NCBI GenBank assembly: GCA_038231275.1
Contig: JBBRLQ010000021.1
Coordinates: 1-64,000, forward strand
DNA from: Polyangiales bacterium
GTDB lineage: Bacteria > Myxococcota_A > Polyangia > Polyangiales > Polyangiaceae
Direction of reading: 5' to 3'
DNA length: 64,000 nucleotides
Under the pieces are notes generated by a model that did no database searches, was not told where the DNA came from, and was given only the letters and a program-made list of their open reading frames with translations. A program made the position numbers and the translations under genes. Each line of letters starts with the position of its first letter. Position 1 is the first letter of the stretch. Positions 1-64,000 of the stretch are shown one piece after another.

Positions 1-1448
1 ATCTCGCCGTCCAGGCGCTCACGAAGAAGGTCCGCGGTCCGGTGCTGTGCTTCGTCGGCCCTCCAGGCGTGGGGAAGACCAGCCTCGCGAAGAGCATCGC
101 GCGCGCGACGGGACGCAAGTTCGTGAGACTCGCCCTCGGCGGGGTTCGTGACGAGGCGGAGATTCGTGGGCACCGTCGTACGTACATCGGCGCGATGCCC
201 GGCAAGCTGATTCAGTCGCTCAAGAAGGCGGGTACCAACAACCCGGTCTTCCTGCTCGACGAGGTCGACAAGATGTCGACGGACTTCCGTGGCGATCCGG
301 CGGCGGCGCTGCTCGAGGTGCTCGACGGTGAGCAGAACGACACGTTCAACGATCACTACCTCGATCTCGACTACGACCTCTCCGACGTCATGTTCATCAC
401 GACGGCGAACACGCTGAGCGGCATCCCGGTGCCGCTCCAGGACCGCATGGAGATCATCCAGCTGTCCGGCTACACCGAGTTCGAGAAGATGAATATCGCG
501 GTCAAATACCTGGTGCCGCGCCAGAAGAAGGATTGCGGCCTCGACGACGTGCCTTTCACGCTCACCGAGAACGCGATCCGCACCGTCGTCCACCACTACA
601 CGCGCGAGGCCGGCGTCCGCTCGCTCGAGCGCGAGATTTCTTCGATCTGTCGCAAGGTCGCGCGCCACGTCGTGAACGAGGGCAAGGAGTCCCCGATCGA
701 GGTCGTCGCGAAGAACGTCCCCAAGTACCTGGGCGTGCCCAAATACCGGCTCGGCAAGAAGGAGGAGCACGACGAGGTCGGGCTCACCAACGGCCTGTCG
801 GTCACGAGCAACGGCGGCGGCGAGCTGCTCGCGTGCGAGGTGGCGGTCGTGCCCGGAAAGGGCAAGCTCGTCATCACCGGCCTCCTCGAGAAGGGGATGG
901 AGGAGAGCGCGCAGGCGGCGATGAGCTACGTGCGCTCACGCGCCGCGGTGCTGGGCCTGGAGCCGGATTTCTACCAGAAGGTGGACGTGCACGTTCACTT
1001 CCCGGAGTTCATCCGCAAAGACGGCCCGAGCGCCGGCGTCACGATGGCGACGAGCCTCGCGTCCGCGCTCATCAAGGTGCCGGTGAAGCGCGATCTCGCG
1101 ATGACCGGCGAGCTCACGCTGCGCGGGCGCGTGATGCCGATCGGCGGCCTCAAGGAGAAGCTCCTCGCGGCGCACCGCAGCGGCATCACGACGGTCATCG
1201 TGCCCAAAGAGAACCGCAAGGATCTGCGCGAGGTCCCGCGCCGCGTCCTCAAGGCGACGCGCATCGTGCTCGTCGAGCACATGGACGAGGTCCTCCGCGA
1301 AGCCCTCTGCGTCTCCGACCCGGAAGCCGTCTTCGGCCCCCCGCGCGAGACGATGGAATACCGCGACGGCGAGCTCGTCACGCTCAAATCGCGGAAGCCC
1401 GGCGGAGGCCCGCCGCCCGAGCCGGCCGCAGCACCCGCGAACGCGTAG
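1..1448 (+). CDS. lon: ATP-dependent Lon protease (5' part outside the window)
   Basis: Walker [23 protein letters not shown], Walker B LLDEVDK, catalytic Ser in KDGPSAG and Lys in IGGLKEK. The frame is open back to position 3 ([16 protein letters not shown]). Confidence 0.97.
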
Positions 1449-1563
1449 CGCGAAACGCTCTCGCTACTGGCCCCAAACGCCGCCGTGCTCCGCACGGCTT
1501 CGCCCAAAGGGCGATGCGGGGAGGCTCCAGACGCTCCCGCGTTTGGAGGGGTGCGCAGCACCC
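1445..1563. repeat. Multi-hairpin palindromic intergenic element (REP/MITE-like or structured RNA/terminator) between convergent genes
   Basis: Stems GTAGCG/CGCTAC, CCAAAC/GTTTGG enclosing GCCGTGC/GCACGGC, TCGCCC/GGGCGA and GCGGG/CCCGC, followed by GGGTGC/GCACCC. Confidence 0.45.
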
Positions 1564-1632
1564 ACAAGAACAGGTAGCCGTGCGATCAGCCCCCGTCGTG
1601 CCGTCGCGCCCCCGCTCTCCCCTACCGCCGCC

Positions 1633-3108
1633 TCATTTGATAACCGGCGGCGGAGGAACCGGCGGCTTGCCGTCGTTCTGGATGCAGTACGAGAGGTCGA
1701 AGAGCATGAACTCGAGCGCCTTCTCTTGCGGCGAGAGGGTGGCCGTCTTGCAGCCCGTCGGCCACGGTTGCGTGTGCTTGTCGCCGACGCCCGATGACAC
1801 GTGCAGATCGCTGTACACGACCTTGCCGCACTTCTGATCGTCCGGAACCGCCTGCGGCGTGTTGAAGGACATGTACTGCACGGCTGGCCCTGCCGCGTAG
1901 TTGATCCACATTGTCGTGTTCGCGGTCACGCTCGTGAGGTTGTCGCGCGCGCCGCTGATCGGAAGCTGTCCGTTCTGCGCGAGCGGCTCGACGGCGGTGA
2001 GCCAGTCGGCCATCGCCTTTCCCTTGGGGAACGTCGAGTTCACGTCCGCCGTGATCGGATCCGGGGGATCCGGCGCGTCGTTCCACGCGCCCAGGTTCGT
2101 CCATGGGGAGACCTCGGTGCCGCCGCCCTTGTCGTCGATCGCGTCGAACCAGAAGCGGTGCCAGTGCGACGCAAAGACGCGCCCGCCCATGTTGGCGTAT
2201 TGGCCCATCGCGTCGAGGGCGGCTTGCGGCTTGCCCCCGATGTCGGTGCGCCCCTCGCACGAGAGGAGGACGAGGTCGTATTTTTTGAGGTTGTCGATCG
2301 ACGACCAGAACGGCTGCGCGGCCGTGAACGTGGCGCCGCCCTGGAAATTCGAGGTGCCCTCGAAGCCCGTATAGAACTGCACGCGCCCCGCTCCGCCGCC
2401 GACGCTGAACTCCTTGTCCTCGATGCCGACCTTGCGGAGGAAACACTCGAGCGCGTCTGCGCCGCCGGTCGTGATCGCGATGAGCGGGATGTTGCCTTCG
2501 GTCTGGTTCTTCGGCAGGCGCGTCAGATCCTTGAGCGGCGCCGTCGTGAGCGGGTTGTCTTTGCACTCCTGGATCGTGATCGGAAGCGTCACCGCGCGCC
2601 GCCACTTGCCGACCTGGACGACGAGCGGGAGGTTCGCGTCGATGGGGACGTTGTCGAGCTTGAAGTGCCCGGTCGCGTCGGTGAGCGTGGTGACGAGCGG
2701 GTTGCCGGAGACGGCGCCGCACTTGTCGCACGACGCGCCGCTGGCGATCGGGGCGAGCGGCGCGTTGGGGACGTAGACGACGATGTTGTAGAGCGGGACC
2801 TTGCCGGCCGGATCGTAGACGTAGCCCGAGAGCGACGTGGTGCCGCCGCCGGGGCAGGTCTTCTGTTTGAGGCAGAGCCCGGTGCACGGGACCGTGCCGC
2901 TCGAGCCGCTTGAGCCGCTGCTGCCGCCCTCGCCGAACAGGTCTCCGCTGCTCCCGCTCGAACCGCTGCTGCCGCTGCTGCCGCTAGAGCCGCTGCTGCT
3001 GCCGAACTCCGAGCCGTTGCCGCTGCTTCCGCAGCCTGGTCCGGCGAGGACCATCGCCGCGCCGACGACTGTCGCCGCGATCAGCGAAAATTTGCTGCGC
3101 TCGAGCAT
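1633..3108 (-). CDS. Myxobacterial lipoprotein with Gly/Ser-rich linker and carboxypeptidase-regulatory-like (beta-sandwich) domain
   Basis: Signal peptide ending LAGPGC, GSSSGSSG repeats, SLSGYVYDPAGKVPLYNIVVYVP...TDATGHFKLDNVP pattern, paired Cys residues. GGAGG RBS upstream. Confidence 0.75.
   Translation of the reverse strand: MLERSKFSLIAATVVGAAMVLAGPGCGSSGNGSEFGSSSGSSGSSGSSGSSGSSGDLFGEGGSSGSSGSSGTVPCTGLCLKQKTCPGGGTTSLSGYVYDPAGKVPLYNIVVYVPNAPLAPIASGASCDKCGAVSGNPLVTTLTDATGHFKLDNVPIDANLPLVVQVGKWRRAVTLPITIQECKDNPLTTAPLKDLTRLPKNQTEGNIPLIAITTGGADALECFLRKVGIEDKEFSVGGGAGRVQFYTGFEGTSNFQGGATFTAAQPFWSSIDNLKKYDLVLLSCEGRTDIGGKPQAALDAMGQYANMGGRVFASHWHRFWFDAIDDKGGGTEVSPWTNLGAWNDAPDPPDPITADVNSTFPKGKAMADWLTAVEPLAQNGQLPISGARDNLTSVTANTTMWINYAAGPAVQYMSFNTPQAVPDDQKCGKVVYSDLHVSSGVGDKHTQPWPTGCKTATLSPQEKALEFMLFDLSYCIQNDGKPPVPPPPVIK
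2898..3030 (-). repeat. Coding low-complexity 9-bp repeat (Gly-Ser-Ser)n
   Basis: Imperfect CCGCTGCTG/CCGCTCGAG units on the plus strand encode GSSSGSSGSSGSSGSSGSSG. Confidence 0.7.
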
Positions 3109-3225
3109 AGGGTAGACGCCTCCAGGTGAAAGGATGGCCCACTGGCGTCATTCCAGCCGGCTTTCGACGGAGGGGTCGGTACGATTTGTCCGGCGGTGTA
3201 CGAGCCGGTCGCACGGCGGCGGGGC

Positions 3226-4206
3226 TCAGAGATCGTCGATGGCGAAGAGCGCGGCGCTCGTGCCGGTCTCGATCCGCTGCCACGGTTCTGCGCGCGCGAG
3301 GTCGCGGGTGACGAGCAGGGTTCCGTCGTCGCCCGCGACGTAGGCGGCGTCGCCCTCGAGGAGCGCGCCGTGGAGGTTCGCGGTGCCTGCGCCGGTGACC
3401 GCGTGCCATTCGCCACTCGCGTCGCGGGCGATGGCCGTGCCTCCTGCGCCGACGGCGATGGCCGCGGTGCCATCGTCGCGCACGGCGATCGCGTCGAGCG
3501 CAGCTCCCGCGCGGGCTTCACGCGCGAACGATGCGCCGCCGTCGACGCTCGCCCACGCGTTGCCGAGCGCGTCGACCGCGAGTGCGAGGTGCCCGCCGGG
3601 GTCCATCGCGACGCCACGGAGATCGCCGGCGCCGTCGACGTGCACGGACGCGAAAGTCGCGCCGCCGTCGGTCGATCGAAGGACGGTCCCGGCATCGCCC
3701 ACCGCGAGCTCGATCTGCCCCGCGAGTGCGACGCCGCGGAGCGCCACGCCCGTGCCGCTCGAGACGCGCTCCCACGTCGCGCCGGCGTCGCGCGTCACTT
3801 CGAGGGTTCCGTCGTCGCCCGCGAGGAGTCCGTGCGACGCGTCGGCGAAGCGGATCGCACGGAGCGTCGAGACCGTGTGCGCGTCTTGTGCCGCCCACGA
3901 GAATCCGCCGTCGAGCGTGTGCGCGACGGCGCCGCGCGATCCGACCGCCCAGCCGTCCGTGTTCCCCACGCACGCGACGCCGAGGAGATCGACGGCGGCG
4001 ATCCCGGGAACGAGACGCGCCGACCAGCCGTGATCGTCGAAGGTCTGCACCAGCGTACCGCCTGCGCCCACCGCGGCGCGCCACGCCGTAGAAGGAGGCG
4101 TGCCGCCTTCGCCCGAGGTCGGCTTCGGCGACGAGCTCGAGGTACAGCCGCACAGGACCGAGGCGATCGCGATCGCGATCGTCGCCATCGAGGTGGTGGT
4201 GTTCAT
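3226..4206 (-). CDS. BNR/Asp-box beta-propeller lipoprotein (Ycf48/WD40-YVTN-like)
   Basis: Repeated AVGxxG ... (S/T)xDGGx(T/S)W motifs (TLDGGFSW, TRDAGATW, STDGGATF, SVDGGASF), lipobox VLCGC. Start moved to ATG 4206 because the longer ORF runs over the tRNA. Confidence 0.8.
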   Translation of the reverse strand: MNTTTSMATIAIAIASVLCGCTSSSSPKPTSGEGGTPPSTAWRAAVGAGGTLVQTFDDHGWSARLVPGIAAVDLLGVACVGNTDGWAVGSRGAVAHTLDGGFSWAAQDAHTVSTLRAIRFADASHGLLAGDDGTLEVTRDAGATWERVSSGTGVALRGVALAGQIELAVGDAGTVLRSTDGGATFASVHVDGAGDLRGVAMDPGGHLALAVDALGNAWASVDGGASFAREARAGAALDAIAVRDDGTAAIAVGAGGTAIARDASGEWHAVTGAGTANLHGALLEGDAAYVAGDDGTLLVTRDLARAEPWQRIETGTSAALFAIDDL

Positions 4207-4312
4207 GAACGTGAGCGTAGTGGGAGCGGCTGCGCTGACAAGTCCTCCGCGCGGCGAACGGCCGTTTCCTTGCTGCGGATGCCGTCTCCTCGCGCGCCGC
4301 TCCGATTTTCGC

Positions 4313-4340
4313 TTGACGTTCGCGGGCCTATGCCTATTGT
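4313..4340 (+). promoter_or_regulatory. Sigma70-type promoter of the tRNA pair
   Basis: TTGACG-16 bp-TATTGT followed by GC-rich discriminator ACGCGCC, 16 nt before tRNA-Val. This is typical stable-RNA promoter geometry. Confidence 0.7.
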
Positions 4341-4356
4341 ACGCGCCGTCTTCCAC

Positions 4357-4428
4357 GGGCGGGTAGCTCAGTGGTAGAGCGCTGGCCTTACAAGCCGGAT
4401 GTCGCAGGTTCAAAACCTGTCCCGCCTA
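4357..4428 (+). tRNA. tRNA-Val (anticodon TAC)
   Basis: Acceptor GGGCGGG/CCCGCCT, D arm GCTC-AGTGGTA-GAGC, anticodon arm CTGGC-CTTACAA-GCCGG, T arm GCAGG-TTCAAAA-CCTGT. No encoded CCA. Confidence 0.97.
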
Positions 4429-4510
4429 CAGCCGGGGCAGGTTCGAGATTCGACGAAGACGAGAGACGCGCAGACGAAGTCGTAGTAGTGACGCATCGCA
4501 GTACCGCTTC

Positions 4511-4585
<75 letters not shown>

Positions 4586-4625
4586 AAAAAGGAGCTTGTC
4601 CACCGAGAGTGGACAAGCTCTTTTT
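4586..4625. terminator. Bidirectional intrinsic terminator after the tRNAs
   Basis: AAAAA-G-GAGCTTGTCCAC-CGAGA-GTGGACAAGCTC-TTTTT: a perfect 12-bp stem flanked by A and T tracts, between convergent transcription units. Confidence 0.9.
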
Positions 4626-4706
4626 GCTTTCGCACGCGTACTCGAGATCTTGTCCCTTCGTATCGCGCTCGCTCGGGGACCACGATGGCATCCCAACGTG
4701 ACCGCG

Positions 4707-6251
4707 TCACAAGGTCTTCAGGTACTCGATGACCGACTTGGCCTCGGCGGGTCCGAGATCGGCGAGGAACGGGTGGCCGCCGACGCCGAGGCCCGCCTTC
4801 GATCCATCGTGCTCCCACTCGCCGTGGGAGAGCGGGCCTCCGGGTGCGCGCGCGGGGAGGCCCACCGTCCCGAGATCGATAGGCGCGTCCAGGTCGACGA
4901 CGTACTGCGTCGCGCGATCCGAAGGCGCCGTCGCCATGACAGCGAGCGAGGGCCACTGGCCGGCGTGACCGTACGGCGCGCGCGCCCAGATGCTCGTGAG
5001 GACGGGGGGGACGTAGCCGTCGGTCCGCCGCGTCTCGAGCAGGCCGTGCGTCAGCGACGGCTCGTTCGCGGCGCGCACGAAGTCGTCGGTGACCACGCGC
5101 GCGCGCAGCGGATCGGTGCCGACCGTCACCACCGGGACGACGCGCTCGGTGTACCGCGCGACGCGGCCGCCTTCGCCGTAGCTCCCATGGCATCGCGCGC
5201 ACGCCGCGGAGAACGCGGCGCGTCCGCGCTCGGCGAGCGCGCGATCGATCGGGCCGGGGAAGGGAAGGTCGCGCGGCAGGTGACGCAGGTACGAGGAGAG
5301 GCTGGGGCCTTGCTTAGGATGCGTCCAGTACCACTCGGGCCTTACGCCGATCGCGAAGTCGGCCTCGACGACGAGCGCATCGAGGGAGCCCTCGGCCGCG
5401 CCGTCCCAGCTGAGCGTCGTCCGATCGGCGAAGCCGATGACGTCGGGGACCTTGGTCCAGCCCACGTCGTGGCCGGTCGTGACCGTGCGGCCCAGCGTCA
5501 GCCCGATCGCGAGCGCGAACGACTCGATCGGCGCGATCCGTCCCGGAGGAGCGTCCTTGACGCGTCCGAAGAGCTCCGCGCGAACCCTCGCACGCTCGCG
5601 CATCGCGTCGGCGGTCGCGCGAACGAGCGTCGCGCGCCACTCCGCGGGCCACGGGACGCTGCGCTCCCTCGCGATGGCGCTCGCACGCGTGGCGAGCGCA
5701 GTGCGATCGAGATCGGCGCGTCCACCAAGCTGCGTGATCGCCGCGTCGTAGGCGTGCGCTCGCACGCGCTTGTTTCCGAGCCCGATGACGACGCGCTCGC
5801 CCCCCGGCCACCGCACGCGCTCGACGTGGCAGAGCGCGCAGCTGGTCACGAGGAACGGGACGCGCGTGAACGGGTCGACCGTAAGGTGCATTCCGAACGG
5901 CAGCCCCTCGCGCCGATCCAGATCGGCGCTCGAAGGCTCGGCGGCGCGCGCGAGGAAGCCGAAGCGCGCGGCCAGCTGCGGGACGTCGGCGCCGAGCTCG
6001 CTCGGGTACGTCGAAAGGAGCGCGAGGAACACTGGATAGGGAATCCCGGTCCGGTACGGATCGCCGATCCCCGTTCGCGTGAAAGTCTCCTCGCCTGCCG
6101 CGCTCGAGATTTGCGGCGCCCGGTATTCGGCGGGGTCCGACATCGGGAGCGGCGCCGCCTTGGTCGCGCGTGGAGCCTCGGCCGGGTGCGTCTCCGCGCC
6201 GCCGCACGCGCCGACGAGGACGCAGAGGAGGACGATGCGTGTCGGGCTCAT
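4707..6251 (-). CDS. Di-heme c-type cytochrome lipoprotein, RoxA/cytochrome c peroxidase (MauG)-superfamily-like
   Basis: Two CxxCH motifs (CALCH, CARCH), VGTDPLR, GYVPPVLTSIWARAPYGHAGQWPSL (variant of PY(F/L)HNGSVP), C-terminal GH...VIEYLKTL, lipobox LVGAC. Confidence 0.8.
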   Translation of the reverse strand: MSPTRIVLLCVLVGACGGAETHPAEAPRATKAAPLPMSDPAEYRAPQISSAAGEETFTRTGIGDPYRTGIPYPVFLALLSTYPSELGADVPQLAARFGFLARAAEPSSADLDRREGLPFGMHLTVDPFTRVPFLVTSCALCHVERVRWPGGERVVIGLGNKRVRAHAYDAAITQLGGRADLDRTALATRASAIARERSVPWPAEWRATLVRATADAMRERARVRAELFGRVKDAPPGRIAPIESFALAIGLTLGRTVTTGHDVGWTKVPDVIGFADRTTLSWDGAAEGSLDALVVEADFAIGVRPEWYWTHPKQGPSLSSYLRHLPRDLPFPGPIDRALAERGRAAFSAACARCHGSYGEGGRVARYTERVVPVVTVGTDPLRARVVTDDFVRAANEPSLTHGLLETRRTDGYVPPVLTSIWARAPYGHAGQWPSLAVMATAPSDRATQYVVDLDAPIDLGTVGLPARAPGGPLSHGEWEHDGSKAGLGVGGHPFLADLGPAEAKSVIEYLKTL

Positions 6252-6315
6252 CGCCTCGTGGGTCGTAGCACGATCGAGCGTCGACGAGGCGCGGCCACCC
6301 GCGGTCGCGCGTGGC

Positions 6316-6621
6316 TCAGGCCGGATGCGCGGGATCGGCTCCCCAGACGCCCGGATCGCGCAGCGTGGGCGGCTCGTCCTCGTCCTCGATCACCAGAGTG
6401 AGATCCGAGACGCTGCGCACGAAGTCGAGGCGCGGCAGCGAGATCTCAACCCCGAGCTCCTCCTCGACGCGCGTGACGATCAGTACGAGGTCCAGCGCGT
6501 CGAGGCCGAGGTGCTCGCGCAGGTCGAGGTCGTCGAGCACGTCGGCGGGATCGATCTCGAGGTGTCGGGCGACGGCAGCCTTCACGGTCTGGAGCATGAG
6601 GGAGTCGGGACGGGTCGTCAT
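6316..6621 (-). CDS. Acyl-carrier-protein-like protein lacking the phosphopantetheine serine
   Basis: ACP pattern DLREHLGLDALDLVLIVTRVEEELGVEI with Ala at the D-S-L Ser position. GGAGG RBS upstream. Confidence 0.75.
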   Translation of the reverse strand: MTTRPDSLMLQTVKAAVARHLEIDPADVLDDLDLREHLGLDALDLVLIVTRVEEELGVEISLPRLDFVRSVSDLTLVIEDEDEPPTLRDPGVWGADPAHPA

Positions 6622-6755
6622 GGGTGAAGAACCTCCGTGAGCGCGGGGTAGGTCGAAGTCGGCGTCGCGATCCAGCGCGCGCCGTGCTCACTCTCGTTGG
6701 GGCAACACGCGCTGCGGAGCGATCACTCCCGCTCGATGTTTTTTTGTGGACGGGG

Positions 6756-7118
6756 TCAGCGCGCGATCACGAGAAGGACCGTCGCGCACACCGCGATCGA
6801 CGCGCTCGCGACGATGACCTGCCACCCTCGGCGGACGTGCGAGCAACGCTCGGCCTTGTCGGCCACGGGCGTCGGCCCCGACTCCGTCAACCTCATCCCG
6901 CGCAGCGCCGTGAAGCCGCAGGTACGCGTCAGTCCCGCGTAGACACCGTACGTACCGAAGAAGAGCGGAAACGCGAGCACGCCGCGGTATGCGGCAGGTG
7001 CGCCGAGGCCGAGCAGGAGCACCGCGAGCGCCAGCGCCGCGGCGATCATCGTGACGCCGACGCGGAGCTGGAGGTTCTGCGCGTGCGCGTCCAGGTTCCC
7101 TAGCGCCTTCTCGCCCAT
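6756..7118 (-). CDS. Small membrane protein (3 hydrophobic segments; DUF2892/YgaP-like)
   Basis: Hydrophobic helices RVGVTMIAAALALAVLLL, VLAFPLFFGTYGVYAGLTRTC and VIVASASIAVCATVLLVIA. TATGTT lies 7 nt before ATG 7118. Confidence 0.6.
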   Translation of the reverse strand: MGEKALGNLDAHAQNLQLRVGVTMIAAALALAVLLLGLGAPAAYRGVLAFPLFFGTYGVYAGLTRTCGFTALRGMRLTESGPTPVADKAERCSHVRRGWQVIVASASIAVCATVLLVIAR

Positions 7119-7154
7119 GCCTGCAAACATAAGCCGTTCCGAGCGCGCCGCCAG

Positions 7155-7190
7155 TGGCAGCGTTTTCGCGGATTGGCACGAAAAACGCCA
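7155..7190. promoter_or_regulatory. Possible sigma54 -24/-12 element(s) in the divergent intergenic region
   Basis: Plus strand TGGCACGAAAAACGC (7174-7188, GG-N10-GC). The same DNA read on the minus strand gives TGGCGTTTTTCGTGC, also GG-N10-GC. Confidence 0.4.
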
Positions 7191-7240
7191 CCACGACGGA
7201 CGGGCGGTCATCGTACCCTCGGGCTGGGCGCGTTCCCGAC

Positions 7241-9994
7241 ATGATCAGGCTGCTCATCCGTTGGTTGGACTTACGCGAAGGAGAGGGGCGCGTCGTTGCG
7301 CAGGCCTTCGCCACGCTCTTCCTGATCATCGCCGGGCACACGACTCTCGAGACCGCACGCGACGCGCTGTTCCTGAGCAAACTGCCTCCTAGCCAGCTCA
7401 ACGTCGTCTACGTCGTGCTCGCTGCGGTGACGTTCTTCGTCAGCTCGGGCGCGACGCGCTTCGCCGCCGCCTTCGGACGCCGCAACGCGCTCCTCTGCTC
7501 GCTGGTCGTGGCGGCGTACGTCACGACGCTGCTCCATCACCTCGCGCCGACGCGATCGGTGGTCCTGGGGCTCTATGTCTTCAGCGGGCTCGTCGGCGCG
7601 GTGTTGTTGCCGCAGTTTTGGCTCCTCGCCGCGAAGCTCCTCACGGTCTCGCAAGGACGACGCCTGTTCGGTCCGATCGCGTCGGGCGGGGTGCTCGGCG
7701 GGGTCGCTGGAGCGACCACGGCCGCCGCGGTGGTCCACGCGTTTCCGGTCACGAGCCTCCTGCCCGTCGCCGCCAGCTTCTTCGTCGCCACCGCTGTCGT
7801 CCTCACCACGATCGCATCCGAGGAAACCACGCTCGCGGAGAGCGCCGGCCGCGCCAGCCCCGGCAAGAGCTGGGGCGAGCTCTTTCGCGAGAACCCGTTC
7901 CTGACGCGGATCGCGGCCATGGTCGCCCTGACGACGGCCAGCCTCCTCGTCGTCGACTACCTTTTCAAGTCGACCGCCGCGCGCGCGTTGCCCGCGGCGG
8001 AGCTCGGCTCGTTCTTCGCCAAGTACTACGCCGCGGTCAACGTCCTCTCCCTGGTCGTCCAGCTCTTCGTCGCGAGCCGCTTGATCCGGCGCCTCGGCGT
8101 CATCCCCTCGGTCGCCGTCATGCCGTTCCTGCTCGTGGGCGGCGGTGTCTTCACGTTCCTGGGCGGCGGGGCGCTCCTCGTGGTGCTGGCGCTCAAGTCG
8201 ATCGACGGCGGGATGCGGCACTCGCTGAACCGCGTCGCGTCGGAGCTCCTCTACTTGCCGCTGCCAGGCGAGGCGCGCGAGCGAGGGAAGACGCTCATCG
8301 ACGGCGTACTCTCCCGGATCGTTCAGGCGGCGATGGCGGGCGTGCTGCTCGTGCTCGCCGTGCGTGGGTTCGCGACGCCGCGGGTGCTCGCGGCGATTGT
8401 CGTGGGGCTGTCGCTCGCGTGGCTAGGGGTGACGATCAGCTTGCGCGGAACGTACTTGGATCTCTTCCGCCGCGTCCTTGCGCGCGATCCGCACGCCGCG
8501 GGTGGCAACGAGCTCGGCCTCGATGCCGCCGGCGCGCTCGTCGAGGCGATGGCGAGCGAGGATCCGGCGAAGGTGCTGGCGGCGATGGACATCCTCGCCG
8601 AGAACAAGCGCCAGAACCTGATCCCGGCGCTCATCCTCTACCACGACGCGCCGAAGGTCCTAGAGCACGCGCTCGGCGTGTTCGGCGAGGCGAAGCGCGA
8701 GGATTGGATTCCGCTCGCGGAGCGTCTGCTGTCGAACCCCGACGAGGACGTGCGTGTCGCCGCGGTGCGCGCGCTCGCAAAGCACGGGAGGGTGAGCGCC
8801 CTGAAGCGCGCCTCCGAGGACACGAGCTCTCGCGTGCAGGCGTATGCGGCGTTTCACTTGGCGCTGCAGACGGCGAAGGGGGATCTCCTCGAGCACCCGC
8901 TCATCGCCGCCATCCTGAAGGCGCCCGGCGAGTTCGGGCACCAGAGCCGCCTCGGCCTCCTCCGCGCCATCTCCGACACCGGGGAGCCGCGCGCGACCAG
9001 CGTTCTGCTCGAGCTCGCGAGGATGGAGATCGACGGCCCCGAGCTCGTGATCGAGCAGGTCGCTCAGGCGATGGCAAAGCTGAAGGACGAGCGCTTCGTC
9101 CCGCGCATGGTGCAGCGCCTCGGCCGGCGCGTGGGGCGCGAGGCGATTCGCGACGCGCTCGTCGCGATCGGGGAGCCGGCGCTGGACGAGCTCGAGCGCG
9201 TCCTCGTCGACTCCTCGTCACCGCGCCGGCTCCGGGCGCAGCTCCCACAGACCATCGCGCGCTTCGATTCGCAGCGGGCGTGCGATCTGCTGCAAAATGC
9301 GGTCATTGGCGATGCTGACGGCCTGGTTCGCTACAAGGCGCTACGCGGCCTCGGTCAGCTCGTCGCGAGGAACGAGGTCCGCGTCGATCGCGCCCGCATC
9401 GAGCGGGAGACGCGGAAGAACCTGGAGGACTACCTCCGCCTCTTCGCGCTCGACGTCGCGCTCACGTCGCACGACGGCGAGCGTGCGCTCGAGAAGACCG
9501 CGTCGGGGAAGCTGCTCGCCAGCTTGCTCGAGGACAAGATGGCGCAGGCGCTCGCCCGCGCTTTTCGGCTCCTCAAGATCGCCTACCGGCAAGAGGACAT
9601 CCACCGCGTGCACGCCGCGGCGCTCTCGTCGGACAAGCGCGCGCGCGCGAACGCCGGAGAGTTTCTCGACGCGCTGCTCGTGCGCCGCGACCAGCGCACA
9701 CTTCGCGTGCTGCTCCGCCTTTCACTCGAGGACGCGCCGGCGGCGCAGCGGATCGCCGAAGCCGAGGGGTTGGTGGGCGCCGCGCCGAAGGACGCGGACG
9801 CCGCGCTCGTCATGCTCGTCGAAGACCACGACACCGCGATCGCCGCGCTCGCCGCACACCACGCCATGTCGCTCGGCCGCCCCGAGCTCGAGGCCAAGAT
9901 CCAGCGCGCAAAGAGCTCCCGCCCCCTCATCGACGCCCTCGGCGAGCGCCTCTTCGGCGACGCGAGCGGTCCGCTGGAGGTGCAGGGTGTCTGA
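7241..9994 (+). CDS. NTT/Npt (ADP/ATP translocase-like) MFS transporter fused to HEAT repeats
   Basis: About 12 TM helices with ETARDALFL, QFWLLA...QGRRLFGPIASGGVLGG, VDYLFK and RHSLNRVASELLYLPLP motifs, followed by HEAT repeats (LLSNPDEDVRVAAVRAL, DADGLVRYKALRGL). Confidence 0.85.
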   Translation: MIRLLIRWLDLREGEGRVVAQAFATLFLIIAGHTTLETARDALFLSKLPPSQLNVVYVVLAAVTFFVSSGATRFAAAFGRRNALLCSLVVAAYVTTLLHHLAPTRSVVLGLYVFSGLVGAVLLPQFWLLAAKLLTVSQGRRLFGPIASGGVLGGVAGATTAAAVVHAFPVTSLLPVAASFFVATAVVLTTIASEETTLAESAGRASPGKSWGELFRENPFLTRIAAMVALTTASLLVVDYLFKSTAARALPAAELGSFFAKYYAAVNVLSLVVQLFVASRLIRRLGVIPSVAVMPFLLVGGGVFTFLGGGALLVVLALKSIDGGMRHSLNRVASELLYLPLPGEARERGKTLIDGVLSRIVQAAMAGVLLVLAVRGFATPRVLAAIVVGLSLAWLGVTISLRGTYLDLFRRVLARDPHAAGGNELGLDAAGALVEAMASEDPAKVLAAMDILAENKRQNLIPALILYHDAPKVLEHALGVFGEAKREDWIPLAERLLSNPDEDVRVAAVRALAKHGRVSALKRASEDTSSRVQAYAAFHLALQTAKGDLLEHPLIAAILKAPGEFGHQSRLGLLRAISDTGEPRATSVLLELARMEIDGPELVIEQVAQAMAKLKDERFVPRMVQRLGRRVGREAIRDALVAIGEPALDELERVLVDSSSPRRLRAQLPQTIARFDSQRACDLLQNAVIGDADGLVRYKALRGLGQLVARNEVRVDRARIERETRKNLEDYLRLFALDVALTSHDGERALEKTASGKLLASLLEDKMAQALARAFRLLKIAYRQEDIHRVHAAALSSDKRARANAGEFLDALLVRRDQRTLRVLLRLSLEDAPAAQRIAEAEGLVGAAPKDADAALVMLVEDHDTAIAALAAHHAMSLGRPELEAKIQRAKSSRPLIDALGERLFGDASGPLEVQGV

Positions 9995-10922
9995 CGTCTC
10001 GGAGACGGCGCGCATCAACCGCGAGGTCTTCCTGAAGACGATGGTGCCGCGCTCGCGCGGGACGCTCTGGGTCACGAGCCGCATGGCCGAGGCGATGGAG
10101 GACGTCGACGTACGCGCCGGTGGCGTGATCTTCGAGGCCGGCTCGTCCGCCGAGCACTACTACTTTGTCGTCGCCGGCGACGTCGAGATGACGCGTCCCG
10201 GCGCCAGGCCCTGGACGGTGACGGGGCCCGGCCTCGTCGGCGTGGTCGACGTGGCGCTGGGCCGCCCGCACCTTCGCGCCGCGGTCGCGAAGGGCGATGC
10301 GCGGCTGCTCCGCCTCGAGGTGGCGGTGTGGATGGACGCGCTCGAGGACAGCTTCGATCTCACGTACGCCGTGCTCCAAAACATGGCGCAGACGGTCTAC
10401 GGCTTGCGGATGCGGCCGCCGCCCAGTGGAGGCTTCGATGCCACGCCCGACGCGATGCGCTCGGCTTCGCTCCGCACGGTCGTCGATCGAATCCTCTTCA
10501 TGCGGGACGTCGCCCTCTTCGGGCACGCCGCTACCCAGGCGCTGACGACGCTCGCCGAGGCGACCGAGACGATGGAGCTGTCGCCGGGCGATGCGCTGTT
10601 CGGCAAGGGCGTCCACCCGGAGCGCATCTTCGTCGTCGCGTCGGGGGAGGTCGAGGCCGTGCACGACACTGCGCCGATCGTCGGGAAATTCCGCTGCGGA
10701 AGCGTCGTCGCCGGCCCCGCGGCGTTCGTGCGGCAGAACGGCGGCTTCTCTGCGCGCGCGACCGTCGCGACCACGGTCCTCGCGGTCGATCTCGACGACT
10801 ACTTCGACGTCATGGAAGAGCACTTCACGCTGGTCCGCTCGGCGATGATGTTCATGGCCTCGGACGTCGACGCGCTCCTCGAGCGCGACGCGACCCGCTC
10901 GCCGGGCCCAAACGTCCGGTGA
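9987..10922 (+). CDS. Tandem cyclic-nucleotide-binding-domain (Crp-like fold) protein
   Basis: Two domains: AGGVIFEAGSSAEHYYFVVAGDVEM and PGDALFGKGVHPERIFVVASGEVEA. GTG start overlaps the upstream gene, with GGAGG RBS at 9976-9980. Confidence 0.8.
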   Translation: MSDVSETARINREVFLKTMVPRSRGTLWVTSRMAEAMEDVDVRAGGVIFEAGSSAEHYYFVVAGDVEMTRPGARPWTVTGPGLVGVVDVALGRPHLRAAVAKGDARLLRLEVAVWMDALEDSFDLTYAVLQNMAQTVYGLRMRPPPSGGFDATPDAMRSASLRTVVDRILFMRDVALFGHAATQALTTLAEATETMELSPGDALFGKGVHPERIFVVASGEVEAVHDTAPIVGKFRCGSVVAGPAAFVRQNGGFSARATVATTVLAVDLDDYFDVMEEHFTLVRSAMMFMASDVDALLERDATRSPGPNVR

Positions 10923-11026
10923 TTCGGGCTCGCCTTTGCGTCGCCGACCGCGGCGCCTACCTTGTCCGACGAATCGACGACGGCCCGCTCAAGTCGCGCG
11001 CGATCGGGCCCGTTCATTCGTGGGCA

Positions 11027-11893
11027 ATGGCCCAGTCATCACTCGCATCCCTCGCTCCGCTCGCCTTCTCCGATGGCACGGTGGGTCCCTCGTCACCGCC
11101 GTGCGCCCGCCAATCGGTGGACATCAACACCGCGTCGGCAGACCTCCTGCGCAAGAGCGTCCCCAAGGTGGGCGCCGTCCTCGCCCAGCGAATCGTGGAG
11201 TTTCGCGAGCAGAACGGCCCCTTCAAGTCGGTCGACGATCTGATGCACGTGCCTGGCATCGGGAGGCGCCTCGCCGAGAGCCTGGTCCCGCCGGCGACCA
11301 CCGAGTCGGGCATCGTCAACGTTCGACACGCGACGCTGCCGCCGCCGTGGGGCGCGCCGACGGGGACGTCCTTGAACGCGGCGGCCGACGAGGCGCTGAC
11401 GTCCACGCAAGAGACCACGGCCGCCACGACCGAGAACCTGGACGACCCGAGCTCGGGTGCGAGCACGCCGGCGAGGCGTCCGAGGACCGGGCCCGTGAAG
11501 ACCATCGCGCTGGCCGTGGCGGTGCTCGCGGGCCTTGTCATCGGCATCTGGGCGAACACGCAGTCGGTCAAGAAGCCGGCACGCGAGCTCTCCGAGCGCA
11601 TCGACGTGACGCGCGTGGAGAACGAGCAGACGCGAGCAGAGCTCGAGCGGCAGCGCGCCGAGATCCTCCGCACGCAAGACGACGTCAAGGCCCTGAGCTC
11701 GCGCGTCGAGACCGAGAGCACCGAGCGCAAGGCCGACCACGCGCGCGTGTCGCGTGACGTCAGCGTGCTGCACGACACCGTCAAGAAGGCGAACCAGAGC
11801 AACGAGGCGCGCATCCAGCGCCTGCGCGAGACGCTCACCGAGATCGAGCTCTACCATGGCGCGAACATCGCCCACCCGACCGGCGCGAAGTGA
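11027..11893 (+). CDS. ComEA-like helix-hairpin-helix protein with TM helix and C-terminal coiled coil
   Basis: VDINTASADLL...VPKVGAVLAQRIVEFREQNGPFKSVDDLMHVPGIGRRLAE (HhH), TM IALAVAVLAGLVIGIWA, heptad-rich C terminus. Confidence 0.8.
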   Translation: MAQSSLASLAPLAFSDGTVGPSSPPCARQSVDINTASADLLRKSVPKVGAVLAQRIVEFREQNGPFKSVDDLMHVPGIGRRLAESLVPPATTESGIVNVRHATLPPPWGAPTGTSLNAAADEALTSTQETTAATTENLDDPSSGASTPARRPRTGPVKTIALAVAVLAGLVIGIWANTQSVKKPARELSERIDVTRVENEQTRAELERQRAEILRTQDDVKALSSRVETESTERKADHARVSRDVSVLHDTVKKANQSNEARIQRLRETLTEIELYHGANIAHPTGAK

Positions 11894-11917
11894 CGTCGAC
11901 GACACCCGGGGCGGTCG

Positions 11918-12700
11918 CTACAAATCGTACGTGCCGCGGACGCCGAGGGTGACCCACTGGTGGTCATGCACCGGCGAGCGGTCGATGTTCCTTCCGTAGA
12001 CGACGCCGCTCTCGTGCCCGTTGGCGCCCATCGCCATGCCGACGAATGGCCCGAGCTTCGGCGCGCGCAGTCCGCTCCCGAGCGCGAAGTCTCCGCCGAG
12101 CTGCGCGTCGAAGAGCACGATCCCCGTTCGGGTGACGTGCGCGCCGCTGTCGCCCGACACGCCGCTCAGGTGAAGGATCTCGTAGCCGAGGCCTAGGCCA
12201 AACCAGGGGTCGAACGTGCGCAGCGGCGAGAAGTGGTACTGGAACGTCCCGCCGATCCGGTAGTCCTTCGCCGCGCACGTTCCGACCGCGTTCGCGCAGT
12301 CCGTCCGCGACGCGACCGCGAGCTGCCCGGTGAGCCCCAAGTAGACATGCGTGCTCGTCCGATAGCCGAGATCGAGCTGGATCGGCAGGAGGCTCGGCGT
12401 CTGGTAGGTGAGCGAGCTCGCAGACGACGCGTCGAGCGCGCGGACATATCCGGCGCGTAACCCGATCTGAAATCCCTTGATGACCGGATCATCGACCCGC
12501 GGTCCGAGCGGCGGCGCAGGCAGGTCGGGTGCGGCGCTCGCGGTCGTGCCGGCGACCGTGAGAGGGGCAGGCGAAGTCGTCGGCGCTGGCGCGGGCGCAG
12601 GGGTGGGCTCCGGCGTCGGCTCGGGGCCGGGGGCTACGTCTTGCGCGAGGGCGGTCCCGGGCAACGACAAGAGGAGGGCGGAGAGGACGAGGAAGCGCAT
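11918..12700 (-). CDS. Outer-membrane beta-barrel protein (8-stranded OmpA/OmpW-like)
   Basis: Signal peptide ending ALA-Q, Pro-rich linker, alternating beta strands (FQIGLRAGY, QLDLGYR, GTFQYHF, PWFGLGLGYE), C-terminal beta-signal LGVRGTYDL. GGAGG RBS. Confidence 0.8.
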   Translation of the reverse strand: MRFLVLSALLLSLPGTALAQDVAPGPEPTPEPTPAPAPAPTTSPAPLTVAGTTASAAPDLPAPPLGPRVDDPVIKGFQIGLRAGYVRALDASSASSLTYQTPSLLPIQLDLGYRTSTHVYLGLTGQLAVASRTDCANAVGTCAAKDYRIGGTFQYHFSPLRTFDPWFGLGLGYEILHLSGVSGDSGAHVTRTGIVLFDAQLGGDFALGSGLRAPKLGPFVGMAMGANGHESGVVYGRNIDRSPVHDHQWVTLGVRGTYDL

Positions 12701-12711
12701 GGCCTCCCTTC

Positions 12712-12727
12712 AGCAGGGCCCGTACCA
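12712..12727 (-). promoter_or_regulatory. Possible sigma54 promoter of the beta-barrel gene
   Basis: Minus strand TGGTACGGGCCCTGCT has GG-N10-GC spacing, immediately upstream of the RBS. Confidence 0.4.
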
Positions 12728-12816
12728 AGCGCTTCCGCGCGAAATTGCGGGGGTTCCGCCACCTGCCCGCGCGCCGTTGTGTGCCAGCGCGGCGCGACCG
12801 TCAGGCTCGCAAGCTC

Positions 12817-12975
12817 TCAGAGCGCCTTCATCAACGGAATTTCGTGCCCCTTCGGACAGCGCGCCGCCATCTTCTCGTCGGCGTCCTTCACCGAGAGCTT
12901 TACCTTTGCGCCGCACTCCGGGCACTGGACCTCGACCGTCTCGTCGCCCTTCTTGCCGCCATTCTCATGGACCAT
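12817..12975 (-). CDS. 52-aa zinc-ribbon microprotein (not in the ORF track)
   Basis: Translates as MVHENGGKKGDETVEVQCPECGAKVKLSVKDADEKMAARCPKGHEIPLMKAL with CPEC...CPKGH. Typical GC3-rich codons, AGGA upstream. Confidence 0.75.
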   Translation of the reverse strand: MVHENGGKKGDETVEVQCPECGAKVKLSVKDADEKMAARCPKGHEIPLMKAL

Positions 12976-13082
12976 CCGTCATCCTGGGGGCCGCCGTCGC
13001 CGCTTTGCAAGGGGAGGTCGAGCGGGGGCCGAGGGAGCGTGGCAAAAACGCGCATGATGGTGGCACCTTACCGACTAAGAGC

Positions 13083-13111
13083 TTCTAGCGTGGGGCGTCC
13101 AGGCGTATAAC
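13083..13111 (+). promoter_or_regulatory. Probable sigma70-type promoter of the carrier-protein operon
   Basis: TTCTAG-17 bp-TATAAC, followed by AGAGGG RBS before ATG 13137. Confidence 0.45.
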
Positions 13112-13136
13112 CAGGGACTCGCAAAAGAGGGCTTCC

Positions 13137-13385
13137 ATGACGGATCCGACCATCGAGGAGAAGGTGCGCGCCATCATCGTGCGCATCGCGAAGATCGAAG
13201 CTGGCTTCAGCCCGGACGCGGACATCTTCCGCGAGCTCGGCGTCAAATCGGCCGCAGCGCTCGATCTCCTCCTCTCGCTCGAAGAAGAGTTCAACATCGC
13301 GATCAGCGACGACGCGTTCGGCGACGCGCGCACCGTGAAGAAGATCGTCGAGCTCGTGGCGAGCCTGCAGGGAGCGGCGGCGTGA
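13137..13385 (+). CDS. Acyl/aminoacyl carrier protein
   Basis: 82 aa, acidic, DADIFRELGVKSAAALDLLLSLEEEFNIAI with Ser retained at the phosphopantetheine position. Its stop overlaps the next start (GTGA). Confidence 0.9.
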   Translation: MTDPTIEEKVRAIIVRIAKIEAGFSPDADIFRELGVKSAAALDLLLSLEEEFNIAISDDAFGDARTVKKIVELVASLQGAAA

Positions 13386-14584
13386 GCGGGCCCACCTGGG
13401 AGGCGGTCGACCTCAAGAAGCAGGTCGACGGCGATCTCGCCGCGGACATCGAGAAGCAGGGCGCCTACGTGTCCCCTGAGATCTTGCGCGTCAAGGTCGA
13501 GGGCGGCCAGGTCCGCTTCGAGGTGAAGGCCGGCGCCAACGTCGCCGACACCAAGGCGAAGGTCGATCGCTACGTCGATCTCATGGTCGCGAAGTTCCGC
13601 AAGATCCCGCGCAAAGTGCTGCACACGCGCGAGCGGAAGAACAAGGCGCCCCTCCGCACCGGCGTCTACGAGGAGCTGAAGAAGCGCGGCTGGGTGAGGG
13701 AGCTCGGTCGCGGCCAGGTCGCCCTCACCGGCCCCGCGCTCAACGTCCTCCGCACCGTCGACGCCGACTGCCGCGCGATGGGCATGACCCAGTTCGGCGC
13801 GAAGGAGGAGAGCTACCCGACCCTCATCCCGTCCAAGACCCTCGGGCGCTGCGGCTACTTCTCGAGCTTCCCGCAGACGGTCTCGATGGTCACGCACCTC
13901 GTCGAGGACTTCGACACCATCGAGCACTTCCGCCAGGCCAACGCCGAGACGACCGACCTCATCGTCCCCGACGCGCGCGCTTTCGCGACGCCGGAGGCCT
14001 GCCTCTCGCCGGCAGTTTGTTACCACTGCTACCGCGGCCTCGAGGGGACCAACCTGAAGGGCGGCCCCAACGTCGTCACCACCGTCGGAAAGTGCTTCCG
14101 CTACGAGTCGACGAACATCACGGGCCTCGATCGCCTGTGGGACTTCACGATGCGCGAGGTCATCCTCGTGGGCACCGAAGAAGAGGTCTCGACGCGGCGC
14201 GAGAAGGGCATCGAGCTCGTGAAGGCGCAGATCGAAAAATTCGATCTCCAGGCCGAGATCGAGAGCGCGAACGATCCGTTCTTCAGCGCGGCCTACGCGA
14301 CGAAGACCTACGCGCAGCTGCGCGGCGATCTGAAGTTCGAACTGCGGCTCTCCGTCGAGCCGGGACCGAACGGCGAAGCGCGCTCGCTCGCGTGCGGCAG
14401 CTTCAACCTGCACGACAACTTCTTCGGCCGCACCTTCACGATCAACGCGCAGAACGGCGAGCCGGCCTTCACCGGCTGCATCGCGTGGGGCCTCGAGCGT
14501 TGGGTGCTCGCGTGCTTCACGCAGCACGGCTTCGAGGCGAGCGGGTGGCCCGAGGCCATCCGCGCCAGCGTCTGGGGAACATGA
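13382..14584 (+). CDS. Class II aaRS homologue (atypical SerRS-like), probable amino acid:[carrier protein] ligase
   Basis: GYFSSFPQ, LSPAVCYHCY, motif 2 GKCFRYE...RLWDFTMREVILVG, ANDPFF, KFEL, ACGSFNLHDNFFG, motif 3 GCIAWGLERW. Candidate Cys/Glu/Cys Zn ligands. Coupled to the carrier-protein gene. Confidence 0.88.
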   Translation: MSGPTWEAVDLKKQVDGDLAADIEKQGAYVSPEILRVKVEGGQVRFEVKAGANVADTKAKVDRYVDLMVAKFRKIPRKVLHTRERKNKAPLRTGVYEELKKRGWVRELGRGQVALTGPALNVLRTVDADCRAMGMTQFGAKEESYPTLIPSKTLGRCGYFSSFPQTVSMVTHLVEDFDTIEHFRQANAETTDLIVPDARAFATPEACLSPAVCYHCYRGLEGTNLKGGPNVVTTVGKCFRYESTNITGLDRLWDFTMREVILVGTEEEVSTRREKGIELVKAQIEKFDLQAEIESANDPFFSAAYATKTYAQLRGDLKFELRLSVEPGPNGEARSLACGSFNLHDNFFGRTFTINAQNGEPAFTGCIAWGLERWVLACFTQHGFEASGWPEAIRASVWGT

Positions 14585-15282
14585 AAGCCCTGGACCAAAT
14601 CATCCTGAAGGTGAAGCGCCGCGAGACCCCCGCGGCGCAGATGGCCTACCGCGCGTACCGCACCCTCATCGAGTTCGACATCCCCGACAACCAGGCGATG
14701 AAGATGCTCTACGGGTCGCTCTACGTCGGCCACCACATCTACGTCGACGCGCGCGAGTGGATGCTGTCGAAGTTCATGTACGCGCCGATGCTGCGCGCGC
14801 GTTGCGAGTACGCGGGGAGCGGCCTCAACGTCACCGCGCCGCCGTACGTTCGCGGCCACGCACGCATTTCGATCGGCTCGAACTGCACGTTCTCCACGTT
14901 CTCGCTGCACACCGGGCGCTTTGTCGATCGGCCGGAGATCTCCTTCGGCGACGGATGCTTCGTCGCGGGCCAGGTTCAGTTCACGCTGAACAAGAAGATC
15001 ACGATCGGCAACCACGTCCTCATCGCCGGCCGCGCCGACATTCAGGACTCCGACGGCCACCCGTCGGATCCGTCGCGCCGCATGCGTGGCGAGGACATGG
15101 ACGAGACGGACATCGCGCCCGTCACCATTCAGGACTACGCGTGGATCGGTCGGGATGCGCACGTGCTCAAGGGGGTCACCATCGGACGGGGCGCGGTCGT
15201 CGCTGCCGGCTCGGTCGTCGTGACCGACGTGCCGGAGGGGGCGATCGCGATGGGCGTCCCCGCCCGTATCCTCAAGCGCTGA
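14581..15282 (+). CDS. Left-handed beta-helix (hexapeptide repeat) acyltransferase, copy 1
   Basis: ITIGNHVLIAGRADIQDSDGHP...PVTIQDYAWIGRDAHVLKGVTIGRGAVVAAGSVVVTDVP...GVPAR. ATGA overlap with the ligase stop. Confidence 0.9.
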   Translation: MKALDQIILKVKRRETPAAQMAYRAYRTLIEFDIPDNQAMKMLYGSLYVGHHIYVDAREWMLSKFMYAPMLRARCEYAGSGLNVTAPPYVRGHARISIGSNCTFSTFSLHTGRFVDRPEISFGDGCFVAGQVQFTLNKKITIGNHVLIAGRADIQDSDGHPSDPSRRMRGEDMDETDIAPVTIQDYAWIGRDAHVLKGVTIGRGAVVAAGSVVVTDVPEGAIAMGVPARILKR

Positions 15283-15283
15283 G

Positions 15284-16036
15284 ATGAACCCGTTCGACCG
15301 CGCCTTGCTTCACGCCAAGCGAGGGGACTCGCCGGCGGCAAGGCTCGCGCGTCACGCGTACCATCGCCTCCTCGCGTGGGATTTGCCAGAGACGGAGGCA
15401 CTGAAGGTGCTTTACGGCACCGCGTTCCAGCTCGACTACCTCGCGACCGACGCGAAAGAGTGGGCTCTCTCGAAGCTCTTCTACTCGCCGATGGTCCGCT
15501 CGCGATGCGACAGCGTCGGCAAGGGACTCAACGTGACTGCGCCGCCGTACGTTCGCGGCAACGTACGCATCCACATCGGCAACTTCTGTAATTTTTCGAG
15601 CTTCGACATCCGCACCGGGAAATTTCCGAAGGATCCGGTGCTCACGTTCGGCGACGACGTGTGGGTCGGCTCGAAGGTCCTCATCATGCTCACCAAGAGC
15701 ATCACGATCGGCAGCCACGTCCTCATCGCCGGCCGCACGGACATCCAGGACGCCGACGGCCACCCGTCCGAGAGCGATCGCCGCGAGCGCTTCGAGCAGA
15801 TGGCCGAGGAGGACAGTAAATCCGTCATCATCCACGACTACGCGTGGCTCGGCCGCGACGTGCACGTGCTGAAGGGCGTCACGATCGGCCGCGGCGCGGT
15901 GGTGGCGGCCGGCTCGGTCGTCGCGGCGGACGTGCCCGATCATGCGCTGGCGATGGGCGTCCCCGCGCGCGTGGTGAAGGTGAGCCCTCCACCGGAGGCA
16001 GACATCCCTCCGTACTCGCGGCCCTACACGCGGTAG
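15284..16036 (+). CDS. Left-handed beta-helix (hexapeptide repeat) acyltransferase, copy 2
   Basis: ITIGSHVLIAGRTDIQDADGHP...DYAWLGRDVHVLKGVTIGRGAVVAAGSVVAADVP...GVPAR. Starts 1 nt after the stop of copy 1. Confidence 0.9.
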   Translation: MNPFDRALLHAKRGDSPAARLARHAYHRLLAWDLPETEALKVLYGTAFQLDYLATDAKEWALSKLFYSPMVRSRCDSVGKGLNVTAPPYVRGNVRIHIGNFCNFSSFDIRTGKFPKDPVLTFGDDVWVGSKVLIMLTKSITIGSHVLIAGRTDIQDADGHPSESDRRERFEQMAEEDSKSVIIHDYAWLGRDVHVLKGVTIGRGAVVAAGSVVAADVPDHALAMGVPARVVKVSPPPEADIPPYSRPYTR

Positions 16037-16083
16037 GCGGCGGCGCGCTGCTCCTCACGGCTTCCACGGGTTCATTGGCCCCA

Positions 16084-16136
16084 GAGTCGGAGTCGGAGTC
16101 GGAGTCGGAGTCGGGGTCCGGGTCGGGTCCGGGTCG
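16084..16136. repeat. Intergenic hexamer microsatellite
   Basis: (GAGTCG)x5 at 16084-16113 followed by GGGTCC/GGGTCG variants. Confidence 0.85.
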
Positions 16137-16239
16137 GCGTCGGAAAAATAGCGCGGAATCTTCGATAGATGGCCCCCACGAAAATCCTCTGTCACAGTTG
16201 GATCGCCTCCCGCGACGATCGGGTGTGTACGCCCTCAAG

Positions 16240-17178
16240 ATGCCCGCCGAAGCCCACGCACTGACCGATCCCCGTTTTCGTCGCGCGCTCACCCAGATGG
16301 TGCGCCGCCGCGTGCCCGAGAGCGAGGCGGAGGACATCGTGCAGTCGTCGCTCGCCGAGGCGCTCGCGTCCGAGCGCGCCCCGGCCGAGATGGATTCGTT
16401 GCGGCGGTTCGTGTGGGGGATTGCTCGCCACAAAGTCGCCGATTTCTACCGCCGCGCCCGTCGCGAGCGGCTCGACGTGCCGGAGATGGAAGGCGAGGGC
16501 GCGCCGCACAGCGAGCACGACCTGTTGCGCTGGGCCGCGCGCGAGCTTCCGGACGGCAAGGACGCGGAGCAGACGCTCCAGTGGATGCTCCGCGAAGGGG
16601 AAGGGGAGAAGCTCGAGGCGATCGCCGAGGCCGAGAACGTCCCCGCGCCGCGCGTGCGCCAGCGCGTGAGCCGTCTGCGCAAGCACCTGCGCGAGCGATG
16701 GGCGATCGAGATCGCGGCGCTCGCGGCGATCGGCGTCGTCGTGGCGCTCATCGTGTGGGAGATGAACCGTCAGCCCGGCAAGCCGATCACCAATGAGCCG
16801 GCGCTCCACGAAGAGCCCAAGCTGAAAGCGCCGGAGCCCCCGAAGTCGATGCCAGGGACCACCGACGTACCGAACGATTCGGCCAACCCGCTGCAGGTGG
16901 CGCCGCCGGTCCCCTCGAGCGTGCCAACGACCTCGCTCACGCCGGGGCCCACGATCGATCCGACGGCAGCCCCGCGGCCCACCGCGCCGCCGTCGAGCGG
17001 CACGCCGTCGATCCCGGCGCCGCCCGCAAAGAGCAAGTCGAGCGGCAAGCCGGCCCCGATGGGGAAGACGTCGTCCGTCTTCGACTCGGACGGGACCCCC
17101 TCGCCCGCGCCGGACGTGAAGTCCGACGCCGAGACGAAGAAGCTGATGGAGCGCAGCCTCGGCGGGTCGAAGAAGTAG
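16240..17178 (+). CDS. ECF-type RNA polymerase sigma factor fused to a TM helix and Pro-rich tail
   Basis: Region 2 EAEDIVQSSL...FVWGIARHKVADFYRR, region 4 EGEKLEAIAEAENVPAPRVRQRVSRLRKHL, then IAALAAIGVVVALIVW and a P/S/T-rich tail. Confidence 0.8.
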   Translation: MPAEAHALTDPRFRRALTQMVRRRVPESEAEDIVQSSLAEALASERAPAEMDSLRRFVWGIARHKVADFYRRARRERLDVPEMEGEGAPHSEHDLLRWAARELPDGKDAEQTLQWMLREGEGEKLEAIAEAENVPAPRVRQRVSRLRKHLRERWAIEIAALAAIGVVVALIVWEMNRQPGKPITNEPALHEEPKLKAPEPPKSMPGTTDVPNDSANPLQVAPPVPSSVPTTSLTPGPTIDPTAAPRPTAPPSSGTPSIPAPPAKSKSSGKPAPMGKTSSVFDSDGTPSPAPDVKSDAETKKLMERSLGGSKK

Positions 17179-17181
17179 CCG

Positions 17182-17778
17182 CTACTTCTGCTGCGGGCGC
17201 GTCGACGTGTCGCCGGGGGCGAGGTTCTCGAAGGAGAGAGTGCGCCCGCTCTCGAGACGCACGCGCCAGAGCGGCACGATCTGGATGCCAGCCTTGCCGA
17301 GCGAGCGCGTCGCACCTTCGAGCTGGTGCTTGACGAAGAAGCTCGCCTCCCACTTCATCCCCATCGCCTTTAGCGCGTGCAGCTCCACCAAGAACCCCAC
17401 GCGCCGCAGGCCGCCGCCGCGCAGCTCGGGAGGTGTCCAGGCGTCGTAGCCGTAGCCGACATCGGGCGCGGTCTCGAACGTGCAGCCAGGGAGGTACGGG
17501 TAGTCGATCGTGCGGCGCGAATGAAGCCACGTGTACGAGACGACGCGTTCTCCGTCGAGGCCGAGGACCCAATACTCACCGCGCGCCAGGCGCGTGCGCA
17601 GATCTTCGACGTGCTCGGCGTTGTGATGCTCCACCGGCAACCGCGCGAGATCGGCCTCGGTTCCCTGCACCCACCGCACGCGCTTTGCCTCGGGGGAGGC
17701 GTTGGGATCATCGAGAGGAACGTCGGTCGAGCATTTGCAGACGTAGACCTCGCGCGCCAGAACGATCACGCGGAACAT
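17182..17778 (-). CDS. GNAT-fold acyltransferase-like protein
   Basis: RLARGEYWVLGLDGERVVSYTW...GYGYDAWTPPELRGGGL (CoA-binding motif A). Start uncertain (17778 or 17808). Confidence 0.7.
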   Translation of the reverse strand: MFRVIVLAREVYVCKCSTDVPLDDPNASPEAKRVRWVQGTEADLARLPVEHHNAEHVEDLRTRLARGEYWVLGLDGERVVSYTWLHSRRTIDYPYLPGCTFETAPDVGYGYDAWTPPELRGGGLRRVGFLVELHALKAMGMKWEASFFVKHQLEGATRSLGKAGIQIVPLWRVRLESGRTLSFENLAPGDTSTRPQQK

Positions 17779-17830
17779 CGTACATGATCCGGAGTATGTT
17801 GGTGCCATCGCTGCGAAGGCCTCGTCTCTT

Positions 17831-19300
17831 TTGGGCAGTGCCGTTCGGGGTGCCGCATGGACGATCCTCACTGGGATCGGATCCCGCATCGTCGGCCTCT
17901 TCGGAACGCTCTGGCTCACCTACTACCTGGCGCCTGAAGTCCAAGGCGAGGTGTCGGACGCGTTCATCGTCGTCCTGACGGCGCATCAGCTCTCCACGCT
18001 CGGGGTGCAGCAGTACCTCGTGGCCGGACCCGAGCCCGAGAAGGGGCTGGCGTGGCACGTGACGGTGTTCCAGTTCGTCCTCGGGCTCGTCGCGTTCGGC
18101 GCAGTGATCCTCCTGCGCGATCAGTTCGGCGGGTTCCTCCACGCGCCGACCATGGGTCAGTACGTGCCAGGCCTCGCGCTCGCGATGTTCATCGAGCGCC
18201 TTGGCACGGTCCCCGAGCGCTTGCTCTCGCGCCAGATGAAGTTCCGCACGATCGGGCTTGGCCGAACGCTCGGGGAGATGGCCTACACCGTCGTGAGCGT
18301 CGTGCTCGCGTGGCGGGGCTTCGGCGGCATGGCGATCGTGTACGGCAACATCGTCCGCACCATCCTCTACTTCGGAGTGCTCGCGCGCGCGACGCCTCGG
18401 GCCGCGTGGATCTCCCCGAAGACGCCGCTCTCCCTCGACGCGCTGCGGCCGGCGCTCCGCTATGGGCTGCCGCTGTGGGTCGGCGCGTTCGCGACGTTCG
18501 TGTCGCGGCGCTGGGACAACCTGATCATCTCGGCGCTCTTCGGCGCGCACGTCGTGGGCGAGTACAACCTCGCGTACAACCTCGCGGACATTCCGGCCAC
18601 GCAGGTCGGCGAGCAAATCGGCGACGTGCTCTTCCCCAGCTTCGCGCGGATGGAGCCCGAAGATCGCAAGCGCGCGCTCGTCCGGTCGACGGGCCTCTTG
18701 TCGCTCGTCGTGTTCCCACTCGCGGTCGGCCTCGGCGCCGTCGCGCCGACGGTCGTGCACGTCATGCTGCGTCCCGAGTGGTACGGCGTCGCGCCGATGC
18801 TCGTCATCCTGTCGGCGCTCAGCGTGACACGCCCGGTCGGGTGGACGATCCAAGCGTACCTCCAGGCGTCGCACCGGCCGCGCGCGTCCATGTGGCTCGG
18901 GCTCGCGAAGATCGCGTTTCTCATGACGGCGATGGTGGTGTTAGGAAAGCTCACCGGGCAGCCTCTGTGGGCGTGCGGGGCGGTGGGGCTCGCCTTCGGG
19001 CTGCACTCGCTCGCGAGCATGTTCGTCGTCTCGCGCGACGACGCGGTCAGCGTCTGGACGCTCCTCGGTCGCTGCGCGCCGCCGCTCCTCGCCACGTTGC
19101 CGATGGCCGCGGCGATCTACGGCGTGCGCGTCGCGATGGAGCGGACCGGTGGGGTCCCTCCGATCGCCGGCCTCGCGATCGAGCTCGTGACAGGCGGCGT
19201 CGCGTACATCGTGAGCGCGCTCGTCCTGGCGCGCACGACGGCGCGCGACTTCACGACCCTCGTGCGCGACGCGATCCAGCGGCGACGCGGGAAGGCGTAG
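17831..19300 (+). CDS. Wzx/PST-family oligosaccharide flippase (polysaccharide biosynthesis protein)
   Basis: AVRGAAWT start, LLSRQMKFRTI, RWDNLIISALFGAHVVGEYNLAYNLA, VLFPSFAR, about 12-14 hydrophobic helices. Confidence 0.9.
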   Translation: MGSAVRGAAWTILTGIGSRIVGLFGTLWLTYYLAPEVQGEVSDAFIVVLTAHQLSTLGVQQYLVAGPEPEKGLAWHVTVFQFVLGLVAFGAVILLRDQFGGFLHAPTMGQYVPGLALAMFIERLGTVPERLLSRQMKFRTIGLGRTLGEMAYTVVSVVLAWRGFGGMAIVYGNIVRTILYFGVLARATPRAAWISPKTPLSLDALRPALRYGLPLWVGAFATFVSRRWDNLIISALFGAHVVGEYNLAYNLADIPATQVGEQIGDVLFPSFARMEPEDRKRALVRSTGLLSLVVFPLAVGLGAVAPTVVHVMLRPEWYGVAPMLVILSALSVTRPVGWTIQAYLQASHRPRASMWLGLAKIAFLMTAMVVLGKLTGQPLWACGAVGLAFGLHSLASMFVVSRDDAVSVWTLLGRCAPPLLATLPMAAAIYGVRVAMERTGGVPPIAGLAIELVTGGVAYIVSALVLARTTARDFTTLVRDAIQRRRGKA

Positions 19301-20165
19301 CCTCCGAGGTGGAGCGCCCGCCGATCGCGCGGAAGGCCCGCTCGGCCTCAGGCAAGCCGATCGCGACGAGGCCTGGCACCACGTCCTCGCGCATGCCGTC
19401 CCAGAACGCGCGCGCGTAGCCGGCGTCGGTCAGCGTGCCGAAGTTGGGAGAATCGACGCCGCTTCGTGCTTCGGGTCGCGCGCGCGCCCAGGCCTCGCCG
19501 TGCGCCGCGCCGCACATGTCGCGGTAGTGCGCGAAGACCTCGACGAGCTGGCGCGCGAGGACGTCGCGTTCACGCCGGCACGCGGCGGTCCCGTCGTCGC
19601 GCATGAGGAGCGCCCCGAGCTCCCACCCGAGGCGCCCGTGGAAGGTCTCGTCGTCCACGATCGCACGGACCGCGTCCTTCGCGACGGGCACGGTGGCGAC
19701 GCGAAGGCACCTTCGGAACATGAGGCCGCTTAGCGTCTCGCCGATGCAGAACGCGGCGATGACGGTCCCGCGCACATGGGCACGCAACGTCCGCGCGGTC
19801 ACCGGGAGATGAAGCGCGCCGGGATCGACGTCCGCCGCATCGCCGCCGCAGAGCTCCGTCATGCGGAGCGCGATGTCGGTGTGGCGAACCTCGTCGGCGA
19901 TCATGCGTGCGAAGGCCCCCGCCCAGTCGAGCGGCGCGACGAGCACGTGGAGCTGCGACGACAGCTGCGTGAAGAGCGCGAGCGAATGGAATTCCTGCGC
20001 CGCCCGCGCATGCCACGCCTCCGCTGCCGCGGACAGCTGCGCCTTCGAGTAGTCCTCGCGCGCGAGCTCCCACCGGATCGTTCCGCGGCGCGGCGCGGCG
20101 ATCTTCGCGTGCTCGGCGGCGAGCTCGAGATCGCCCGCGTCGGTCGCGCGCCGGAGCCGTACCAT
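19251..20165 (-). CDS. Ferritin-like di-iron domain protein
   Basis: QEFHS...DEVRH...GETLS...DDETFH pattern (E, ExxH, E, ExxH). The 3' end overlaps the convergent flippase by 50 bp. Confidence 0.8.
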   Translation of the reverse strand: MVRLRRATDAGDLELAAEHAKIAAPRRGTIRWELAREDYSKAQLSAAAEAWHARAAQEFHSLALFTQLSSQLHVLVAPLDWAGAFARMIADEVRHTDIALRMTELCGGDAADVDPGALHLPVTARTLRAHVRGTVIAAFCIGETLSGLMFRRCLRVATVPVAKDAVRAIVDDETFHGRLGWELGALLMRDDGTAACRRERDVLARQLVEVFAHYRDMCGAAHGEAWARARPEARSGVDSPNFGTLTDAGYARAFWDGMREDVVPGLVAIGLPEAERAFRAIGGRSTSEATPSRVAAGSRRARGS

Positions 20166-20189
20166 CGTTCCCGCCCGCGCCCGCCCGCG

Positions 20190-20465
20190 CTACTTGGTCT
20201 CGGAGTCGTCGGGCATCGGGAGAATGCGCCCGGGCGGCGCGTTCAGGATCGGAAAGCGGCGCCTTCCCCCGTCTCCGCCACCGTCAGCGTCGACGAGCGG
20301 CGCGCTGGCGGTCGCGGGCGGCGTTGCCGTCGCGTTCATCGTCGGAGGCTGCGGCGGCTCGGCCGGCGCGGCCTTGTCGCACCCGGCGGCGAAGGGGACC
20401 ACCGCGCCGAGGAGGGCGGCGCCTTGCGTGAGGGCGGCGAGCCGAGCGAGCCGTGAGATCTTCAT
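20190..20465 (-). CDS. Small Pro-rich lipoprotein (91 aa)
   Basis: MKISRLARLAALTQGAALLGAVVPFAAGC lipobox. Fits between the epimerase and ferritin-like genes on the same strand. Confidence 0.6.
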   Translation of the reverse strand: MKISRLARLAALTQGAALLGAVVPFAAGCDKAAPAEPPQPPTMNATATPPATASAPLVDADGGGDGGRRRFPILNAPPGRILPMPDDSETK

Positions 20466-20482
20466 GGTCCCCGGTGGTAGCA

Positions 20483-21424
20483 CTACCAGCGGTCCTCGTC
20501 GACGCCGCGCACCGTCTCCTCGACGCTCATCTGCGGGGAAAATTCCAGGTCCTGCCGCGCGCGCGCGTCGTCGACCATGCAGACGTAGCGGATGTGATCG
20601 AGCTCCGGCGCCGGGAAGGTGGTGAGGCGCAGGGACCACATCCTCCGGACGAGCATCTTGCCGATCGTGTACGGCACCGGCAGGCTGGCGCGGCCGAGCA
20701 TCTTGATCGCGCGAGAGAGCGGGAGCGGCTCGGGACCCGCGACGTTGTAGATGCCGCGCTTGGACGGCGCGAGCGCCCGCCGGATCGCGCCGACGACGTC
20801 CGACTCGTGGATGACCTGGACCATCGGGTCGAACCCCATGAGCGTCGGCACCGTCGGCAAGCGCAAGAAATTCGACGGCGCGTTCCGCACGGTGCCGAGG
20901 ATGTGCACCGGCCGGAGGATGACCGTCTCGGTCTGCGGGTGCTTCCAGAAGAAGCCCTGCGCCAGCATGTCGACCTCGATGAGATCGCGGATTTCGCTGA
21001 ACCGCGCACCCCCCAGCAGCGGCGCGTCCTCGGTCAGGAACTGCGCATTACCGGCCTGCGGCCCGTAGACGTTTGCGCTCGAGAGGACGACGAGCTTCGG
21101 CACCTTGAACTGCGCGACGTACTCGAGCAGCTTCGCGAAGCCGGCGACGTTCCACTCGTGGTGCTCGGACGCCGACGCCCGCGGATCGTGCATGACGCCG
21201 AGGTGCACGACCGCCTGCACGTCGCCGTGGCGGAATACGTCCTTCAGCTTCTTCCGGCGGATGTCGACCTGCTCGTGGTCGACGTCCTTCGGTTTGTCGG
21301 GGAAGGGGCGTCGGTCGACGCCGATGACCTTGCGCTCGCGGTGCAGCACGCGCGCCAGGCGCTTGCCGAGCCTGCCGCAGATCCCGGTGATGACGACCGC
21401 GCCCGCCCCTTCCATCGCGCTCAC
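20483..21424 (-). CDS. NAD-dependent epimerase/dehydratase (extended SDR)
   Basis: VVITGICGRLG Rossmann motif, VVHLG, VLSSANVYG, ILRPVHILG, GIYNVAG. GTGA overlap with the upstream acyltransferase. Confidence 0.88.
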   Translation of the reverse strand: MSAMEGAGAVVITGICGRLGKRLARVLHRERKVIGVDRRPFPDKPKDVDHEQVDIRRKKLKDVFRHGDVQAVVHLGVMHDPRASASEHHEWNVAGFAKLLEYVAQFKVPKLVVLSSANVYGPQAGNAQFLTEDAPLLGGARFSEIRDLIEVDMLAQGFFWKHPQTETVILRPVHILGTVRNAPSNFLRLPTVPTLMGFDPMVQVIHESDVVGAIRRALAPSKRGIYNVAGPEPLPLSRAIKMLGRASLPVPYTIGKMLVRRMWSLRLTTFPAPELDHIRYVCMVDDARARQDLEFSPQMSVEETVRGVDEDRW

Positions 21425-22335
21425 CAGAACACGTGCTTGCGGTCCTTGACGCCGCGGTTGAGCATCGACTGAATCATCGATTTGACGACCCACACCTTCT
21501 CTTCCATGACGGCGTCGTCATCGTCGGGGTCGCCGTCGAAGGTCATCGGCTCGCCGAAGTAGATGCGGTACTTGGTGGGGAGGGGGAGCTGGCCGCCGGG
21601 GAGGAGTAGCTGCGGGATCACCGGAAACGATGGCATGCGGAGGAGCTTCGCCAACGTCTCCACGTTCGCGACGCTCACGTACTGCTCCTCACCGCCGACG
21701 ACGGCGACCGGCACGATCGGCGTCCCAGTCTCGATCGCGAGGCGCATGAAGCCGAGGCCGAAGTCGGTGAGCTGGTAGCGGCGATCGAACGTCTTGCTGA
21801 TGCCGCGCGCGCCTTCCGGGAAGACGAGGAGCGCCTCACCTTGCTCGAGCAAGCGCTGCGCGTTCTCGGGGACGCCGACGACCTGGCCCACACGCGCGAA
21901 CAGCATGGACACGAAGGGGAGCGTCTGCGTCCACTTCTCCACCATCGCGCGGACGAAGCGCGGAGGCTCGACGTCCATGAAGAGCGCGGCGCCGATGAGC
22001 GCGCCGTCGATCGGAACCTGGCCCGAGTGGTTGGCGATGAGGAGCACGCGCCCGGTGGGGATGTTGGCGGCGCCGTAGACCTCGGTGCGGAAATAGCGGC
22101 GGTGAAGGAACGCCGCGGATGCGAGGGCCCACTTCGTCCACTGCGGGTCGAGACCGAAGGGGTCGGTCCCTTGCGTCGTGAGCGCGAGCGGGACGCGCTC
22201 GAGGCGGCGGTTGAAGTCCTCGCCGAGCAGCCCCGTCATCCACCCGTCGACCGCGCCGCCGGCGGTGCCGAGCAGGCCCTTCGCCAGGGCACGCGCGCCG
22301 CGCGCGAACGATCCAATGCGGGCGAGGTTCGACAC
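21421..22335 (-). CDS. Lysophospholipid/1-acyl-sn-glycerol-3-phosphate acyltransferase family protein (PlsC-like)
   Basis: DPFGLDP, IANHSGQVPIDG (HxxxxD), VFPEGARG, PIVPVAVVG. Start trimmed to GTG 22335. Confidence 0.88.
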   Translation of the reverse strand: MSNLARIGSFARGARALAKGLLGTAGGAVDGWMTGLLGEDFNRRLERVPLALTTQGTDPFGLDPQWTKWALASAAFLHRRYFRTEVYGAANIPTGRVLLIANHSGQVPIDGALIGAALFMDVEPPRFVRAMVEKWTQTLPFVSMLFARVGQVVGVPENAQRLLEQGEALLVFPEGARGISKTFDRRYQLTDFGLGFMRLAIETGTPIVPVAVVGGEEQYVSVANVETLAKLLRMPSFPVIPQLLLPGGQLPLPTKYRIYFGEPMTFDGDPDDDDAVMEEKVWVVKSMIQSMLNRGVKDRKHVFW

Positions 22336-22434
22336 GGCCTTGGGATACCCGACACGCGCGCCGAGGTCGATAGTCGAAAGTGCGACGCCCCCGTCGCGCA
22401 TCGCGTGCGCCGCACGCTGTGGTAGTCGTGGGCG

Positions 22435-23328
22435 ATGCGCTTTCCTTCGCCGCTGCGGCCTGGCGATCGCGTCATCGTCGTCGCGCCGTCGAGCCCCTTC
22501 GATTCGGCAGACCTCGAGCGCGGCCTCGCGTGGCTGCGCGAGAGGTACGAGGTCGTCGTCGACGAGACGGGCGTACGCGCGCGGGCTGGCTACCTCGCCG
22601 GCGACGACGCGCGCCGAGCGGCCGAGCTCGCGGGGGCGATGGGCGATCCGCAGGCGCGCGCGATCGTGGCGGCGCGCGGTGGGTACGGAGCGATGCGAAT
22701 CCTCGACGCCCTCCCGTGGGACGCGTGGGCGGCGCGGCCGTCGTGGCTCGTCGGCTTCAGCGACATCACCGCCCTGCACGTCGAGGCGAACCGTCGCGGC
22801 GTCGCGAGCGTCCATGGGCCCCACGTCACCGGGCTCGGCCGCGGCGAGCACGCCGTCGTCCGCGACTCCTTTCGCGCGTCGCTCGAGGAGCCAACTGCGC
22901 CGCGCGTTTGGGAGGGGCTTCGCGTCGTGCATTCGGGGAGCGCCGTGACTGGCCCGCTCGTCGGAGGCAACCTCGCGCTCGTCGAAGCCATGGCTGCAGC
23001 CGGCCGCGATCCAATCCCGCCCGGCGCCGTGCTCGCGCTCGAAGACGTCACCGAGCGCCCCTACCGCCTCGACCGCATGCTCACTTCGCTCCGTCTCTCG
23101 GGCGCCCTCGCGCGCGCCGCGGCGATCGTCTTCGGCGACTTCGACAAATGCGATCCCGGGCCCGACGGGGTCAGCGCCTGGGACGTGCTCGCCGAGCGCA
23201 CGGCAGATCTCGGCGTCCCCGTCGTCGCTGGAGCACCGTTTGGGCACTCCGCGCGGAACGAGGCGTTCGTCCTCGGCGCGCACGTCACCGTCGACGGCAG
23301 CGCCGTCCGCTTCGCATCATTCACGTGA
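22435..23328 (+). CDS. ldcA: LD-carboxypeptidase (S66 peptidase)
   Basis: LRPGDRVIVVAPSS, ARGGYG, GFSDIT (Ser), LEDVTE (Glu), PFGH (His). Confidence 0.92.
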   Translation: MRFPSPLRPGDRVIVVAPSSPFDSADLERGLAWLRERYEVVVDETGVRARAGYLAGDDARRAAELAGAMGDPQARAIVAARGGYGAMRILDALPWDAWAARPSWLVGFSDITALHVEANRRGVASVHGPHVTGLGRGEHAVVRDSFRASLEEPTAPRVWEGLRVVHSGSAVTGPLVGGNLALVEAMAAAGRDPIPPGAVLALEDVTERPYRLDRMLTSLRLSGALARAAAIVFGDFDKCDPGPDGVSAWDVLAERTADLGVPVVAGAPFGHSARNEAFVLGAHVTVDGSAVRFASFT

Positions 23329-23345
23329 AAGGAGCGTGAGCCGAC

Positions 23346-26300
23346 TCAGCGCTTGGGCGTACGGCCCTTACCGTTGGTCGGATGCTCTTCGTTGTCGTCG
23401 ACGATCTCGACGAGATCGCTGTCGTCATCGGCGATGAGGAGCTCCTCGTCGTCGACCATGATGGCCGGGGACGAGCCGATCTCCGTCTCGTCGCTCACGT
23501 CGACCACCATCTCGGACGGGTTCAGCGGCGCGCTCGTCTGCGTGTGGTCGGAGTCGTAGCGGCGAACCTTGGGGTGGGCATGCGTCGTATCGAGCGGATC
23601 GTGCCCCTGCGCGGCGAGCTCCGTCGGCACCGGCATCTCGCCGGTCGCGCCGAGGTTGTCCTCTTCCTGCATCGTCGGCTGGTGCGGCCGCACGTCCGCC
23701 ATCGTGTGGGTCGCGAGCACGCCGGTGTCTTGGGATTCGGGGCCGGGGAGCTGATGCGCGATGAGCTCACCGGCGTCGCTCGGGCTCTCTTCGCGGACGG
23801 TGCTCGGGGCGAGGGCGCTCGGAGCTCCGACCACGTTCGCGGTCGCCTCGTCGGCCGACGAACGGAAGGTCATGTCCGCCGGCCGCTCGGCGCGCTCCTT
23901 CGAGCTCAGCGCCACGGTCTCGAGCGAGCCGGGCTTCACCGTCGGCGCGCCGAACGCATCGAGGCTGGTTGACCCGGTCGGCGCGTCGCCGAGGTCGTGG
24001 TGACCGTGCACGAGCACGCCCTCGTCCAGGTCGACGTCGAGCTCCGGGAACGCGCGCGTCGTGTGCGCTTCGTCGCCGTGCGCGTGCGCGACCTCCACGG
24101 TCTCGGGCGGCAGGGGCGGCATCCCTCCGTTCGGCGGAGAGGACCGGGTCGTCGGCGAGGAGAGCGGCGGCGGCTGCGAGCGTCCGGCGGTCGGCGGATG
24201 CGACGGCGGCTGCGAGTACGACGCGGGCGACCCGAGCGAGGACGGTGGCTGCGACGACGGTCCCATGATCGGCGGCGCGTAGGCGTCGTCCGCGTTGGGG
24301 TCCGGCTTCTTGAGCATGTTGCTCTTCGAGCGCTCCAGCCCCTGGGTCGCCTCGGCGTCGCCCGGCTTCATGCGCAGCACACGGCGCCACGCGTCGGCGG
24401 CCTCGCGGGGATCGGCGAGCTGCTCTTCCCACATCCGCGCGACCTTGCGCGCGAGCTCGGCGCGGGCGTTCATGTCCTTGCCGCGGAGGATCTGGTCCTC
24501 GTAGAGCTGGACCATCCCGCGGTAGTCGCCGAGCTCGGTCAAGAGGCCGCTCAGCTCCGACATGACGGCCTGATCGGTCGGCGACAGGTCGTGGAGCTTC
24601 TTCAAGTCTGCGGCGGCGCCGGGCTTGTCGTTCATCTGCTCGCGGCGGATCTTCGCGCGTCGCGCGAGTAGCTGGCGGACGAGCGGCCCGTCGAACACGT
24701 CGGTGAGGGCGTGCGTCAGCGACTCTTCGGCGCGCCGCGGATCGCTGATCTCGATGCCGAGGCCTTCGAGCGCGTCGAGCGTGAGGGTGTCGACGTGGGC
24801 GACGAGCGCGTCGCCGAGCCACGCGAAGGCCTGATCGACGTCGCCCAGATCCGTGTGCGCCATCGACGCCGCGCGCCGGAGGAGCGAGCCGCGCGTGCGA
24901 CCGCCGTCCCGCGCGCCGGTGCCCCCCGCCGCCATCGCCTGGCAGAGCGCGCGGCGGAGCTTCTCGCCGCCGGCCGCCGCGTCGCCCTCGCGCGCCGCGG
25001 TCTCGACCGCCGTGAGCGTCTCGTCGCTCGGCGTTCCGGTGATCGCGAGCTCGAAGAACCCGCGCGCGCGATCGAGCTGGCCACGCGTCGACGCGATCTG
25101 CGCTGCGCGTCCGAGCGCGCGCACGCGATCGGCGGGCGCCTTCGACCGCGAGACCTGGCGCTCGTACAAGTCGATGACGTCGTTCGGCTTCGCCGCGAGC
25201 TGCGCGAGGCGCTCGAGGAGCGGCTCGGCCTCGCTCGGCGCCACGCTCGTGAGCCCGACCTCGCCGTGCTGGATCGCCTCGTTTCGCGGCATCCCGGCCT
25301 TGACGCGGCTCTCCGCCTGCCGCACCAGCTCGTTCGCGCGATCCTGCCCCGTCGCGTCGCGCGACAACAGATCGTGCGCGACCGAGAGCGCGTCGTGATC
25401 GTTCGTCTTGGACGCGAGGTTTTCGAGCCGCTCGGCGAGCTCGCGGTCGGCGCCCTTGCTCCGGACGATTTCCATCGCGACGCGCGCCGCGTCCTGCTCA
25501 CGCCCGACCGTCTCGAAGCGATCGAACGCGCCACGCAGCGCCGTCGTGCGCTCGGCGCCGTGCTTGGCCTCGAACCACCACTCGACGAGCTTCTGCGCGA
25601 CGATGCCCTTCCACCCGAGCCGATCTCCGAGCTCGACGTAGTCCGTGCGGCACGCCGCGTTGCCCTGGTCGGCGAAATCGGTGAGAACGGCGAGCGCCTC
25701 GTCCCCGCGATCGAGCTTGTCGGCGAGGATGCCGGCGAGCTTGCGCGTCATGACGCTCGCTTCTTCTTCGTCGCCCTCGACCTCGATGCGCTCGGCGAGG
25801 AGCGTCGCGACGCGATCCCACTGCTCGGTCTTTTCGCACAGCTCGCAGAGGCGCGAGAGGGCGTCGAAGTCCTCGGGGTCGCCCTTGCGGACCATGTCGA
25901 GCGCGCGGATGGCGCTCGGCGCGTCGCCGAGCTGATCGTAGAGGCGGGCGAGGCGCACGGCGATTTGACCGCGCTCCTGAGGATCGGCGATGAGCTTGAG
26001 CTCGCGCTCGAGCGCGTCGGAGGCGGCGGCCGGTTGGTCGCGCGCCTCTTGCAGGTCGGCGATGGCCTGGAGCGCCGGACGGCACGTGGGATCGAGCTCG
26101 CGAACGATCGCCTCGTAGCGGTTGATCGCGGTGTCGACGTCGCCGATGCCCTCGGCGAGGAGCTCGGCCTCGCGCAGCGCGACGCGCGCCTTCTCGGCCT
26201 TGTCGACGGTGTTCGCCTGGAGGCGGCGCAGCAGCGTGACCGCCTCGTTGTGATCTTCGCGCTCGACGGCGTAGTCGACGAGCTTCTCGAGAGCCTCGCG

Positions 26301-28706
26301 ATCGTCGCCGTCCTCGAGGACCTTGAGCCACAGCTCGCGCGCGAGCTCCTTGTCTTGGAGCTGCGTGGCGTAGAGGTTCGCGGTCTGGCGGCGGATGGCG
26401 ACGCGCTTGCCCCGATCGGTGACGCGATCGCCGCGCTTGCCGAGGAACTCGGCGAGCTTGGGGAAGTCACCGCGCGACTGATAGCGATCCTGGAGAGCGG
26501 AGGCGTAGTCGTCGGCGATCGGATCGAGATCGGTCGCTTGCTCGAGCCTGACGAGCGCGGCGTCCTCGTCCCCCGCCTTCATCAGCTGGTCGGCGGCGCG
26601 CGCGTAGTGGCTCGCCTGTCCCTTGGTGTCGCTCGCGAGGAGTCCGCGCTGACCGGCGGCGTGCGCGGCGCGCTCCCATTTGTCGAGCGTGACGAAGCAA
26701 CGCTCCGCGGCTTCCCACAGCTTCGGAGACTTGACGAGCTCGGCGGCGTCGCCATAGGCCTCGCCCGCGCCCGCGGTGTCGTTCAGCTGCTCGCGGAGCT
26801 CGCCGAGGCGCTCGAGGAGGCCTCCGCGCGCGGTCAGGTCGTCCACCTGCGGCGCGTTGTCCGCGATGATGTTGGCGGCCATGTCGAGGAGGCCCGCCTT
26901 CTCGAAGAGCTTCGACGCCGTTTGGGTCGGTCGCTCGTCGTCGGGAGAGAGGCGCGCGATGCGACCCCACGCCTCCGCCGCCGCGCCGAGGTCCTTCCGC
27001 TTCTGCTCTTGGAGGAGCGCGAGCTTCTTCTCGAGGGCGATCTTCGTGTCGAGATCGCTCTCGGCGGTCGCCTCTTGCTCGAGCAGGTTGGCGAGATCGT
27101 CCCAACGCTGCTGCTTCTCGAGGAGGCGCGTGAGCGCGGTGCGGGCGCTCTCGTCGGTGCGATCGATCGCGAGGAGCTGCTTCCACGCGGAGATCGCGCC
27201 GTCGATGTCGCGCAGGTTCCCTTCGCAGAGGCCGGCGACCTCGCGCAGGCGCTCCTTGCGCGTTTCCATCGCCTCGTTCTGCGACGCCTGCAGGCGAACG
27301 CTCGCGAGGAGCACGTCGCGCAGCTGCGCGTAGTCACGCTTGCTGCGGAGGTAGTCCTCGATCCACGCCAGCGCCTCGGGGTGCGCGGGATCGGCGTCGA
27401 GCACCTCCTTGTATTTGACGAAGGCCTCGGGCTTCTTCCCCTTGCCGGCGAGCATCTGCCCGGCGTCGAGGATTCCCTGGAGCTTGTCGGGCGTGAGCGG
27501 GCCGCCGGTGTTCGGCTGCGCGCGACGGAAGCTCGCCTCGCTGCTGCTCTGCGGCGCAAGAAACGACGCGCTCTCCTCTTCCTGCAGCGTGGGCGGGTGC
27601 GACATTGCCGTCGGCGCTTGGCTGTGGTGCTGCGCCGGCGGCGAGCTCGCGTGCGGCGGCGGGAACGCAGAGCCGGCGGCGTGACGGGCCTCGTTCGCCA
27701 TCGTCCCGTTCGGGTTCGCCTGCAGGTACGCGGCGTAGCGCGGCCGCGACTCGGCGGCGCGCCCGAGCTGCTCGGCGTAGTACGCGAACAGCTGCAGCCC
27801 TCGATCGCTGCCGGGCTGCAAATCGAGCGAGCCGGACGCGTACGCGAGGCCGTGCTCGCCGTCGTATTGCTCGGCGAGCGACACGAGCAGCTCCGCCGCG
27901 GTCGCGCGCTCCTTCGGCGGGATCGGCTCGCCCGCGGTCGCGCGATCGATGACGCTCGACGCGTACTCTTGCGCGAGCCCGGGGTCCTGCTCGTCCATCT
28001 GCCGCGCGGCCAGGAGGACACGCGAAGCGCCGGAGAGATCGCCGGCCTGTCGCCGCGTCCCGGCCTCGTCGCGCATGAGCGCGAGCCGGCGCGTGGGATC
28101 GGACTCGATCTGCAGCTCCGCTTGGTAGAGCGCCAGCGCCTCGTCGAACTGCCCCTGCGCCTTCAGCAGCTCGCGCGCTTGGAAGATCGCGTACGCGCTC
28201 TGCGGATCGAGCTCGATCGCTCGGCGGTAGCTCTCCACGGCCTTCTTCGGTTGGCTGAGCGGCGGCTCGCTCCACAAGCGCCCGAGCTCCTCGTGCATCC
28301 CCGCCAGCTCGCTGCGAAGCTCCGGGTTCTGTCCGATGAGGGCGGCGATGGCCTTGGTGCGACGCTCGAGCAGCGCGACGAGGCCGCGAAAATCACCCTT
28401 CTCGCGGTAGAGCGTCGCCAGTCGCTCGGCGGCGACGGCCTGCGTGGGGTCTTTGTCGATCGCCATCATGAGGACGCGCGCGGCACGGTGCGCGTCGCCC
28501 AGCGTCGTCGACCAGACGTTCGCCGCCTCGGCCAGCCAGTGGCTCGCGTACGAGGGATCCGGCGTCTCGTTGCCTACCTTCTCGAGGAGAAAGGCATACG
28601 ATTTCGGATCCTGCTCGCCCGCTTGATGTGCGTACGCCAGTGCTTCTTCGTCGTGGGGGTCCGCGACGAGGCGCTGGACGATCGCGTCGATTTCGGCCGG
28701 ATCCAT
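23346..28706 (-). CDS. Giant TPR-repeat protein (1786 aa) with Pro/Ser-rich and acidic C-terminal tail
   Basis: Many TPR-like units (AVESYRRAIELDPQS, AISAWKQLLAIDRTD, AADAWRRVLRMKPGD). No signal peptide. Resembles myxobacterial AgmK-like scaffolds. Confidence 0.85.
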   Translation of the reverse strand: MDPAEIDAIVQRLVADPHDEEALAYAHQAGEQDPKSYAFLLEKVGNETPDPSYASHWLAEAANVWSTTLGDAHRAARVLMMAIDKDPTQAVAAERLATLYREKGDFRGLVALLERRTKAIAALIGQNPELRSELAGMHEELGRLWSEPPLSQPKKAVESYRRAIELDPQSAYAIFQARELLKAQGQFDEALALYQAELQIESDPTRRLALMRDEAGTRRQAGDLSGASRVLLAARQMDEQDPGLAQEYASSVIDRATAGEPIPPKERATAAELLVSLAEQYDGEHGLAYASGSLDLQPGSDRGLQLFAYYAEQLGRAAESRPRYAAYLQANPNGTMANEARHAAGSAFPPPHASSPPAQHHSQAPTAMSHPPTLQEEESASFLAPQSSSEASFRRAQPNTGGPLTPDKLQGILDAGQMLAGKGKKPEAFVKYKEVLDADPAHPEALAWIEDYLRSKRDYAQLRDVLLASVRLQASQNEAMETRKERLREVAGLCEGNLRDIDGAISAWKQLLAIDRTDESARTALTRLLEKQQRWDDLANLLEQEATAESDLDTKIALEKKLALLQEQKRKDLGAAAEAWGRIARLSPDDERPTQTASKLFEKAGLLDMAANIIADNAPQVDDLTARGGLLERLGELREQLNDTAGAGEAYGDAAELVKSPKLWEAAERCFVTLDKWERAAHAAGQRGLLASDTKGQASHYARAADQLMKAGDEDAALVRLEQATDLDPIADDYASALQDRYQSRGDFPKLAEFLGKRGDRVTDRGKRVAIRRQTANLYATQLQDKELARELWLKVLEDGDDREALEKLVDYAVEREDHNEAVTLLRRLQANTVDKAEKARVALREAELLAEGIGDVDTAINRYEAIVRELDPTCRPALQAIADLQEARDQPAAASDALERELKLIADPQERGQIAVRLARLYDQLGDAPSAIRALDMVRKGDPEDFDALSRLCELCEKTEQWDRVATLLAERIEVEGDEEEASVMTRKLAGILADKLDRGDEALAVLTDFADQGNAACRTDYVELGDRLGWKGIVAQKLVEWWFEAKHGAERTTALRGAFDRFETVGREQDAARVAMEIVRSKGADRELAERLENLASKTNDHDALSVAHDLLSRDATGQDRANELVRQAESRVKAGMPRNEAIQHGEVGLTSVAPSEAEPLLERLAQLAAKPNDVIDLYERQVSRSKAPADRVRALGRAAQIASTRGQLDRARGFFELAITGTPSDETLTAVETAAREGDAAAGGEKLRRALCQAMAAGGTGARDGGRTRGSLLRRAASMAHTDLGDVDQAFAWLGDALVAHVDTLTLDALEGLGIEISDPRRAEESLTHALTDVFDGPLVRQLLARRAKIRREQMNDKPGAAADLKKLHDLSPTDQAVMSELSGLLTELGDYRGMVQLYEDQILRGKDMNARAELARKVARMWEEQLADPREAADAWRRVLRMKPGDAEATQGLERSKSNMLKKPDPNADDAYAPPIMGPSSQPPSSLGSPASYSQPPSHPPTAGRSQPPPLSSPTTRSSPPNGGMPPLPPETVEVAHAHGDEAHTTRAFPELDVDLDEGVLVHGHHDLGDAPTGSTSLDAFGAPTVKPGSLETVALSSKERAERPADMTFRSSADEATANVVGAPSALAPSTVREESPSDAGELIAHQLPGPESQDTGVLATHTMADVRPHQPTMQEEDNLGATGEMPVPTELAAQGHDPLDTTHAHPKVRRYDSDHTQTSAPLNPSEMVVDVSDETEIGSSPAIMVDDEELLIADDDSDLVEIVDDNEEHPTNGKGRTPKR

Positions 28707-28783
28707 GGGCAGGGTGGCGCGAACGCTACCATCAATCGCCAGGTAGAACTACCTCAACCGACCGAAAACCCGACGTTTTCAGC

Positions 28784-30394
28784 TCACTCGAAAATCCCGT
28801 ACCTGGACGACGGCGCGGCGCTCGGCGAGGCCGCGGGAATGGAGGTCGGGCGTGTTCCGGCTCCACGTGGGCGCCAGCCGCCTCTGGGGTTGGCTTTGGG
28901 GAGGTTCTCGGCGTTCACGGTCGGCGCGTCGAGGCTGCCTTTTCCCGTCGCGCTCGTCGGCGCGGCCGTGGTGGTCGGGGCGGGCGGATCGGGGACCGGA
29001 TCGGTCGTCGCAGCGGTCGGGGGAGTGCGCGGATCCATGGCGGGCGACGTGGCGTGGGGTTCGCGTCGGCGTTGGCCGGCGACGAGGCCGAGCGCGACGC
29101 CGAGCGCGACGACCACCGCGATCGAGAGCATGATCGCAGCTCCGCGCCGGCGAGTCGTGGGGAGCGCCTCCTCTAGAGGCATCGGGTCCGGCTCGTCGAC
29201 GATCGGACCGCTCAGGGCGGAGGGCGGAGGGACGCTCATGGGCGCCGGGCGCACGCTGCGAACTCCGCTGGTGACCGCTGCGCCGAGATCGAGCGTTCGC
29301 GCGAGCTCGTTGCTCATCTGCTCGGCGGTGCTCGGTCGCCCCTTCGCCTCCTTCGCGAGCGCGCGGTTCAGCGCGGCCTCGAGCTCCGCCGGGATGTTCG
29401 CCTCCGGGCACGCCTCGCTCGCCGGCTTCGGCGCGGTCTTGATGTGGCGCGCCATGACGACGATCGCGTCGTTGTCGGTGAAGGGCGGCCGCCCCGTGAG
29501 CATTTGGTAGAGGATGACGCCGAGCGAATACAGATCGCTGCGCGCGTCGAGCGGTTTGCCCTGCGCCTGCTCCGGGGACATGTAGCGCGGCGTGCCGAAG
29601 ACCGTCCCCGCCTGCGTCTCCACGGCGTTCATCGGCGAGTCGTCGGCGCTCGTGATCATCTTCGCGATGCCGAAATCGAGGACCTTGACGATCTCCTCGA
29701 CCTGCCCGTGCTCGCCTTGCTTCACGCGCGCATAGAAGAGGTTGTCGGGCTTGAGATCGCGATGGATGATCCCCTTTGCGTGGGCCTCTGCGAGAGAGCG
29801 GAGGGCTTGGCGCGTCGTCTCGACGGCGAGGTCCACCGGGAGACGACGAAGGCGCTGGAGGCGCTGGCCGAGGCTCTCGCCCTCGAGCAGCTCCATCGCG
29901 AGATAGAACTCGCCGGACTCGCTCTCACCGAAGTCGAAGACGGTCACGGTGTGCGGCGACGCGAGGAGGCTGTTGGCGCGGGCCTCGCGGAGGAAGCGCG
30001 CCTTCGCGGTCGCGTCGCTCGCGCGATCGCTCCTCAGGATCTTGATCGCGACGTCGCGCCCGATCGCGTGCTGCCGCGCGCGGTACACGGTGCCCATCGA
30101 TCCCGCGCCGAGCTTGGAGAGGATCGTGAACCGGTCGCCGAGCGTGCGGCCGACCATCGGATCGCCTTCGATCCCGGCGAGGTCGGACGGCGCCACGAGG
30201 GGCGTCATGTCGTCTGCGCACGTGGTGGCGCGCCCGTCGTAGTAACGCCTGCACTTCGGGCAAATCTTCGCCACGCCAGGAGCCCCAAGAGCCCCGCTGG
30301 AGGGGGTGGGGCCCGGTAGGGGAAGACGCGCAGACGGAGTGGACACGGCTTCGCTCATGGTCGCGCGCCCGGCGGCCCGGCGCAAGCTTGCCAT
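28784..30394 (-). CDS. Hanks-type Ser/Thr protein kinase with N-terminal Cys knuckle and single TM helix
   Basis: LGAGSMGTVY, VAIKIL, HRDLKPDN, DFGIAK, GTPRYMSPEQ, SDLYSLG; N-terminal CPKC...CADD; TM IMLSIAVVVALGVALGLVAG. TAAAAT lies 5 nt before ATG 30394. Confidence 0.95.
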   Translation of the reverse strand: MASLRRAAGRATMSEAVSTPSARLPLPGPTPSSGALGAPGVAKICPKCRRYYDGRATTCADDMTPLVAPSDLAGIEGDPMVGRTLGDRFTILSKLGAGSMGTVYRARQHAIGRDVAIKILRSDRASDATAKARFLREARANSLLASPHTVTVFDFGESESGEFYLAMELLEGESLGQRLQRLRRLPVDLAVETTRQALRSLAEAHAKGIIHRDLKPDNLFYARVKQGEHGQVEEIVKVLDFGIAKMITSADDSPMNAVETQAGTVFGTPRYMSPEQAQGKPLDARSDLYSLGVILYQMLTGRPPFTDNDAIVVMARHIKTAPKPASEACPEANIPAELEAALNRALAKEAKGRPSTAEQMSNELARTLDLGAAVTSGVRSVRPAPMSVPPPSALSGPIVDEPDPMPLEEALPTTRRRGAAIMLSIAVVVALGVALGLVAGQRRREPHATSPAMDPRTPPTAATTDPVPDPPAPTTTAAPTSATGKGSLDAPTVNAENLPKANPRGGWRPRGAGTRPTSIPAASPSAAPSSRYGIFE

Positions 30395-30465
30395 GGCGGA
30401 TTTTACCTGCCGGACAGCCTTCCGAGGGCTATCTGACGCGGCATCTGGCGCGCCACGCTGTACAG

Positions 30466-31302
30466 CTACTGCAGGGGCAGCACGTTGCGCGGATCGCAGA
30501 CCACGGTGGCGTCGTCGGCGAGGACCTCGCCGGGCCCCGATTTGGCAATGCGCGCCGCGATGTCGACCCCTTCGCGGACGCGGCGGGCTTCGAGGGGGAG
30601 ATGGATGAGCTCTGGCGAGCCGGTATCGCCGACGAAGCCGACCAGATCGCCGTTCTGCATGGCCGTTCCGGCCGCCAGGCCAGGTGCCACGCCGTCGAGG
30701 TGGCCGTACAGCATGACGTAGTCGCGGAGCTGTCCGGCTTCGCGCAGCGTGTGGCGCGTCACGACGGTCGTGCCGAACAGCGGCCCGACGTAGAGGACGT
30801 CGGCGCTCCCTTTCTGATGCTCGAGGGCGACGACCTTCACGGGGGTCCCTCGCTTCTGCGGAAGGTCGACGCCGCCGTGGCCGATCGCGCGCAGCGTTCG
30901 GCCGCGGCGCTGCTCGGCGTCAGGGCGATCGAGGTCGTAGCCGCTGACGACGTAGTGGCCGCCGGGGAGGCCGGGCGGGATCGGGTAGGTGTAGAGATCG
31001 TAGCTCTCGGGCCGATCGGGCCGCCGCGGGATCTGCGCGTACTGGGCCCAGCGCCCGCTCCGCTCGCGGTGCGCGTTGGGGAGCTCGGCGGCGCCGGGAA
31101 ATTCGCCGTCATCGTCGGTGGGGAGGCGCACGCACGCGTTGCCGTCGGGCAGCGTGCCGGTCGGACATCCGGCCTCGGCGAGCGCATGCTCCGCGGCGGC
31201 GCGCTGGAATACGAAGGGGATGCGTCGCGCGGGAAGCTCTGCGCCCGCGCTGCCCACCACGAGGGCGCATCCGGCGAGGAGGGCAGGGAGGACGAAGCGC
31301 AC
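30466..31302 (-). CDS. M23/LytM-family peptidase, possibly catalytically degenerate
   Basis: Signal peptide, HGGVDL (HxxxD), YGHLD, GDLVGFVGDTGS. The expected HxH reads HLP. Confidence 0.8.
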   Translation of the reverse strand: MRFVLPALLAGCALVVGSAGAELPARRIPFVFQRAAAEHALAEAGCPTGTLPDGNACVRLPTDDDGEFPGAAELPNAHRERSGRWAQYAQIPRRPDRPESYDLYTYPIPPGLPGGHYVVSGYDLDRPDAEQRRGRTLRAIGHGGVDLPQKRGTPVKVVALEHQKGSADVLYVGPLFGTTVVTRHTLREAGQLRDYVMLYGHLDGVAPGLAAGTAMQNGDLVGFVGDTGSPELIHLPLEARRVREGVDIAARIAKSGPGEVLADDATVVCDPRNVLPLQ

Positions 31303-31343
31303 GTGATCAGGATAGAGCGGAAGTCGTGTGGTAGACAGGTCCC

Positions 31344-32024
31344 GTGAGCACCGACATCCAAGCCCGCCTTGACGCCCTCTTCGACGCCGAGCGCGCGGTC
31401 CGCAAGACGCACGAGGAGCTACTGCACGGCGATCGCGCGGCGCTGATCAAGGCGGTACGCGCCGCCGTGGACTCCGCGCTCGCCGACGTCGGAGACGCGG
31501 GCGACGACGCGAACGTGCGCCTGGTTCGTCTCGCGGCGCTGCTCGGCGACGTGGAGGGCGGCGGCGAGGTCGCGGTCGACGCGCTCATCGATATCCTCGC
31601 GTGCGAGGAGCCCGAGGCGCGGCACGTCGCCGGTCAGGCGCTCGAGGATCTCGCGTTCGATCGGTTCAAGGAGGTAGCGCTCGGCATCGAACGCGCGCTC
31701 GTACGTTTGCCGGTCGGGAGCGCCGCGTTGACGGAGCTGCCGTACCTCCTCGCGGAGGTCGCCGAGCCCGGGTGCGTGAAGCTCCTCGGAAAATTTCTCC
31801 AGCACGCCGACGCGGACGCGGTCGCCTCGGCGATCGAGGCCCTCGTCGAGATGGGCGATCCGGCCGCTGCCGCGATCTTGGCGCCGCTCGAGAAGGACGC
31901 GCGTCAGGTGCAACTCGACGAAGAAGACGCCGAGCGCGTCTCGATCGGCGATCTCGCCGCAGAGGCGCGCCAGCTGCTCGCGGAGCTGGAGCCGGCGCCG
32001 GCGACGCGAAAGGGCGCGCGTTGA
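31344..32024 (+). CDS. HEAT-repeat protein
   Basis: ALIDILACEEPEARHVAGQAL, LGKFLQHADADAVASAIEALVEMGD. Confidence 0.75.
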   Translation: MSTDIQARLDALFDAERAVRKTHEELLHGDRAALIKAVRAAVDSALADVGDAGDDANVRLVRLAALLGDVEGGGEVAVDALIDILACEEPEARHVAGQALEDLAFDRFKEVALGIERALVRLPVGSAALTELPYLLAEVAEPGCVKLLGKFLQHADADAVASAIEALVEMGDPAAAAILAPLEKDARQVQLDEEDAERVSIGDLAAEARQLLAELEPAPATRKGAR

Positions 32025-32905
32025 GTCAGCCCCCGCCGCCCTCGGCGGGCCGTACGCGCGGCAGCTCGCCGCCGCGCCCGAGCCGGCCGCCCCTGCGCGC
32101 GCGCCCGGTGCTCGGACCGAGCGAGGCGGCGCTGTTCGAGACGTTCGTAGTCCCTCGCTACATGTCGCTCTTCGGCGATCTCATGATGGAGATGGTGGCC
32201 GAGGGGCCCGACGCTCAGGTCGTCCACCTCCAGTGCCGCACCGGGTATCCCGATCGTGGCATGCTCGCGAAGCTGCCGGGCGCGCATTTCTACGGCGTCG
32301 ATTCGTCGGCGCCGGCGATCGAGCTCGCGCGCGCCAAGGCGCAGACGATGAGCGGCATGGTGGCGAGTTACCGGACCGGCGAGCTCCCCGTGCCGCTGAC
32401 CGCCGGCGCGTTCTCGCACGGCTACTCGCTGCATCCTTTCGTCGTTCCCGACGAGCGCAAGCGTCTCTTCGCCGAGCTCGCGCGCCTCGTCGCGCCGCGC
32501 GGTCAGGTGCTCGTCGCGATGCCGATGCGTGGGAGCTTCGTCGAGATCGTCGACCTCTTGCGCGAGTACGCGCTCAAGCACGAGGCCGGCGAGGTGTCGA
32601 AGGCCGCCGAGGCCGCGGTGCTCCTGCGTCCGACGGTCGACGAGCTGAAGAAGGAGGTCGCGGCTGCCGGCTTCGATTTCGTCGAGGTCGAGCTCCGCGC
32701 GCACACGCTGGCGTTCAAGAACGGCCGCGATTTCTTCGAGGATCCGGTGACGCGCCTCCTCTTGGTGCCAGAGCTCGCGATCAGCCTCGGTGACGCGAGC
32801 GAGGCGCCGTTCGCCTACGTGCGCGACGCGATCGATCGCTACTGGAGCGACGACGATTTCACGCTCACGGTCCTCGTCGGCAGCGTCAGCGGCCGCCGCG
32901 TCTAA
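32021..32905 (+). CDS. Class I SAM-dependent methyltransferase-like protein
   Basis: Degenerate motif I VVHLQCRTG, FYGVDSSAPAIELARAK, FAELARLVAPRGQVLV. TTGA overlap with the HEAT gene. Confidence 0.75.
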   Translation: MSQPPPPSAGRTRGSSPPRPSRPPLRARPVLGPSEAALFETFVVPRYMSLFGDLMMEMVAEGPDAQVVHLQCRTGYPDRGMLAKLPGAHFYGVDSSAPAIELARAKAQTMSGMVASYRTGELPVPLTAGAFSHGYSLHPFVVPDERKRLFAELARLVAPRGQVLVAMPMRGSFVEIVDLLREYALKHEAGEVSKAAEAAVLLRPTVDELKKEVAAAGFDFVEVELRAHTLAFKNGRDFFEDPVTRLLLVPELAISLGDASEAPFAYVRDAIDRYWSDDDFTLTVLVGSVSGRRV

Positions 32906-32959
32906 CGCGAAGCGTCCGCTGCGAGACTCAAGGAGCGCTTCGCTCCAGCTGCGCTTCTC

Positions 32960-34084
32960 TCAGTGGCAGAAGCCGTCGATGCAGACGCCGGCACCCGGGC
33001 AGAGCTTGCCCTGCGTAGGATCGCACTCCGAGCCGAGGTTCGTCGCCGAGCCGCAGACGGAGTAGGTGCCCGTGCTCGTCGTTACCGCCTTGCACTGGTT
33101 GAACTTGTCGGCCGCCTTGCACGTGATGCCCGCTTCGTTGTTGCACGCGATGTAGCAGCTGTGGTGGATGCACACGCTGCCGTTGGCGCACGGCGGCCCG
33201 ACGACACCCTCTTGGGCGCACGTGAACGTCGGCTTTTGATCGGGGATGCAGCCGCCGTCGACGCAGACCTCGCCGGCAGGGCACGTGTCGCCGGGCTCAC
33301 CGCACGGCGTCACGCAATGGTCTTCGACGCACACGGTGCCGACCGCGCACGTGCCGCCGTCCGCGGTCGCGCCGCACGGGTTGGTGTTGCCGCTGCACAC
33401 GTTCGTCTTGCTGTCGCACGTGTAGCCGACCGGGCAGGGCGGGAGGCCGGGGCCGCAGCCCGGGGTGCACACGCCCTGAACGCACTGCTCGTTCGCCGGG
33501 CACTGCGTCGTGTCGAAGCACTGGTCGGCCGGCGCGACGCACGTGCCGTCGAGGCACTTCGAGCCCGCGACCTTCGCGGCGCACTCGGCGTCGTTGTGGC
33601 AGCCGGTGAAGGGCTTGCCGCCGTCCGAAGCGTCGCCGGGGCCGGCGTCGGGGAGGAACCCGAGTGGCACGCACGCGAGCGAGCCGCCGGAGAGCTTGCA
33701 CTGGTAGCCGCTCGGGCAGCCGGTGTTCGAGCAATCCCCGGGGTGACACTGGTCGTCGGCGCCGCAGTTGTAGCCCGGCGCGCAGTCGGACGGCCTTCCG
33801 CATGGGTTACCCGGCGCGGTCGCGTCGGGCTGCACGTAGCCGCCGCTCACGCACGAGCCGTACTGCCCGTTGTACTGACACGTCGTGCCGTTCGGGCAGT
33901 CGTAGTCCGAGCCGCACGAATACGCGTAGCAGTCGCTCGAGTAGTAGTCGTTCGGGCAGGAGTAACACTCTCCGCTCTGGAGGCAGACCCTGCGCCCCTG
34001 CGACTCGGGATAGATCGGGCAGCCGCCGAGGACGATTGCGCCGAGACCAACGAGGACGAACGACACCCAGGCTTTCAATTGCAT
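32960..34084 (-). CDS. Cys-rich repeat lipoprotein (EGF/Dickkopf-like C-x3-4-C-P-x-G-x2-C units)
   Basis: Lipobox VLGGC, about 49 Cys in repeated units such as CGSDYDCPNGTTC and CPAGEVCVDGGC. Confidence 0.85.
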   Translation of the reverse strand: MQLKAWVSFVLVGLGAIVLGGCPIYPESQGRRVCLQSGECYSCPNDYYSSDCYAYSCGSDYDCPNGTTCQYNGQYGSCVSGGYVQPDATAPGNPCGRPSDCAPGYNCGADDQCHPGDCSNTGCPSGYQCKLSGGSLACVPLGFLPDAGPGDASDGGKPFTGCHNDAECAAKVAGSKCLDGTCVAPADQCFDTTQCPANEQCVQGVCTPGCGPGLPPCPVGYTCDSKTNVCSGNTNPCGATADGGTCAVGTVCVEDHCVTPCGEPGDTCPAGEVCVDGGCIPDQKPTFTCAQEGVVGPPCANGSVCIHHSCYIACNNEAGITCKAADKFNQCKAVTTSTGTYSVCGSATNLGSECDPTQGKLCPGAGVCIDGFCH

Positions 34085-34482
34085 GGCGGTAGGAAAGGTA
34101 GCAACCCCCGTGCCTTGGACAACCGAAAGAAGACCGGCGCGTTCCCGGCGCAAATATGCCCCCCGCCAGGATGTGGGCGGAAAGCAGTATCCGCCCGTTC
34201 ACGCGGTCCCTGGGCGTCACAGTCAGGGCTCACGCTGCGGTTGAGCCGTCGGAAGGAGGTTCGTCCGCCCTCGGCATGGCCCTCGGAACAGGGATCGCGC
34301 GACCCGGGGCTCCCTCTGTGTCGGGATCGGCGGACCCACCCGCCGTGTCCCTCCGGGCCCCCATGACGGGCGTGGGTGGGTCGACTCGGGGCTTGTTCGA
34401 CAATGGAAGAAACGGCGTGATAGCGTTGTAGAAACCCAAGGGGCGAATCGCCGTCACGACGCGGCGGCGCATACAACGCGAG

Positions 34483-36630
34483 ATGGACGTCCAATGCGAC
34501 CGTTGCAAGACGGAGTACGAGTTCGACGACGCGCTCGTCAGCGGGCGGGGCACGACCGTCAAGTGCACCAACTGCGGGTTTCAGTTCAAGGTCCACAAGC
34601 AGGGCGGTGAGGCGGTCGACGACCGGTGGATGATCAAGACCACCGATCAGCGTGATCTGGTCTTCCACACCTTGAAGGATCTCCAGAAGGCCATCCTCGC
34701 CAAGCAGGTCGGCAAGCACGACACCCTCGCGAGGGGCAGCGCGCCGCCGCGGGCGCTCGGAGCGATCGCGGAGCTGTCTCCGTTCTTCGAGGAGCAGAGA
34801 AAACGGCAGACGAGCATCCCGCCTCCGTTGCCGGCGGGCCGCCGGCCGTCGAGCCCCGGGATCGAGCCGCGGCCGGGTACGCAGCTCGGGATGCCGACCG
34901 CGCCGCGGCAGCAGACTCCGGTCGGCCTGTACGCGCCGCAAGCCGCGCCGCCGCCCGCGCCCGTCGAACCGCGCCCGCCCCGGCCCTCCGACACGCTCCG
35001 TCCGCCCGAGAGCGGAGCCGTGCCGCCGCCCGTCGACGACGTCCCGATCCCAAAGGCCGACAAGGTCCTCCCGATGCCGGTCGTCGCCGTCGCGCCGACG
35101 CCGATGGACGAGTCGACCGTCCCGCTCCGCAACGGCGCGCGCGTCCGCGAAGAGGTCGCCGTCCTCAAGCCGCCGCCGCAGCGGCCGCGAGCTTCGTCGG
35201 CGCCCGAGGTCTCTTCGCCCCTTCCGCCGCCGCCTGTGCGGCGCGAACGTCTGCCGTCGTACGACGACGTGCTCGAGACACAACCCCCCGCGCGCGGTCG
35301 CCTGCGAAGCGAGATCGATTCGAACTTACCGAGCCAGCGTCCGGCGCGACGCGTTGGCGGGTGGGTGATCGCCGCGATACTTATCGTCAGCGTCGGGATC
35401 GGCGGCGTGATCGTCGGGCAGAAGTACATGCCAGGCGCCACTCCGACGACGGTGGGCGCGGCGCCGCTCGATCCGCGCGCGCAAGAGTTCTTACGCACCG
35501 GCGAGCGCGCGCTGGACGACGGCGATCTCGAGACCGCCAAGGAGAGCTTCGACAAGGCGAGCGTCATCGCCGAGAAGGATCCGCGCGTGCTCCTCGGCAT
35601 GGCGCGCCTGGCGACCGTGCGCGCGGACATCCCGTGGCTGAAGCAGCGCCTCTCTCCGCAAGACGCTAGCGACGAGACGAAGCGCAGCTGGTCGGAGCTC
35701 TCCGCGAAGGCGCGGACCCTCGCCGACACCGCGCTCACGGCGGCCCCCGACGACATCGGCGCCGTGCGCGTGAAGATGGACGCGCTCCGCATCGCGGGCG
35801 AGCGCGAGCAGGCGCGCGGGTACGTGACCAAGATCATCGGCAACGCGCAGCAACCCGACACCGCGTACGTGCTCGCGGCGCTGGACCTCGCCGAGCCCGA
35901 GCCGCTCTACAAGACGATCATCGAGCGCCTCCGCGTCGCCGCGCAGGCAGAAGGGAACAGCGGGCGTGCGCGCGCCGCGCTGGTCTATGCGCTGGCGCGG
36001 AGCGGCGACGGGGCAGGGGCGAAGGGCGAGCTCGATCGCCTCGGCCTCCTCACGCGGCCCCATCCGCTCTATGCGCCACTGAAGGCGTTCGTGGAGAAAG
36101 CGCCGGCGAAGGGCGACGGCGGGGTGGCGCCGGTCGCGAGCGGTCCCGTGGTCGACGTCAACAACCTCCCGCGGCAAGGCCTGGGCGGCCCGCCGACCGG
36201 CGACTCGAAATCGCTCCTCGCTCAGGGCAACGCGGCCATGCGCCGCGGCGACTACGATCGCGCGAACACGCTCTTCTCCGCCGCGCTCGACAAGAACCCC
36301 GGCGACTCCGAGGCGCAGGCCGGCCTCGGCGACGTCGCGCGCGCGCAGCACAACAACGCCGGCGCGCGCGCGTCGTACCAGCGCGCGGTGCAGATGAACG
36401 GGCACTACCTCCCCGCGCTCGTCGGTCTCGCCGACGCCGAGTGGGATCTCGGCGACAAGGCGTCCGCGCAGAAGCGCTACAAGGACCTGGTCGAGAATTT
36501 CCCGGACGGCGCGCTGCCCAACCACGTGAAGACGCGCGCGGAGGGCGGCGCTCCTGCCCCTGCGCCTGCTCCGACCAGTGCTCCGACCGTGGCACCGACG
36601 ACGGCATCGAGCGGATCCGCCGCGCCGTGA
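34483..36630 (+). CDS. MJ0042-type zinc-ribbon / Pro-rich / TM / TPR protein (GltJ/AgmX-like N terminus)
   Basis: MDVQCDRCKTEYEFDDALVSGRGTTVKCTNCGFQFKV, a following GYF-like small domain, Pro-rich linker, TM WVIAAILIVSVGIGGVIVG, TPR units (FSAALDKNPGDSEAQAGLG). Confidence 0.85.
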   Translation: MDVQCDRCKTEYEFDDALVSGRGTTVKCTNCGFQFKVHKQGGEAVDDRWMIKTTDQRDLVFHTLKDLQKAILAKQVGKHDTLARGSAPPRALGAIAELSPFFEEQRKRQTSIPPPLPAGRRPSSPGIEPRPGTQLGMPTAPRQQTPVGLYAPQAAPPPAPVEPRPPRPSDTLRPPESGAVPPPVDDVPIPKADKVLPMPVVAVAPTPMDESTVPLRNGARVREEVAVLKPPPQRPRASSAPEVSSPLPPPPVRRERLPSYDDVLETQPPARGRLRSEIDSNLPSQRPARRVGGWVIAAILIVSVGIGGVIVGQKYMPGATPTTVGAAPLDPRAQEFLRTGERALDDGDLETAKESFDKASVIAEKDPRVLLGMARLATVRADIPWLKQRLSPQDASDETKRSWSELSAKARTLADTALTAAPDDIGAVRVKMDALRIAGEREQARGYVTKIIGNAQQPDTAYVLAALDLAEPEPLYKTIIERLRVAAQAEGNSGRARAALVYALARSGDGAGAKGELDRLGLLTRPHPLYAPLKAFVEKAPAKGDGGVAPVASGPVVDVNNLPRQGLGGPPTGDSKSLLAQGNAAMRRGDYDRANTLFSAALDKNPGDSEAQAGLGDVARAQHNNAGARASYQRAVQMNGHYLPALVGLADAEWDLGDKASAQKRYKDLVENFPDGALPNHVKTRAEGGAPAPAPAPTSAPTVAPTTASSGSAAP

Positions 36631-38459
36631 AGAGGGTCGGCCTCGCCAGAGTCGGCCTCGCGTGCGGACTCGCAGGCGTCATGGCGCTCGGTTGCGAGGG
36701 GCGCCCGCGACCCGCGTCCGGCAAAGAGTCCGCGCCCAAGCCACGCAGCGGTCCTGCCGTCGTGGTGTTGGATTTGTCGGGCGGCGTCCCCGAAGAAGAG
36801 AAGGCGCAGCTCCTCGTCGCGCCGCGGCGACGCAGCTTCGATCACCTGGTGCAGACGATCGGCGACGCCGCGAAGGACAAGGACACGCGCGCGTTCTTCG
36901 TGCGCTTCGGCGGCGCGTCGCTCGGCATGGCACGCGCGGAGGAGATCGGCGCGCTGCTCGAGAAGGTCCGAAAGGCGGACAAGCCCGTCGTCTGCCACGC
37001 CGACGGCTTCACGAACTCGACGATGCTCGCGGCGGCGCGCGGATGCTCGAAGCTCTACGTGTCGCCAGCAGGAGAGGTCGAGACGATCGGCATCGCCGCG
37101 CAAATCGTCTACATGCGAAAGCTCCTCGCCGACGAGCTCAAGATCTCGATCGACATGCTCCAGGTCGGGAAATTCAAGGGCGCGGAGGAGCCGCTCACGC
37201 GCGACGGCCCGAGCGACGAGGCGCGCGCCTCGCTCGAGTCGACGCTCGCCGACATGCGCGGGAGCTGGCTCGACGGCATTCGACAGGGGCGAAAAGCGCT
37301 CGCGAACGCGGACGCGGTGGAGGACGGTCCGTACGCGCCGACGCGCGCCAAGGAGCTCGGGCTCGTCGACGAGGTCGGGTACGCCGACGACGCGCTCGCC
37401 GAGCTGAAGAAGGTCGCCGCCGCGCCGCGCGAGGACGTCCGCTTCGGCGCCGGAGCGCAAGACAAGCCCGACGATCTCGGCGACATCGTGCGCGCCCTCG
37501 CTGGCGGGGGCGGCGCGCCGATCGCCCTGGTGCGCGCGACCGGTAGCATCTCGATGTCCGGCGGCGGCGGCCTCTTCGGCGGGCGCAGCGGCATCACCGA
37601 GCACGATCTCTCGCGCACGCTCGCGAAGGTCGAGCGGGACCAGGACGTCAAGGTCCTCGTGCTCCGCATCGACTCACCCGGGGGCAGCGCGCTCGCCAGC
37701 GATCTGATCTGGCACGATCTGATGCGCGTCCGGAAGAAGAAGCCGATCGTCGTCAGCGTCGGCGAGATGGCGGCGAGCGGCGGCTACTACCTCGCGAGCG
37801 CAGGCTCCGTGATCTTCGCGGACGCGGGAAGCATCGTCGGGTCCATCGGCGTCGTGGGCGGGAAGCTCGCGATCGGACCCGCGCTTGAGAGGTACGGCGT
37901 CCACACCGAGACGTTCTCCGGCAAAGGGCGCGATCCCAAGGCCGCCAACCGTGCGGCGTACTTGTCCGCGCTCGTTCCGTGGGACGAGCCTACGAGGGTC
38001 CGCGTCAAGGAGACGATGACCGGAATCTACGATCTGTTTCTCGCGCGCATCGTCGAAGGCCGATCGACCGAGGGCCGGACCCTCACCGTGCAGAAGATCG
38101 CCGAGAGCGCGGAGGGGCGTATTTTCAGCGGTCGCGAGGGCAAGGCGCGCGGCCTCATCGACGAGATCGGAGGGCTCGACGACGCGCTCTCTCGCGCGCG
38201 CAAGCTCGCCAAGCTCCCCGAGGACGCGGGCGTCCAGGTGATGGGCAGCAAGGGCTCGTTCCTCGATGCGCTCGATCCGACCGGCGGCGATTCGGACGAG
38301 CGCGCCGAAGCCCTCGCCCGCGCGCGCGCCGGCGTCAGCGCCCTCGACGCGCTCGAGGAGGCGGCGCCCGACGTGGTCCCGTTCGCGACCAGCCTGCTCC
38401 CGCTCGCCGAGGGCGAACGCTCGGTCCTCGCCATTCCGTTCGCGCTCGTCGTTCGCTGA
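36627..38459 (+). CDS. sppA: Signal peptide peptidase SppA (S49, tandem-domain 67K type) with lipoprotein signal
   Basis: VGKFKGAEEP (Lys), LRIDSPGGS, AASGGYY (Ser), GSIGV, AEGRIFSG...GLIDEIGG. GTGA overlap with the upstream gene; lipobox MALGC. Confidence 0.9.
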   Translation: MKRVGLARVGLACGLAGVMALGCEGRPRPASGKESAPKPRSGPAVVVLDLSGGVPEEEKAQLLVAPRRRSFDHLVQTIGDAAKDKDTRAFFVRFGGASLGMARAEEIGALLEKVRKADKPVVCHADGFTNSTMLAAARGCSKLYVSPAGEVETIGIAAQIVYMRKLLADELKISIDMLQVGKFKGAEEPLTRDGPSDEARASLESTLADMRGSWLDGIRQGRKALANADAVEDGPYAPTRAKELGLVDEVGYADDALAELKKVAAAPREDVRFGAGAQDKPDDLGDIVRALAGGGGAPIALVRATGSISMSGGGGLFGGRSGITEHDLSRTLAKVERDQDVKVLVLRIDSPGGSALASDLIWHDLMRVRKKKPIVVSVGEMAASGGYYLASAGSVIFADAGSIVGSIGVVGGKLAIGPALERYGVHTETFSGKGRDPKAANRAAYLSALVPWDEPTRVRVKETMTGIYDLFLARIVEGRSTEGRTLTVQKIAESAEGRIFSGREGKARGLIDEIGGLDDALSRARKLAKLPEDAGVQVMGSKGSFLDALDPTGGDSDERAEALARARAGVSALDALEEAAPDVVPFATSLLPLAEGERSVLAIPFALVVR

Positions 38460-38480
38460 CGGTCGGCGCCTCGCGTCCGC

Positions 38481-39404
38481 TCACTTCGCCGCGACGCCGA
38501 CGACGTTGGGCAGCTCCCAAAACTCGTCGTTCGCGTCGCGGCGGAAGAACGTCGTCTCGTAGTCTCCTATCCCGCGTACGCGCGTCGGGCCAGCCTCTAC
38601 GAACAGCGACGCCTCCGGGCCACCCTCCACGTAGAACATCTGCGCGAGTCGCAGCTCGGGGGCCGCGATGACGGCAGCGAAGTCGGTCATCGCATAGGGC
38701 GCGCGCGTGTGCGCGAGGACGACGCGGCCGTCGCGGTCGATGCCGATGGCGGCGGCGCTGAAGACGCGGCTCTCTTTCCAGGGGACCGCGTGCCCGTCGC
38801 AGTCGAGGAGGCGGTAGTTCTGGAAGACGACTTTGTAGTCCGCGCGAATACGGGGAAGGTCGAAGCCTGGGCAGTCCCGGCCGAACGCCGCGGCCTCGGG
38901 GAGGCCGGCACGCGTGGGCGAGAAGGCGAAATAGCCGCCCATCTTCGAGAGATCGTGGGCCTGGTTCACCGTCGCGCCGTCGACCATGAAGCCGACGCTC
39001 TGGCCTGAGGGCTCGTACATCGACGCGTTCACGACGGCGACGAGACCGAACTCCTTCGCCCAATCGGGGGCGCGTCGCCGGCGCCCTTCGGCCTTCGCGG
39101 TGAGCAAGCGCAGCCGGAAGTGGGACGGATCGATGCGTACGAGCGTGATCGTCTTCACCGTCTCGAGCGTGATGCCTGCGGGCGCCGCAGCGTCGGGGAC
39201 GGCCGCGGCGGCCGAGGGAGTAGCGACGGGCGCGGCCGTGGTCGTCTCCGTTCCGTTGCGCCGACCTCCGTCGCACCCTGCCTCGAGAAGCGCGGCCGCC
39301 GTCAACGACGACAAAAGGAGGAGGGAGCGGCGCGCGGGCACGTCGCGGGTACTACGCGCGGCGGCGCGCGCGGCTTCCGGATTTGCGGCGGTCGGGGCGC
39401 GCAC
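38481..39404 (-). CDS. Phosphodiester glycosidase (NAGPA/DUF2233-like) family exported protein
   Basis: LVRIDP, AVVNASMY, AAIGIDRDGRVV, MFYVEGGPEASL pattern. RRSLL...LEAGC is a possible Tat-lipoprotein signal. TAGACT lies 6 nt before GTG. Confidence 0.7.
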   Translation of the reverse strand: MRAPTAANPEAARAAARSTRDVPARRSLLLLSSLTAAALLEAGCDGGRRNGTETTTAAPVATPSAAAAVPDAAAPAGITLETVKTITLVRIDPSHFRLRLLTAKAEGRRRRAPDWAKEFGLVAVVNASMYEPSGQSVGFMVDGATVNQAHDLSKMGGYFAFSPTRAGLPEAAAFGRDCPGFDLPRIRADYKVVFQNYRLLDCDGHAVPWKESRVFSAAAIGIDRDGRVVLAHTRAPYAMTDFAAVIAAPELRLAQMFYVEGGPEASLFVEAGPTRVRGIGDYETTFFRRDANDEFWELPNVVGVAAK

Positions 39405-39553
39405 GGCGGCAGTCTAGGCGCGGCATGGCGCGGCGCGAAACCATGGGATTTTTGGCGTGGATCGGCCGGCCGGCGCCCGGCGAAGCGCGCGGGCTGGGGA
39501 CAAGCCACAATCTCGCGTAGTTTCGCGCAACTGCGATAAAGTGACAGGGAACG

Positions 39554-42500
39554 ATGGACGGGCCGGTCACAGAGGGGGCGCCGGAGACGGGGGGCGACGC
39601 GCCCTCCACGAAGGTCGAGACGCTCCCGCCCCCCGAGTGGACGGGGCCGAGCGTGCAGACGCGCGGGCGTCAGTCCCACGCGCCGCCGCCCGTGCAACGG
39701 CGAACCGGCCGGCGCGCGGAGGAGGCGACCGTGCGGGCGCGCCTGGACGACGCCCGGCGCGACGGCAACCAAACGCTGGTGCGGCAGCTCGCGACCGAGC
39801 TCGCGCGCGCGCTCGCGGCACGAGAGCGCGATCTCGACGAAGCATCGACGCTCGCGCACGAGGCGCTCGGCGTCGCCGAGGACGACGGGCTGCGTCGCGA
39901 GCTGTCGGCGTGGCTCGAGTCGTTGGGCGACCCGGGCCTCGCGGCGGCGGAGCTACGAACGCTCGCGAAGCGCGCGGCGTCCGAGCCTCAGACCGCGGCG
40001 GCGCTGCTCCTGCAGGTCGGCATCCTCCGCGCCCGCGCCGGTGATGCCATCGGCGCCGACGAAGCGTTCGCGGAGGCCGCGGAGCTCGATCCGTCCGACG
40101 CGCGCGCGTGCGAGCTGGTGGGCGCCCTCTCGGCGTGGGCGCCCGAGGTTGTCCCTGCACGCGCAGCGGCGTCGGCGTACGTGGAGGCGGCGGCCCGGCG
40201 TGGCGCCGAGGGCTGGGACTCCTCGAAGGAAGCGCAGCTCGAGAATTTGCTTCGCGCGGTCGAGACCGATCCGTCGCACGAGCCCGCGGTGCGCGCGCTG
40301 TCGGTGGCGCTGGACGCGCGGGGGCGGCCGATCGCGGCCGACGAGGTCTGGCGTGCGCATGCTCACGTCATCGCGCGCGAGAGCCCGGAGCGCGCGCGGG
40401 CGATCCACGCGCAGCGGCGCCGTGCGGCGGTCGAGACCGAGGACATCGCTCGGGCGTTAGGCGCGGCGCTGGACGAGGGGCTCGACGGGGTCCATGACGG
40501 CGAGGACGCCGCGCGGTTCGACGACCTCCTCCTGCGCACCGGCCTCTTCGAGGTGCTGGCGGAGCGCCTCGCGCTCGCGGCCGAGCGCACCGGAGAGCGG
40601 ACCGGCCGGGCGCGCCGGTACGAGGAGCTCGCGCGACTCTGGGAGGGTCCGCTCGCGAGCCGTACGCGCGCGGCCCGCGCGTACGCAGACGCGGTCGCAG
40701 CGTCGCCCGGGCACGAAGGGGCGACCGCCGCGCTCGTGGAGCACGTCGCGCGCACACGCGACGCGGAGCCGCTCGTGGACGGGCTCGCCCGCGCCATCGC
40801 GCAAGACGACGGCGGCGACGAGGGAGTGAGGCGCGGTCGGCTCGTCAGCGCGCGCGCGCTCGCACGCGTCGCCGAAGACGACCTGCACGCGCCGGGCATC
40901 GCCAACTGGGCGCACGAGCAGGCGCTGGCGCTCGCGCCCGCGGGATCCGTGGAGCACGCCGAGGCGCGCGCCGGAATGCGGCGGACGCAGCCGGGGGTAA
41001 ACCAGAAGGTCGGCGATCTCGTGCGGGTCCGCGACGGCCTCTCGGCGGGCTCCGAGGCCGTGCGCGTCGATGCGCTCCGCACGATCGTCGGCATCCTCCG
41101 CGGGTTGCCCGGCGACAGCGACATCCTCGCCGAGATGCTCGACGAGCTGGCGCGGGTGCGCCCGGCCGAGCACGACGTCGCGCTCGACGCGGCGCGGGTC
41201 CACGCGGGCCGTGGCGACGTCGCGGCGGCGCGGGCTCTCGCGCAAGCGGTCGCGGACGACACGAAGGGCTCCGTCGAGGACCGCACCGCCGCCGGGCTCA
41301 TGCTCGCCAAGCTCGCGCGCGCGGCTGGAGAACCGGAGCACGCACAGCGCGCGACGAGGCAGCTGCTCGACCTCGCTCCGCGTAGCCGCGAAGTCGCGGC
41401 CGTCGCGTGGGCGAACGCATCGCTCGCCGGTGACCGGCAAACACGCGCGGTCGCGCTGCGCGAGCTCGGCGCGGCCGCGACGTCGCGCCTCTCCGCGGTG
41501 CTCTTGGCGGTCGCCGCCGAGGAGCTCGCGGCCGCGGGCCAGCTCGACGAGGCGCGCCGCGCGGCCGAGCGAGGGTGCCAAGCCGACCCACACGACGCGC
41601 GTTGCGCCAGCGCGCTGGCGTGGATCCTCTCACACGCCGAGACGCTCGATCGTGCCGGCGCGGTGGCGCTCGAGCGCGCGATCGCGACCGGCGTCGTGAC
41701 CGCAGCATCGTCGGCGTCGCTCGCCCGCGCGATGGAGGAGCTGGGCGAGAGCGACCCGGCGGTCGCGTGGACGCAGCGCCTCGTCACACTCTCGCCGGGC
41801 GACAAGGCGAAGATCCAGCTCCTCTTCGAGCGCACGCTGCGTGCCAAGGAGCCGTCGCGCGTCGCGGACGCCTTCGCGTGGTCGTTGTCGCAGCCGCTGC
41901 CGGGTCACGAGCTCGCCGAGCTCCTCGCGCCGTCCCTGATCGCGCTCTCCACGCTCGATCCGGATCGCGCCGTCGTCGCGGCGCGGAGGACCCTCGACGT
42001 CCTCGGCCCGCGTGACGCGGGGCTGCGCGCGACGCTCCGGGACGTGGCGGCCCGCGCGAACGACGCTGCGTTCGGCGCCGCGGTGGTCGAGCGCTGGTTG
42101 GCCGCGGGGGCGCAGGTCTCCGACCGGCCCGCGCTGCTCGCGGAGCTCGCGGAGCAGCGCGCCAAGGCGGGCGATCCGGATGGCGAAGCGCGCGCCCTCG
42201 CACGAGCTCTTCGCGAAGGGGCACCGGCGGCCGACCTCGCCGATCGCGTGGTCACCCTCACGGGCGAGACTCTATCTGCCGATGGCGAGCTCGCCTGGTT
42301 GGCGGCGCGCGCGGAGGTGCTGGTCGCGCGCGGCGACAACGCGGGCGCTGCGCGGGCGCTGCGCGAGCTCGGCGGTGCCGCGTGGGATCTCGCCGACGAT
42401 CGTGCCTCGGCGGTGGGCGCGTGGATCCGTGCGGCGAAGATCGCGCCGGCGCGCGGCTACATGACCCTGGGCCTCGACCTCGCGCGCTTCGCCGACGGCC

Positions 42501-45500
42501 CCTACGCGCTCGACGTGCTCGAGGACCTCGCCGCGCACGAGCCCGACGCGGTGCGTAGCGGTGTCATCGCCGCCGAGGGCGCCCGCGTCGCGCTGTCGCT
42601 CGGCGATCACGCGCGCGCGATGGATCTCGCGCGTCGCGCGCTCCAACAAAACCCGAACCTCGGCGACGCGCTGGAGATCGTCGAGCGCTGCGCTGGCGCG
42701 ACGGGAAGGCTCCTCGAGCTCAGCTCGAGCTACGACGAACTCGCGCGTCGCGCCCTCGGGAGGTTCGGCCGCCGTGCCGCGCACTACCGCGGCGCGCGCT
42801 TCTTCGAGCATCGCGGGCGCCTGGACCTCGCGCTGAAGCACGCGGCCGAAGCGTTCACGGCGGTGCCGTCCGAGGGGAGCACGCTCGCGCTCCTCTCGCG
42901 CGCGGCCGATCGCGCCGGCTCGCGGACGGTGGCGGTCCGCGCGATCGAGCAGGTCGCGGAGCTGGCGCGAGGTCCGCACGCACGCGCGGCGTGGTTGCTC
43001 CGCGCGGCCCACGTCGCAGGCGGGGGCGAGGAGGGGGCGCGCCAACGCTTCGACGTGCTTCTCCGCGCCGTCATGCTCTCGCCCGACAACGCCACGCTCG
43101 CGTACCTCGCGGAGACGGCGCGCGAGCTGCTCCAGCTCGTCCCCGACGAGCGCGAGGTCGTGCAGCTTCGCCTGTCTCGCGCGAGCACCGCGCTCGGCAA
43201 GAAGATCGACGGGCCCGAGGGCGCGCGCGTCGCCATCGCCTTCGCCGAGCTGTCGATCGACCTCTTCGGCGACGCGGAGGGCGCTCTCGAGGCGATCGAA
43301 CGCGCTCTGTCCGCCGACGGCGATCTCGAGGAGTTTGCGCGGCTCGTGCCGCGGGTCGCCATGCTGGCGCGGTCCGACGCGGCGCCCGAGTCGCTCCGGC
43401 GCGCGATGGATGCCGCGCAGAAGCCGTACGCGAACGTCGGCGTGCCGGCGCTGAAGATGCTGAGCGCGCTCGCCGGCGCCCTGGGCGACATCCCGATCCG
43501 CACCAAGGCGCTCGTGATGGCCGTCGAGAAGGACAACGACGACGAGCGCTTGGTCTACGAGGCCGACGAGGCGCTCTCTACGTGCCGCGATCCCGAGCTG
43601 CTCGCGCGCTTCGCGAAGAAGGTCCCGGACGAAAAGCGCGTCGACTCCATGCGGGCCCACGCGCGCGAAGAGTCGGCGGCCGGTCGTCACGACGCGGCGA
43701 TCTCGGCGCTCGAGCGCGCGGTCGAGCGGGCAGGGATGGCCTCGCGCCGCGAGGTCGAAGCGGAGCTGCAGCGTGAGTACGACGCCGTCGGCTTCGGACC
43801 GGACGTCGAGGGTCGGCTCCTGCGCGAGGCCAAGGACCAGAACGCGCCGATCGTGACGCGCGCCGACAAGTGGGCGGAGATCGCGCAAGGCCGCGAGGAG
43901 ATCGGCGACGTGAGCGGCGCCGCCGATGCGCTCGGCTCCGCGACGTCGCTGGATCCCGAGCCGCTCGGCAGGTGGAGCGAGCTGGAGCGGGTCGCCGAGC
44001 TCTCACACCGGCATGACCTCCGCGTCGCTGCGCTCAAGACTCTGGTCGAGCGCCTCGGGGGCGCCGAGCAGGCCGTCCCGACGTTGAAGCGCCTCGCGCG
44101 GGCCCTCGAGGCGCATGGCGATGCCACCGACGCCGAGGCGACGTGGCGACGCATCGGCGGGCTCGAGCCGCTCGACGAGGAGGTCGACTACGCCATCGAA
44201 GCGCTCGTCACCGCGCGCGGCGACTACCGCGAGCTCGCGGCGCAGCTCGAACGCCGCGCCGAGCGCCTCGGGCAGAACAGCGCAACGCGCGACGCGCTCC
44301 GGCCCGTGCGATTGAGGCGCGCCGCCATCCTGGAGCAGCGCCTCGATCGCGTCGCCGAGGCATGCGAGGAGCTGGAGCGCCTCCTCGCCGAGTGGCCGGA
44401 CAACGAGGCTGCGCTGTCGTATTTGGCGGATCTGTACGAACGCACGGAGCAACCGTCGCGGGCCGTTCCGCTGTGGCAGCGCGTCGCCAACCTCGTGCAC
44501 GATCCGGAGCATCGCGCGGAGCTCGTCTTGCGCGGCGCGCGCGCAAGCATGGCGGCCGGCGAGCTGGAGGCGGCGCTCGACCGGGTGCGCCAGGCCCTCT
44601 CCTTGCGACCGCAAGACCCCGAGGCACTCGAGCTTCGCGTCGAGCTCGCGCGTCAGATGAAGAGCTCCGGGGAGCTCGGCGACGCGCTCGACGATCTGGT
44701 GTCGGCGTCGGCCGACGACGCGAAGGTGCGCAGCGACATGCTGGTCGAGGCTGCGCAGGCCGCGGCCCGCGCGGGCGACGTGCAGGCCGCGCTGGAGCGC
44801 GCCCCGCGAGCCGCCGACGTCGCGCCGCAACGCGCCAAGACCCAGCTCTTCGCGCGTGGCCTCGAGTACCGCATGCGCGGCGCCGGCGCGCCCGACGAGG
44901 CCCGCGCGACGATCGATGCGCTCGGGAAGATCGCCGAGGGCCTCGACGTCGAGGACGCGGCGCTCCAGACCTTCCTCCTCGCCGAGGCGCTCGACGCAGT
45001 CCAGGGCGGCGGCGCGGGTCTGCGGAAGCTCAGCGAACGCTACGCCGAGCTCGGCGCGCACCCGCTCGTCGCCGTCGCGATGGCCGAGCGCCTCGTCGCG
45101 CAGTGGACTTTCGCGACCGCGGTGCCCCTGTTCGAGGCGGCGCTGAGGGGGAACCTCCTCGGACTCCGGCGGCGCGGGATCGTCGCCCTCGCGGCCGCGG
45201 ACGCTGCGGCGCGCTGCGAGCGCACGGCCGACGCGATGCGGTTCCTCGACGAGGCGGCCGCCGATCCCGAGACACGCGCCGCGGCGCTCCGGCGGATCGC
45301 GCAGCTCGCCGCGGCGGGAGGCGACATCGAGCGCTCGCGCAAGGTGCTCCTCGAGCTCGCGCGAACGGCGGAGGGGGCCGATCGCGCGCGGACCCTCGCG
45401 CAGCTCGGACGAACGCTGTTCACGTCGCCGGAGCCGCAGGATCGCCTGGACGCGGTGCAGGTCTTCGTAGAGGCGATCGGCGCCGCGGCCGACGCGCCGG

Positions 45501-46903
45501 ATCTCGTGCAGGATCTGGAGGCCGAGCTGCGCGAGCTACGGCGCCGCCAGTCGATGTCGCCGCAGGCGATGGCGTCCCTGCCGCCTCCCGAGCTCGTACG
45601 CGATTCGCAGCCGGTTCGCGTCGAAGGTGCGCCCTCTAGCCCTGCGTTGCCGGCGGCGCCGCTCTCGGTGCGCGATCTCGAGCTCGCGGTCGAGTCGGCG
45701 ACGGTGCCGTCGGAGCGCGCCGCGCGGCGTGTCGCGCTCGCCTCGGCCAAGCTCGACGAGGGGCAGCTCGACGAGGCCGAGAAGATCCTGATGCAAGCCT
45801 TCGTCGAAGGGTCCCTCGAGGCCGGCGACATGCTCGCAGGGCAGCTCGAGGCGCAAGCCGGCCGCGCGTCCGAGCTCGTGCGCGTCCGTCGCCAGCTCGT
45901 CGACATGGTGCCCGGGGATCTGCGCCGCCTCGAGGCGCTCGTCGGCGCGGCACACGCCGATCACAACGGCGTCTACGCGCGCGCGCTGGAGCACGTGCAG
46001 CGCGCCTTCGACCCGGGCGCCGGGCCGGTGCCGCCGCCGCCGCTCACCGCGCAAGCGGAGCAACCGAATATCCTGCGAATGCTGGTGCGCCACTCGTACG
46101 AGCCGGCCGGCGAGGCGCTCGCGCTCGCGTGGGAGGGCGCCGCCGCGACCTTCGCGAAGACGCCGCAGGTGTACGGCCTCACTGGCCTGGAGCGCGTCGT
46201 TCCCGGCGCGTCGTCGACGGTCGCGCGCTTGTACGAGATCGCCGTGCGCCTCCTCGACGCGCCGCGCATTCCGCTCTTCGTGCGGCGCGCGCTGAGCCCG
46301 CTGTCGCACTCGGTGGCGCTCCTCCAGCCGCCGTCGGCGATCCTCTCCGGCGACACGCGCGACGACGGTCCCGAGCTGCGCTTCGTTCTGGGTCAGGCAC
46401 TCTCGAGCGCGTTGCCGCACAACGCGCTGGTGCTCGGCCTCGGCGACCCCGAGGCACGGCGCGTATGGACGGCGCTCCATGGCGCGTTCGGTCCGCCCGA
46501 GATGGGCCGCGAGCTCGACGGCGAGAGCGGGAAAATGGCGGAGAACTTCTGGCACGTCTTGCCGCCGCGCAGCCAACGGCGGCTGAAGGAGCTGCTCGGC
46601 GGCGGTCCCAAGACGCGCTTCGAGCTCGTCGCCGAGCGCGCGCGGCAGAGCGGTCGGCGGGTCGGCCTCTACCTCACCGGTGACGTCGCGTTCGCGGCGC
46701 GCGCGCTCGTGCGGGAGCACCCCGACGTGGCGTCGGTCGAGGAGCTCTCGTCGGAGGGCGGGGTCGCCCAAGTGGCGTCGCGACTGCCGTCCCTCGCGGA
46801 CCTGTTCCGCCTCGCGGTGCGCCCCGAGTACGCGGACGCGCGGTGGCACCCCGAGACCCCCGCGTCGCGCCGGCTCGGCAGCGGAAGGGCGAAGCCCCTG
46901 TGA
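39554..46903 (+). CDS. Giant TPR/helical-repeat protein (2449 aa)
   Basis: Uninterrupted Ala/Leu/Arg/Glu-rich ORF with TPR units (AFAEAAELDPSDARA, LERLLAEWPDNEAAL, VRQALSLRPQDPEAL). No signal peptide. Confidence 0.85.
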   Translation: MDGPVTEGAPETGGDAPSTKVETLPPPEWTGPSVQTRGRQSHAPPPVQRRTGRRAEEATVRARLDDARRDGNQTLVRQLATELARALAARERDLDEASTLAHEALGVAEDDGLRRELSAWLESLGDPGLAAAELRTLAKRAASEPQTAAALLLQVGILRARAGDAIGADEAFAEAAELDPSDARACELVGALSAWAPEVVPARAAASAYVEAAARRGAEGWDSSKEAQLENLLRAVETDPSHEPAVRALSVALDARGRPIAADEVWRAHAHVIARESPERARAIHAQRRRAAVETEDIARALGAALDEGLDGVHDGEDAARFDDLLLRTGLFEVLAERLALAAERTGERTGRARRYEELARLWEGPLASRTRAARAYADAVAASPGHEGATAALVEHVARTRDAEPLVDGLARAIAQDDGGDEGVRRGRLVSARALARVAEDDLHAPGIANWAHEQALALAPAGSVEHAEARAGMRRTQPGVNQKVGDLVRVRDGLSAGSEAVRVDALRTIVGILRGLPGDSDILAEMLDELARVRPAEHDVALDAARVHAGRGDVAAARALAQAVADDTKGSVEDRTAAGLMLAKLARAAGEPEHAQRATRQLLDLAPRSREVAAVAWANASLAGDRQTRAVALRELGAAATSRLSAVLLAVAAEELAAAGQLDEARRAAERGCQADPHDARCASALAWILSHAETLDRAGAVALERAIATGVVTAASSASLARAMEELGESDPAVAWTQRLVTLSPGDKAKIQLLFERTLRAKEPSRVADAFAWSLSQPLPGHELAELLAPSLIALSTLDPDRAVVAARRTLDVLGPRDAGLRATLRDVAARANDAAFGAAVVERWLAAGAQVSDRPALLAELAEQRAKAGDPDGEARALARALREGAPAADLADRVVTLTGETLSADGELAWLAARAEVLVARGDNAGAARALRELGGAAWDLADDRASAVGAWIRAAKIAPARGYMTLGLDLARFADGPYALDVLEDLAAHEPDAVRSGVIAAEGARVALSLGDHARAMDLARRALQQNPNLGDALEIVERCAGATGRLLELSSSYDELARRALGRFGRRAAHYRGARFFEHRGRLDLALKHAAEAFTAVPSEGSTLALLSRAADRAGSRTVAVRAIEQVAELARGPHARAAWLLRAAHVAGGGEEGARQRFDVLLRAVMLSPDNATLAYLAETARELLQLVPDEREVVQLRLSRASTALGKKIDGPEGARVAIAFAELSIDLFGDAEGALEAIERALSADGDLEEFARLVPRVAMLARSDAAPESLRRAMDAAQKPYANVGVPALKMLSALAGALGDIPIRTKALVMAVEKDNDDERLVYEADEALSTCRDPELLARFAKKVPDEKRVDSMRAHAREESAAGRHDAAISALERAVERAGMASRREVEAELQREYDAVGFGPDVEGRLLREAKDQNAPIVTRADKWAEIAQGREEIGDVSGAADALGSATSLDPEPLGRWSELERVAELSHRHDLRVAALKTLVERLGGAEQAVPTLKRLARALEAHGDATDAEATWRRIGGLEPLDEEVDYAIEALVTARGDYRELAAQLERRAERLGQNSATRDALRPVRLRRAAILEQRLDRVAEACEELERLLAEWPDNEAALSYLADLYERTEQPSRAVPLWQRVANLVHDPEHRAELVLRGARASMAAGELEAALDRVRQALSLRPQDPEALELRVELARQMKSSGELGDALDDLVSASADDAKVRSDMLVEAAQAAARAGDVQAALERAPRAADVAPQRAKTQLFARGLEYRMRGAGAPDEARATIDALGKIAEGLDVEDAALQTFLLAEALDAVQGGGAGLRKLSERYAELGAHPLVAVAMAERLVAQWTFATAVPLFEAALRGNLLGLRRRGIVALAAADAAARCERTADAMRFLDEAAADPETRAAALRRIAQLAAAGGDIERSRKVLLELARTAEGADRARTLAQLGRTLFTSPEPQDRLDAVQVFVEAIGAAADAPDLVQDLEAELRELRRRQSMSPQAMASLPPPELVRDSQPVRVEGAPSSPALPAAPLSVRDLELAVESATVPSERAARRVALASAKLDEGQLDEAEKILMQAFVEGSLEAGDMLAGQLEAQAGRASELVRVRRQLVDMVPGDLRRLEALVGAAHADHNGVYARALEHVQRAFDPGAGPVPPPPLTAQAEQPNILRMLVRHSYEPAGEALALAWEGAAATFAKTPQVYGLTGLERVVPGASSTVARLYEIAVRLLDAPRIPLFVRRALSPLSHSVALLQPPSAILSGDTRDDGPELRFVLGQALSSALPHNALVLGLGDPEARRVWTALHGAFGPPEMGRELDGESGKMAENFWHVLPPRSQRRLKELLGGGPKTRFELVAERARQSGRRVGLYLTGDVAFAARALVREHPDVASVEELSSEGGVAQVASRLPSLADLFRLAVRPEYADARWHPETPASRRLGSGRAKPL

Positions 46904-47511
46904 ACGTGCGGCGCAGGCACGCAGCAGCAGCGGCCGTCGCGACGATCTGCGCGTCGCTGGCGGCCGCGTGCATCATCGCAGATCCCTCGACCGATTTCCC
47001 GCTGCCGCCCGATCGCCGCCCTACGATCATTCGCGACCACGCGGTGCCGCCGACGTCGCGCGTCCTGGGAGATCTCCCCCCGAATTTCACGTTCCTGATC
47101 GATGTCGAGGCCGACCCGACCAAGACGGTCTACTGGCACCTCTTCGTCGACTACGACGACTTCCACCAGAACGGCCCGCCGGCGGGGCTCGTCGGGCGCG
47201 ACAAATCCGATCCGCAGATCGGAGCCGACGCGGGCGTGAGGCAGATCGCGCTTCAACCCGACATTCCGTTCGCGCCCGATCCAGGGCGGTGCCACGTCAT
47301 CGAGGCGCTCGTCGCGCTCTCGTTCCAGTTCGATGTCGGCGCACAGGCGCACGCGTTCAAGCCGCCGGGCGGTGACAGCATCGTTTGGTTTTACAGCCCG
47401 ACGGGCGATCTCAGCGGGTGCCCGGTCTTCGACGCGGGCATCGATGGCGGCAGCGGCCCCGACAGCGCAGGGGCGCCCAAGGTGACCGAGGGAGGAGGAG
47501 GCTCCGGATGA
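46900..47511 (+). CDS. Hypothetical lipoprotein
   Basis: GTGA overlap with the TPR gene; signal VNVRRRHAAAAAVATICASLAAAC. Confidence 0.7.
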   Translation: MNVRRRHAAAAAVATICASLAAACIIADPSTDFPLPPDRRPTIIRDHAVPPTSRVLGDLPPNFTFLIDVEADPTKTVYWHLFVDYDDFHQNGPPAGLVGRDKSDPQIGADAGVRQIALQPDIPFAPDPGRCHVIEALVALSFQFDVGAQAHAFKPPGGDSIVWFYSPTGDLSGCPVFDAGIDGGSGPDSAGAPKVTEGGGGSG

Positions 47512-49475
47512 GGCCGGGAGCGTCGCTGGCATTCGTCGCGATCGTCGCCGCGTGCGCGCCGGTCGGCACGGGGTCGAGCGCGGTCGTCGTCCGCAACACC
47601 TGCTCGGCGACCTCCGATTGCGCGGCATACAAGCAGATCAGCGGCGCGCTCAAGTGCTCCGACACCAACGTGTGCCAGGCCCGGGCGGCGTTGGATCTCA
47701 CGTTCGTCATGACCCTGCCCGACGGTGCGGTCTACGCTCCCGGTCACACGTTCGTGGCGAAGCTCGCGAGTCTCCCCAACGGCCGCGGTTGCCCGCCGGC
47801 GCCCGGCTGCGTCACGCGGGCGTTGCCGTCGCTCGGCGAGTTCGCCGGTGTCTACACGGCGACGACCGGGGTCCAGTCGACCGCCAACTTCTACCTCGGC
47901 ACGGGCGTTCGCTCGCTGCCCACGCAGCCGACATTTCGCCACGCGTGGTCCTTCGTCGACGGCGCGCTGCCAATCGACATGGATCTCCTGGGAATGACTC
48001 TTCAGCCCCTCGTCGCGGCGCACGTGTTGAACGACGAGCAGCTGTATCCGTCGCCCAGCCTCACGGACAAGAACGTCGCGGCGCCGAGCATCGGCTTCGA
48101 CATCCTGCTGCCTGCAGGACAATACGAGGAGACGCTGGCTCCGGTGTGGCCGTTCTCGGTCGCGTTTCCGCCGATCGTGTCGCAAGGCGCGACCCCGAGA
48201 CCGGGGCCTCTCGCCAAGCGCGACCCGAACGACTTCCAGAACGCCGCGCTCGGGGGCGGGTCATCGGGCCCGTCGCTCACGGCGAACGCGCACTTCGTCA
48301 CGGTGACGCGTGGCGCTGGGCTCTCGCTCGCAGGGTGGACGTTGCTGCTCCGCGACTCGCTGACCAAGCGCGCCATCTCGTCGGCGCCGCGCCTCACCAC
48401 CGCGGATCGAGTGACCCTGTTCACGGTGAACCAGCTCGCGCCGAGCGACAGCGGAAAAGGGGAGACGATCCGTGACGCCGTCGAGCTCGTGCTCTCGCCG
48501 CCGGCTGACGAGAGTCCGCGCCTCCCCGAGCTCGTCCTCCCGGCGCTCGCCAACCGCGTGCCGCCAGTCGCCCCGTATCCGCTCCTGCCGTTTCAAGCGC
48601 TCGTGGACGGCATCGTCCTCGCCGACGACGGCGGCGGTGTGCAGTCCGACGTCGTGCTCGTGTCCCAGGAGATCGCGATGCTCGACAGCGAGCTCAGCGC
48701 GAGCGACGTGAGCTTCGTCGATCACTTCTCGACGAACGCCGGAGGGCTCTTCACGCGCTCGCTTCCACCAGGAAAGTACACGGCCATCGTCTCGCCTCCG
48801 CTGGCGACGGGTCTCGGCAAGACCATTTCGGTGCTCGACGTGGGGACCCCGACCGCTCCTGGTCAGCACCAGGGGCGGAAGACGCTGCGCCTGGCGCGGC
48901 CGGATCTCCTGCGCGGCACCGTGCGCGTCGCGGACGGGCGGGTCATGCCGGACGCCGAGGTAGAAGCGCATCCGGCGGCTCTCTTGCCGTATTCCGTGGA
49001 TCTCGACGCGCGCGACCCGCGCAGGTGGCCGCGGATCGTGCGGACGCGGACGAACGGGGCAGGGGACTTCGTGCTGCCCGTCGATCCGGGCGGCACCTTC
49101 GACGTCGTCGTGCGCCCTCCGGCGGGCACGGGCTTTCCGTGGGTGGTGATCCAAACGGTGACGTCCCCGAGCGCGGACCTCGCGCTGGAGATCCCCGCGC
49201 CGGTCGTCGTCTCCGCCACGCTTCAGGATCCGAGCGGACTGCCCGCCGCGCAGGCGTTCATCCAAGCGTACGTGGGCGTGCCGTCGGCCATCCCCGGCGC
49301 GCAGTGCACGCTCGACAACGACGCCCTGCAACCCAAGCGCGATGGGACGTGTCCCGCCAATACGCCGCGATGCTTGTCGGGCCGTTGCTTCGCGGTTGTG
49401 GGACTCGAGATAGGCAGGACGCGGACCGACGATCTCGGGCGATTTACGCTGTTTGTGGACGGCACACCGCGTTGA
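47508..49475 (+). CDS. Lipoprotein with carboxypeptidase-regulatory-like (beta-sandwich) repeats
   Basis: ATGA overlap and GGAGG RBS; lipobox IVAAC; repeats STNAGGLF...LPPGKY, RTNGAGDF...GGTFDVVVRPP, RTDDLGRFTL. Confidence 0.75.
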   Translation: MRPGASLAFVAIVAACAPVGTGSSAVVVRNTCSATSDCAAYKQISGALKCSDTNVCQARAALDLTFVMTLPDGAVYAPGHTFVAKLASLPNGRGCPPAPGCVTRALPSLGEFAGVYTATTGVQSTANFYLGTGVRSLPTQPTFRHAWSFVDGALPIDMDLLGMTLQPLVAAHVLNDEQLYPSPSLTDKNVAAPSIGFDILLPAGQYEETLAPVWPFSVAFPPIVSQGATPRPGPLAKRDPNDFQNAALGGGSSGPSLTANAHFVTVTRGAGLSLAGWTLLLRDSLTKRAISSAPRLTTADRVTLFTVNQLAPSDSGKGETIRDAVELVLSPPADESPRLPELVLPALANRVPPVAPYPLLPFQALVDGIVLADDGGGVQSDVVLVSQEIAMLDSELSASDVSFVDHFSTNAGGLFTRSLPPGKYTAIVSPPLATGLGKTISVLDVGTPTAPGQHQGRKTLRLARPDLLRGTVRVADGRVMPDAEVEAHPAALLPYSVDLDARDPRRWPRIVRTRTNGAGDFVLPVDPGGTFDVVVRPPAGTGFPWVVIQTVTSPSADLALEIPAPVVVSATLQDPSGLPAAQAFIQAYVGVPSAIPGAQCTLDNDALQPKRDGTCPANTPRCLSGRCFAVVGLEIGRTRTDDLGRFTLFVDGTPR

Positions 49476-49535
49476 CGCGCGCGCCCGCAATCTCAATTGC
49501 GTGGGCTCATCCTCTGATACACTCGCCGGTAGCTC

Positions 49536-50105
49536 ATGGATACGGAAGAGAAGATCAACCTCCTGGCGCGTGTGGCGGCCCGAAGCACTGCCGTCGGCGA
49601 GGGAGGCTCGCCGCCGGTGAGCATCCTCACGCTCGCGGCGGCGTCGTACGGATCACGCCCCTCCGACGAGGCGACCGTACCGACCGGCTTCGATCCGCAG
49701 GCGTGCGCGCTCTTCGAGTCGATCGTAGAAGGGGCGTTCCTCGTCGCCTCGGCCGACGGCGTCATCGACGAGCAGGAGCGAAAGACGTTCGAGAAGGTCG
49801 TGACGACGGCGTGCGGGGGAGCGGTGCCGCCCCAGGCGATCAGCGCGCTCGTGTCCGATTTGACCGATCAGCTGTCGGAGGACGGCCTCGATGCGCGGGT
49901 GAAGGCGGTCGCCGAGCATGCGCATCGGCCCGAGCACGGGCGAGAGGTGCTGCGCATCGCCGCGTTGATCGCGCAGGTGAGCGAGAGCGTGAGCGACGTG
50001 GAGCGCGCGGTGCTCGCGAAGATCGCGCAGGCGTGCGGGATGCAGGCGTCCGACGTCGAGTTGGCGTTGTCGGACGTGAGGTCGGCGCTAGCGGCGACGG
50101 GGTAG
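49536..50105 (+). CDS. TerB-family (tellurite resistance-like) protein
   Basis: AFLVASADGVIDEQE and IAQVSESVSDVERAVLAKIAQACG, the TerB signature pair. Confidence 0.8.
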   Translation: MDTEEKINLLARVAARSTAVGEGGSPPVSILTLAAASYGSRPSDEATVPTGFDPQACALFESIVEGAFLVASADGVIDEQERKTFEKVVTTACGGAVPPQAISALVSDLTDQLSEDGLDARVKAVAEHAHRPEHGREVLRIAALIAQVSESVSDVERAVLAKIAQACGMQASDVELALSDVRSALAATG

Positions 50106-50106
50106 C

Positions 50107-52401
50107 CTACAGCGCCTTCATCGCCTCTTCGAACAGCTCCGCCTCGCTCGCGCGCCCCTCTTCCCGTGCGTCCCGTGCGAGCCGCGCCAACACCTCGCGC
50201 TGCTTCGGCACCAATCGCGCGCGCCTCTCCGCCGGCGCATCCTCCAGCCGCCCGCTCAGCAGCGCGAACAGCTCCAAGCTTCTCCCAAGTCGCGACAGTC
50301 GATGCGCGAGCTCGTCGACCACGGCATCGTTCTCCGGATTCGCCTGCAGCGCGCGCGTCAGCTCCTCCACGCGCGTCTCGTCGTCCTTCGGATCGAGCTC
50401 CGCGGCGAGAGGCTCGACGACGCGCGGCGCCATCTCGGCTCCGGCCTCCACCGCCGCTGCCGGTACCTCCACGGGCGGCCTGCCGACGATGCGCAGTCCG
50501 ATCTTCCGATACGCGTCCTCGACCACGGCGTCGCGCGGTCGCAAGCGCAGCGCGCACGCGAGGTGGCGCTGGGCGGCGAGCAGATCGCCCTGCACCGTGT
50601 CTTCGAACGTCGCGCCCTCCACGAGCAACGGGACCGCGTGGGCCGCGGCCACCGCCGCGCCATCGAGCGAGCCCGCGAGCTCGCGCAGCCTCGCGAACGC
50701 GAGAGATGCGCCGGCCAGATCGCCGAGCGCCGCGCGCCATCGTCCTTCGAGGCCCCTCGCGACGAGCGCCTCCGGTGCGTGGTTGGGGATGGCGCGCACT
50801 CGAGCCACCGCGGCGGGACGGTCTCCGAGGGCATCGGCCAGCGCGCGCGCGAGATCGAGGAGCATCGCGTGGACCGGCTGCTGCGCCGCATCCGCGAGGT
50901 CCACGGCGCGCGCGAGCAGCGCAGCCCCCCGCGCGGCGCGTCCTTCGGCGACGAGCGCCGCCCCGAGCCCCGCGAGTCCCGACGGATCATCCGGCGCGTA
51001 CCGCAACGCGCGCTCGTAGAGAGGCAGCGACTCCGCCGCCACGCCCGCTGCCTGCCACGCGTCACCCGCGCGACGCCACACCGCGTACTTGTCGCGTGCG
51101 CCGGCCGCGAGAGCCTCCAAGTGCTCTACGTCCCCGAGAGCGTCCTCGAGCCGCCCCGACGAGAGCCGGCGTGCCACGCGACCCCATCGCAGCGGCGCGG
51201 CATCGGGCGCGCGTGCGATCGCGAGATCCAGCCAGATCAGGGCGTCCAAAGGATCCGTCGTCAGCTCTGCGGCGCGCGCGTACGCATTGGCCGCGAGGAG
51301 CGGCGCCTCCTCCTGCTCGCCTGCGCGCGCGAACGCCGCGATCGCGCCGCGCACGTCGCCGGACTCCGCCGACAGCTCCCCCGCGAGCACGCTCGCGCGC
51401 CCGTCTGGATCGCGCGACGCCTCGCGCAGCGTGAGCAAGGCGGCCTCGGCGCGCCCGCCCACGTGCGCGTCGATCTCGGCGATCCTGCGGCAAATCTCGG
51501 GGTGGCGCGGCGCGCGCTCTAGCGCCGCCAGATCCAGCGCCCGCGCGCGTTCGAGCTGCCCCGCGAGGCGCGCCTCGTCGGCCTCGCGCGTGATCGTCGC
51601 CGCCTCGATCGCGCGCGTCGCGTCGGCCGTCGTCGGGGCGGGGACGCCGTCGCGAAGTGCGTGCAGAATCCACGTATCGTCGTGCGCGGCGAGCGCGGTG
51701 ACGACGAGGCCGTCAGCGTCGGGCGCGCGCGCTCCGGCGTCGGGGAGGAGCGCGCGGGCCATGCGCGCGCCGAGCCCGGTCATGCGAAAGAGCGCGCCCT
51801 GACGCGCCGCGAGGCCGCCAAGGATCGCGTCCATCGCCCCGATCGCGAGCGCCGTCGCCGGTCGCGGCAGGCCTACGCCGCGCGCGTTCGTCACCGCGAG
51901 GCGGACCTCGTCGGCGCGTGCCTCCATCGCCACGTCGAACGCGACGACGCGCGGCTTCGCTTCGGCGTCCAGCACGTCGCCCACCTCGCTCACGCACACG
52001 ATCGCCCCCGCGCCACGCAGCGCGATCCACACGCGCGGCGCGTTCGGCGACAAGAGACCGCGCAGCCGCGGCGCGCACCATCCCTCGAGCGCCCTCGCGC
52101 TGACCTCGAGCGCGACGCGATCGAGCATGCCGCGCTTGTGACGGAACCGCGCGACGCCCCCCGAGACGTCGATCGGAAAGCGCGCGCTCGGCAAGCGAAC
52201 GGACAGCTCGGTCACCACCACGCATCCGAGACGCGCCGGTCGCGCGAGCTCGAGTCCCAGGCCCGTCTTCGCGATCGCGAGGCGAAGCTCGACCGCCGGC
52301 ACGTCGCGCCAGACCTCGGGCCGTGCCGCGGTGTTCACGTCGGCCGCGGCCATCGCGCGGCGATGCGCAGGCGGAGTCTTGGGGGCGTCGGAGATGCTCA
52401 C
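50107..52401 (-). CDS. TPR-repeat protein with N-terminal beta-rich domain
   Basis: TPR units (LAALERAPRHPEI, LYERALRYAPDDPSGLAGLG, LTRALQANPEND). TG-C-TACGAT upstream. Confidence 0.75.
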   Translation of the reverse strand: MSISDAPKTPPAHRRAMAAADVNTAARPEVWRDVPAVELRLAIAKTGLGLELARPARLGCVVVTELSVRLPSARFPIDVSGGVARFRHKRGMLDRVALEVSARALEGWCAPRLRGLLSPNAPRVWIALRGAGAIVCVSEVGDVLDAEAKPRVVAFDVAMEARADEVRLAVTNARGVGLPRPATALAIGAMDAILGGLAARQGALFRMTGLGARMARALLPDAGARAPDADGLVVTALAAHDDTWILHALRDGVPAPTTADATRAIEAATITREADEARLAGQLERARALDLAALERAPRHPEICRRIAEIDAHVGGRAEAALLTLREASRDPDGRASVLAGELSAESGDVRGAIAAFARAGEQEEAPLLAANAYARAAELTTDPLDALIWLDLAIARAPDAAPLRWGRVARRLSSGRLEDALGDVEHLEALAAGARDKYAVWRRAGDAWQAAGVAAESLPLYERALRYAPDDPSGLAGLGAALVAEGRAARGAALLARAVDLADAAQQPVHAMLLDLARALADALGDRPAAVARVRAIPNHAPEALVARGLEGRWRAALGDLAGASLAFARLRELAGSLDGAAVAAAHAVPLLVEGATFEDTVQGDLLAAQRHLACALRLRPRDAVVEDAYRKIGLRIVGRPPVEVPAAAVEAGAEMAPRVVEPLAAELDPKDDETRVEELTRALQANPENDAVVDELAHRLSRLGRSLELFALLSGRLEDAPAERRARLVPKQREVLARLARDAREEGRASEAELFEEAMKAL

Positions 52402-52461
52402 TCCACGAAGGATCGTAGCAGGGGCCCACGAAACCCGCGATTTTCCGTGCTATGCGGAGGC

Positions 52462-54441
52462 GTGCGCGCCAAAGACGTCCTCGGCCCCGGCTCCCCGCTC
52501 GCCGGGCTCCTGTCGGCGTACGAGGACCGTCCCGCCCAGCTCGCGATGGCCGCCGCCGTCGAGGACGCGCTCCGCGCCGAGCAGCCGCTCCTGGTCGAGG
52601 CCGGCACCGGAACCGGCAAGACCCTCGCGTACTTGGTGCCAGCGATCCTGAGCGGCAAAAAGGTCGTCGTCTCGACTGCGACGCGTGCGCTGCAGGAGCA
52701 AATCATGACGCAAGATCTGCCCCTCGTCGCGCGGGCCCTCGCGCCGTTCGGGGTCGAGGTGAGCGCGGCGCTCATGAAGGGCTTACCGAATTACTTGTGC
52801 AAGCGCCGCTACGCCGAGCTGCTCACCACCGCGGGGGCGCGCGTGGCGACCGATCGGCACCTCGCGCGGATCGACACGTGGGCGCGCGAGACCGAGGTGG
52901 GCGATCGCGCCGAGCTCACTGATCTGCCCGAGGACGCCGAGGCGTGGCGCGAGGTCCAGTCCTCCACCGAGACGCGCATCGGTGCAAGGTGCACGTATTT
53001 CGACGAGTGCTTCGTCACGCGAATGCGCCGCGAGGCCGAGGACGCGCGCCTCGTCGTCGTGAACCACCACCTCTTCTTCGCCGACCTGGCGCTTCGGCGC
53101 GGGCGCGGCGGCGACTACGCCAGCGCCATTCCCAACTACGACGCCGTCATCTTCGACGAGGCCCACCAAATCGAGGACGTGGCGACCGATTTCTTCGGCG
53201 TCCGGGTATCCACCGCGCGCGTCGACGCCCTCGTCCGCGATGCGCGGCGGTCTTTGCTCTCGCTCGGGCAGCTCGAAGGCACGGGCGCGCGCCCGCTGCT
53301 CGATCTCGTCGAGGAGTCGTCGCGCGCGTTCTTCGCCACGCTCTCGCGACCCAGCGCCGAGTCGCGGCGCATCCTCACGGCCGACGACTGGACCGGCGAC
53401 GTCCTCGCCGCGTACGGCAAGCTCGATGCGTGCGTCGAAGCGCTCGCCGCGCACGCAGGAAAGTCCGCGCGTGACGAGGCGGTGCTCCTCGTCGCCCGCC
53501 GCGCGACCGAGCTGCGTGAGGATCTACGCACGATCCTCCGCGGCTCACGCGAAGCAGGCGATCGCGTCGCGTGGATCGATCTGCCCACCGGCGCACGCCG
53601 CACCGCTTCCCTGGGCGCAAGCCCCATCGAGCTCGGCCCCACGCTGCGCGAAGCCCTCTTCGATCGCGTCCCCGGCGTCATCCTGACGAGCGCGACGTTG
53701 GCCACGGCGGTCCTCGGCGCGGAGCCGAGCTTCCACTTCGCCAAGGCCCGCCTCGGCGCACCGCCCGAAGCGCGCGAGCTCGTCGTCCCTTCGCCCTTCG
53801 ACTTCGCGTCACGCGCGGCACTCTATGTCACGCGCTCGATGCCTGACCCGCAAGACCCCGGCTGGGACGCCGCGTGCGAGAGCCGCGCCGCCGATCTCAT
53901 CGCGATCACCGGCGGCGGCGCCTTCGTACTCTGCACCAGCAACCGCGCGATGCGGGCGATGCATGCGGCCCTGAAGAAGCGCCTCGACCTGCCGGTCTTC
54001 GTCCAGGGCGAGGCCCCCAAGCACCTCCTCTTGTCGAAGTTCCGCGCCGCCGGCAACGCGGTCCTCGTCGCGACGATGAGCTTCTGGGAAGGGGTGGACG
54101 TCCCCGGCCGCGCGCTTCGCCTCGTCGTGATCGACAAGATTCCGTTCGCGGTTCCCACCGATCCGGTCGTCGCGTCGCGCTCGCAGCAGATCGAGCGCGC
54201 CGGCGGCAACGCGTTCTCGCAGTACTCGGTGCCCAGCGCGGCGATCACATTGAAGCAGGGCTTTGGGCGCCTCATCCGCACGCAGACCGACGCCGGGATC
54301 GTCGCCATCCTCGACCCTCGCGTCCTCACGCGCGGCTACGGACGGATGCTCCTCGGGAGCCTGCCGCCCGCGCGCCAAATCCGCGACATCGACCAGCTCC
54401 GCGCCTTCTGGGAGCACGTCGACGAGGGCCACCCGGCCTGA
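52462..54441 (+). CDS. dinG: DinG/YoaA-family ATP-dependent DNA helicase (Fe-S type)
   Basis: Q motif DRPAQ, EAGTGTGKT, KGLPNYLC, VVNHHLFFAD, FDEAH, TSATL, FWEGVDV, KQGFGRLIR. Confidence 0.92.
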   Translation: MRAKDVLGPGSPLAGLLSAYEDRPAQLAMAAAVEDALRAEQPLLVEAGTGTGKTLAYLVPAILSGKKVVVSTATRALQEQIMTQDLPLVARALAPFGVEVSAALMKGLPNYLCKRRYAELLTTAGARVATDRHLARIDTWARETEVGDRAELTDLPEDAEAWREVQSSTETRIGARCTYFDECFVTRMRREAEDARLVVVNHHLFFADLALRRGRGGDYASAIPNYDAVIFDEAHQIEDVATDFFGVRVSTARVDALVRDARRSLLSLGQLEGTGARPLLDLVEESSRAFFATLSRPSAESRRILTADDWTGDVLAAYGKLDACVEALAAHAGKSARDEAVLLVARRATELREDLRTILRGSREAGDRVAWIDLPTGARRTASLGASPIELGPTLREALFDRVPGVILTSATLATAVLGAEPSFHFAKARLGAPPEARELVVPSPFDFASRAALYVTRSMPDPQDPGWDAACESRAADLIAITGGGAFVLCTSNRAMRAMHAALKKRLDLPVFVQGEAPKHLLLSKFRAAGNAVLVATMSFWEGVDVPGRALRLVVIDKIPFAVPTDPVVASRSQQIERAGGNAFSQYSVPSAAITLKQGFGRLIRTQTDAGIVAILDPRVLTRGYGRMLLGSLPPARQIRDIDQLRAFWEHVDEGHPA

Positions 54442-54470
54442 GGCCTCTCCACCAGCTCCTCCTCTAGTAG

Positions 54471-55814
<1,344 letters not shown>

Positions 55815-55883
55815 CGGAATCCCCGCGGCCCATCGCGCGTAGAGACGTCACGAACTTTTCGCTTCAGGAGCCTCACGAACCCC

Positions 55884-57032
55884 ATGAAATCCAAGGTCGC
55901 CGTTCTCAAGTGCAAGCCGGAGACGATCCTCAAGGACATCGAGCGCCTCTGCGAGATGGCCGGCATGAGCCAGGCCCTCGAGAAGGGCAAGACGACGATC
56001 CTGAAGGACAACATCTCCTGGCACTACCCGTTCCCCGGCGCCAACTCGACGCCGTGGCAGATGGAGGGGACGATTCAGGCCCTCCGCAACGCGGGCTACC
56101 CCGACGTCTCGTGCGTGCAGAACAAGACCGTCGTGACGAACGCGTTCAAGGGTGAGGACCTCAACAAGTACGTCCCGCTCTTCAAGAAGTACGACATCCC
56201 CGTCCTCTACAACTTCAAAGACAGCGACATGAAGTGGGTCGAGTACCGGCCCAAGGCGAAGATGCACGTGCTCAACAAGATCTTCCCCGAGGGCATCTTC
56301 ATCCCCGACTACTTCTTCGGGAAGAACATCGTCCACCTGCCGACGGTGAAGTGTCACATCTACACGACCACGACTGGCGCCATGAAGAACGCGTTCGGCG
56401 GGCTGCTCGCGACCAAGCGTCACTACACGCACTCGTGGATCCACCGCACGCTCGTCGATCTCCTCGCGATCCAGAAGGAGATCCATTCGGGCCTCTTCGC
56501 GATCATGGACGGAACGACCGCCGGCAACGGGCCGGGCCCCCGCACGATGATCCCGGTCATCAAGGACTACATGCTCGCGAGCAGCGATCAGGTCGCCATC
56601 GACGCGGTCGCCGCCAAGATGATGGGCTTCGATCCGCTGAGCCTCGAGTTCATCAAGGTCGCTCACGACGACGGGCTAGGAGTCGGCGATCCGCGGGACA
56701 TCGAGATCGTCGGCGACGACATCTCGAAGGAGAGCTGGGGCTTTCAGGTCGGCGACAACGGCGCGAGCAAGGTCGGCGACTTCATGTGGTTCGGGCCGAT
56801 GAAGAAGTTCCAGAAGATCTTCTTCCACACGCCGCTGGTGAACGTCTTCATCTTCGGCAGCGAGGCCTACCACGACTATTACCGGTGGCCGATGAAGGAC
56901 AAGAAGACCTTCGAGAACTGGAAAGAGGAGACGTCGTGGGGCCGACTCTTCGCGGCGTACGAGCGGGGGGAGGCCGAGCGCGTCACCGGACCGTCTCCGC
57001 GCGGCGGAAGCGCGGCGCACCCTTCGGCCTGA
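55884..57032 (+). CDS. DUF362-family (Fe-S-associated) protein
   Basis: ILKDNISW, LPTVKCH...TGAMKNAFG, DGTTAGNGPGP, SDQVAIDAVAAKMMGFDP. AGGAG RBS. Confidence 0.8.
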   Translation: MKSKVAVLKCKPETILKDIERLCEMAGMSQALEKGKTTILKDNISWHYPFPGANSTPWQMEGTIQALRNAGYPDVSCVQNKTVVTNAFKGEDLNKYVPLFKKYDIPVLYNFKDSDMKWVEYRPKAKMHVLNKIFPEGIFIPDYFFGKNIVHLPTVKCHIYTTTTGAMKNAFGGLLATKRHYTHSWIHRTLVDLLAIQKEIHSGLFAIMDGTTAGNGPGPRTMIPVIKDYMLASSDQVAIDAVAAKMMGFDPLSLEFIKVAHDDGLGVGDPRDIEIVGDDISKESWGFQVGDNGASKVGDFMWFGPMKKFQKIFFHTPLVNVFIFGSEAYHDYYRWPMKDKKTFENWKEETSWGRLFAAYERGEAERVTGPSPRGGSAAHPSA

Positions 57033-57134
57033 GCGATCGGTGCGGCCAAAAAGGCGCAAAAAGCGTAGGCGGTGGAAAAATCCGCCCTGGCGATTGGGAC
57101 ACGCCCGGGGCGGGTGATGTAAGATCCGCTGCGA

Positions 57135-59606
57135 GTGAAGACGATCGAAGAGCTGCTTCGCAATCTCGCGCGCCCCGAGGTGCTCGAGTTTGCCTTGGCG
57201 AGCGATCGGCTGCCTTGCGTGAAGGTCGGCGGCTCGTTTCAGCCCGTCGACGGAGCGGCGCCGACGACCGACGCGATCCTCCAGATGCTCGTCGGCGTCG
57301 GGGGTAGCCGGTACGTCGAGTCGCTCACGGCGAAGCCGACGCAGTGGACCACGCGGGTCGATGGCCTCGGCGTCATCACGATCTCCGCCATCATGCGCAA
57401 CGACGTCGTGCAGGCGCGGTTCACGCTGACGAAGCGCGAGATCCCGAGCGTGCAGGCGCGGCCGGTGCCGCCGACGATCTCGAAGGACACCGTGACGGTG
57501 ACCCCGACGGCCCCGCAACAGGTCGCGAGCGCGAAGCAGAGCTCGAGGCGCGACGCGGCCGAGCCGCCGCCGACCACCGCGCCCGCGCCACTGCCGCCCT
57601 CGCACGGCGACGACGACGACGAGCCGACGCTGATGAACCAGCCGCCCGCGTCGCCGCAGCCGGCGCAGTCGCGGCCGCGCCTCGAAGTCCCGCTCGAGAT
57701 CGAGCTCGACGACGGAGATCGATCACCGTCGCAGGCTGTCGCGACGGTGGCGCCCGTCCCCCAGGTCCCGCCGCCGAGGCCGCCGCTGCCGTCTCCGCTC
57801 GACGACGACGACGCGACCGCCGAGATCGACATCCCGACGGGCCCGGGGCCGCACCTCCCTCCCATCGTCGTCGTGAACCACCCGCCGTCCTCGCAGCGGC
57901 AGGTCGCAGCGCCGACGACGTCCCCGCGGCCGTCGTCGGAGGGTAGGGTATCGACCGCGACGCAGCCGCTCTCGACCGCGCCAGCCACGACGAAAGCTGC
58001 GCCCCCGAGCGCGATGCTGAAGGACGGGAAGGAGACGGTCCGCGGTCTCGGTCTCGGGGAGGACCGAAAGCCGGAGGTGCAGCCGATGGCTCCGCCGCCG
58101 AAGTCGTCGCCGCAGGTCGTGCCGCCGCCGCTGGCCTTCGCGCCGCCGCCCGCGCCCGCGCCGCCGCCGCCGTCCGCGCCGGGTCCTGTCACGCCGCCTC
58201 CGGTCGTAGCCAAGCCCGCGCCGTCGCCGCAGCCCGCGCAGGTCGCCGCCAAGCCTGCGCCGGTTCCTGCGCCGCCGCCGGTCGTCCCCGCCGCGCGCGC
58301 AGGGCGTGACAAGCACGGAGAAGATCCGAGCTCGCCGAGCATCAGCATCAGCATCGCGGAGACCGCGATCATCGGGCAGGGCTCGGGCAGCTCAATGCAG
58401 CCGTCGACCGGCATGGGGCTCGACGAGCTCCTCGGTCTCGCGCGCAACGCGAAGGCCAGCGATCTTCACGTCGCTGCCGGCCGCCCCGCGCTCCTGCGGA
58501 TCGCCGGGGAGCTCGTGCCGCGAACGGCGGAGTTCGAGGGGCAGGTGCTCGACAGCATCGCGCGCGAGATCGTCCCGGCGCGCGCGCGGCGAGCGCTCGA
58601 AGAGGACGGCGCGTGCGACTTCGCATTCGACCACCCGACGCACGGTCGCTTCCGCGTGAACGTGTCGCGGCAGCGCACCGGGATCAAGCTCTGCGTCCGC
58701 GTGATCCCTCGGCAAATACCGTCGATCGCGTCCCTCGGCCTGCCGGAGCTCGTCGCGCGCGGCGTCCGCCATCACCAGGGCCTCGTCCTCGTCACCGGCC
58801 CGGCCGGGCACGGAAAGACGACGACGCTTGCGGCGCTCGTCGATCGCATCAACGACGATCCGTCGCTCCACGTCGTCACGGTCGAAGATCCCATCGAGTT
58901 CCGCCACCCCAGGAAGCGCGCGCTCCTCAGCCAGCGCGAGGTCGGCACTCACACGGCTTCGTTCGCCACGGCGCTCGCCGCGGCGCTGCGCGAGGATCCG
59001 GACGTCATCGTCGTCGGTGAGCTGCGCGACGCGGAGACGGTACGCATGGCGCTCTCCGCGAGCGAGACCGGGCACCTCGTCCTAGGCACGATGAGCTCGC
59101 CCTCGGCCGCCAAGACGATCGATCGCGTGATCGATCTCTTCCCGCTGTCGGAGCAAGAGCAGGTCCGCCTGACGCTCGCCGGGGCGCTACGGCTGATCGT
59201 GAGCCAGCGCCTCGTCCCGAGCGCCGATCACTCGCGGCTGCACGTCGCGGTCGACTTGCTGCCCGGATCGATCTCCCTCTACACCCTCATCCGAGACGGC
59301 AAGACGCTCCAGATCCCCAGCCTCCAGCAGCGTGGACGTGCGAGCGGCATCGTGCGCATCGACGACTCGCTCGCCGAGCTCGTGCGCGCCGGAACCGTGG
59401 ATATCGCGATGGCGAGGAGCTTCGCCGAGGCGCCGGACGATTTCGACGCGCTCGTCGGCCGGGCGCCGCCGCCACCCGCGCAGGTCCCGTCCCCGCCGCA
59501 CGCCCAAGGCGGGATGCTCCCCCGAAAACGCGCGCCCGAAGAGGCCGCGATGGATCTCGGCGGCCTGCTCTCCAAGGCCGGCTCGCTGTTCGGGAAGAAG
59601 GGCTGA
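57135..59606 (+). CDS. PilT/PilU-family ATPase with extra N-terminal PilT-N-like domain and long Pro-rich linker
   Basis: ASDLHV, RFRVNV, Walker A GPAGHGKTT, VEDPIEF, QREVG, REDPDVIVVGELRD in the C-terminal ~390 aa. Confidence 0.9.
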   Translation: MKTIEELLRNLARPEVLEFALASDRLPCVKVGGSFQPVDGAAPTTDAILQMLVGVGGSRYVESLTAKPTQWTTRVDGLGVITISAIMRNDVVQARFTLTKREIPSVQARPVPPTISKDTVTVTPTAPQQVASAKQSSRRDAAEPPPTTAPAPLPPSHGDDDDEPTLMNQPPASPQPAQSRPRLEVPLEIELDDGDRSPSQAVATVAPVPQVPPPRPPLPSPLDDDDATAEIDIPTGPGPHLPPIVVVNHPPSSQRQVAAPTTSPRPSSEGRVSTATQPLSTAPATTKAAPPSAMLKDGKETVRGLGLGEDRKPEVQPMAPPPKSSPQVVPPPLAFAPPPAPAPPPPSAPGPVTPPPVVAKPAPSPQPAQVAAKPAPVPAPPPVVPAARAGRDKHGEDPSSPSISISIAETAIIGQGSGSSMQPSTGMGLDELLGLARNAKASDLHVAAGRPALLRIAGELVPRTAEFEGQVLDSIAREIVPARARRALEEDGACDFAFDHPTHGRFRVNVSRQRTGIKLCVRVIPRQIPSIASLGLPELVARGVRHHQGLVLVTGPAGHGKTTTLAALVDRINDDPSLHVVTVEDPIEFRHPRKRALLSQREVGTHTASFATALAAALREDPDVIVVGELRDAETVRMALSASETGHLVLGTMSSPSAAKTIDRVIDLFPLSEQEQVRLTLAGALRLIVSQRLVPSADHSRLHVAVDLLPGSISLYTLIRDGKTLQIPSLQQRGRASGIVRIDDSLAELVRAGTVDIAMARSFAEAPDDFDALVGRAPPPPAQVPSPPHAQGGMLPRKRAPEEAAMDLGGLLSKAGSLFGKKG

Positions 59607-59609
59607 CAC

Positions 59610-60704
59610 GTGGCGAAGATCGATCGCCTGTTCGACGACCTCATCGCCAAAGGCGGGAGCGATCTCCACCTCGGCGTCGGCTACCCGCCGCTCGCGCGCG
59701 CGCGCGGTGAGCTAGTGCCGCTGCGCGATGCGCCAGTCGACGCGGCGGAGATGGCGTCGCTCCTCTTCGAGATCACGACGCCGGACCAGCGGAAGAAGGC
59801 GGAGGAGTCGCGCGATCTCGACTTTGGGTACGCCTTCGGCGACAAGGCGCGCTTCCGCGCGAACTACTTCTACAAGGCGACCGGGCTCGCCGCCGCGTTC
59901 CGCCTCGTCCCGAGCAAAGTCCAGTCGCTCACGGATCTCGGTTGTCCCGACGTCCTGCGCCGGCTCGCCGATCGCCGATCCGGGCTCGTCCTCGTCACCG
60001 GCCCCACCGGCAGCGGCAAGAGCACGACGCTCGCGGCGATGGTCGATCACGTCAACGACACGCGCGCGTGCCACATCCTCACGATCGAGGATCCGATCGA
60101 ATTCGTCCACGAGCCCAAGAAGGCCGCGGTGACCCATCGCGAGATCGGCGTTCACGCGTCGAGCTTCGCCGCGGCCATGCGGAGCGCCGGGCGCGAGGAT
60201 ACGCAAGTCGTCCTCATCGGCGAGCTGCGCGGCAAGGAGACGATGCTCCTCGCCCTCCAGCTCGCGAGTCAGGGCATCCTCGTCTTGTCGACGCTCCACA
60301 CGAACGGTGCTGCGTCGACGATTGATCGCGTCATCAACGCGTTCCCGGAAGGCGAGCAGTCGCAGGTGCGCGGGATGCTCGCAGAGTCCTTGATCGGCGT
60401 CGTGTCGCAGCAGCTCCTCCGCCTCAAGGAAGGGGAGGGGCGTGTCGCGGCGATGGAGATCCTCGTCGGCTCGAGCGCGCTGTCCTCGATGATCCGCGAG
60501 GGCAAGATGCACCAGATCGGGAGCGTCATGCAGGGCGGTCAGAACGCCGGAATGCAGACGATGGATATGGCGCTCGATCGGTTGCTCGCCGCCGGGAGGA
60601 TTCTGCCGGAGGACGCGCTTGGCGTCGCGAACGACAAAGAGGCCTTCGCGCGTATCGTGGCGAGGACGCGCCCCGATCTCGTCGACCCGAATCACTACGG
60701 GTAA
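59610..60704 (+). CDS. pilT: PilT/PilU-family type IV pilus ATPase
   Basis: GSDLHL, RFRANY, GPTGSGKST, IEDPIEF, IGELR, STLHT, GMQTMD. Confidence 0.9.
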   Translation: MAKIDRLFDDLIAKGGSDLHLGVGYPPLARARGELVPLRDAPVDAAEMASLLFEITTPDQRKKAEESRDLDFGYAFGDKARFRANYFYKATGLAAAFRLVPSKVQSLTDLGCPDVLRRLADRRSGLVLVTGPTGSGKSTTLAAMVDHVNDTRACHILTIEDPIEFVHEPKKAAVTHREIGVHASSFAAAMRSAGREDTQVVLIGELRGKETMLLALQLASQGILVLSTLHTNGAASTIDRVINAFPEGEQSQVRGMLAESLIGVVSQQLLRLKEGEGRVAAMEILVGSSALSSMIREGKMHQIGSVMQGGQNAGMQTMDMALDRLLAAGRILPEDALGVANDKEAFARIVARTRPDLVDPNHYG

Positions 60705-60725
60705 GAGAGTCCCAGACGAACGCGG

Positions 60726-62276
60726 CTACATCGCGCGGCGGGCGTATGTGGACCAGTCGGCGCGGAGGCCGCGGGCGATTTTCAGGGCCATGCTCATCAC
60801 TGGGAGCTGGGAGTTCACGCCGATGCTCGTGGGGAGGACGCTGCCGTCGGCGATGATGAGGTTGTCGCAGCTCCAGGCTTCGCCGGTGGGCTTCACGACG
60901 CCGCCGCGCGGATCGATGCTCATTTTCGCGGAGCCGAGCGGGTGGAAGGCCATGCACTCGATGCGCTTCGCGCTGGGGGGGCGTTCGGTGAGAAAGTCCA
61001 GCTCGGCTTCCGATTTGAACGTGGTCGAGCCGAAGATGGGGAGGAGCACTTCTTTTGCGCCGGCGGCGAAGGCCATTTTGCCGACGATCTGGATCCCGCG
61101 GAGGAGGCGCGCCTTGTCGCGCGGCGACATGCGGTAGAGGAGGAGCGGCTCGCGCGAGATCCAGCGGCGCACTTGGCCGCCGCCCTCGTCGTGGATCATG
61201 CCGCCGAAGAAGGCGAGGTTGGGGAGGCGCTTGGCGAGGCGGCGGTGCTCGCGGCCGACGCCGGGGAAGGCAGCGGCGAGGACGTTCACCGCGGTGTAGA
61301 CGCCGACCAGCGTGATGCCGTCGTCGTGGAAGTGATCGGAGTAGACGCTCTGGAGCGCGCCGTCCCAGCCGTGAACGGCTTCGTCGAAGAGGGCGCCGAC
61401 GCGGAAGCCGGGATGGAGGGTGACGTGGCGACCGATGTCGACGTCGTCCATGCCGCTGCGCCGGAGGAGCACCGGCGTGTGGAGCGAGCCGCACGCGACG
61501 ATGACGACCTTGGCGGCGACCTCGAACGCGATCTTGGGCTCGCCAGTGACGGGATCGAGGAGCCGGCCGCGCACGCCGGTCGCGCGTCCGCCGGCCATGT
61601 CGATCTTTTCGGCGAGGGCGTCGGAGAGAATGGTCGCGCCGTGCTGAACCGCGTCGGGGAGAAACGAGACGTCGACGCTCATCTTCGCGCCGTTGGGGCA
61701 GCCGAAGTTGCAGCGTGACGCTCCTTTGCAGCCGCTCGTGTTTCGCCGCAGGCTCTTGATGGGGATGCCCATCTTGTCGGCCCCCTCGACGAAGAGCTCC
61801 GTCGAGCGCGAGCGCATGTGATCAGGGACCGTCTCGACGTGGATGTCGCGCTCGATCTCCGAAAAATAGGGGTCGAGCGCGTCGGGGCTGACGTCGGGGA
61901 GCTTCAGATCATTCGACCAGCCGTGCAGGATGTCCTCGGGAACGCGGAAGCAGACGCCGCCGGTGAGGACGCTCGACCCGCCGACGCATTTTCCGGCGAG
62001 GGTCGCGATGAGCGGCGTGTCTCCGAGCCCGACCGCCGCCGACAGCCCGGCCTCGCGAAAGAGGCTGCGGATTGCCTCCGACGGCGGCATCGCGCCGTAT
62101 TGCTCCTTGGTGTAGTGCCCGCCTTCTTCGAGGACGAGAACGCTTCGCCCGTCCCGCGCGAGCTCCCGCGCGAGCACAGCGCCGCCCGCGCCCGATCCGA
62201 CGATGACGGCGTCGACCTTCGCGCGGAAGGGGCGCGTCATCTCTCGGCCGCGGAGGTATTCGCCGGGGGTGTTCAT
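60726..62276 (-). CDS. GMC-family oxidoreductase (long-chain alcohol oxidase-like)
   Basis: IVGSGAGG FAD motif, VGGSSVLTGG, CKGASRCNFGC, AFHPLGS, DGSVLPTSIGVNSQLPVM. Confidence 0.92.
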   Translation of the reverse strand: MNTPGEYLRGREMTRPFRAKVDAVIVGSGAGGAVLARELARDGRSVLVLEEGGHYTKEQYGAMPPSEAIRSLFREAGLSAAVGLGDTPLIATLAGKCVGGSSVLTGGVCFRVPEDILHGWSNDLKLPDVSPDALDPYFSEIERDIHVETVPDHMRSRSTELFVEGADKMGIPIKSLRRNTSGCKGASRCNFGCPNGAKMSVDVSFLPDAVQHGATILSDALAEKIDMAGGRATGVRGRLLDPVTGEPKIAFEVAAKVVIVACGSLHTPVLLRRSGMDDVDIGRHVTLHPGFRVGALFDEAVHGWDGALQSVYSDHFHDDGITLVGVYTAVNVLAAAFPGVGREHRRLAKRLPNLAFFGGMIHDEGGGQVRRWISREPLLLYRMSPRDKARLLRGIQIVGKMAFAAGAKEVLLPIFGSTTFKSEAELDFLTERPPSAKRIECMAFHPLGSAKMSIDPRGGVVKPTGEAWSCDNLIIADGSVLPTSIGVNSQLPVMSMALKIARGLRADWSTYARRAM

Positions 62277-62827
62277 GAGGTCGTGGTCGCGGTCGCGGTC
62301 GTGGTCGTGGTCGTGGTCGTGGTCGCGGCCGCAAGCGGGGTCGGGATCGCCGTCGGGGTCGTCAGAGGAAGCCCGCGCCGATACCGATGGCGTTCAGGCC
62401 CGGGATACCCCAGTGCGGAGAGCTCGATCGCCGATTCGAAGAACAGGATCGACATGATGGTTTTGTACGCGACGACGATCAGCGTCAGCTCCGCGATCTT
62501 CGAGCGATCCATCGCCTCGAGCATCCGCGTTTTTTCCGCGCGTGGCAGCCCCTCGAACGTCGAGAAGCGGCCCAGCACGAACAGCGGTGCCCATCGGACG
62601 ACATCGAGCATCACGAGCAGGCCCCACCGCAGCGTCTTGCTCGCCGGGCTCACGAAGCGATCGACCTCGTCGACGAACGCGTCGAGCTGCGCAGGCTCGA
62701 CCTCGCCGTCCGCGGAGAAAAACGCCTCGGCGAGCCCACGAACGACGGGCCGATGCCGCGCCCGAAATGTGGTTCGTTGGTAGGGGCGGGGAGGCGCGGG
62801 ACTCGTGAGAGGAGCGGAGGGGCTCAC
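62273..62827 (-). CDS. Small helical partner of the GMC enzyme (gluconate 2-dehydrogenase subunit 3-like) with poly-Thr tail
   Basis: ATGA overlap with the GMC gene; RFSTFEGLPRAEK...LGYPGP pattern common in GMC-adjacent proteins. Confidence 0.65.
   Translation of the reverse strand: MSPSAPLTSPAPPRPYQRTTFRARHRPVVRGLAEAFFSADGEVEPAQLDAFVDEVDRFVSPASKTLRWGLLVMLDVVRWAPLFVLGRFSTFEGLPRAEKTRMLEAMDRSKIAELTLIVVAYKTIMSILFFESAIELSALGYPGPERHRYRRGLPLTTPTAIPTPLAAATTTTTTTTTATATTTS
62279..62326. repeat. Hexamer tandem repeat (GGTCGY)x8
   Basis: Eight GGTCGT/GGTCGC units encoding the Thr/Ala tail, ending at the GMC start codon. Confidence 0.85.
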
Positions 62828-62866
62828 CCCCTCACTTTACGGCACGCGTCCAAAAAGATTTGGAAT

Positions 62867-63298
62867 TCAGCGGCGGTGGCGAGGCGCCGCGTACGAGCTC
62901 ATAGTGCCGCCGCGGTAATGGTACCCGTACGATCCGAAGCCGCCGCGGCCCTGGTAACGGAAGGGCTCCTGCACCCAAGGCCAGTGCGGGCCGACGTGCG
63001 GCGACGGCGTGAGCGGCCCGTCCCCGATGAAGCCGAGCGAGACGCTGCGCGGACGGTCGCGCGGGACCGGCGCCGGATCGAAGACGGCAGGCACCGGCGC
63101 CATCGTGTAGGCGGCCTCCGCACTGGCTCCAGGTGTCTCGAGGTCCCAGACCTGCTCCGGCGACTTCGGCTCGAGCTCGGATTCGTGGCACCCCGCGAGG
63201 GCGGCGGCCACGAGGAGAACCAGGATGTGGCAGGCGGAGGGAGAAGGGCGGGGGCGCATCGGCTTCCCCCTTTGCAATTCGTCGACCATGGCCATCAC
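62867..63298 (-). CDS. Hypothetical lipoprotein
   Basis: ILVLLVAAALAGC lipobox and RSVSLGFIGDGPL segment. The true start may be the ATG at 63259. Confidence 0.55.
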   Translation of the reverse strand: MMAMVDELQRGKPMRPRPSPSACHILVLLVAAALAGCHESELEPKSPEQVWDLETPGASAEAAYTMAPVPAVFDPAPVPRDRPRSVSLGFIGDGPLTPSPHVGPHWPWVQEPFRYQGRGGFGSYGYHYRGGTMSSYAAPRHRR

Positions 63299-63342
63299 CC
63301 CAATTTTTTCTCGGAATAGCCGGTACCGCGGGACCGCGCGCC

Positions 63343-64000
63343 CTACTTCCGCAGGTAGGCTCGGCTGTCGCCGCCCCGCTCGAGGAACTCTTCGTAGCTC
63401 CCGCCGAAGTCCGTCGCGCTCGTGAACTTAACCCCGTCCTTCTCGACCGGCGCGAGCTCGATGACGCGATTCACCAGCGACGCGACGAAGTGCCGGTCGT
63501 GGCTGACCACGACAACGGTCCCCTCGAACAGCTTCAGGCCGTCCAGGAGACCTTCGATCGACTCGATGTCGAGGTGGTTGGTCGGCTCGTCCAAGATGAG
63601 GACGTTGTGCTTCAATAGGAGCAGCTTCGACAAGAGCAGGCGCGCGCACTCGCCGCCGCTCAACGCCTCGACCGGCTTCAGCGCCGCCTCACCGGAGAAG
63701 AGGAGGCGACCGAGGATCGACCGGATCGACTCCTGCGGCGCGGCGGTGTCGAAGGCGTAGAGCCACTGGAACGCGTTGGTCCCCGCCGACGCGTGCGAGA
63801 GCGCTTCGTGGTGGTCTTGGGCGAAGTAGCCGACGGACGTGTCGTGGCCCCACTTGACCTGACCCTTGCCTCCGTCCGGCGCGAGCACGTCCTTCTTCGT
63901 GTCCGCGTCGAGCCGGTCGAAGCCGCCGACCATCAACTTGAGGAGGGTCGACTTGCCGATGCCGTTTGGGCCGATGACCGCGATCTTCTCGCCGCGGTTG
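63343..64000 (-). CDS. ABC-F family ATPase, second NBD (5' part outside the window)
   Basis: Frame open to the edge: GEKIAVIGPNGIGKSTLLK, GYFAQDH, LSGGE, ILDEPTNHLD, VSHDRHF. Confidence 0.93.
   Translation of the reverse strand, partial: NRGEKIAVIGPNGIGKSTLLKLMVGGFDRLDADTKKDVLAPDGGKGQVKWGHDTSVGYFAQDHHEALSHASAGTNAFQWLYAFDTAAPQESIRSILGRLLFSGEAALKPVEALSGGECARLLLSKLLLLKHNVLILDEPTNHLDIESIEGLLDGLKLFEGTVVVVSHDRHFVASLVNRVIELAPVEKDGVKFTSATDFGGSYEEFLERGGDSRAYLRK

What the first reader, a model, noticed from the sequence alone, without database searches (positions are those of the whole stretch)
13137..16036. Carrier protein + SerRS-like amino acid:[carrier protein] ligase + two LbH acyltransferases: candidate tRNA-independent aminoacyl-transfer system
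Seen: four genes tightly coupled (GTGA and ATGA overlaps, then a 1-nt gap) behind one promoter/RBS. The ligase has class II motifs 2 and 3 and Cys/Glu/Cys positions (AVCY, MRE, GCI) like the Zn site of atypical (methanogen-type) SerRS. Known: such homologues (Bradyrhizobium Bll0957, Agrobacterium Atu2573 type) load Gly/Ala/Ser onto the phosphopantetheine of a dedicated carrier protein, and the downstream acceptor has remained unclear. Hexapeptide-repeat enzymes transfer thioester-linked acyl groups from CoA or ACP (e.g. LpxA) to sugars. Inference: here the LbH pair transfers an aminoacyl group from the carrier to a sugar or sugar nucleotide, a Dlt-like logic built from different parts. No NRPS condensation or acyl-CoA dehydrogenase gene is adjacent.
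Basis: partly seen in the sequence, partly recalled or inferred. Interest (0 to 1): 0.85.

Follow-up and report, generated by a model that had tools for sequence, protein, structure and literature searches.

The report
Carrier-protein aminoacylation cassette with LbH acyltransferases
A myxobacterial four-gene operon pairs a tRNA-synthetase-derived enzyme that loads an amino acid onto a small carrier protein with two sugar-type acyltransferases, and probably decorates a cell-surface glycan with amino acids without using tRNA.

Summary
Four coupled genes (carrier protein, 400-aa SerRS-like ligase, two hexapeptide-repeat (LbH) acyltransferases) sit at 13137-16036 with GTGA and ATGA overlaps and a 1-nt gap.

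The ligase is a divergent amino acid:[carrier protein] ligase. It keeps the class II core and the Cys/Glu/Cys positions, and lacks the SerRS tRNA-binding domain.

Among 80 related loci, a carrier-protein gene lies within 4 kb of the ligase in 76. An LbH gene follows the ligase directly in 12, all Myxococcota.

Other clades have MBOAT plus an SGNH-like gene, or GNAT plus AAC(3)-like genes, at that place. All sit among polysaccharide, capsule or nonulosonic-acid genes.

Natural fusions LbH-carrier-ligase-GNAT exist in Chondromyces, and a BtrH-ligase fusion in Paenibacillus.

The window also keeps a conserved GNAT, a Wzx flippase and an epimerase nearby.

So a tRNA-independent glycan aminoacylation module is well supported. 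That the LbH enzymes use the aminoacyl-carrier as donor is plausible but unproven: their nearest solved relatives use acetyl-CoA, and the GNAT is a rival transferase.

The general idea was predicted in print in 2010. The LbH variant and the fusions were not found in print.

The parts
13137..13385 (+). Dedicated carrier protein, 82 aa, acidic (pI 4.46). Ser38 is the predicted phosphopantetheine site.
   Evidence: PF00550 at 3.7e-11. Ser38 invariant in 22 of 22 carrier sequences next to related ligases. pI. A carrier gene lies within 4 kb of the ligase in 76 of 80 related loci.
13382..14584 (+). SerRS-derived class II amino acid:[carrier protein] ligase, 400 aa. It belongs to an N-extended subfamily.
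   Evidence: NF005479 at 163 bits (cut-off 357) and methanogen-type SerRS NF002120 at 142 bits, aligned to profile positions 161-505 of 518 from query residue 57. PDB 3mey (Bll0957) E 2.6e-34; 3w3s E 1e-26. Invariant C213, C366, R240, E242, R373. GTGA overlap with the carrier gene.
14581..15282 (+). LbH acyltransferase 1, 233 aa. Basic three-helix N-terminal extension (residues 1-74), then the left-handed beta-helix with DSDGHP (His160).
   Evidence: Hexapep 1.5e-11. Best NCBIfam match is WbbJ at 81.5 bits (cut-off 243). D156, D158, H160 and P161 invariant in 21 sequences. The profile matches VCA0836, LacA, NeuO and MAT at 7e-22 to 1e-17. AF2 pLDDT 78. ATGA overlap with the ligase gene.
15284..16036 (+). 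LbH acyltransferase 2, 250 aa. A paralogue, 57% identical to LbH1, with the same N-extension and DADGHP.
   Evidence: Hexapep 1.7e-9. Identity. Alignment. A second LbH is present in L001 and L002 only, among the 80 loci.
17182..17778 (-). Conserved GNAT-fold acyltransferase. The ORF runs to 17919; the family-supported start is near 17778. Likely belongs to the same pathway.
   Evidence: No Pfam hit. Homologues at E 1e-63 to 1e-118 on the opposite strand just after the LbH gene in L003, L013, L015, L018, L020 and L023, and further downstream in L001 (7 of 80 loci). AF2 pLDDT 90.7. Foldseek finds the GNAT fold: VipF 8e-7, GlcN N-acetyltransferase 5kf1 1.2e-5, aa-tRNA-dependent peptide synthase 9wqw 3.4e-5.
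17831..19300 (+). Wzx-type (MOP family) flippase, conserved with the cassette.
   Evidence: Polysacc_synt_3 at 1e-42. Homologues in 10 of 80 ligase loci, for example L023 4e-150, L018 5e-146, L013 1e-142, L011 8e-129.
20483..21493 (-). NAD-dependent epimerase/dehydratase-family protein, conserved beyond Wzx.
   Evidence: PF01370 at 7.4e-17. Homologues at E 4e-159 to 8e-166 at the same relative place in L013, L018 and L023.

Best explanation
The cassette is a tRNA-independent aminoacylation module for a cell-envelope glycan.

Step 1 (inferred from homology to Bll0957-type enzymes): the zinc-dependent ligase activates a small amino acid with ATP. Gly, Ala or Ser are the precedents; which one is unknown. 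It then thioesterifies it to the phosphopantetheine on Ser38 of the 82-aa carrier.

Step 2 (inferred from gene coupling, gene order in relatives and natural fusions): the aminoacyl-S-carrier is consumed by the acyltransferases encoded with it. Most likely the two N-extended LbH enzymes, using His160 as general base, move the aminoacyl group onto a sugar hydroxyl or amine. The sugar would be on a lipid-linked or nucleotide-linked intermediate in the cytoplasm.

The conserved GNAT may then acetylate the free alpha-amine, giving an N-acetyl-aminoacyl substituent.

Step 3 (inferred from conserved neighbours): the modified unit is exported by the neighbouring Wzx flippase.

The two LbH paralogues would serve two acceptor positions or two acceptors.
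For: Ligase identity and loss of the tRNA-binding domain:
- Searches place it with aa:CP ligases and show the missing N-terminal SerRS domain.
- No tRNA gene lies near the cassette. The only two in the window are at 4357-4585.

Carrier:
- A carrier gene lies within 4 kb of the ligase in 76 of 80 related loci: directly upstream in 73 and downstream in 3. Two of the four exceptions are cut by a contig end.
- Ser38 is invariant.

LbH linkage:
- In the window the genes overlap.
- A full-length LbH of the same N-extended family follows the ligase at 9-68 nt in 11 of 80 loci. A 12th locus, L007, is cut 192 nt into such an ORF.
- LbH-carrier-ligase-GNAT is a single polypeptide in five cluster representatives of 1080-1179 aa. 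One is from the 11.39-Mb Chondromyces crocatus contig.
- The fused LbH aligns over its full length with the window family and keeps DSNGHP. BLASTP gives 35% identity, E 8e-35.

Equivalent position in other clades:
- The gene or genes after the ligase are other thioester-using acyltransferase types: MBOAT plus a weakly SGNH/DUF1574-like protein in 6 loci, and AAC(3)-like in 47 and GNAT in 45 Chloroflexota loci.
- A PlsC-type enzyme follows in L017.
- BtrH_N is fused to the ligase in Paenibacillus.

Glycan context:
- Bac_transf plus GT4 lie directly upstream in 7 loci; Wzx, Wza and Wzy_C also occur.
- Capsule_synth, NeuB and CTP_transf_3 occur in Chloroflexota.
- Wzx, GNAT and epimerase are shared between the window and L013, L018 and L023.

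Charge complementarity (weak evidence):
- The carrier has pI 4.46. The LbH N-extensions have pI 9.3-9.4, with K12, R13, R72 and R74 invariant.

Product class:
- Glycans carrying Gly, N-acetyl-Gly, Ala or N-acetyl-Ser are known structures (E. coli O-antigen review PMC7685785, passages).
Against: - No result shows contact or transfer between carrier and LbH.
- The nearest solved relatives of the LbH family (VCA0836, LacA, NeuO, MAT) are all acetyl-CoA O-acetyltransferases.
- The carrier-dependent LbH enzymes LpxA and LpxD appear only as weak hits: NF002060 at 28.6 bits and 4ihg at Foldseek E 0.038.
- The LbH model is only moderate (pLDDT 78, C-terminus below 50).
- In a well-supported sister clade (L009-L012, L014) the carrier-ligase pair has no acyltransferase next to it that my probes detect. 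In all, 12 of 80 loci show none. An adjacent transferase is therefore not obligatory.
- A GNAT accompanies the system in most clades and is fused to the ligase without any LbH in P0274 and P0275. The GNAT could be the true transferase.
- The window holds no glycosyltransferase or initiating transferase, so the acceptor is unknown.
- The ligase scores far below the NCBIfam equivalog cut-off (163 against 357 bits).
Confidence: 0.5

Rival explanations
1. The ligase and carrier do feed a glycan aminoacylation, but the transferase is the conserved GNAT (17182-17778), or in relatives the FemAB-like Acetyltransf_6 protein. The two LbH proteins would be ordinary acetyl-CoA O-acetyltransferases of the same glycan, coupled to the ligase only because all are tailoring genes.
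For: - The nearest solved relatives of the LbH family all use acetyl-CoA.
- A GNAT directly follows the ligase in 45 loci and is fused to the ligase without LbH in P0274 and P0275.
- The window GNAT family is conserved in 7 LbH-type loci. Its model resembles sugar N-acetyltransferases and aminoacyl-tRNA-dependent peptide synthases.
- Acetyltransf_6 lies downstream in 6 LbH loci.
Against: - In the window the LbH genes, not the GNAT, overlap the ligase gene. The GNAT is on the other strand, 1.1 kb away.
- L002, L005, L008 and L021 have CP-ligase-LbH with no hit to the window GNAT within the fetched stretch.
- The Chondromyces fusion puts the LbH directly beside the carrier domain.
- The N-extension is confined to this LbH family: 28 representatives at E up to 0.001, of which 27 are short proteins of at most 262 aa and one is a weak match (23% identity) inside a 1958-aa protein.
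Confidence: 0.25
2. The LbH enzymes tailor the carrier-bound amino acid itself. For example, they could O-acetylate seryl-S-carrier as CysE does free serine, or N-acylate it. Another enzyme would off-load the product.
For: - LbH matches include the serine O-acetyltransferases EpsC (1.2e-12) and CysE (7.5e-9).
- The ligase derives from SerRS.
- A fused LbH-carrier-ligase-GNAT fits on-carrier tailoring as well as transfer.
- N-acylated aminoacyl substituents on glycans need two acyl transfers (structures listed in PMC7685785).
Against: - The best LbH matches are sugar O-acetyltransferases (WbbJ 5e-23), not CysE.
- The amino acid loaded is unknown.
- I know of no precedent for an LbH acting on a carrier-bound amino acid (recalled, not searched).
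Confidence: 0.12
3. The cassette makes a small secondary metabolite or an unusual extender unit such as aminomalonyl-carrier, not a glycan decoration.
For: - In Kitasatospora (L037) a related ligase lies among two acyl-CoA dehydrogenases, a 3-hydroxyacyl-CoA dehydrogenase, a PPTase and an NRPS C-A-T module.
- In L002 LanC and LanB genes follow the cassette.
- P0277 pairs an ACAD-like region with the ligase.
Against: - The window has no NRPS, PKS or ACAD near the cassette.
- L037 sits on a very long branch outside the window's clade.
- The conserved neighbours of the window clade are Wzx, GNAT, epimerase, deacetylases and glycosyltransferases.
Confidence: 0.05
4. The 400-aa protein is a working seryl-tRNA synthetase paralogue, as many source annotations name it. 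The neighbouring genes would then be unrelated.
For: - JGI annotations call most homologues 'seryl-tRNA synthetase'.
- Methanogen-type SerRS models match at 112-142 bits.
Against: - These scores are far below the SerRS cut-offs of 490 and 611 bits.
- The first ~160 profile positions, the N-terminal domain, are missing.
- A carrier gene is adjacent in 76 of 80 loci, and carrier domains are fused to the ligase.
Confidence: 0.02

Closest known systems
Amino acid:[carrier protein] ligases of the Bll0957 / Atu2573 type (Mocibob et al. 2010, 2013). The primary papers were not readable here. Known to me from PDB entry names, review PMC9437257 (passages) and recall.
   Same: - SerRS-derived class II core, with Cys/Glu/Cys at the aligned zinc positions.
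- No tRNA-binding domain.
- A dedicated small carrier gene adjacent.
   Different: - 400 aa, against 346-residue chains for the solved enzyme.
- A conserved basic N-terminal extension of about 110-135 aa, aligning with SerRS residues 146 onward.
- Scores 163 bits against a cut-off of 357.
- Neighbours are LbH, GNAT and Wzx. The Atu2574-type ORF and redox enzyme described for the founders are not seen here.
AlmEFG glycine modification of Vibrio cholerae lipid A (PMC4278540, passages), and the Dlt D-alanylation system (recalled; title and abstract of PMC3783018 seen in the listing).
   Same: Same logic: a ligase loads an amino acid on the phosphopantetheine of a small carrier, and an acyltransferase moves it to an envelope glycolipid or polymer.
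   Different: - The ligase here is a class II aaRS homologue, not an ANL adenylating enzyme such as DltA or AlmE (recalled).
- The candidate transferase is a soluble LbH, not an MBOAT or an AlmG-type enzyme.
- MBOAT versions of this ligase system do exist in 6 related loci, but not in the window.
LacA / MAT / NeuO / WbbJ-type hexapeptide sugar O-acetyltransferases.
   Same: - LbH domain with the catalytic-loop His. The GHP of DSDGHP aligns with GHP of LacA; the role of that His in LacA is recalled.
- Best sequence matches at 7e-22 to 1e-17.
   Different: - A basic three-helix N-terminal extension of about 75-85 aa found only in this family.
- Always next to, or fused with, a carrier and ligase in the loci seen.
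- Below every curated cut-off.
LpxA / LpxD, the known LbH enzymes that take an acyl-carrier-protein donor (recalled; entry 4ihg 'Chasing Acyl Carrier Protein...' seen).
   Same: Precedent that an LbH trimer can accept a thioester from a carrier protein and acylate a sugar OH or NH2.
   Different: Only weak similarity: NF002060 at 28.6 bits and Foldseek E 0.038. The donor there is a fatty acyl group, not an aminoacyl group.
BtrI / BtrH step of butirosin biosynthesis. The BtrH family is described as an ACP transacylase in PMC2922099 (passage); details are recalled.
   Same: Carrier-bound amino-acyl group transferred to an amino sugar. A BtrH_N domain is fused to a homologue of this ligase in Paenibacillus (P0276).
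   Different: Papain-like transferase, not LbH. The acceptor is an aminoglycoside. It is absent from the window.

Membership tests
aa:CP ligase (SerRS-like, Bll0957 type) | Class II aaRS catalytic core with motifs 2 and 3 | tested here: met
   PF00587 match at residues 206-379. Aligned to 3mey over 138-394. R240/E242 and R373 invariant.
aa:CP ligase (SerRS-like, Bll0957 type) | Cys/Glu/Cys zinc site of methanogen-type SerRS | tested here: met
   C213 and C366 invariant; E259 kept in at least 90% of 18 sequences. They align with C, E and C of Bll0957. That these are the zinc ligands is recalled, and metal binding itself was not tested.
aa:CP ligase (SerRS-like, Bll0957 type) | Loss of the N-terminal tRNA-binding domain | tested here: met
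   The query aligns to SerRS profile positions 161-505 of 518 starting at query residue 57.
aa:CP ligase (SerRS-like, Bll0957 type) | Dedicated carrier protein gene adjacent, with a conserved Ser | tested here: met
   (76 of 80 loci).
aa:CP ligase (SerRS-like, Bll0957 type) | Reaches the curated equivalog score (NF005479) | tested here: not met
   163.4 bits against a cut-off of 357. It is a separate, N-extended subfamily.
aa:CP ligase (SerRS-like, Bll0957 type) | Loads the carrier and not tRNA; prefers Gly, Ala or Ser | not testable with these tools
   Needs ATP-PPi exchange and intact-mass assays.
Hexapeptide (LbH) sugar acyltransferases | Hexapeptide repeats forming a left-handed beta-helix | tested here: met
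   Pfam Hexapep. The AF2 model shows short strands from residue 89 onward.
Hexapeptide (LbH) sugar acyltransferases | Catalytic His in the loop after the helix | tested here: met
   H160 invariant in 21 sequences. It aligns with GHP of LacA.
Hexapeptide (LbH) sugar acyltransferases | Acetyl-CoA as donor | not testable with these tools
   This is the open question. The solved relatives use acetyl-CoA.
Dlt / AlmEFG-type envelope aminoacylation | ANL-superfamily (DltA/AlmE) ligase | tested here: not met
   The ligase is a class II aaRS homologue.
Dlt / AlmEFG-type envelope aminoacylation | Small phosphopantetheinylated carrier | tested here: met
   PF00550. Weak DltC match NF003464 at 3.3e-5.
Dlt / AlmEFG-type envelope aminoacylation | Membrane MBOAT (DltB) or lipid A acyltransferase (AlmG) partner | tested here: not met
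   No MBOAT in the window at E below 1e-4. MBOAT is present in 6 related loci.
LpxA/LpxD carrier-dependent LbH | Sequence or fold membership | tested here: not met
   NF002060 at 28.6 bits against a cut-off of 207. Not among the 60 PDB profile hits shown of 84. Foldseek E 0.038.

The most novel reading that the evidence does not exclude
A previously unrecognised LbH acyltransferase family uses an aminoacyl-S-carrier protein, charged by an aaRS-derived ligase, as its acyl donor to put amino acids on a myxobacterial surface glycan.

More broadly, SerRS-like aa:CP ligases would be the common loading engine of a multi-phylum glycan aminoacylation system. Its transferase module would be interchangeable: LbH, MBOAT plus SGNH, GNAT plus AAC(3), or BtrH. 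This would settle the role of these ligases, called unknown in a 2022 review.
Probability: 0.45. Interest if true: 0.8.

Novelty: new variant of a known kind. Interest (0 to 1): 0.7.

Why it matters
aa:CP ligases were shown in 2010 to load carrier proteins. A 2022 review still calls their biological role unknown (PMC9437257).

The window gives a compact test system: a coupled carrier-ligase-LbH-LbH operon, a natural LbH-carrier-ligase-GNAT fusion in a cultured relative, and a conserved glycan-export context. Four small soluble proteins can be assayed together.

If confirmed, it would add a new donor type to LbH acyltransferases. It would explain how Gly, Ala or Ser substituents reach some bacterial glycans without tRNA. 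It would also show modular swapping of the transferase step across Myxococcota, Pseudomonadota, Chloroflexota and Bacillota.

Tried and rejected
- Complex prediction of an LbH1 trimer with the carrier (collected): score 0.04 against a mark of 0.32. No verdict, so not evidence either way.
- Foldseek of the LbH1 model: only generic LbH hits with low TM-scores, because the model's C-terminus is poor. It gave nothing on the donor.
- Profile comparison of the window GNAT family with the Chloroflexota GNAT: probability 6.8%, so no demonstrable kinship beyond the fold.
- P0022 (638 aa, ligase plus Hexapep) looked like a fusion, but it reads as a frameshifted run-through. I rejected it as a Rosetta stone. 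The true fusions came from the 'longer' search.
- A 'polysaccharide deacetylase' hit in L001 was an artefact. My query started inside the antisense frame of the GNAT gene. L001 and the window have no deacetylase that my probes detect.
- The sigma-70 promoter scan found nothing.
- Literature searches for an experimentally defined acceptor of aa:CP ligases found none. The library lacks most subscription papers, and the 2010 PNAS paper was not held.
- A search for the Vibrio cholerae tetronate genes rfbK-O as an ACP-plus-LbH precedent found nothing. I do not use that recollection.
- Matching contig lengths between the ligase and LbH hit tables (18 lengths shared by my own reading) is suggestive only.

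Full report
**What is there.** The window is high-GC DNA (about 66-76% per 2-kb bin). Its closest relatives are Myxococcota MAGs.

At 13137-16036 four plus-strand genes run head to tail:
- an 82-aa carrier protein (13137-13385);
- a 400-aa ligase (13382-14584);
- LbH1, a 233-aa hexapeptide-repeat protein (14581-15282);
- LbH2, a 250-aa paralogue (15284-16036).

A purine-rich AAAGAGGG precedes the first ATG. A sigma-70 consensus scan found no promoter, so 'one promoter' remains an assumption. Homologue N-termini support the starts at 13382 and 14581.

**The ligase.** Pfam sees only a sub-threshold class II core (27 bits). NCBIfam places it between amino acid--[acyl-carrier-protein] ligase (NF005479, 163 bits, cut-off 357) and methanogen-type SerRS (142 bits, cut-off 611). 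The SerRS alignment starts at profile position 161, so the N-terminal domain of SerRS is absent.

Against solved structures the best match is Bll0957 (3mey, E 2.6e-34), followed by type-2 SerRS. In an alignment of 18 subfamily members, C213, C366, R240, E242 and R373 are invariant and E259 is nearly so.

The family is large: 2548 proteins at E up to 1e-5, and the top 120 are 48-100% identical, nearly all about 390-415 aa. It carries a conserved, strongly basic N-terminal region (pI 9.85 over 135 residues). Judging by chain length and alignment start, Bll0957 lacks this region. I therefore file it as a separate subfamily of aa:CP ligases, not an equivalog.

**The carrier.** PF00550 matches at 3.7e-11. 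The protein is acidic (pI 4.46). Ser38 is the only residue besides E49 that is invariant across 22 carriers encoded next to related ligases.

**The LbH proteins.** Both match sugar O-acetyltransferase models best (WbbJ, WcaF, LacA, MAT), all far below the curated cut-offs. A profile of 21 family members hits VCA0836, LacA, NeuO and MAT structures at 7e-22 to 1e-17.

D156, D158, H160 and P161 (DSDGHP) are invariant and align with the GHP of LacA. Both paralogues keep the motif, and they are 57% identical.

The family-specific feature is an N-terminal extension of about 75-85 aa. It is predicted as three helices. It is basic (pI 9.3-9.4), with invariant K12, R13, R72 and R74. Searched alone against 1.84 billion representatives, it found 28 proteins at E up to 0.001. 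Of these, 27 are short proteins of at most 262 aa, most matched at or near their N-termini; the other is a weak match (23% identity) inside a 1958-aa protein.

**Related loci.** A genome-contig scan with the ligase alignment found 217 relatives in 276 pattern matches. The best 80 were fetched. I probed all 80 with the window proteins and with family representatives identified by Pfam.

One search scanned 150 of 161 candidate ORFs from L001-L025. The 11 I dropped were already-identified carrier and LbH genes or antisense ORFs. One search scanned 52 of 126 candidate ORFs, taken from 10 of 19 sampled loci.

Results:
- **Carrier.** A carrier gene lies within 4 kb of the ligase in 76 of 80 loci: 73 directly upstream and 3 downstream. 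The exceptions are L017 and L020 (contig ends at the ligase), L024 and L037.
- **LbH.** An N-extended LbH follows the ligase on the same strand, 9-68 nt away, in 11 loci (L001, 2, 3, 5, 8, 13, 15, 18, 20, 21, 23). L007 ends 192 nt into such an ORF. All twelve are among the 25 best matches, and all are Myxococcota MAGs. Two LbH copies occur only in L001 and L002, whose ligases are 93-94% identical to the window's.
- **MBOAT.** Six loci from Kofleriaceae, Labilithrix, a Bradyrhizobium MAG and a Dongiaceae MAG have an MBOAT and a roughly 400-aa protein next to the ligase and carrier. The 400-aa protein has weak GDSL/DUF1574 similarity. This is a Dlt-like arrangement.
- **Chloroflexota.** Here 47 loci have an AAC(3)-like gene and 45 have a GNAT. 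The operon is conserved: Capsule_synth, methyltransferase, carrier, ligase, GNAT, AAC(3)-like, DUF4910/M28-like, with GT2, NeuB and a cytidylyltransferase nearby in L043.
- **None detected.** Twelve loci show no acyltransferase with my probes. L017 has a PlsC-type enzyme by Pfam. L007 and L055 are cut by contig ends. The L009-L012/L014 clade has the order Bac_transf, GT4, carrier, ligase, then Wzx, Wza and Wzy, with no obvious transferase.

**Tree.** A maximum-likelihood tree of 73 ligases finished on the careful setting; the quick version is. Eight partial sequences were dropped: L017, 20, 39, 48, 66, 69, 71 and 80.

The tree puts the window with L001 and L002 (100/97), then L006 (99/99). These lie inside a 22-row clade (99/97) holding 11 LbH-type, 8 'none' and 3 MBOAT-type rows. 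The Chloroflexota form a separate 47-row clade.

The LbH label needs about 6 changes on the tree, of which at least 3 are forced. The partnership is therefore clustered, but not a single clean clade.

**Wider context of the window.** A 198-245-aa minus-strand gene (17182-17778/17919) has no Pfam match. It has homologues at E 1e-63 to 1e-118 in 7 LbH-type loci (L001, 3, 13, 15, 18, 20, 23). In six of them it lies on the opposite strand just after the LbH gene; in L001 it lies further downstream. Its model (pLDDT 90.7) is a GNAT fold.

The Wzx flippase (17831-19300) has homologues in 10 ligase loci, and the epimerase (20483-21493) in 3. L013, L018 and L023 share this order: deacetylase, carrier, ligase, LbH, GNAT (minus strand), deacetylase, Acetyltransf_6, Wzx, epimerase (minus strand).

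The window and L001 lack the deacetylases and Acetyltransf_6. Instead they carry a second LbH and a sigma-70-region-2 protein (16180-17175), which is found elsewhere only in L001. The window contains no glycosyltransferase.

**Fusions.** A search restricted to longer proteins found five cluster representatives of 1080-1179 aa. Their domain order is LbH (Hexapep near residue 177-210), PP-binding (about 253-352), ligase core (about 552-746) and GNAT (about 791-966).

One of them, P0273, is from a Chondromyces crocatus contig of 11,388,132 bases. Their LbH parts align end to end with the window family and keep DSNGHP. BLASTP of LbH1 against P0273 gives 35% identity, E 8e-35.

Two further proteins (P0274 of C. 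apiculatus, and P0275) are ligase-GNAT fusions. One Paenibacillus protein (P0276) is BtrH_N plus ligase. A passage I read describes the BtrH family as an ACP transacylase (PMC2922099).

**Interpretation.** Shown by sequence and comparison:
- This is an aa:CP-ligase relative with its own carrier.
- It is genetically welded, by overlap, by gene order and by fusion, to acyltransferases.
- It sits in glycan biosynthesis and export contexts in several phyla.

Inferred:
- The carrier-bound amino acid ends up on a sugar.
- In this lineage the LbH enzymes perform the transfer, and the GNAT may acetylate the amine.

The nearest LbH relatives are O-acetyltransferases, which points to an ester. The deacetylases in sister loci would instead fit re-acylation of a freed amine. 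I cannot decide between the two.

The main rival is that the GNAT is the aminoacyl transferase and the LbH proteins merely O-acetylate with acetyl-CoA.

A 2010 note added in proof had already inferred, from neighbourhoods of the founding members, ligation of an amino acid to an amino group of a cell-surface sugar. It predicted an Atu2574-type ORF as the ligase.

My searches found no experimental follow-up, within the limits of an open-access library. AlmEFG and Dlt use the same logic with an unrelated ligase.

Amino-acyl and N-acetyl-amino-acyl substituents (Gly, Ala, Ser, allo-Thr) are documented on E. coli O antigens.

The general concept is therefore not new. In print I did not find the LbH partner, the four-domain fusion, or the pattern of interchangeable transferases. 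Those make a long-open question directly testable.

**Verdict.** This is a new variant of a known kind. Interest is 0.7.

Noticed in passing
L026-L080 (for example L033:3087-9750, L043:1989-10725): Chloroflexota (Anaerolineales) share a conserved operon: Capsule_synth, methyltransferase, carrier, SerRS-like ligase, GNAT, AAC(3)-like Antibiotic_NAT, and a DUF4910/DUF2172 M28-like protein. In L043, NeuB, a cytidylyltransferase and GT2 lie alongside. This looks like aminoacyl decoration of a nonulosonic acid or capsule.
   Followed up: partly
L016, L019, L022 (Labilithrix luteola), L025, L030, L048: The ligase and carrier lie next to an MBOAT and a roughly 400-aa protein with weak GDSL/DUF1574 similarity. 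This is a Dlt- or alginate-acetylation-like arrangement, with an aaRS-derived ligase in place of DltA.
   Followed up: partly
P0269-P0273 (P0273 is from Chondromyces crocatus); P0274, P0275: Natural single-chain fusions LbH-carrier-ligase-GNAT (1080-1179 aa) and ligase-GNAT (743-756 aa). NCBI names P0273 only 'GNAT family N-acetyltransferase'.
   Followed up: yes
P0276 (Paenibacillus sp., 738 aa): A BtrH_N domain fused to a homologue of the ligase (34% identity). This links the ligase to an ACP-to-aminosugar transacylase family.
   Followed up: partly
L037 (Kitasatospora sp. GAS204B), 278-10643: A related ligase flanked by two acyl-CoA dehydrogenases, a 3-hydroxyacyl-CoA dehydrogenase, a PPTase and an NRPS C-A-T module. 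This is a secondary-metabolite context on a very long branch.
   Followed up: no
L002:3711-8189: In the closest relative but one, LanC-like and LanB-type lantibiotic dehydratase genes directly follow the four-gene cassette. They are not present in the window or in L001.
   Followed up: no
window 19251-20165 (-): A 304-aa protein with no Pfam hit, lying just beyond Wzx. The Atlas feature search points to Myxococcota hypothetical clusters, with ferritin-like, AurF and acyl-ACP-desaturase leads (0.92-0.96). No homologue was found in the 80 loci.
   Followed up: partly
window 16084-16144: A hexanucleotide tandem repeat, GAGTCG x 10.3, just downstream of LbH2. It lies inside the long ORF 15844-17178, where it would encode an ESESES...GSGS run upstream of the sigma-70-region-2 part.
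   Followed up: no
window 16180-17175 (+): A protein with a Sigma70_r2 match lies between LbH2 and the GNAT. It has a homologue only in L001 (E 6e-161) among the 80 loci, so it looks like a lineage-specific insertion.
   Followed up: partly
L004 (contig titled 'uncultured Enterobacteriaceae bacterium'): Its ligase groups with Polyangia sequences (98 support, with L003 and L005) and the DNA is 66% GC. The MAG label is probably a binning error.
   Followed up: no
P0022 (638 aa): An apparent ligase-Hexapep fusion that reads as frameshifted run-through of adjacent genes. It is a caution against taking metagenome 'fusions' at face value.
   Followed up: yes
window 39554-46903 (+) and 23346-28706 (-): Two very long ORFs (2449 and 1786 aa) with only TPR-type Pfam matches.
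   Followed up: no
L003, L007-L011, L014 (upstream, minus strand): A STAS-domain protein and a HATPase_c_2 anti-sigma-type kinase lie divergent from the Bac_transf-GT4-carrier-ligase operon in six loci (L003, L007, L009, L011 and L014 have STAS; L008 has the kinase only). This hints at partner-switching regulation of the cluster.
   Followed up: no
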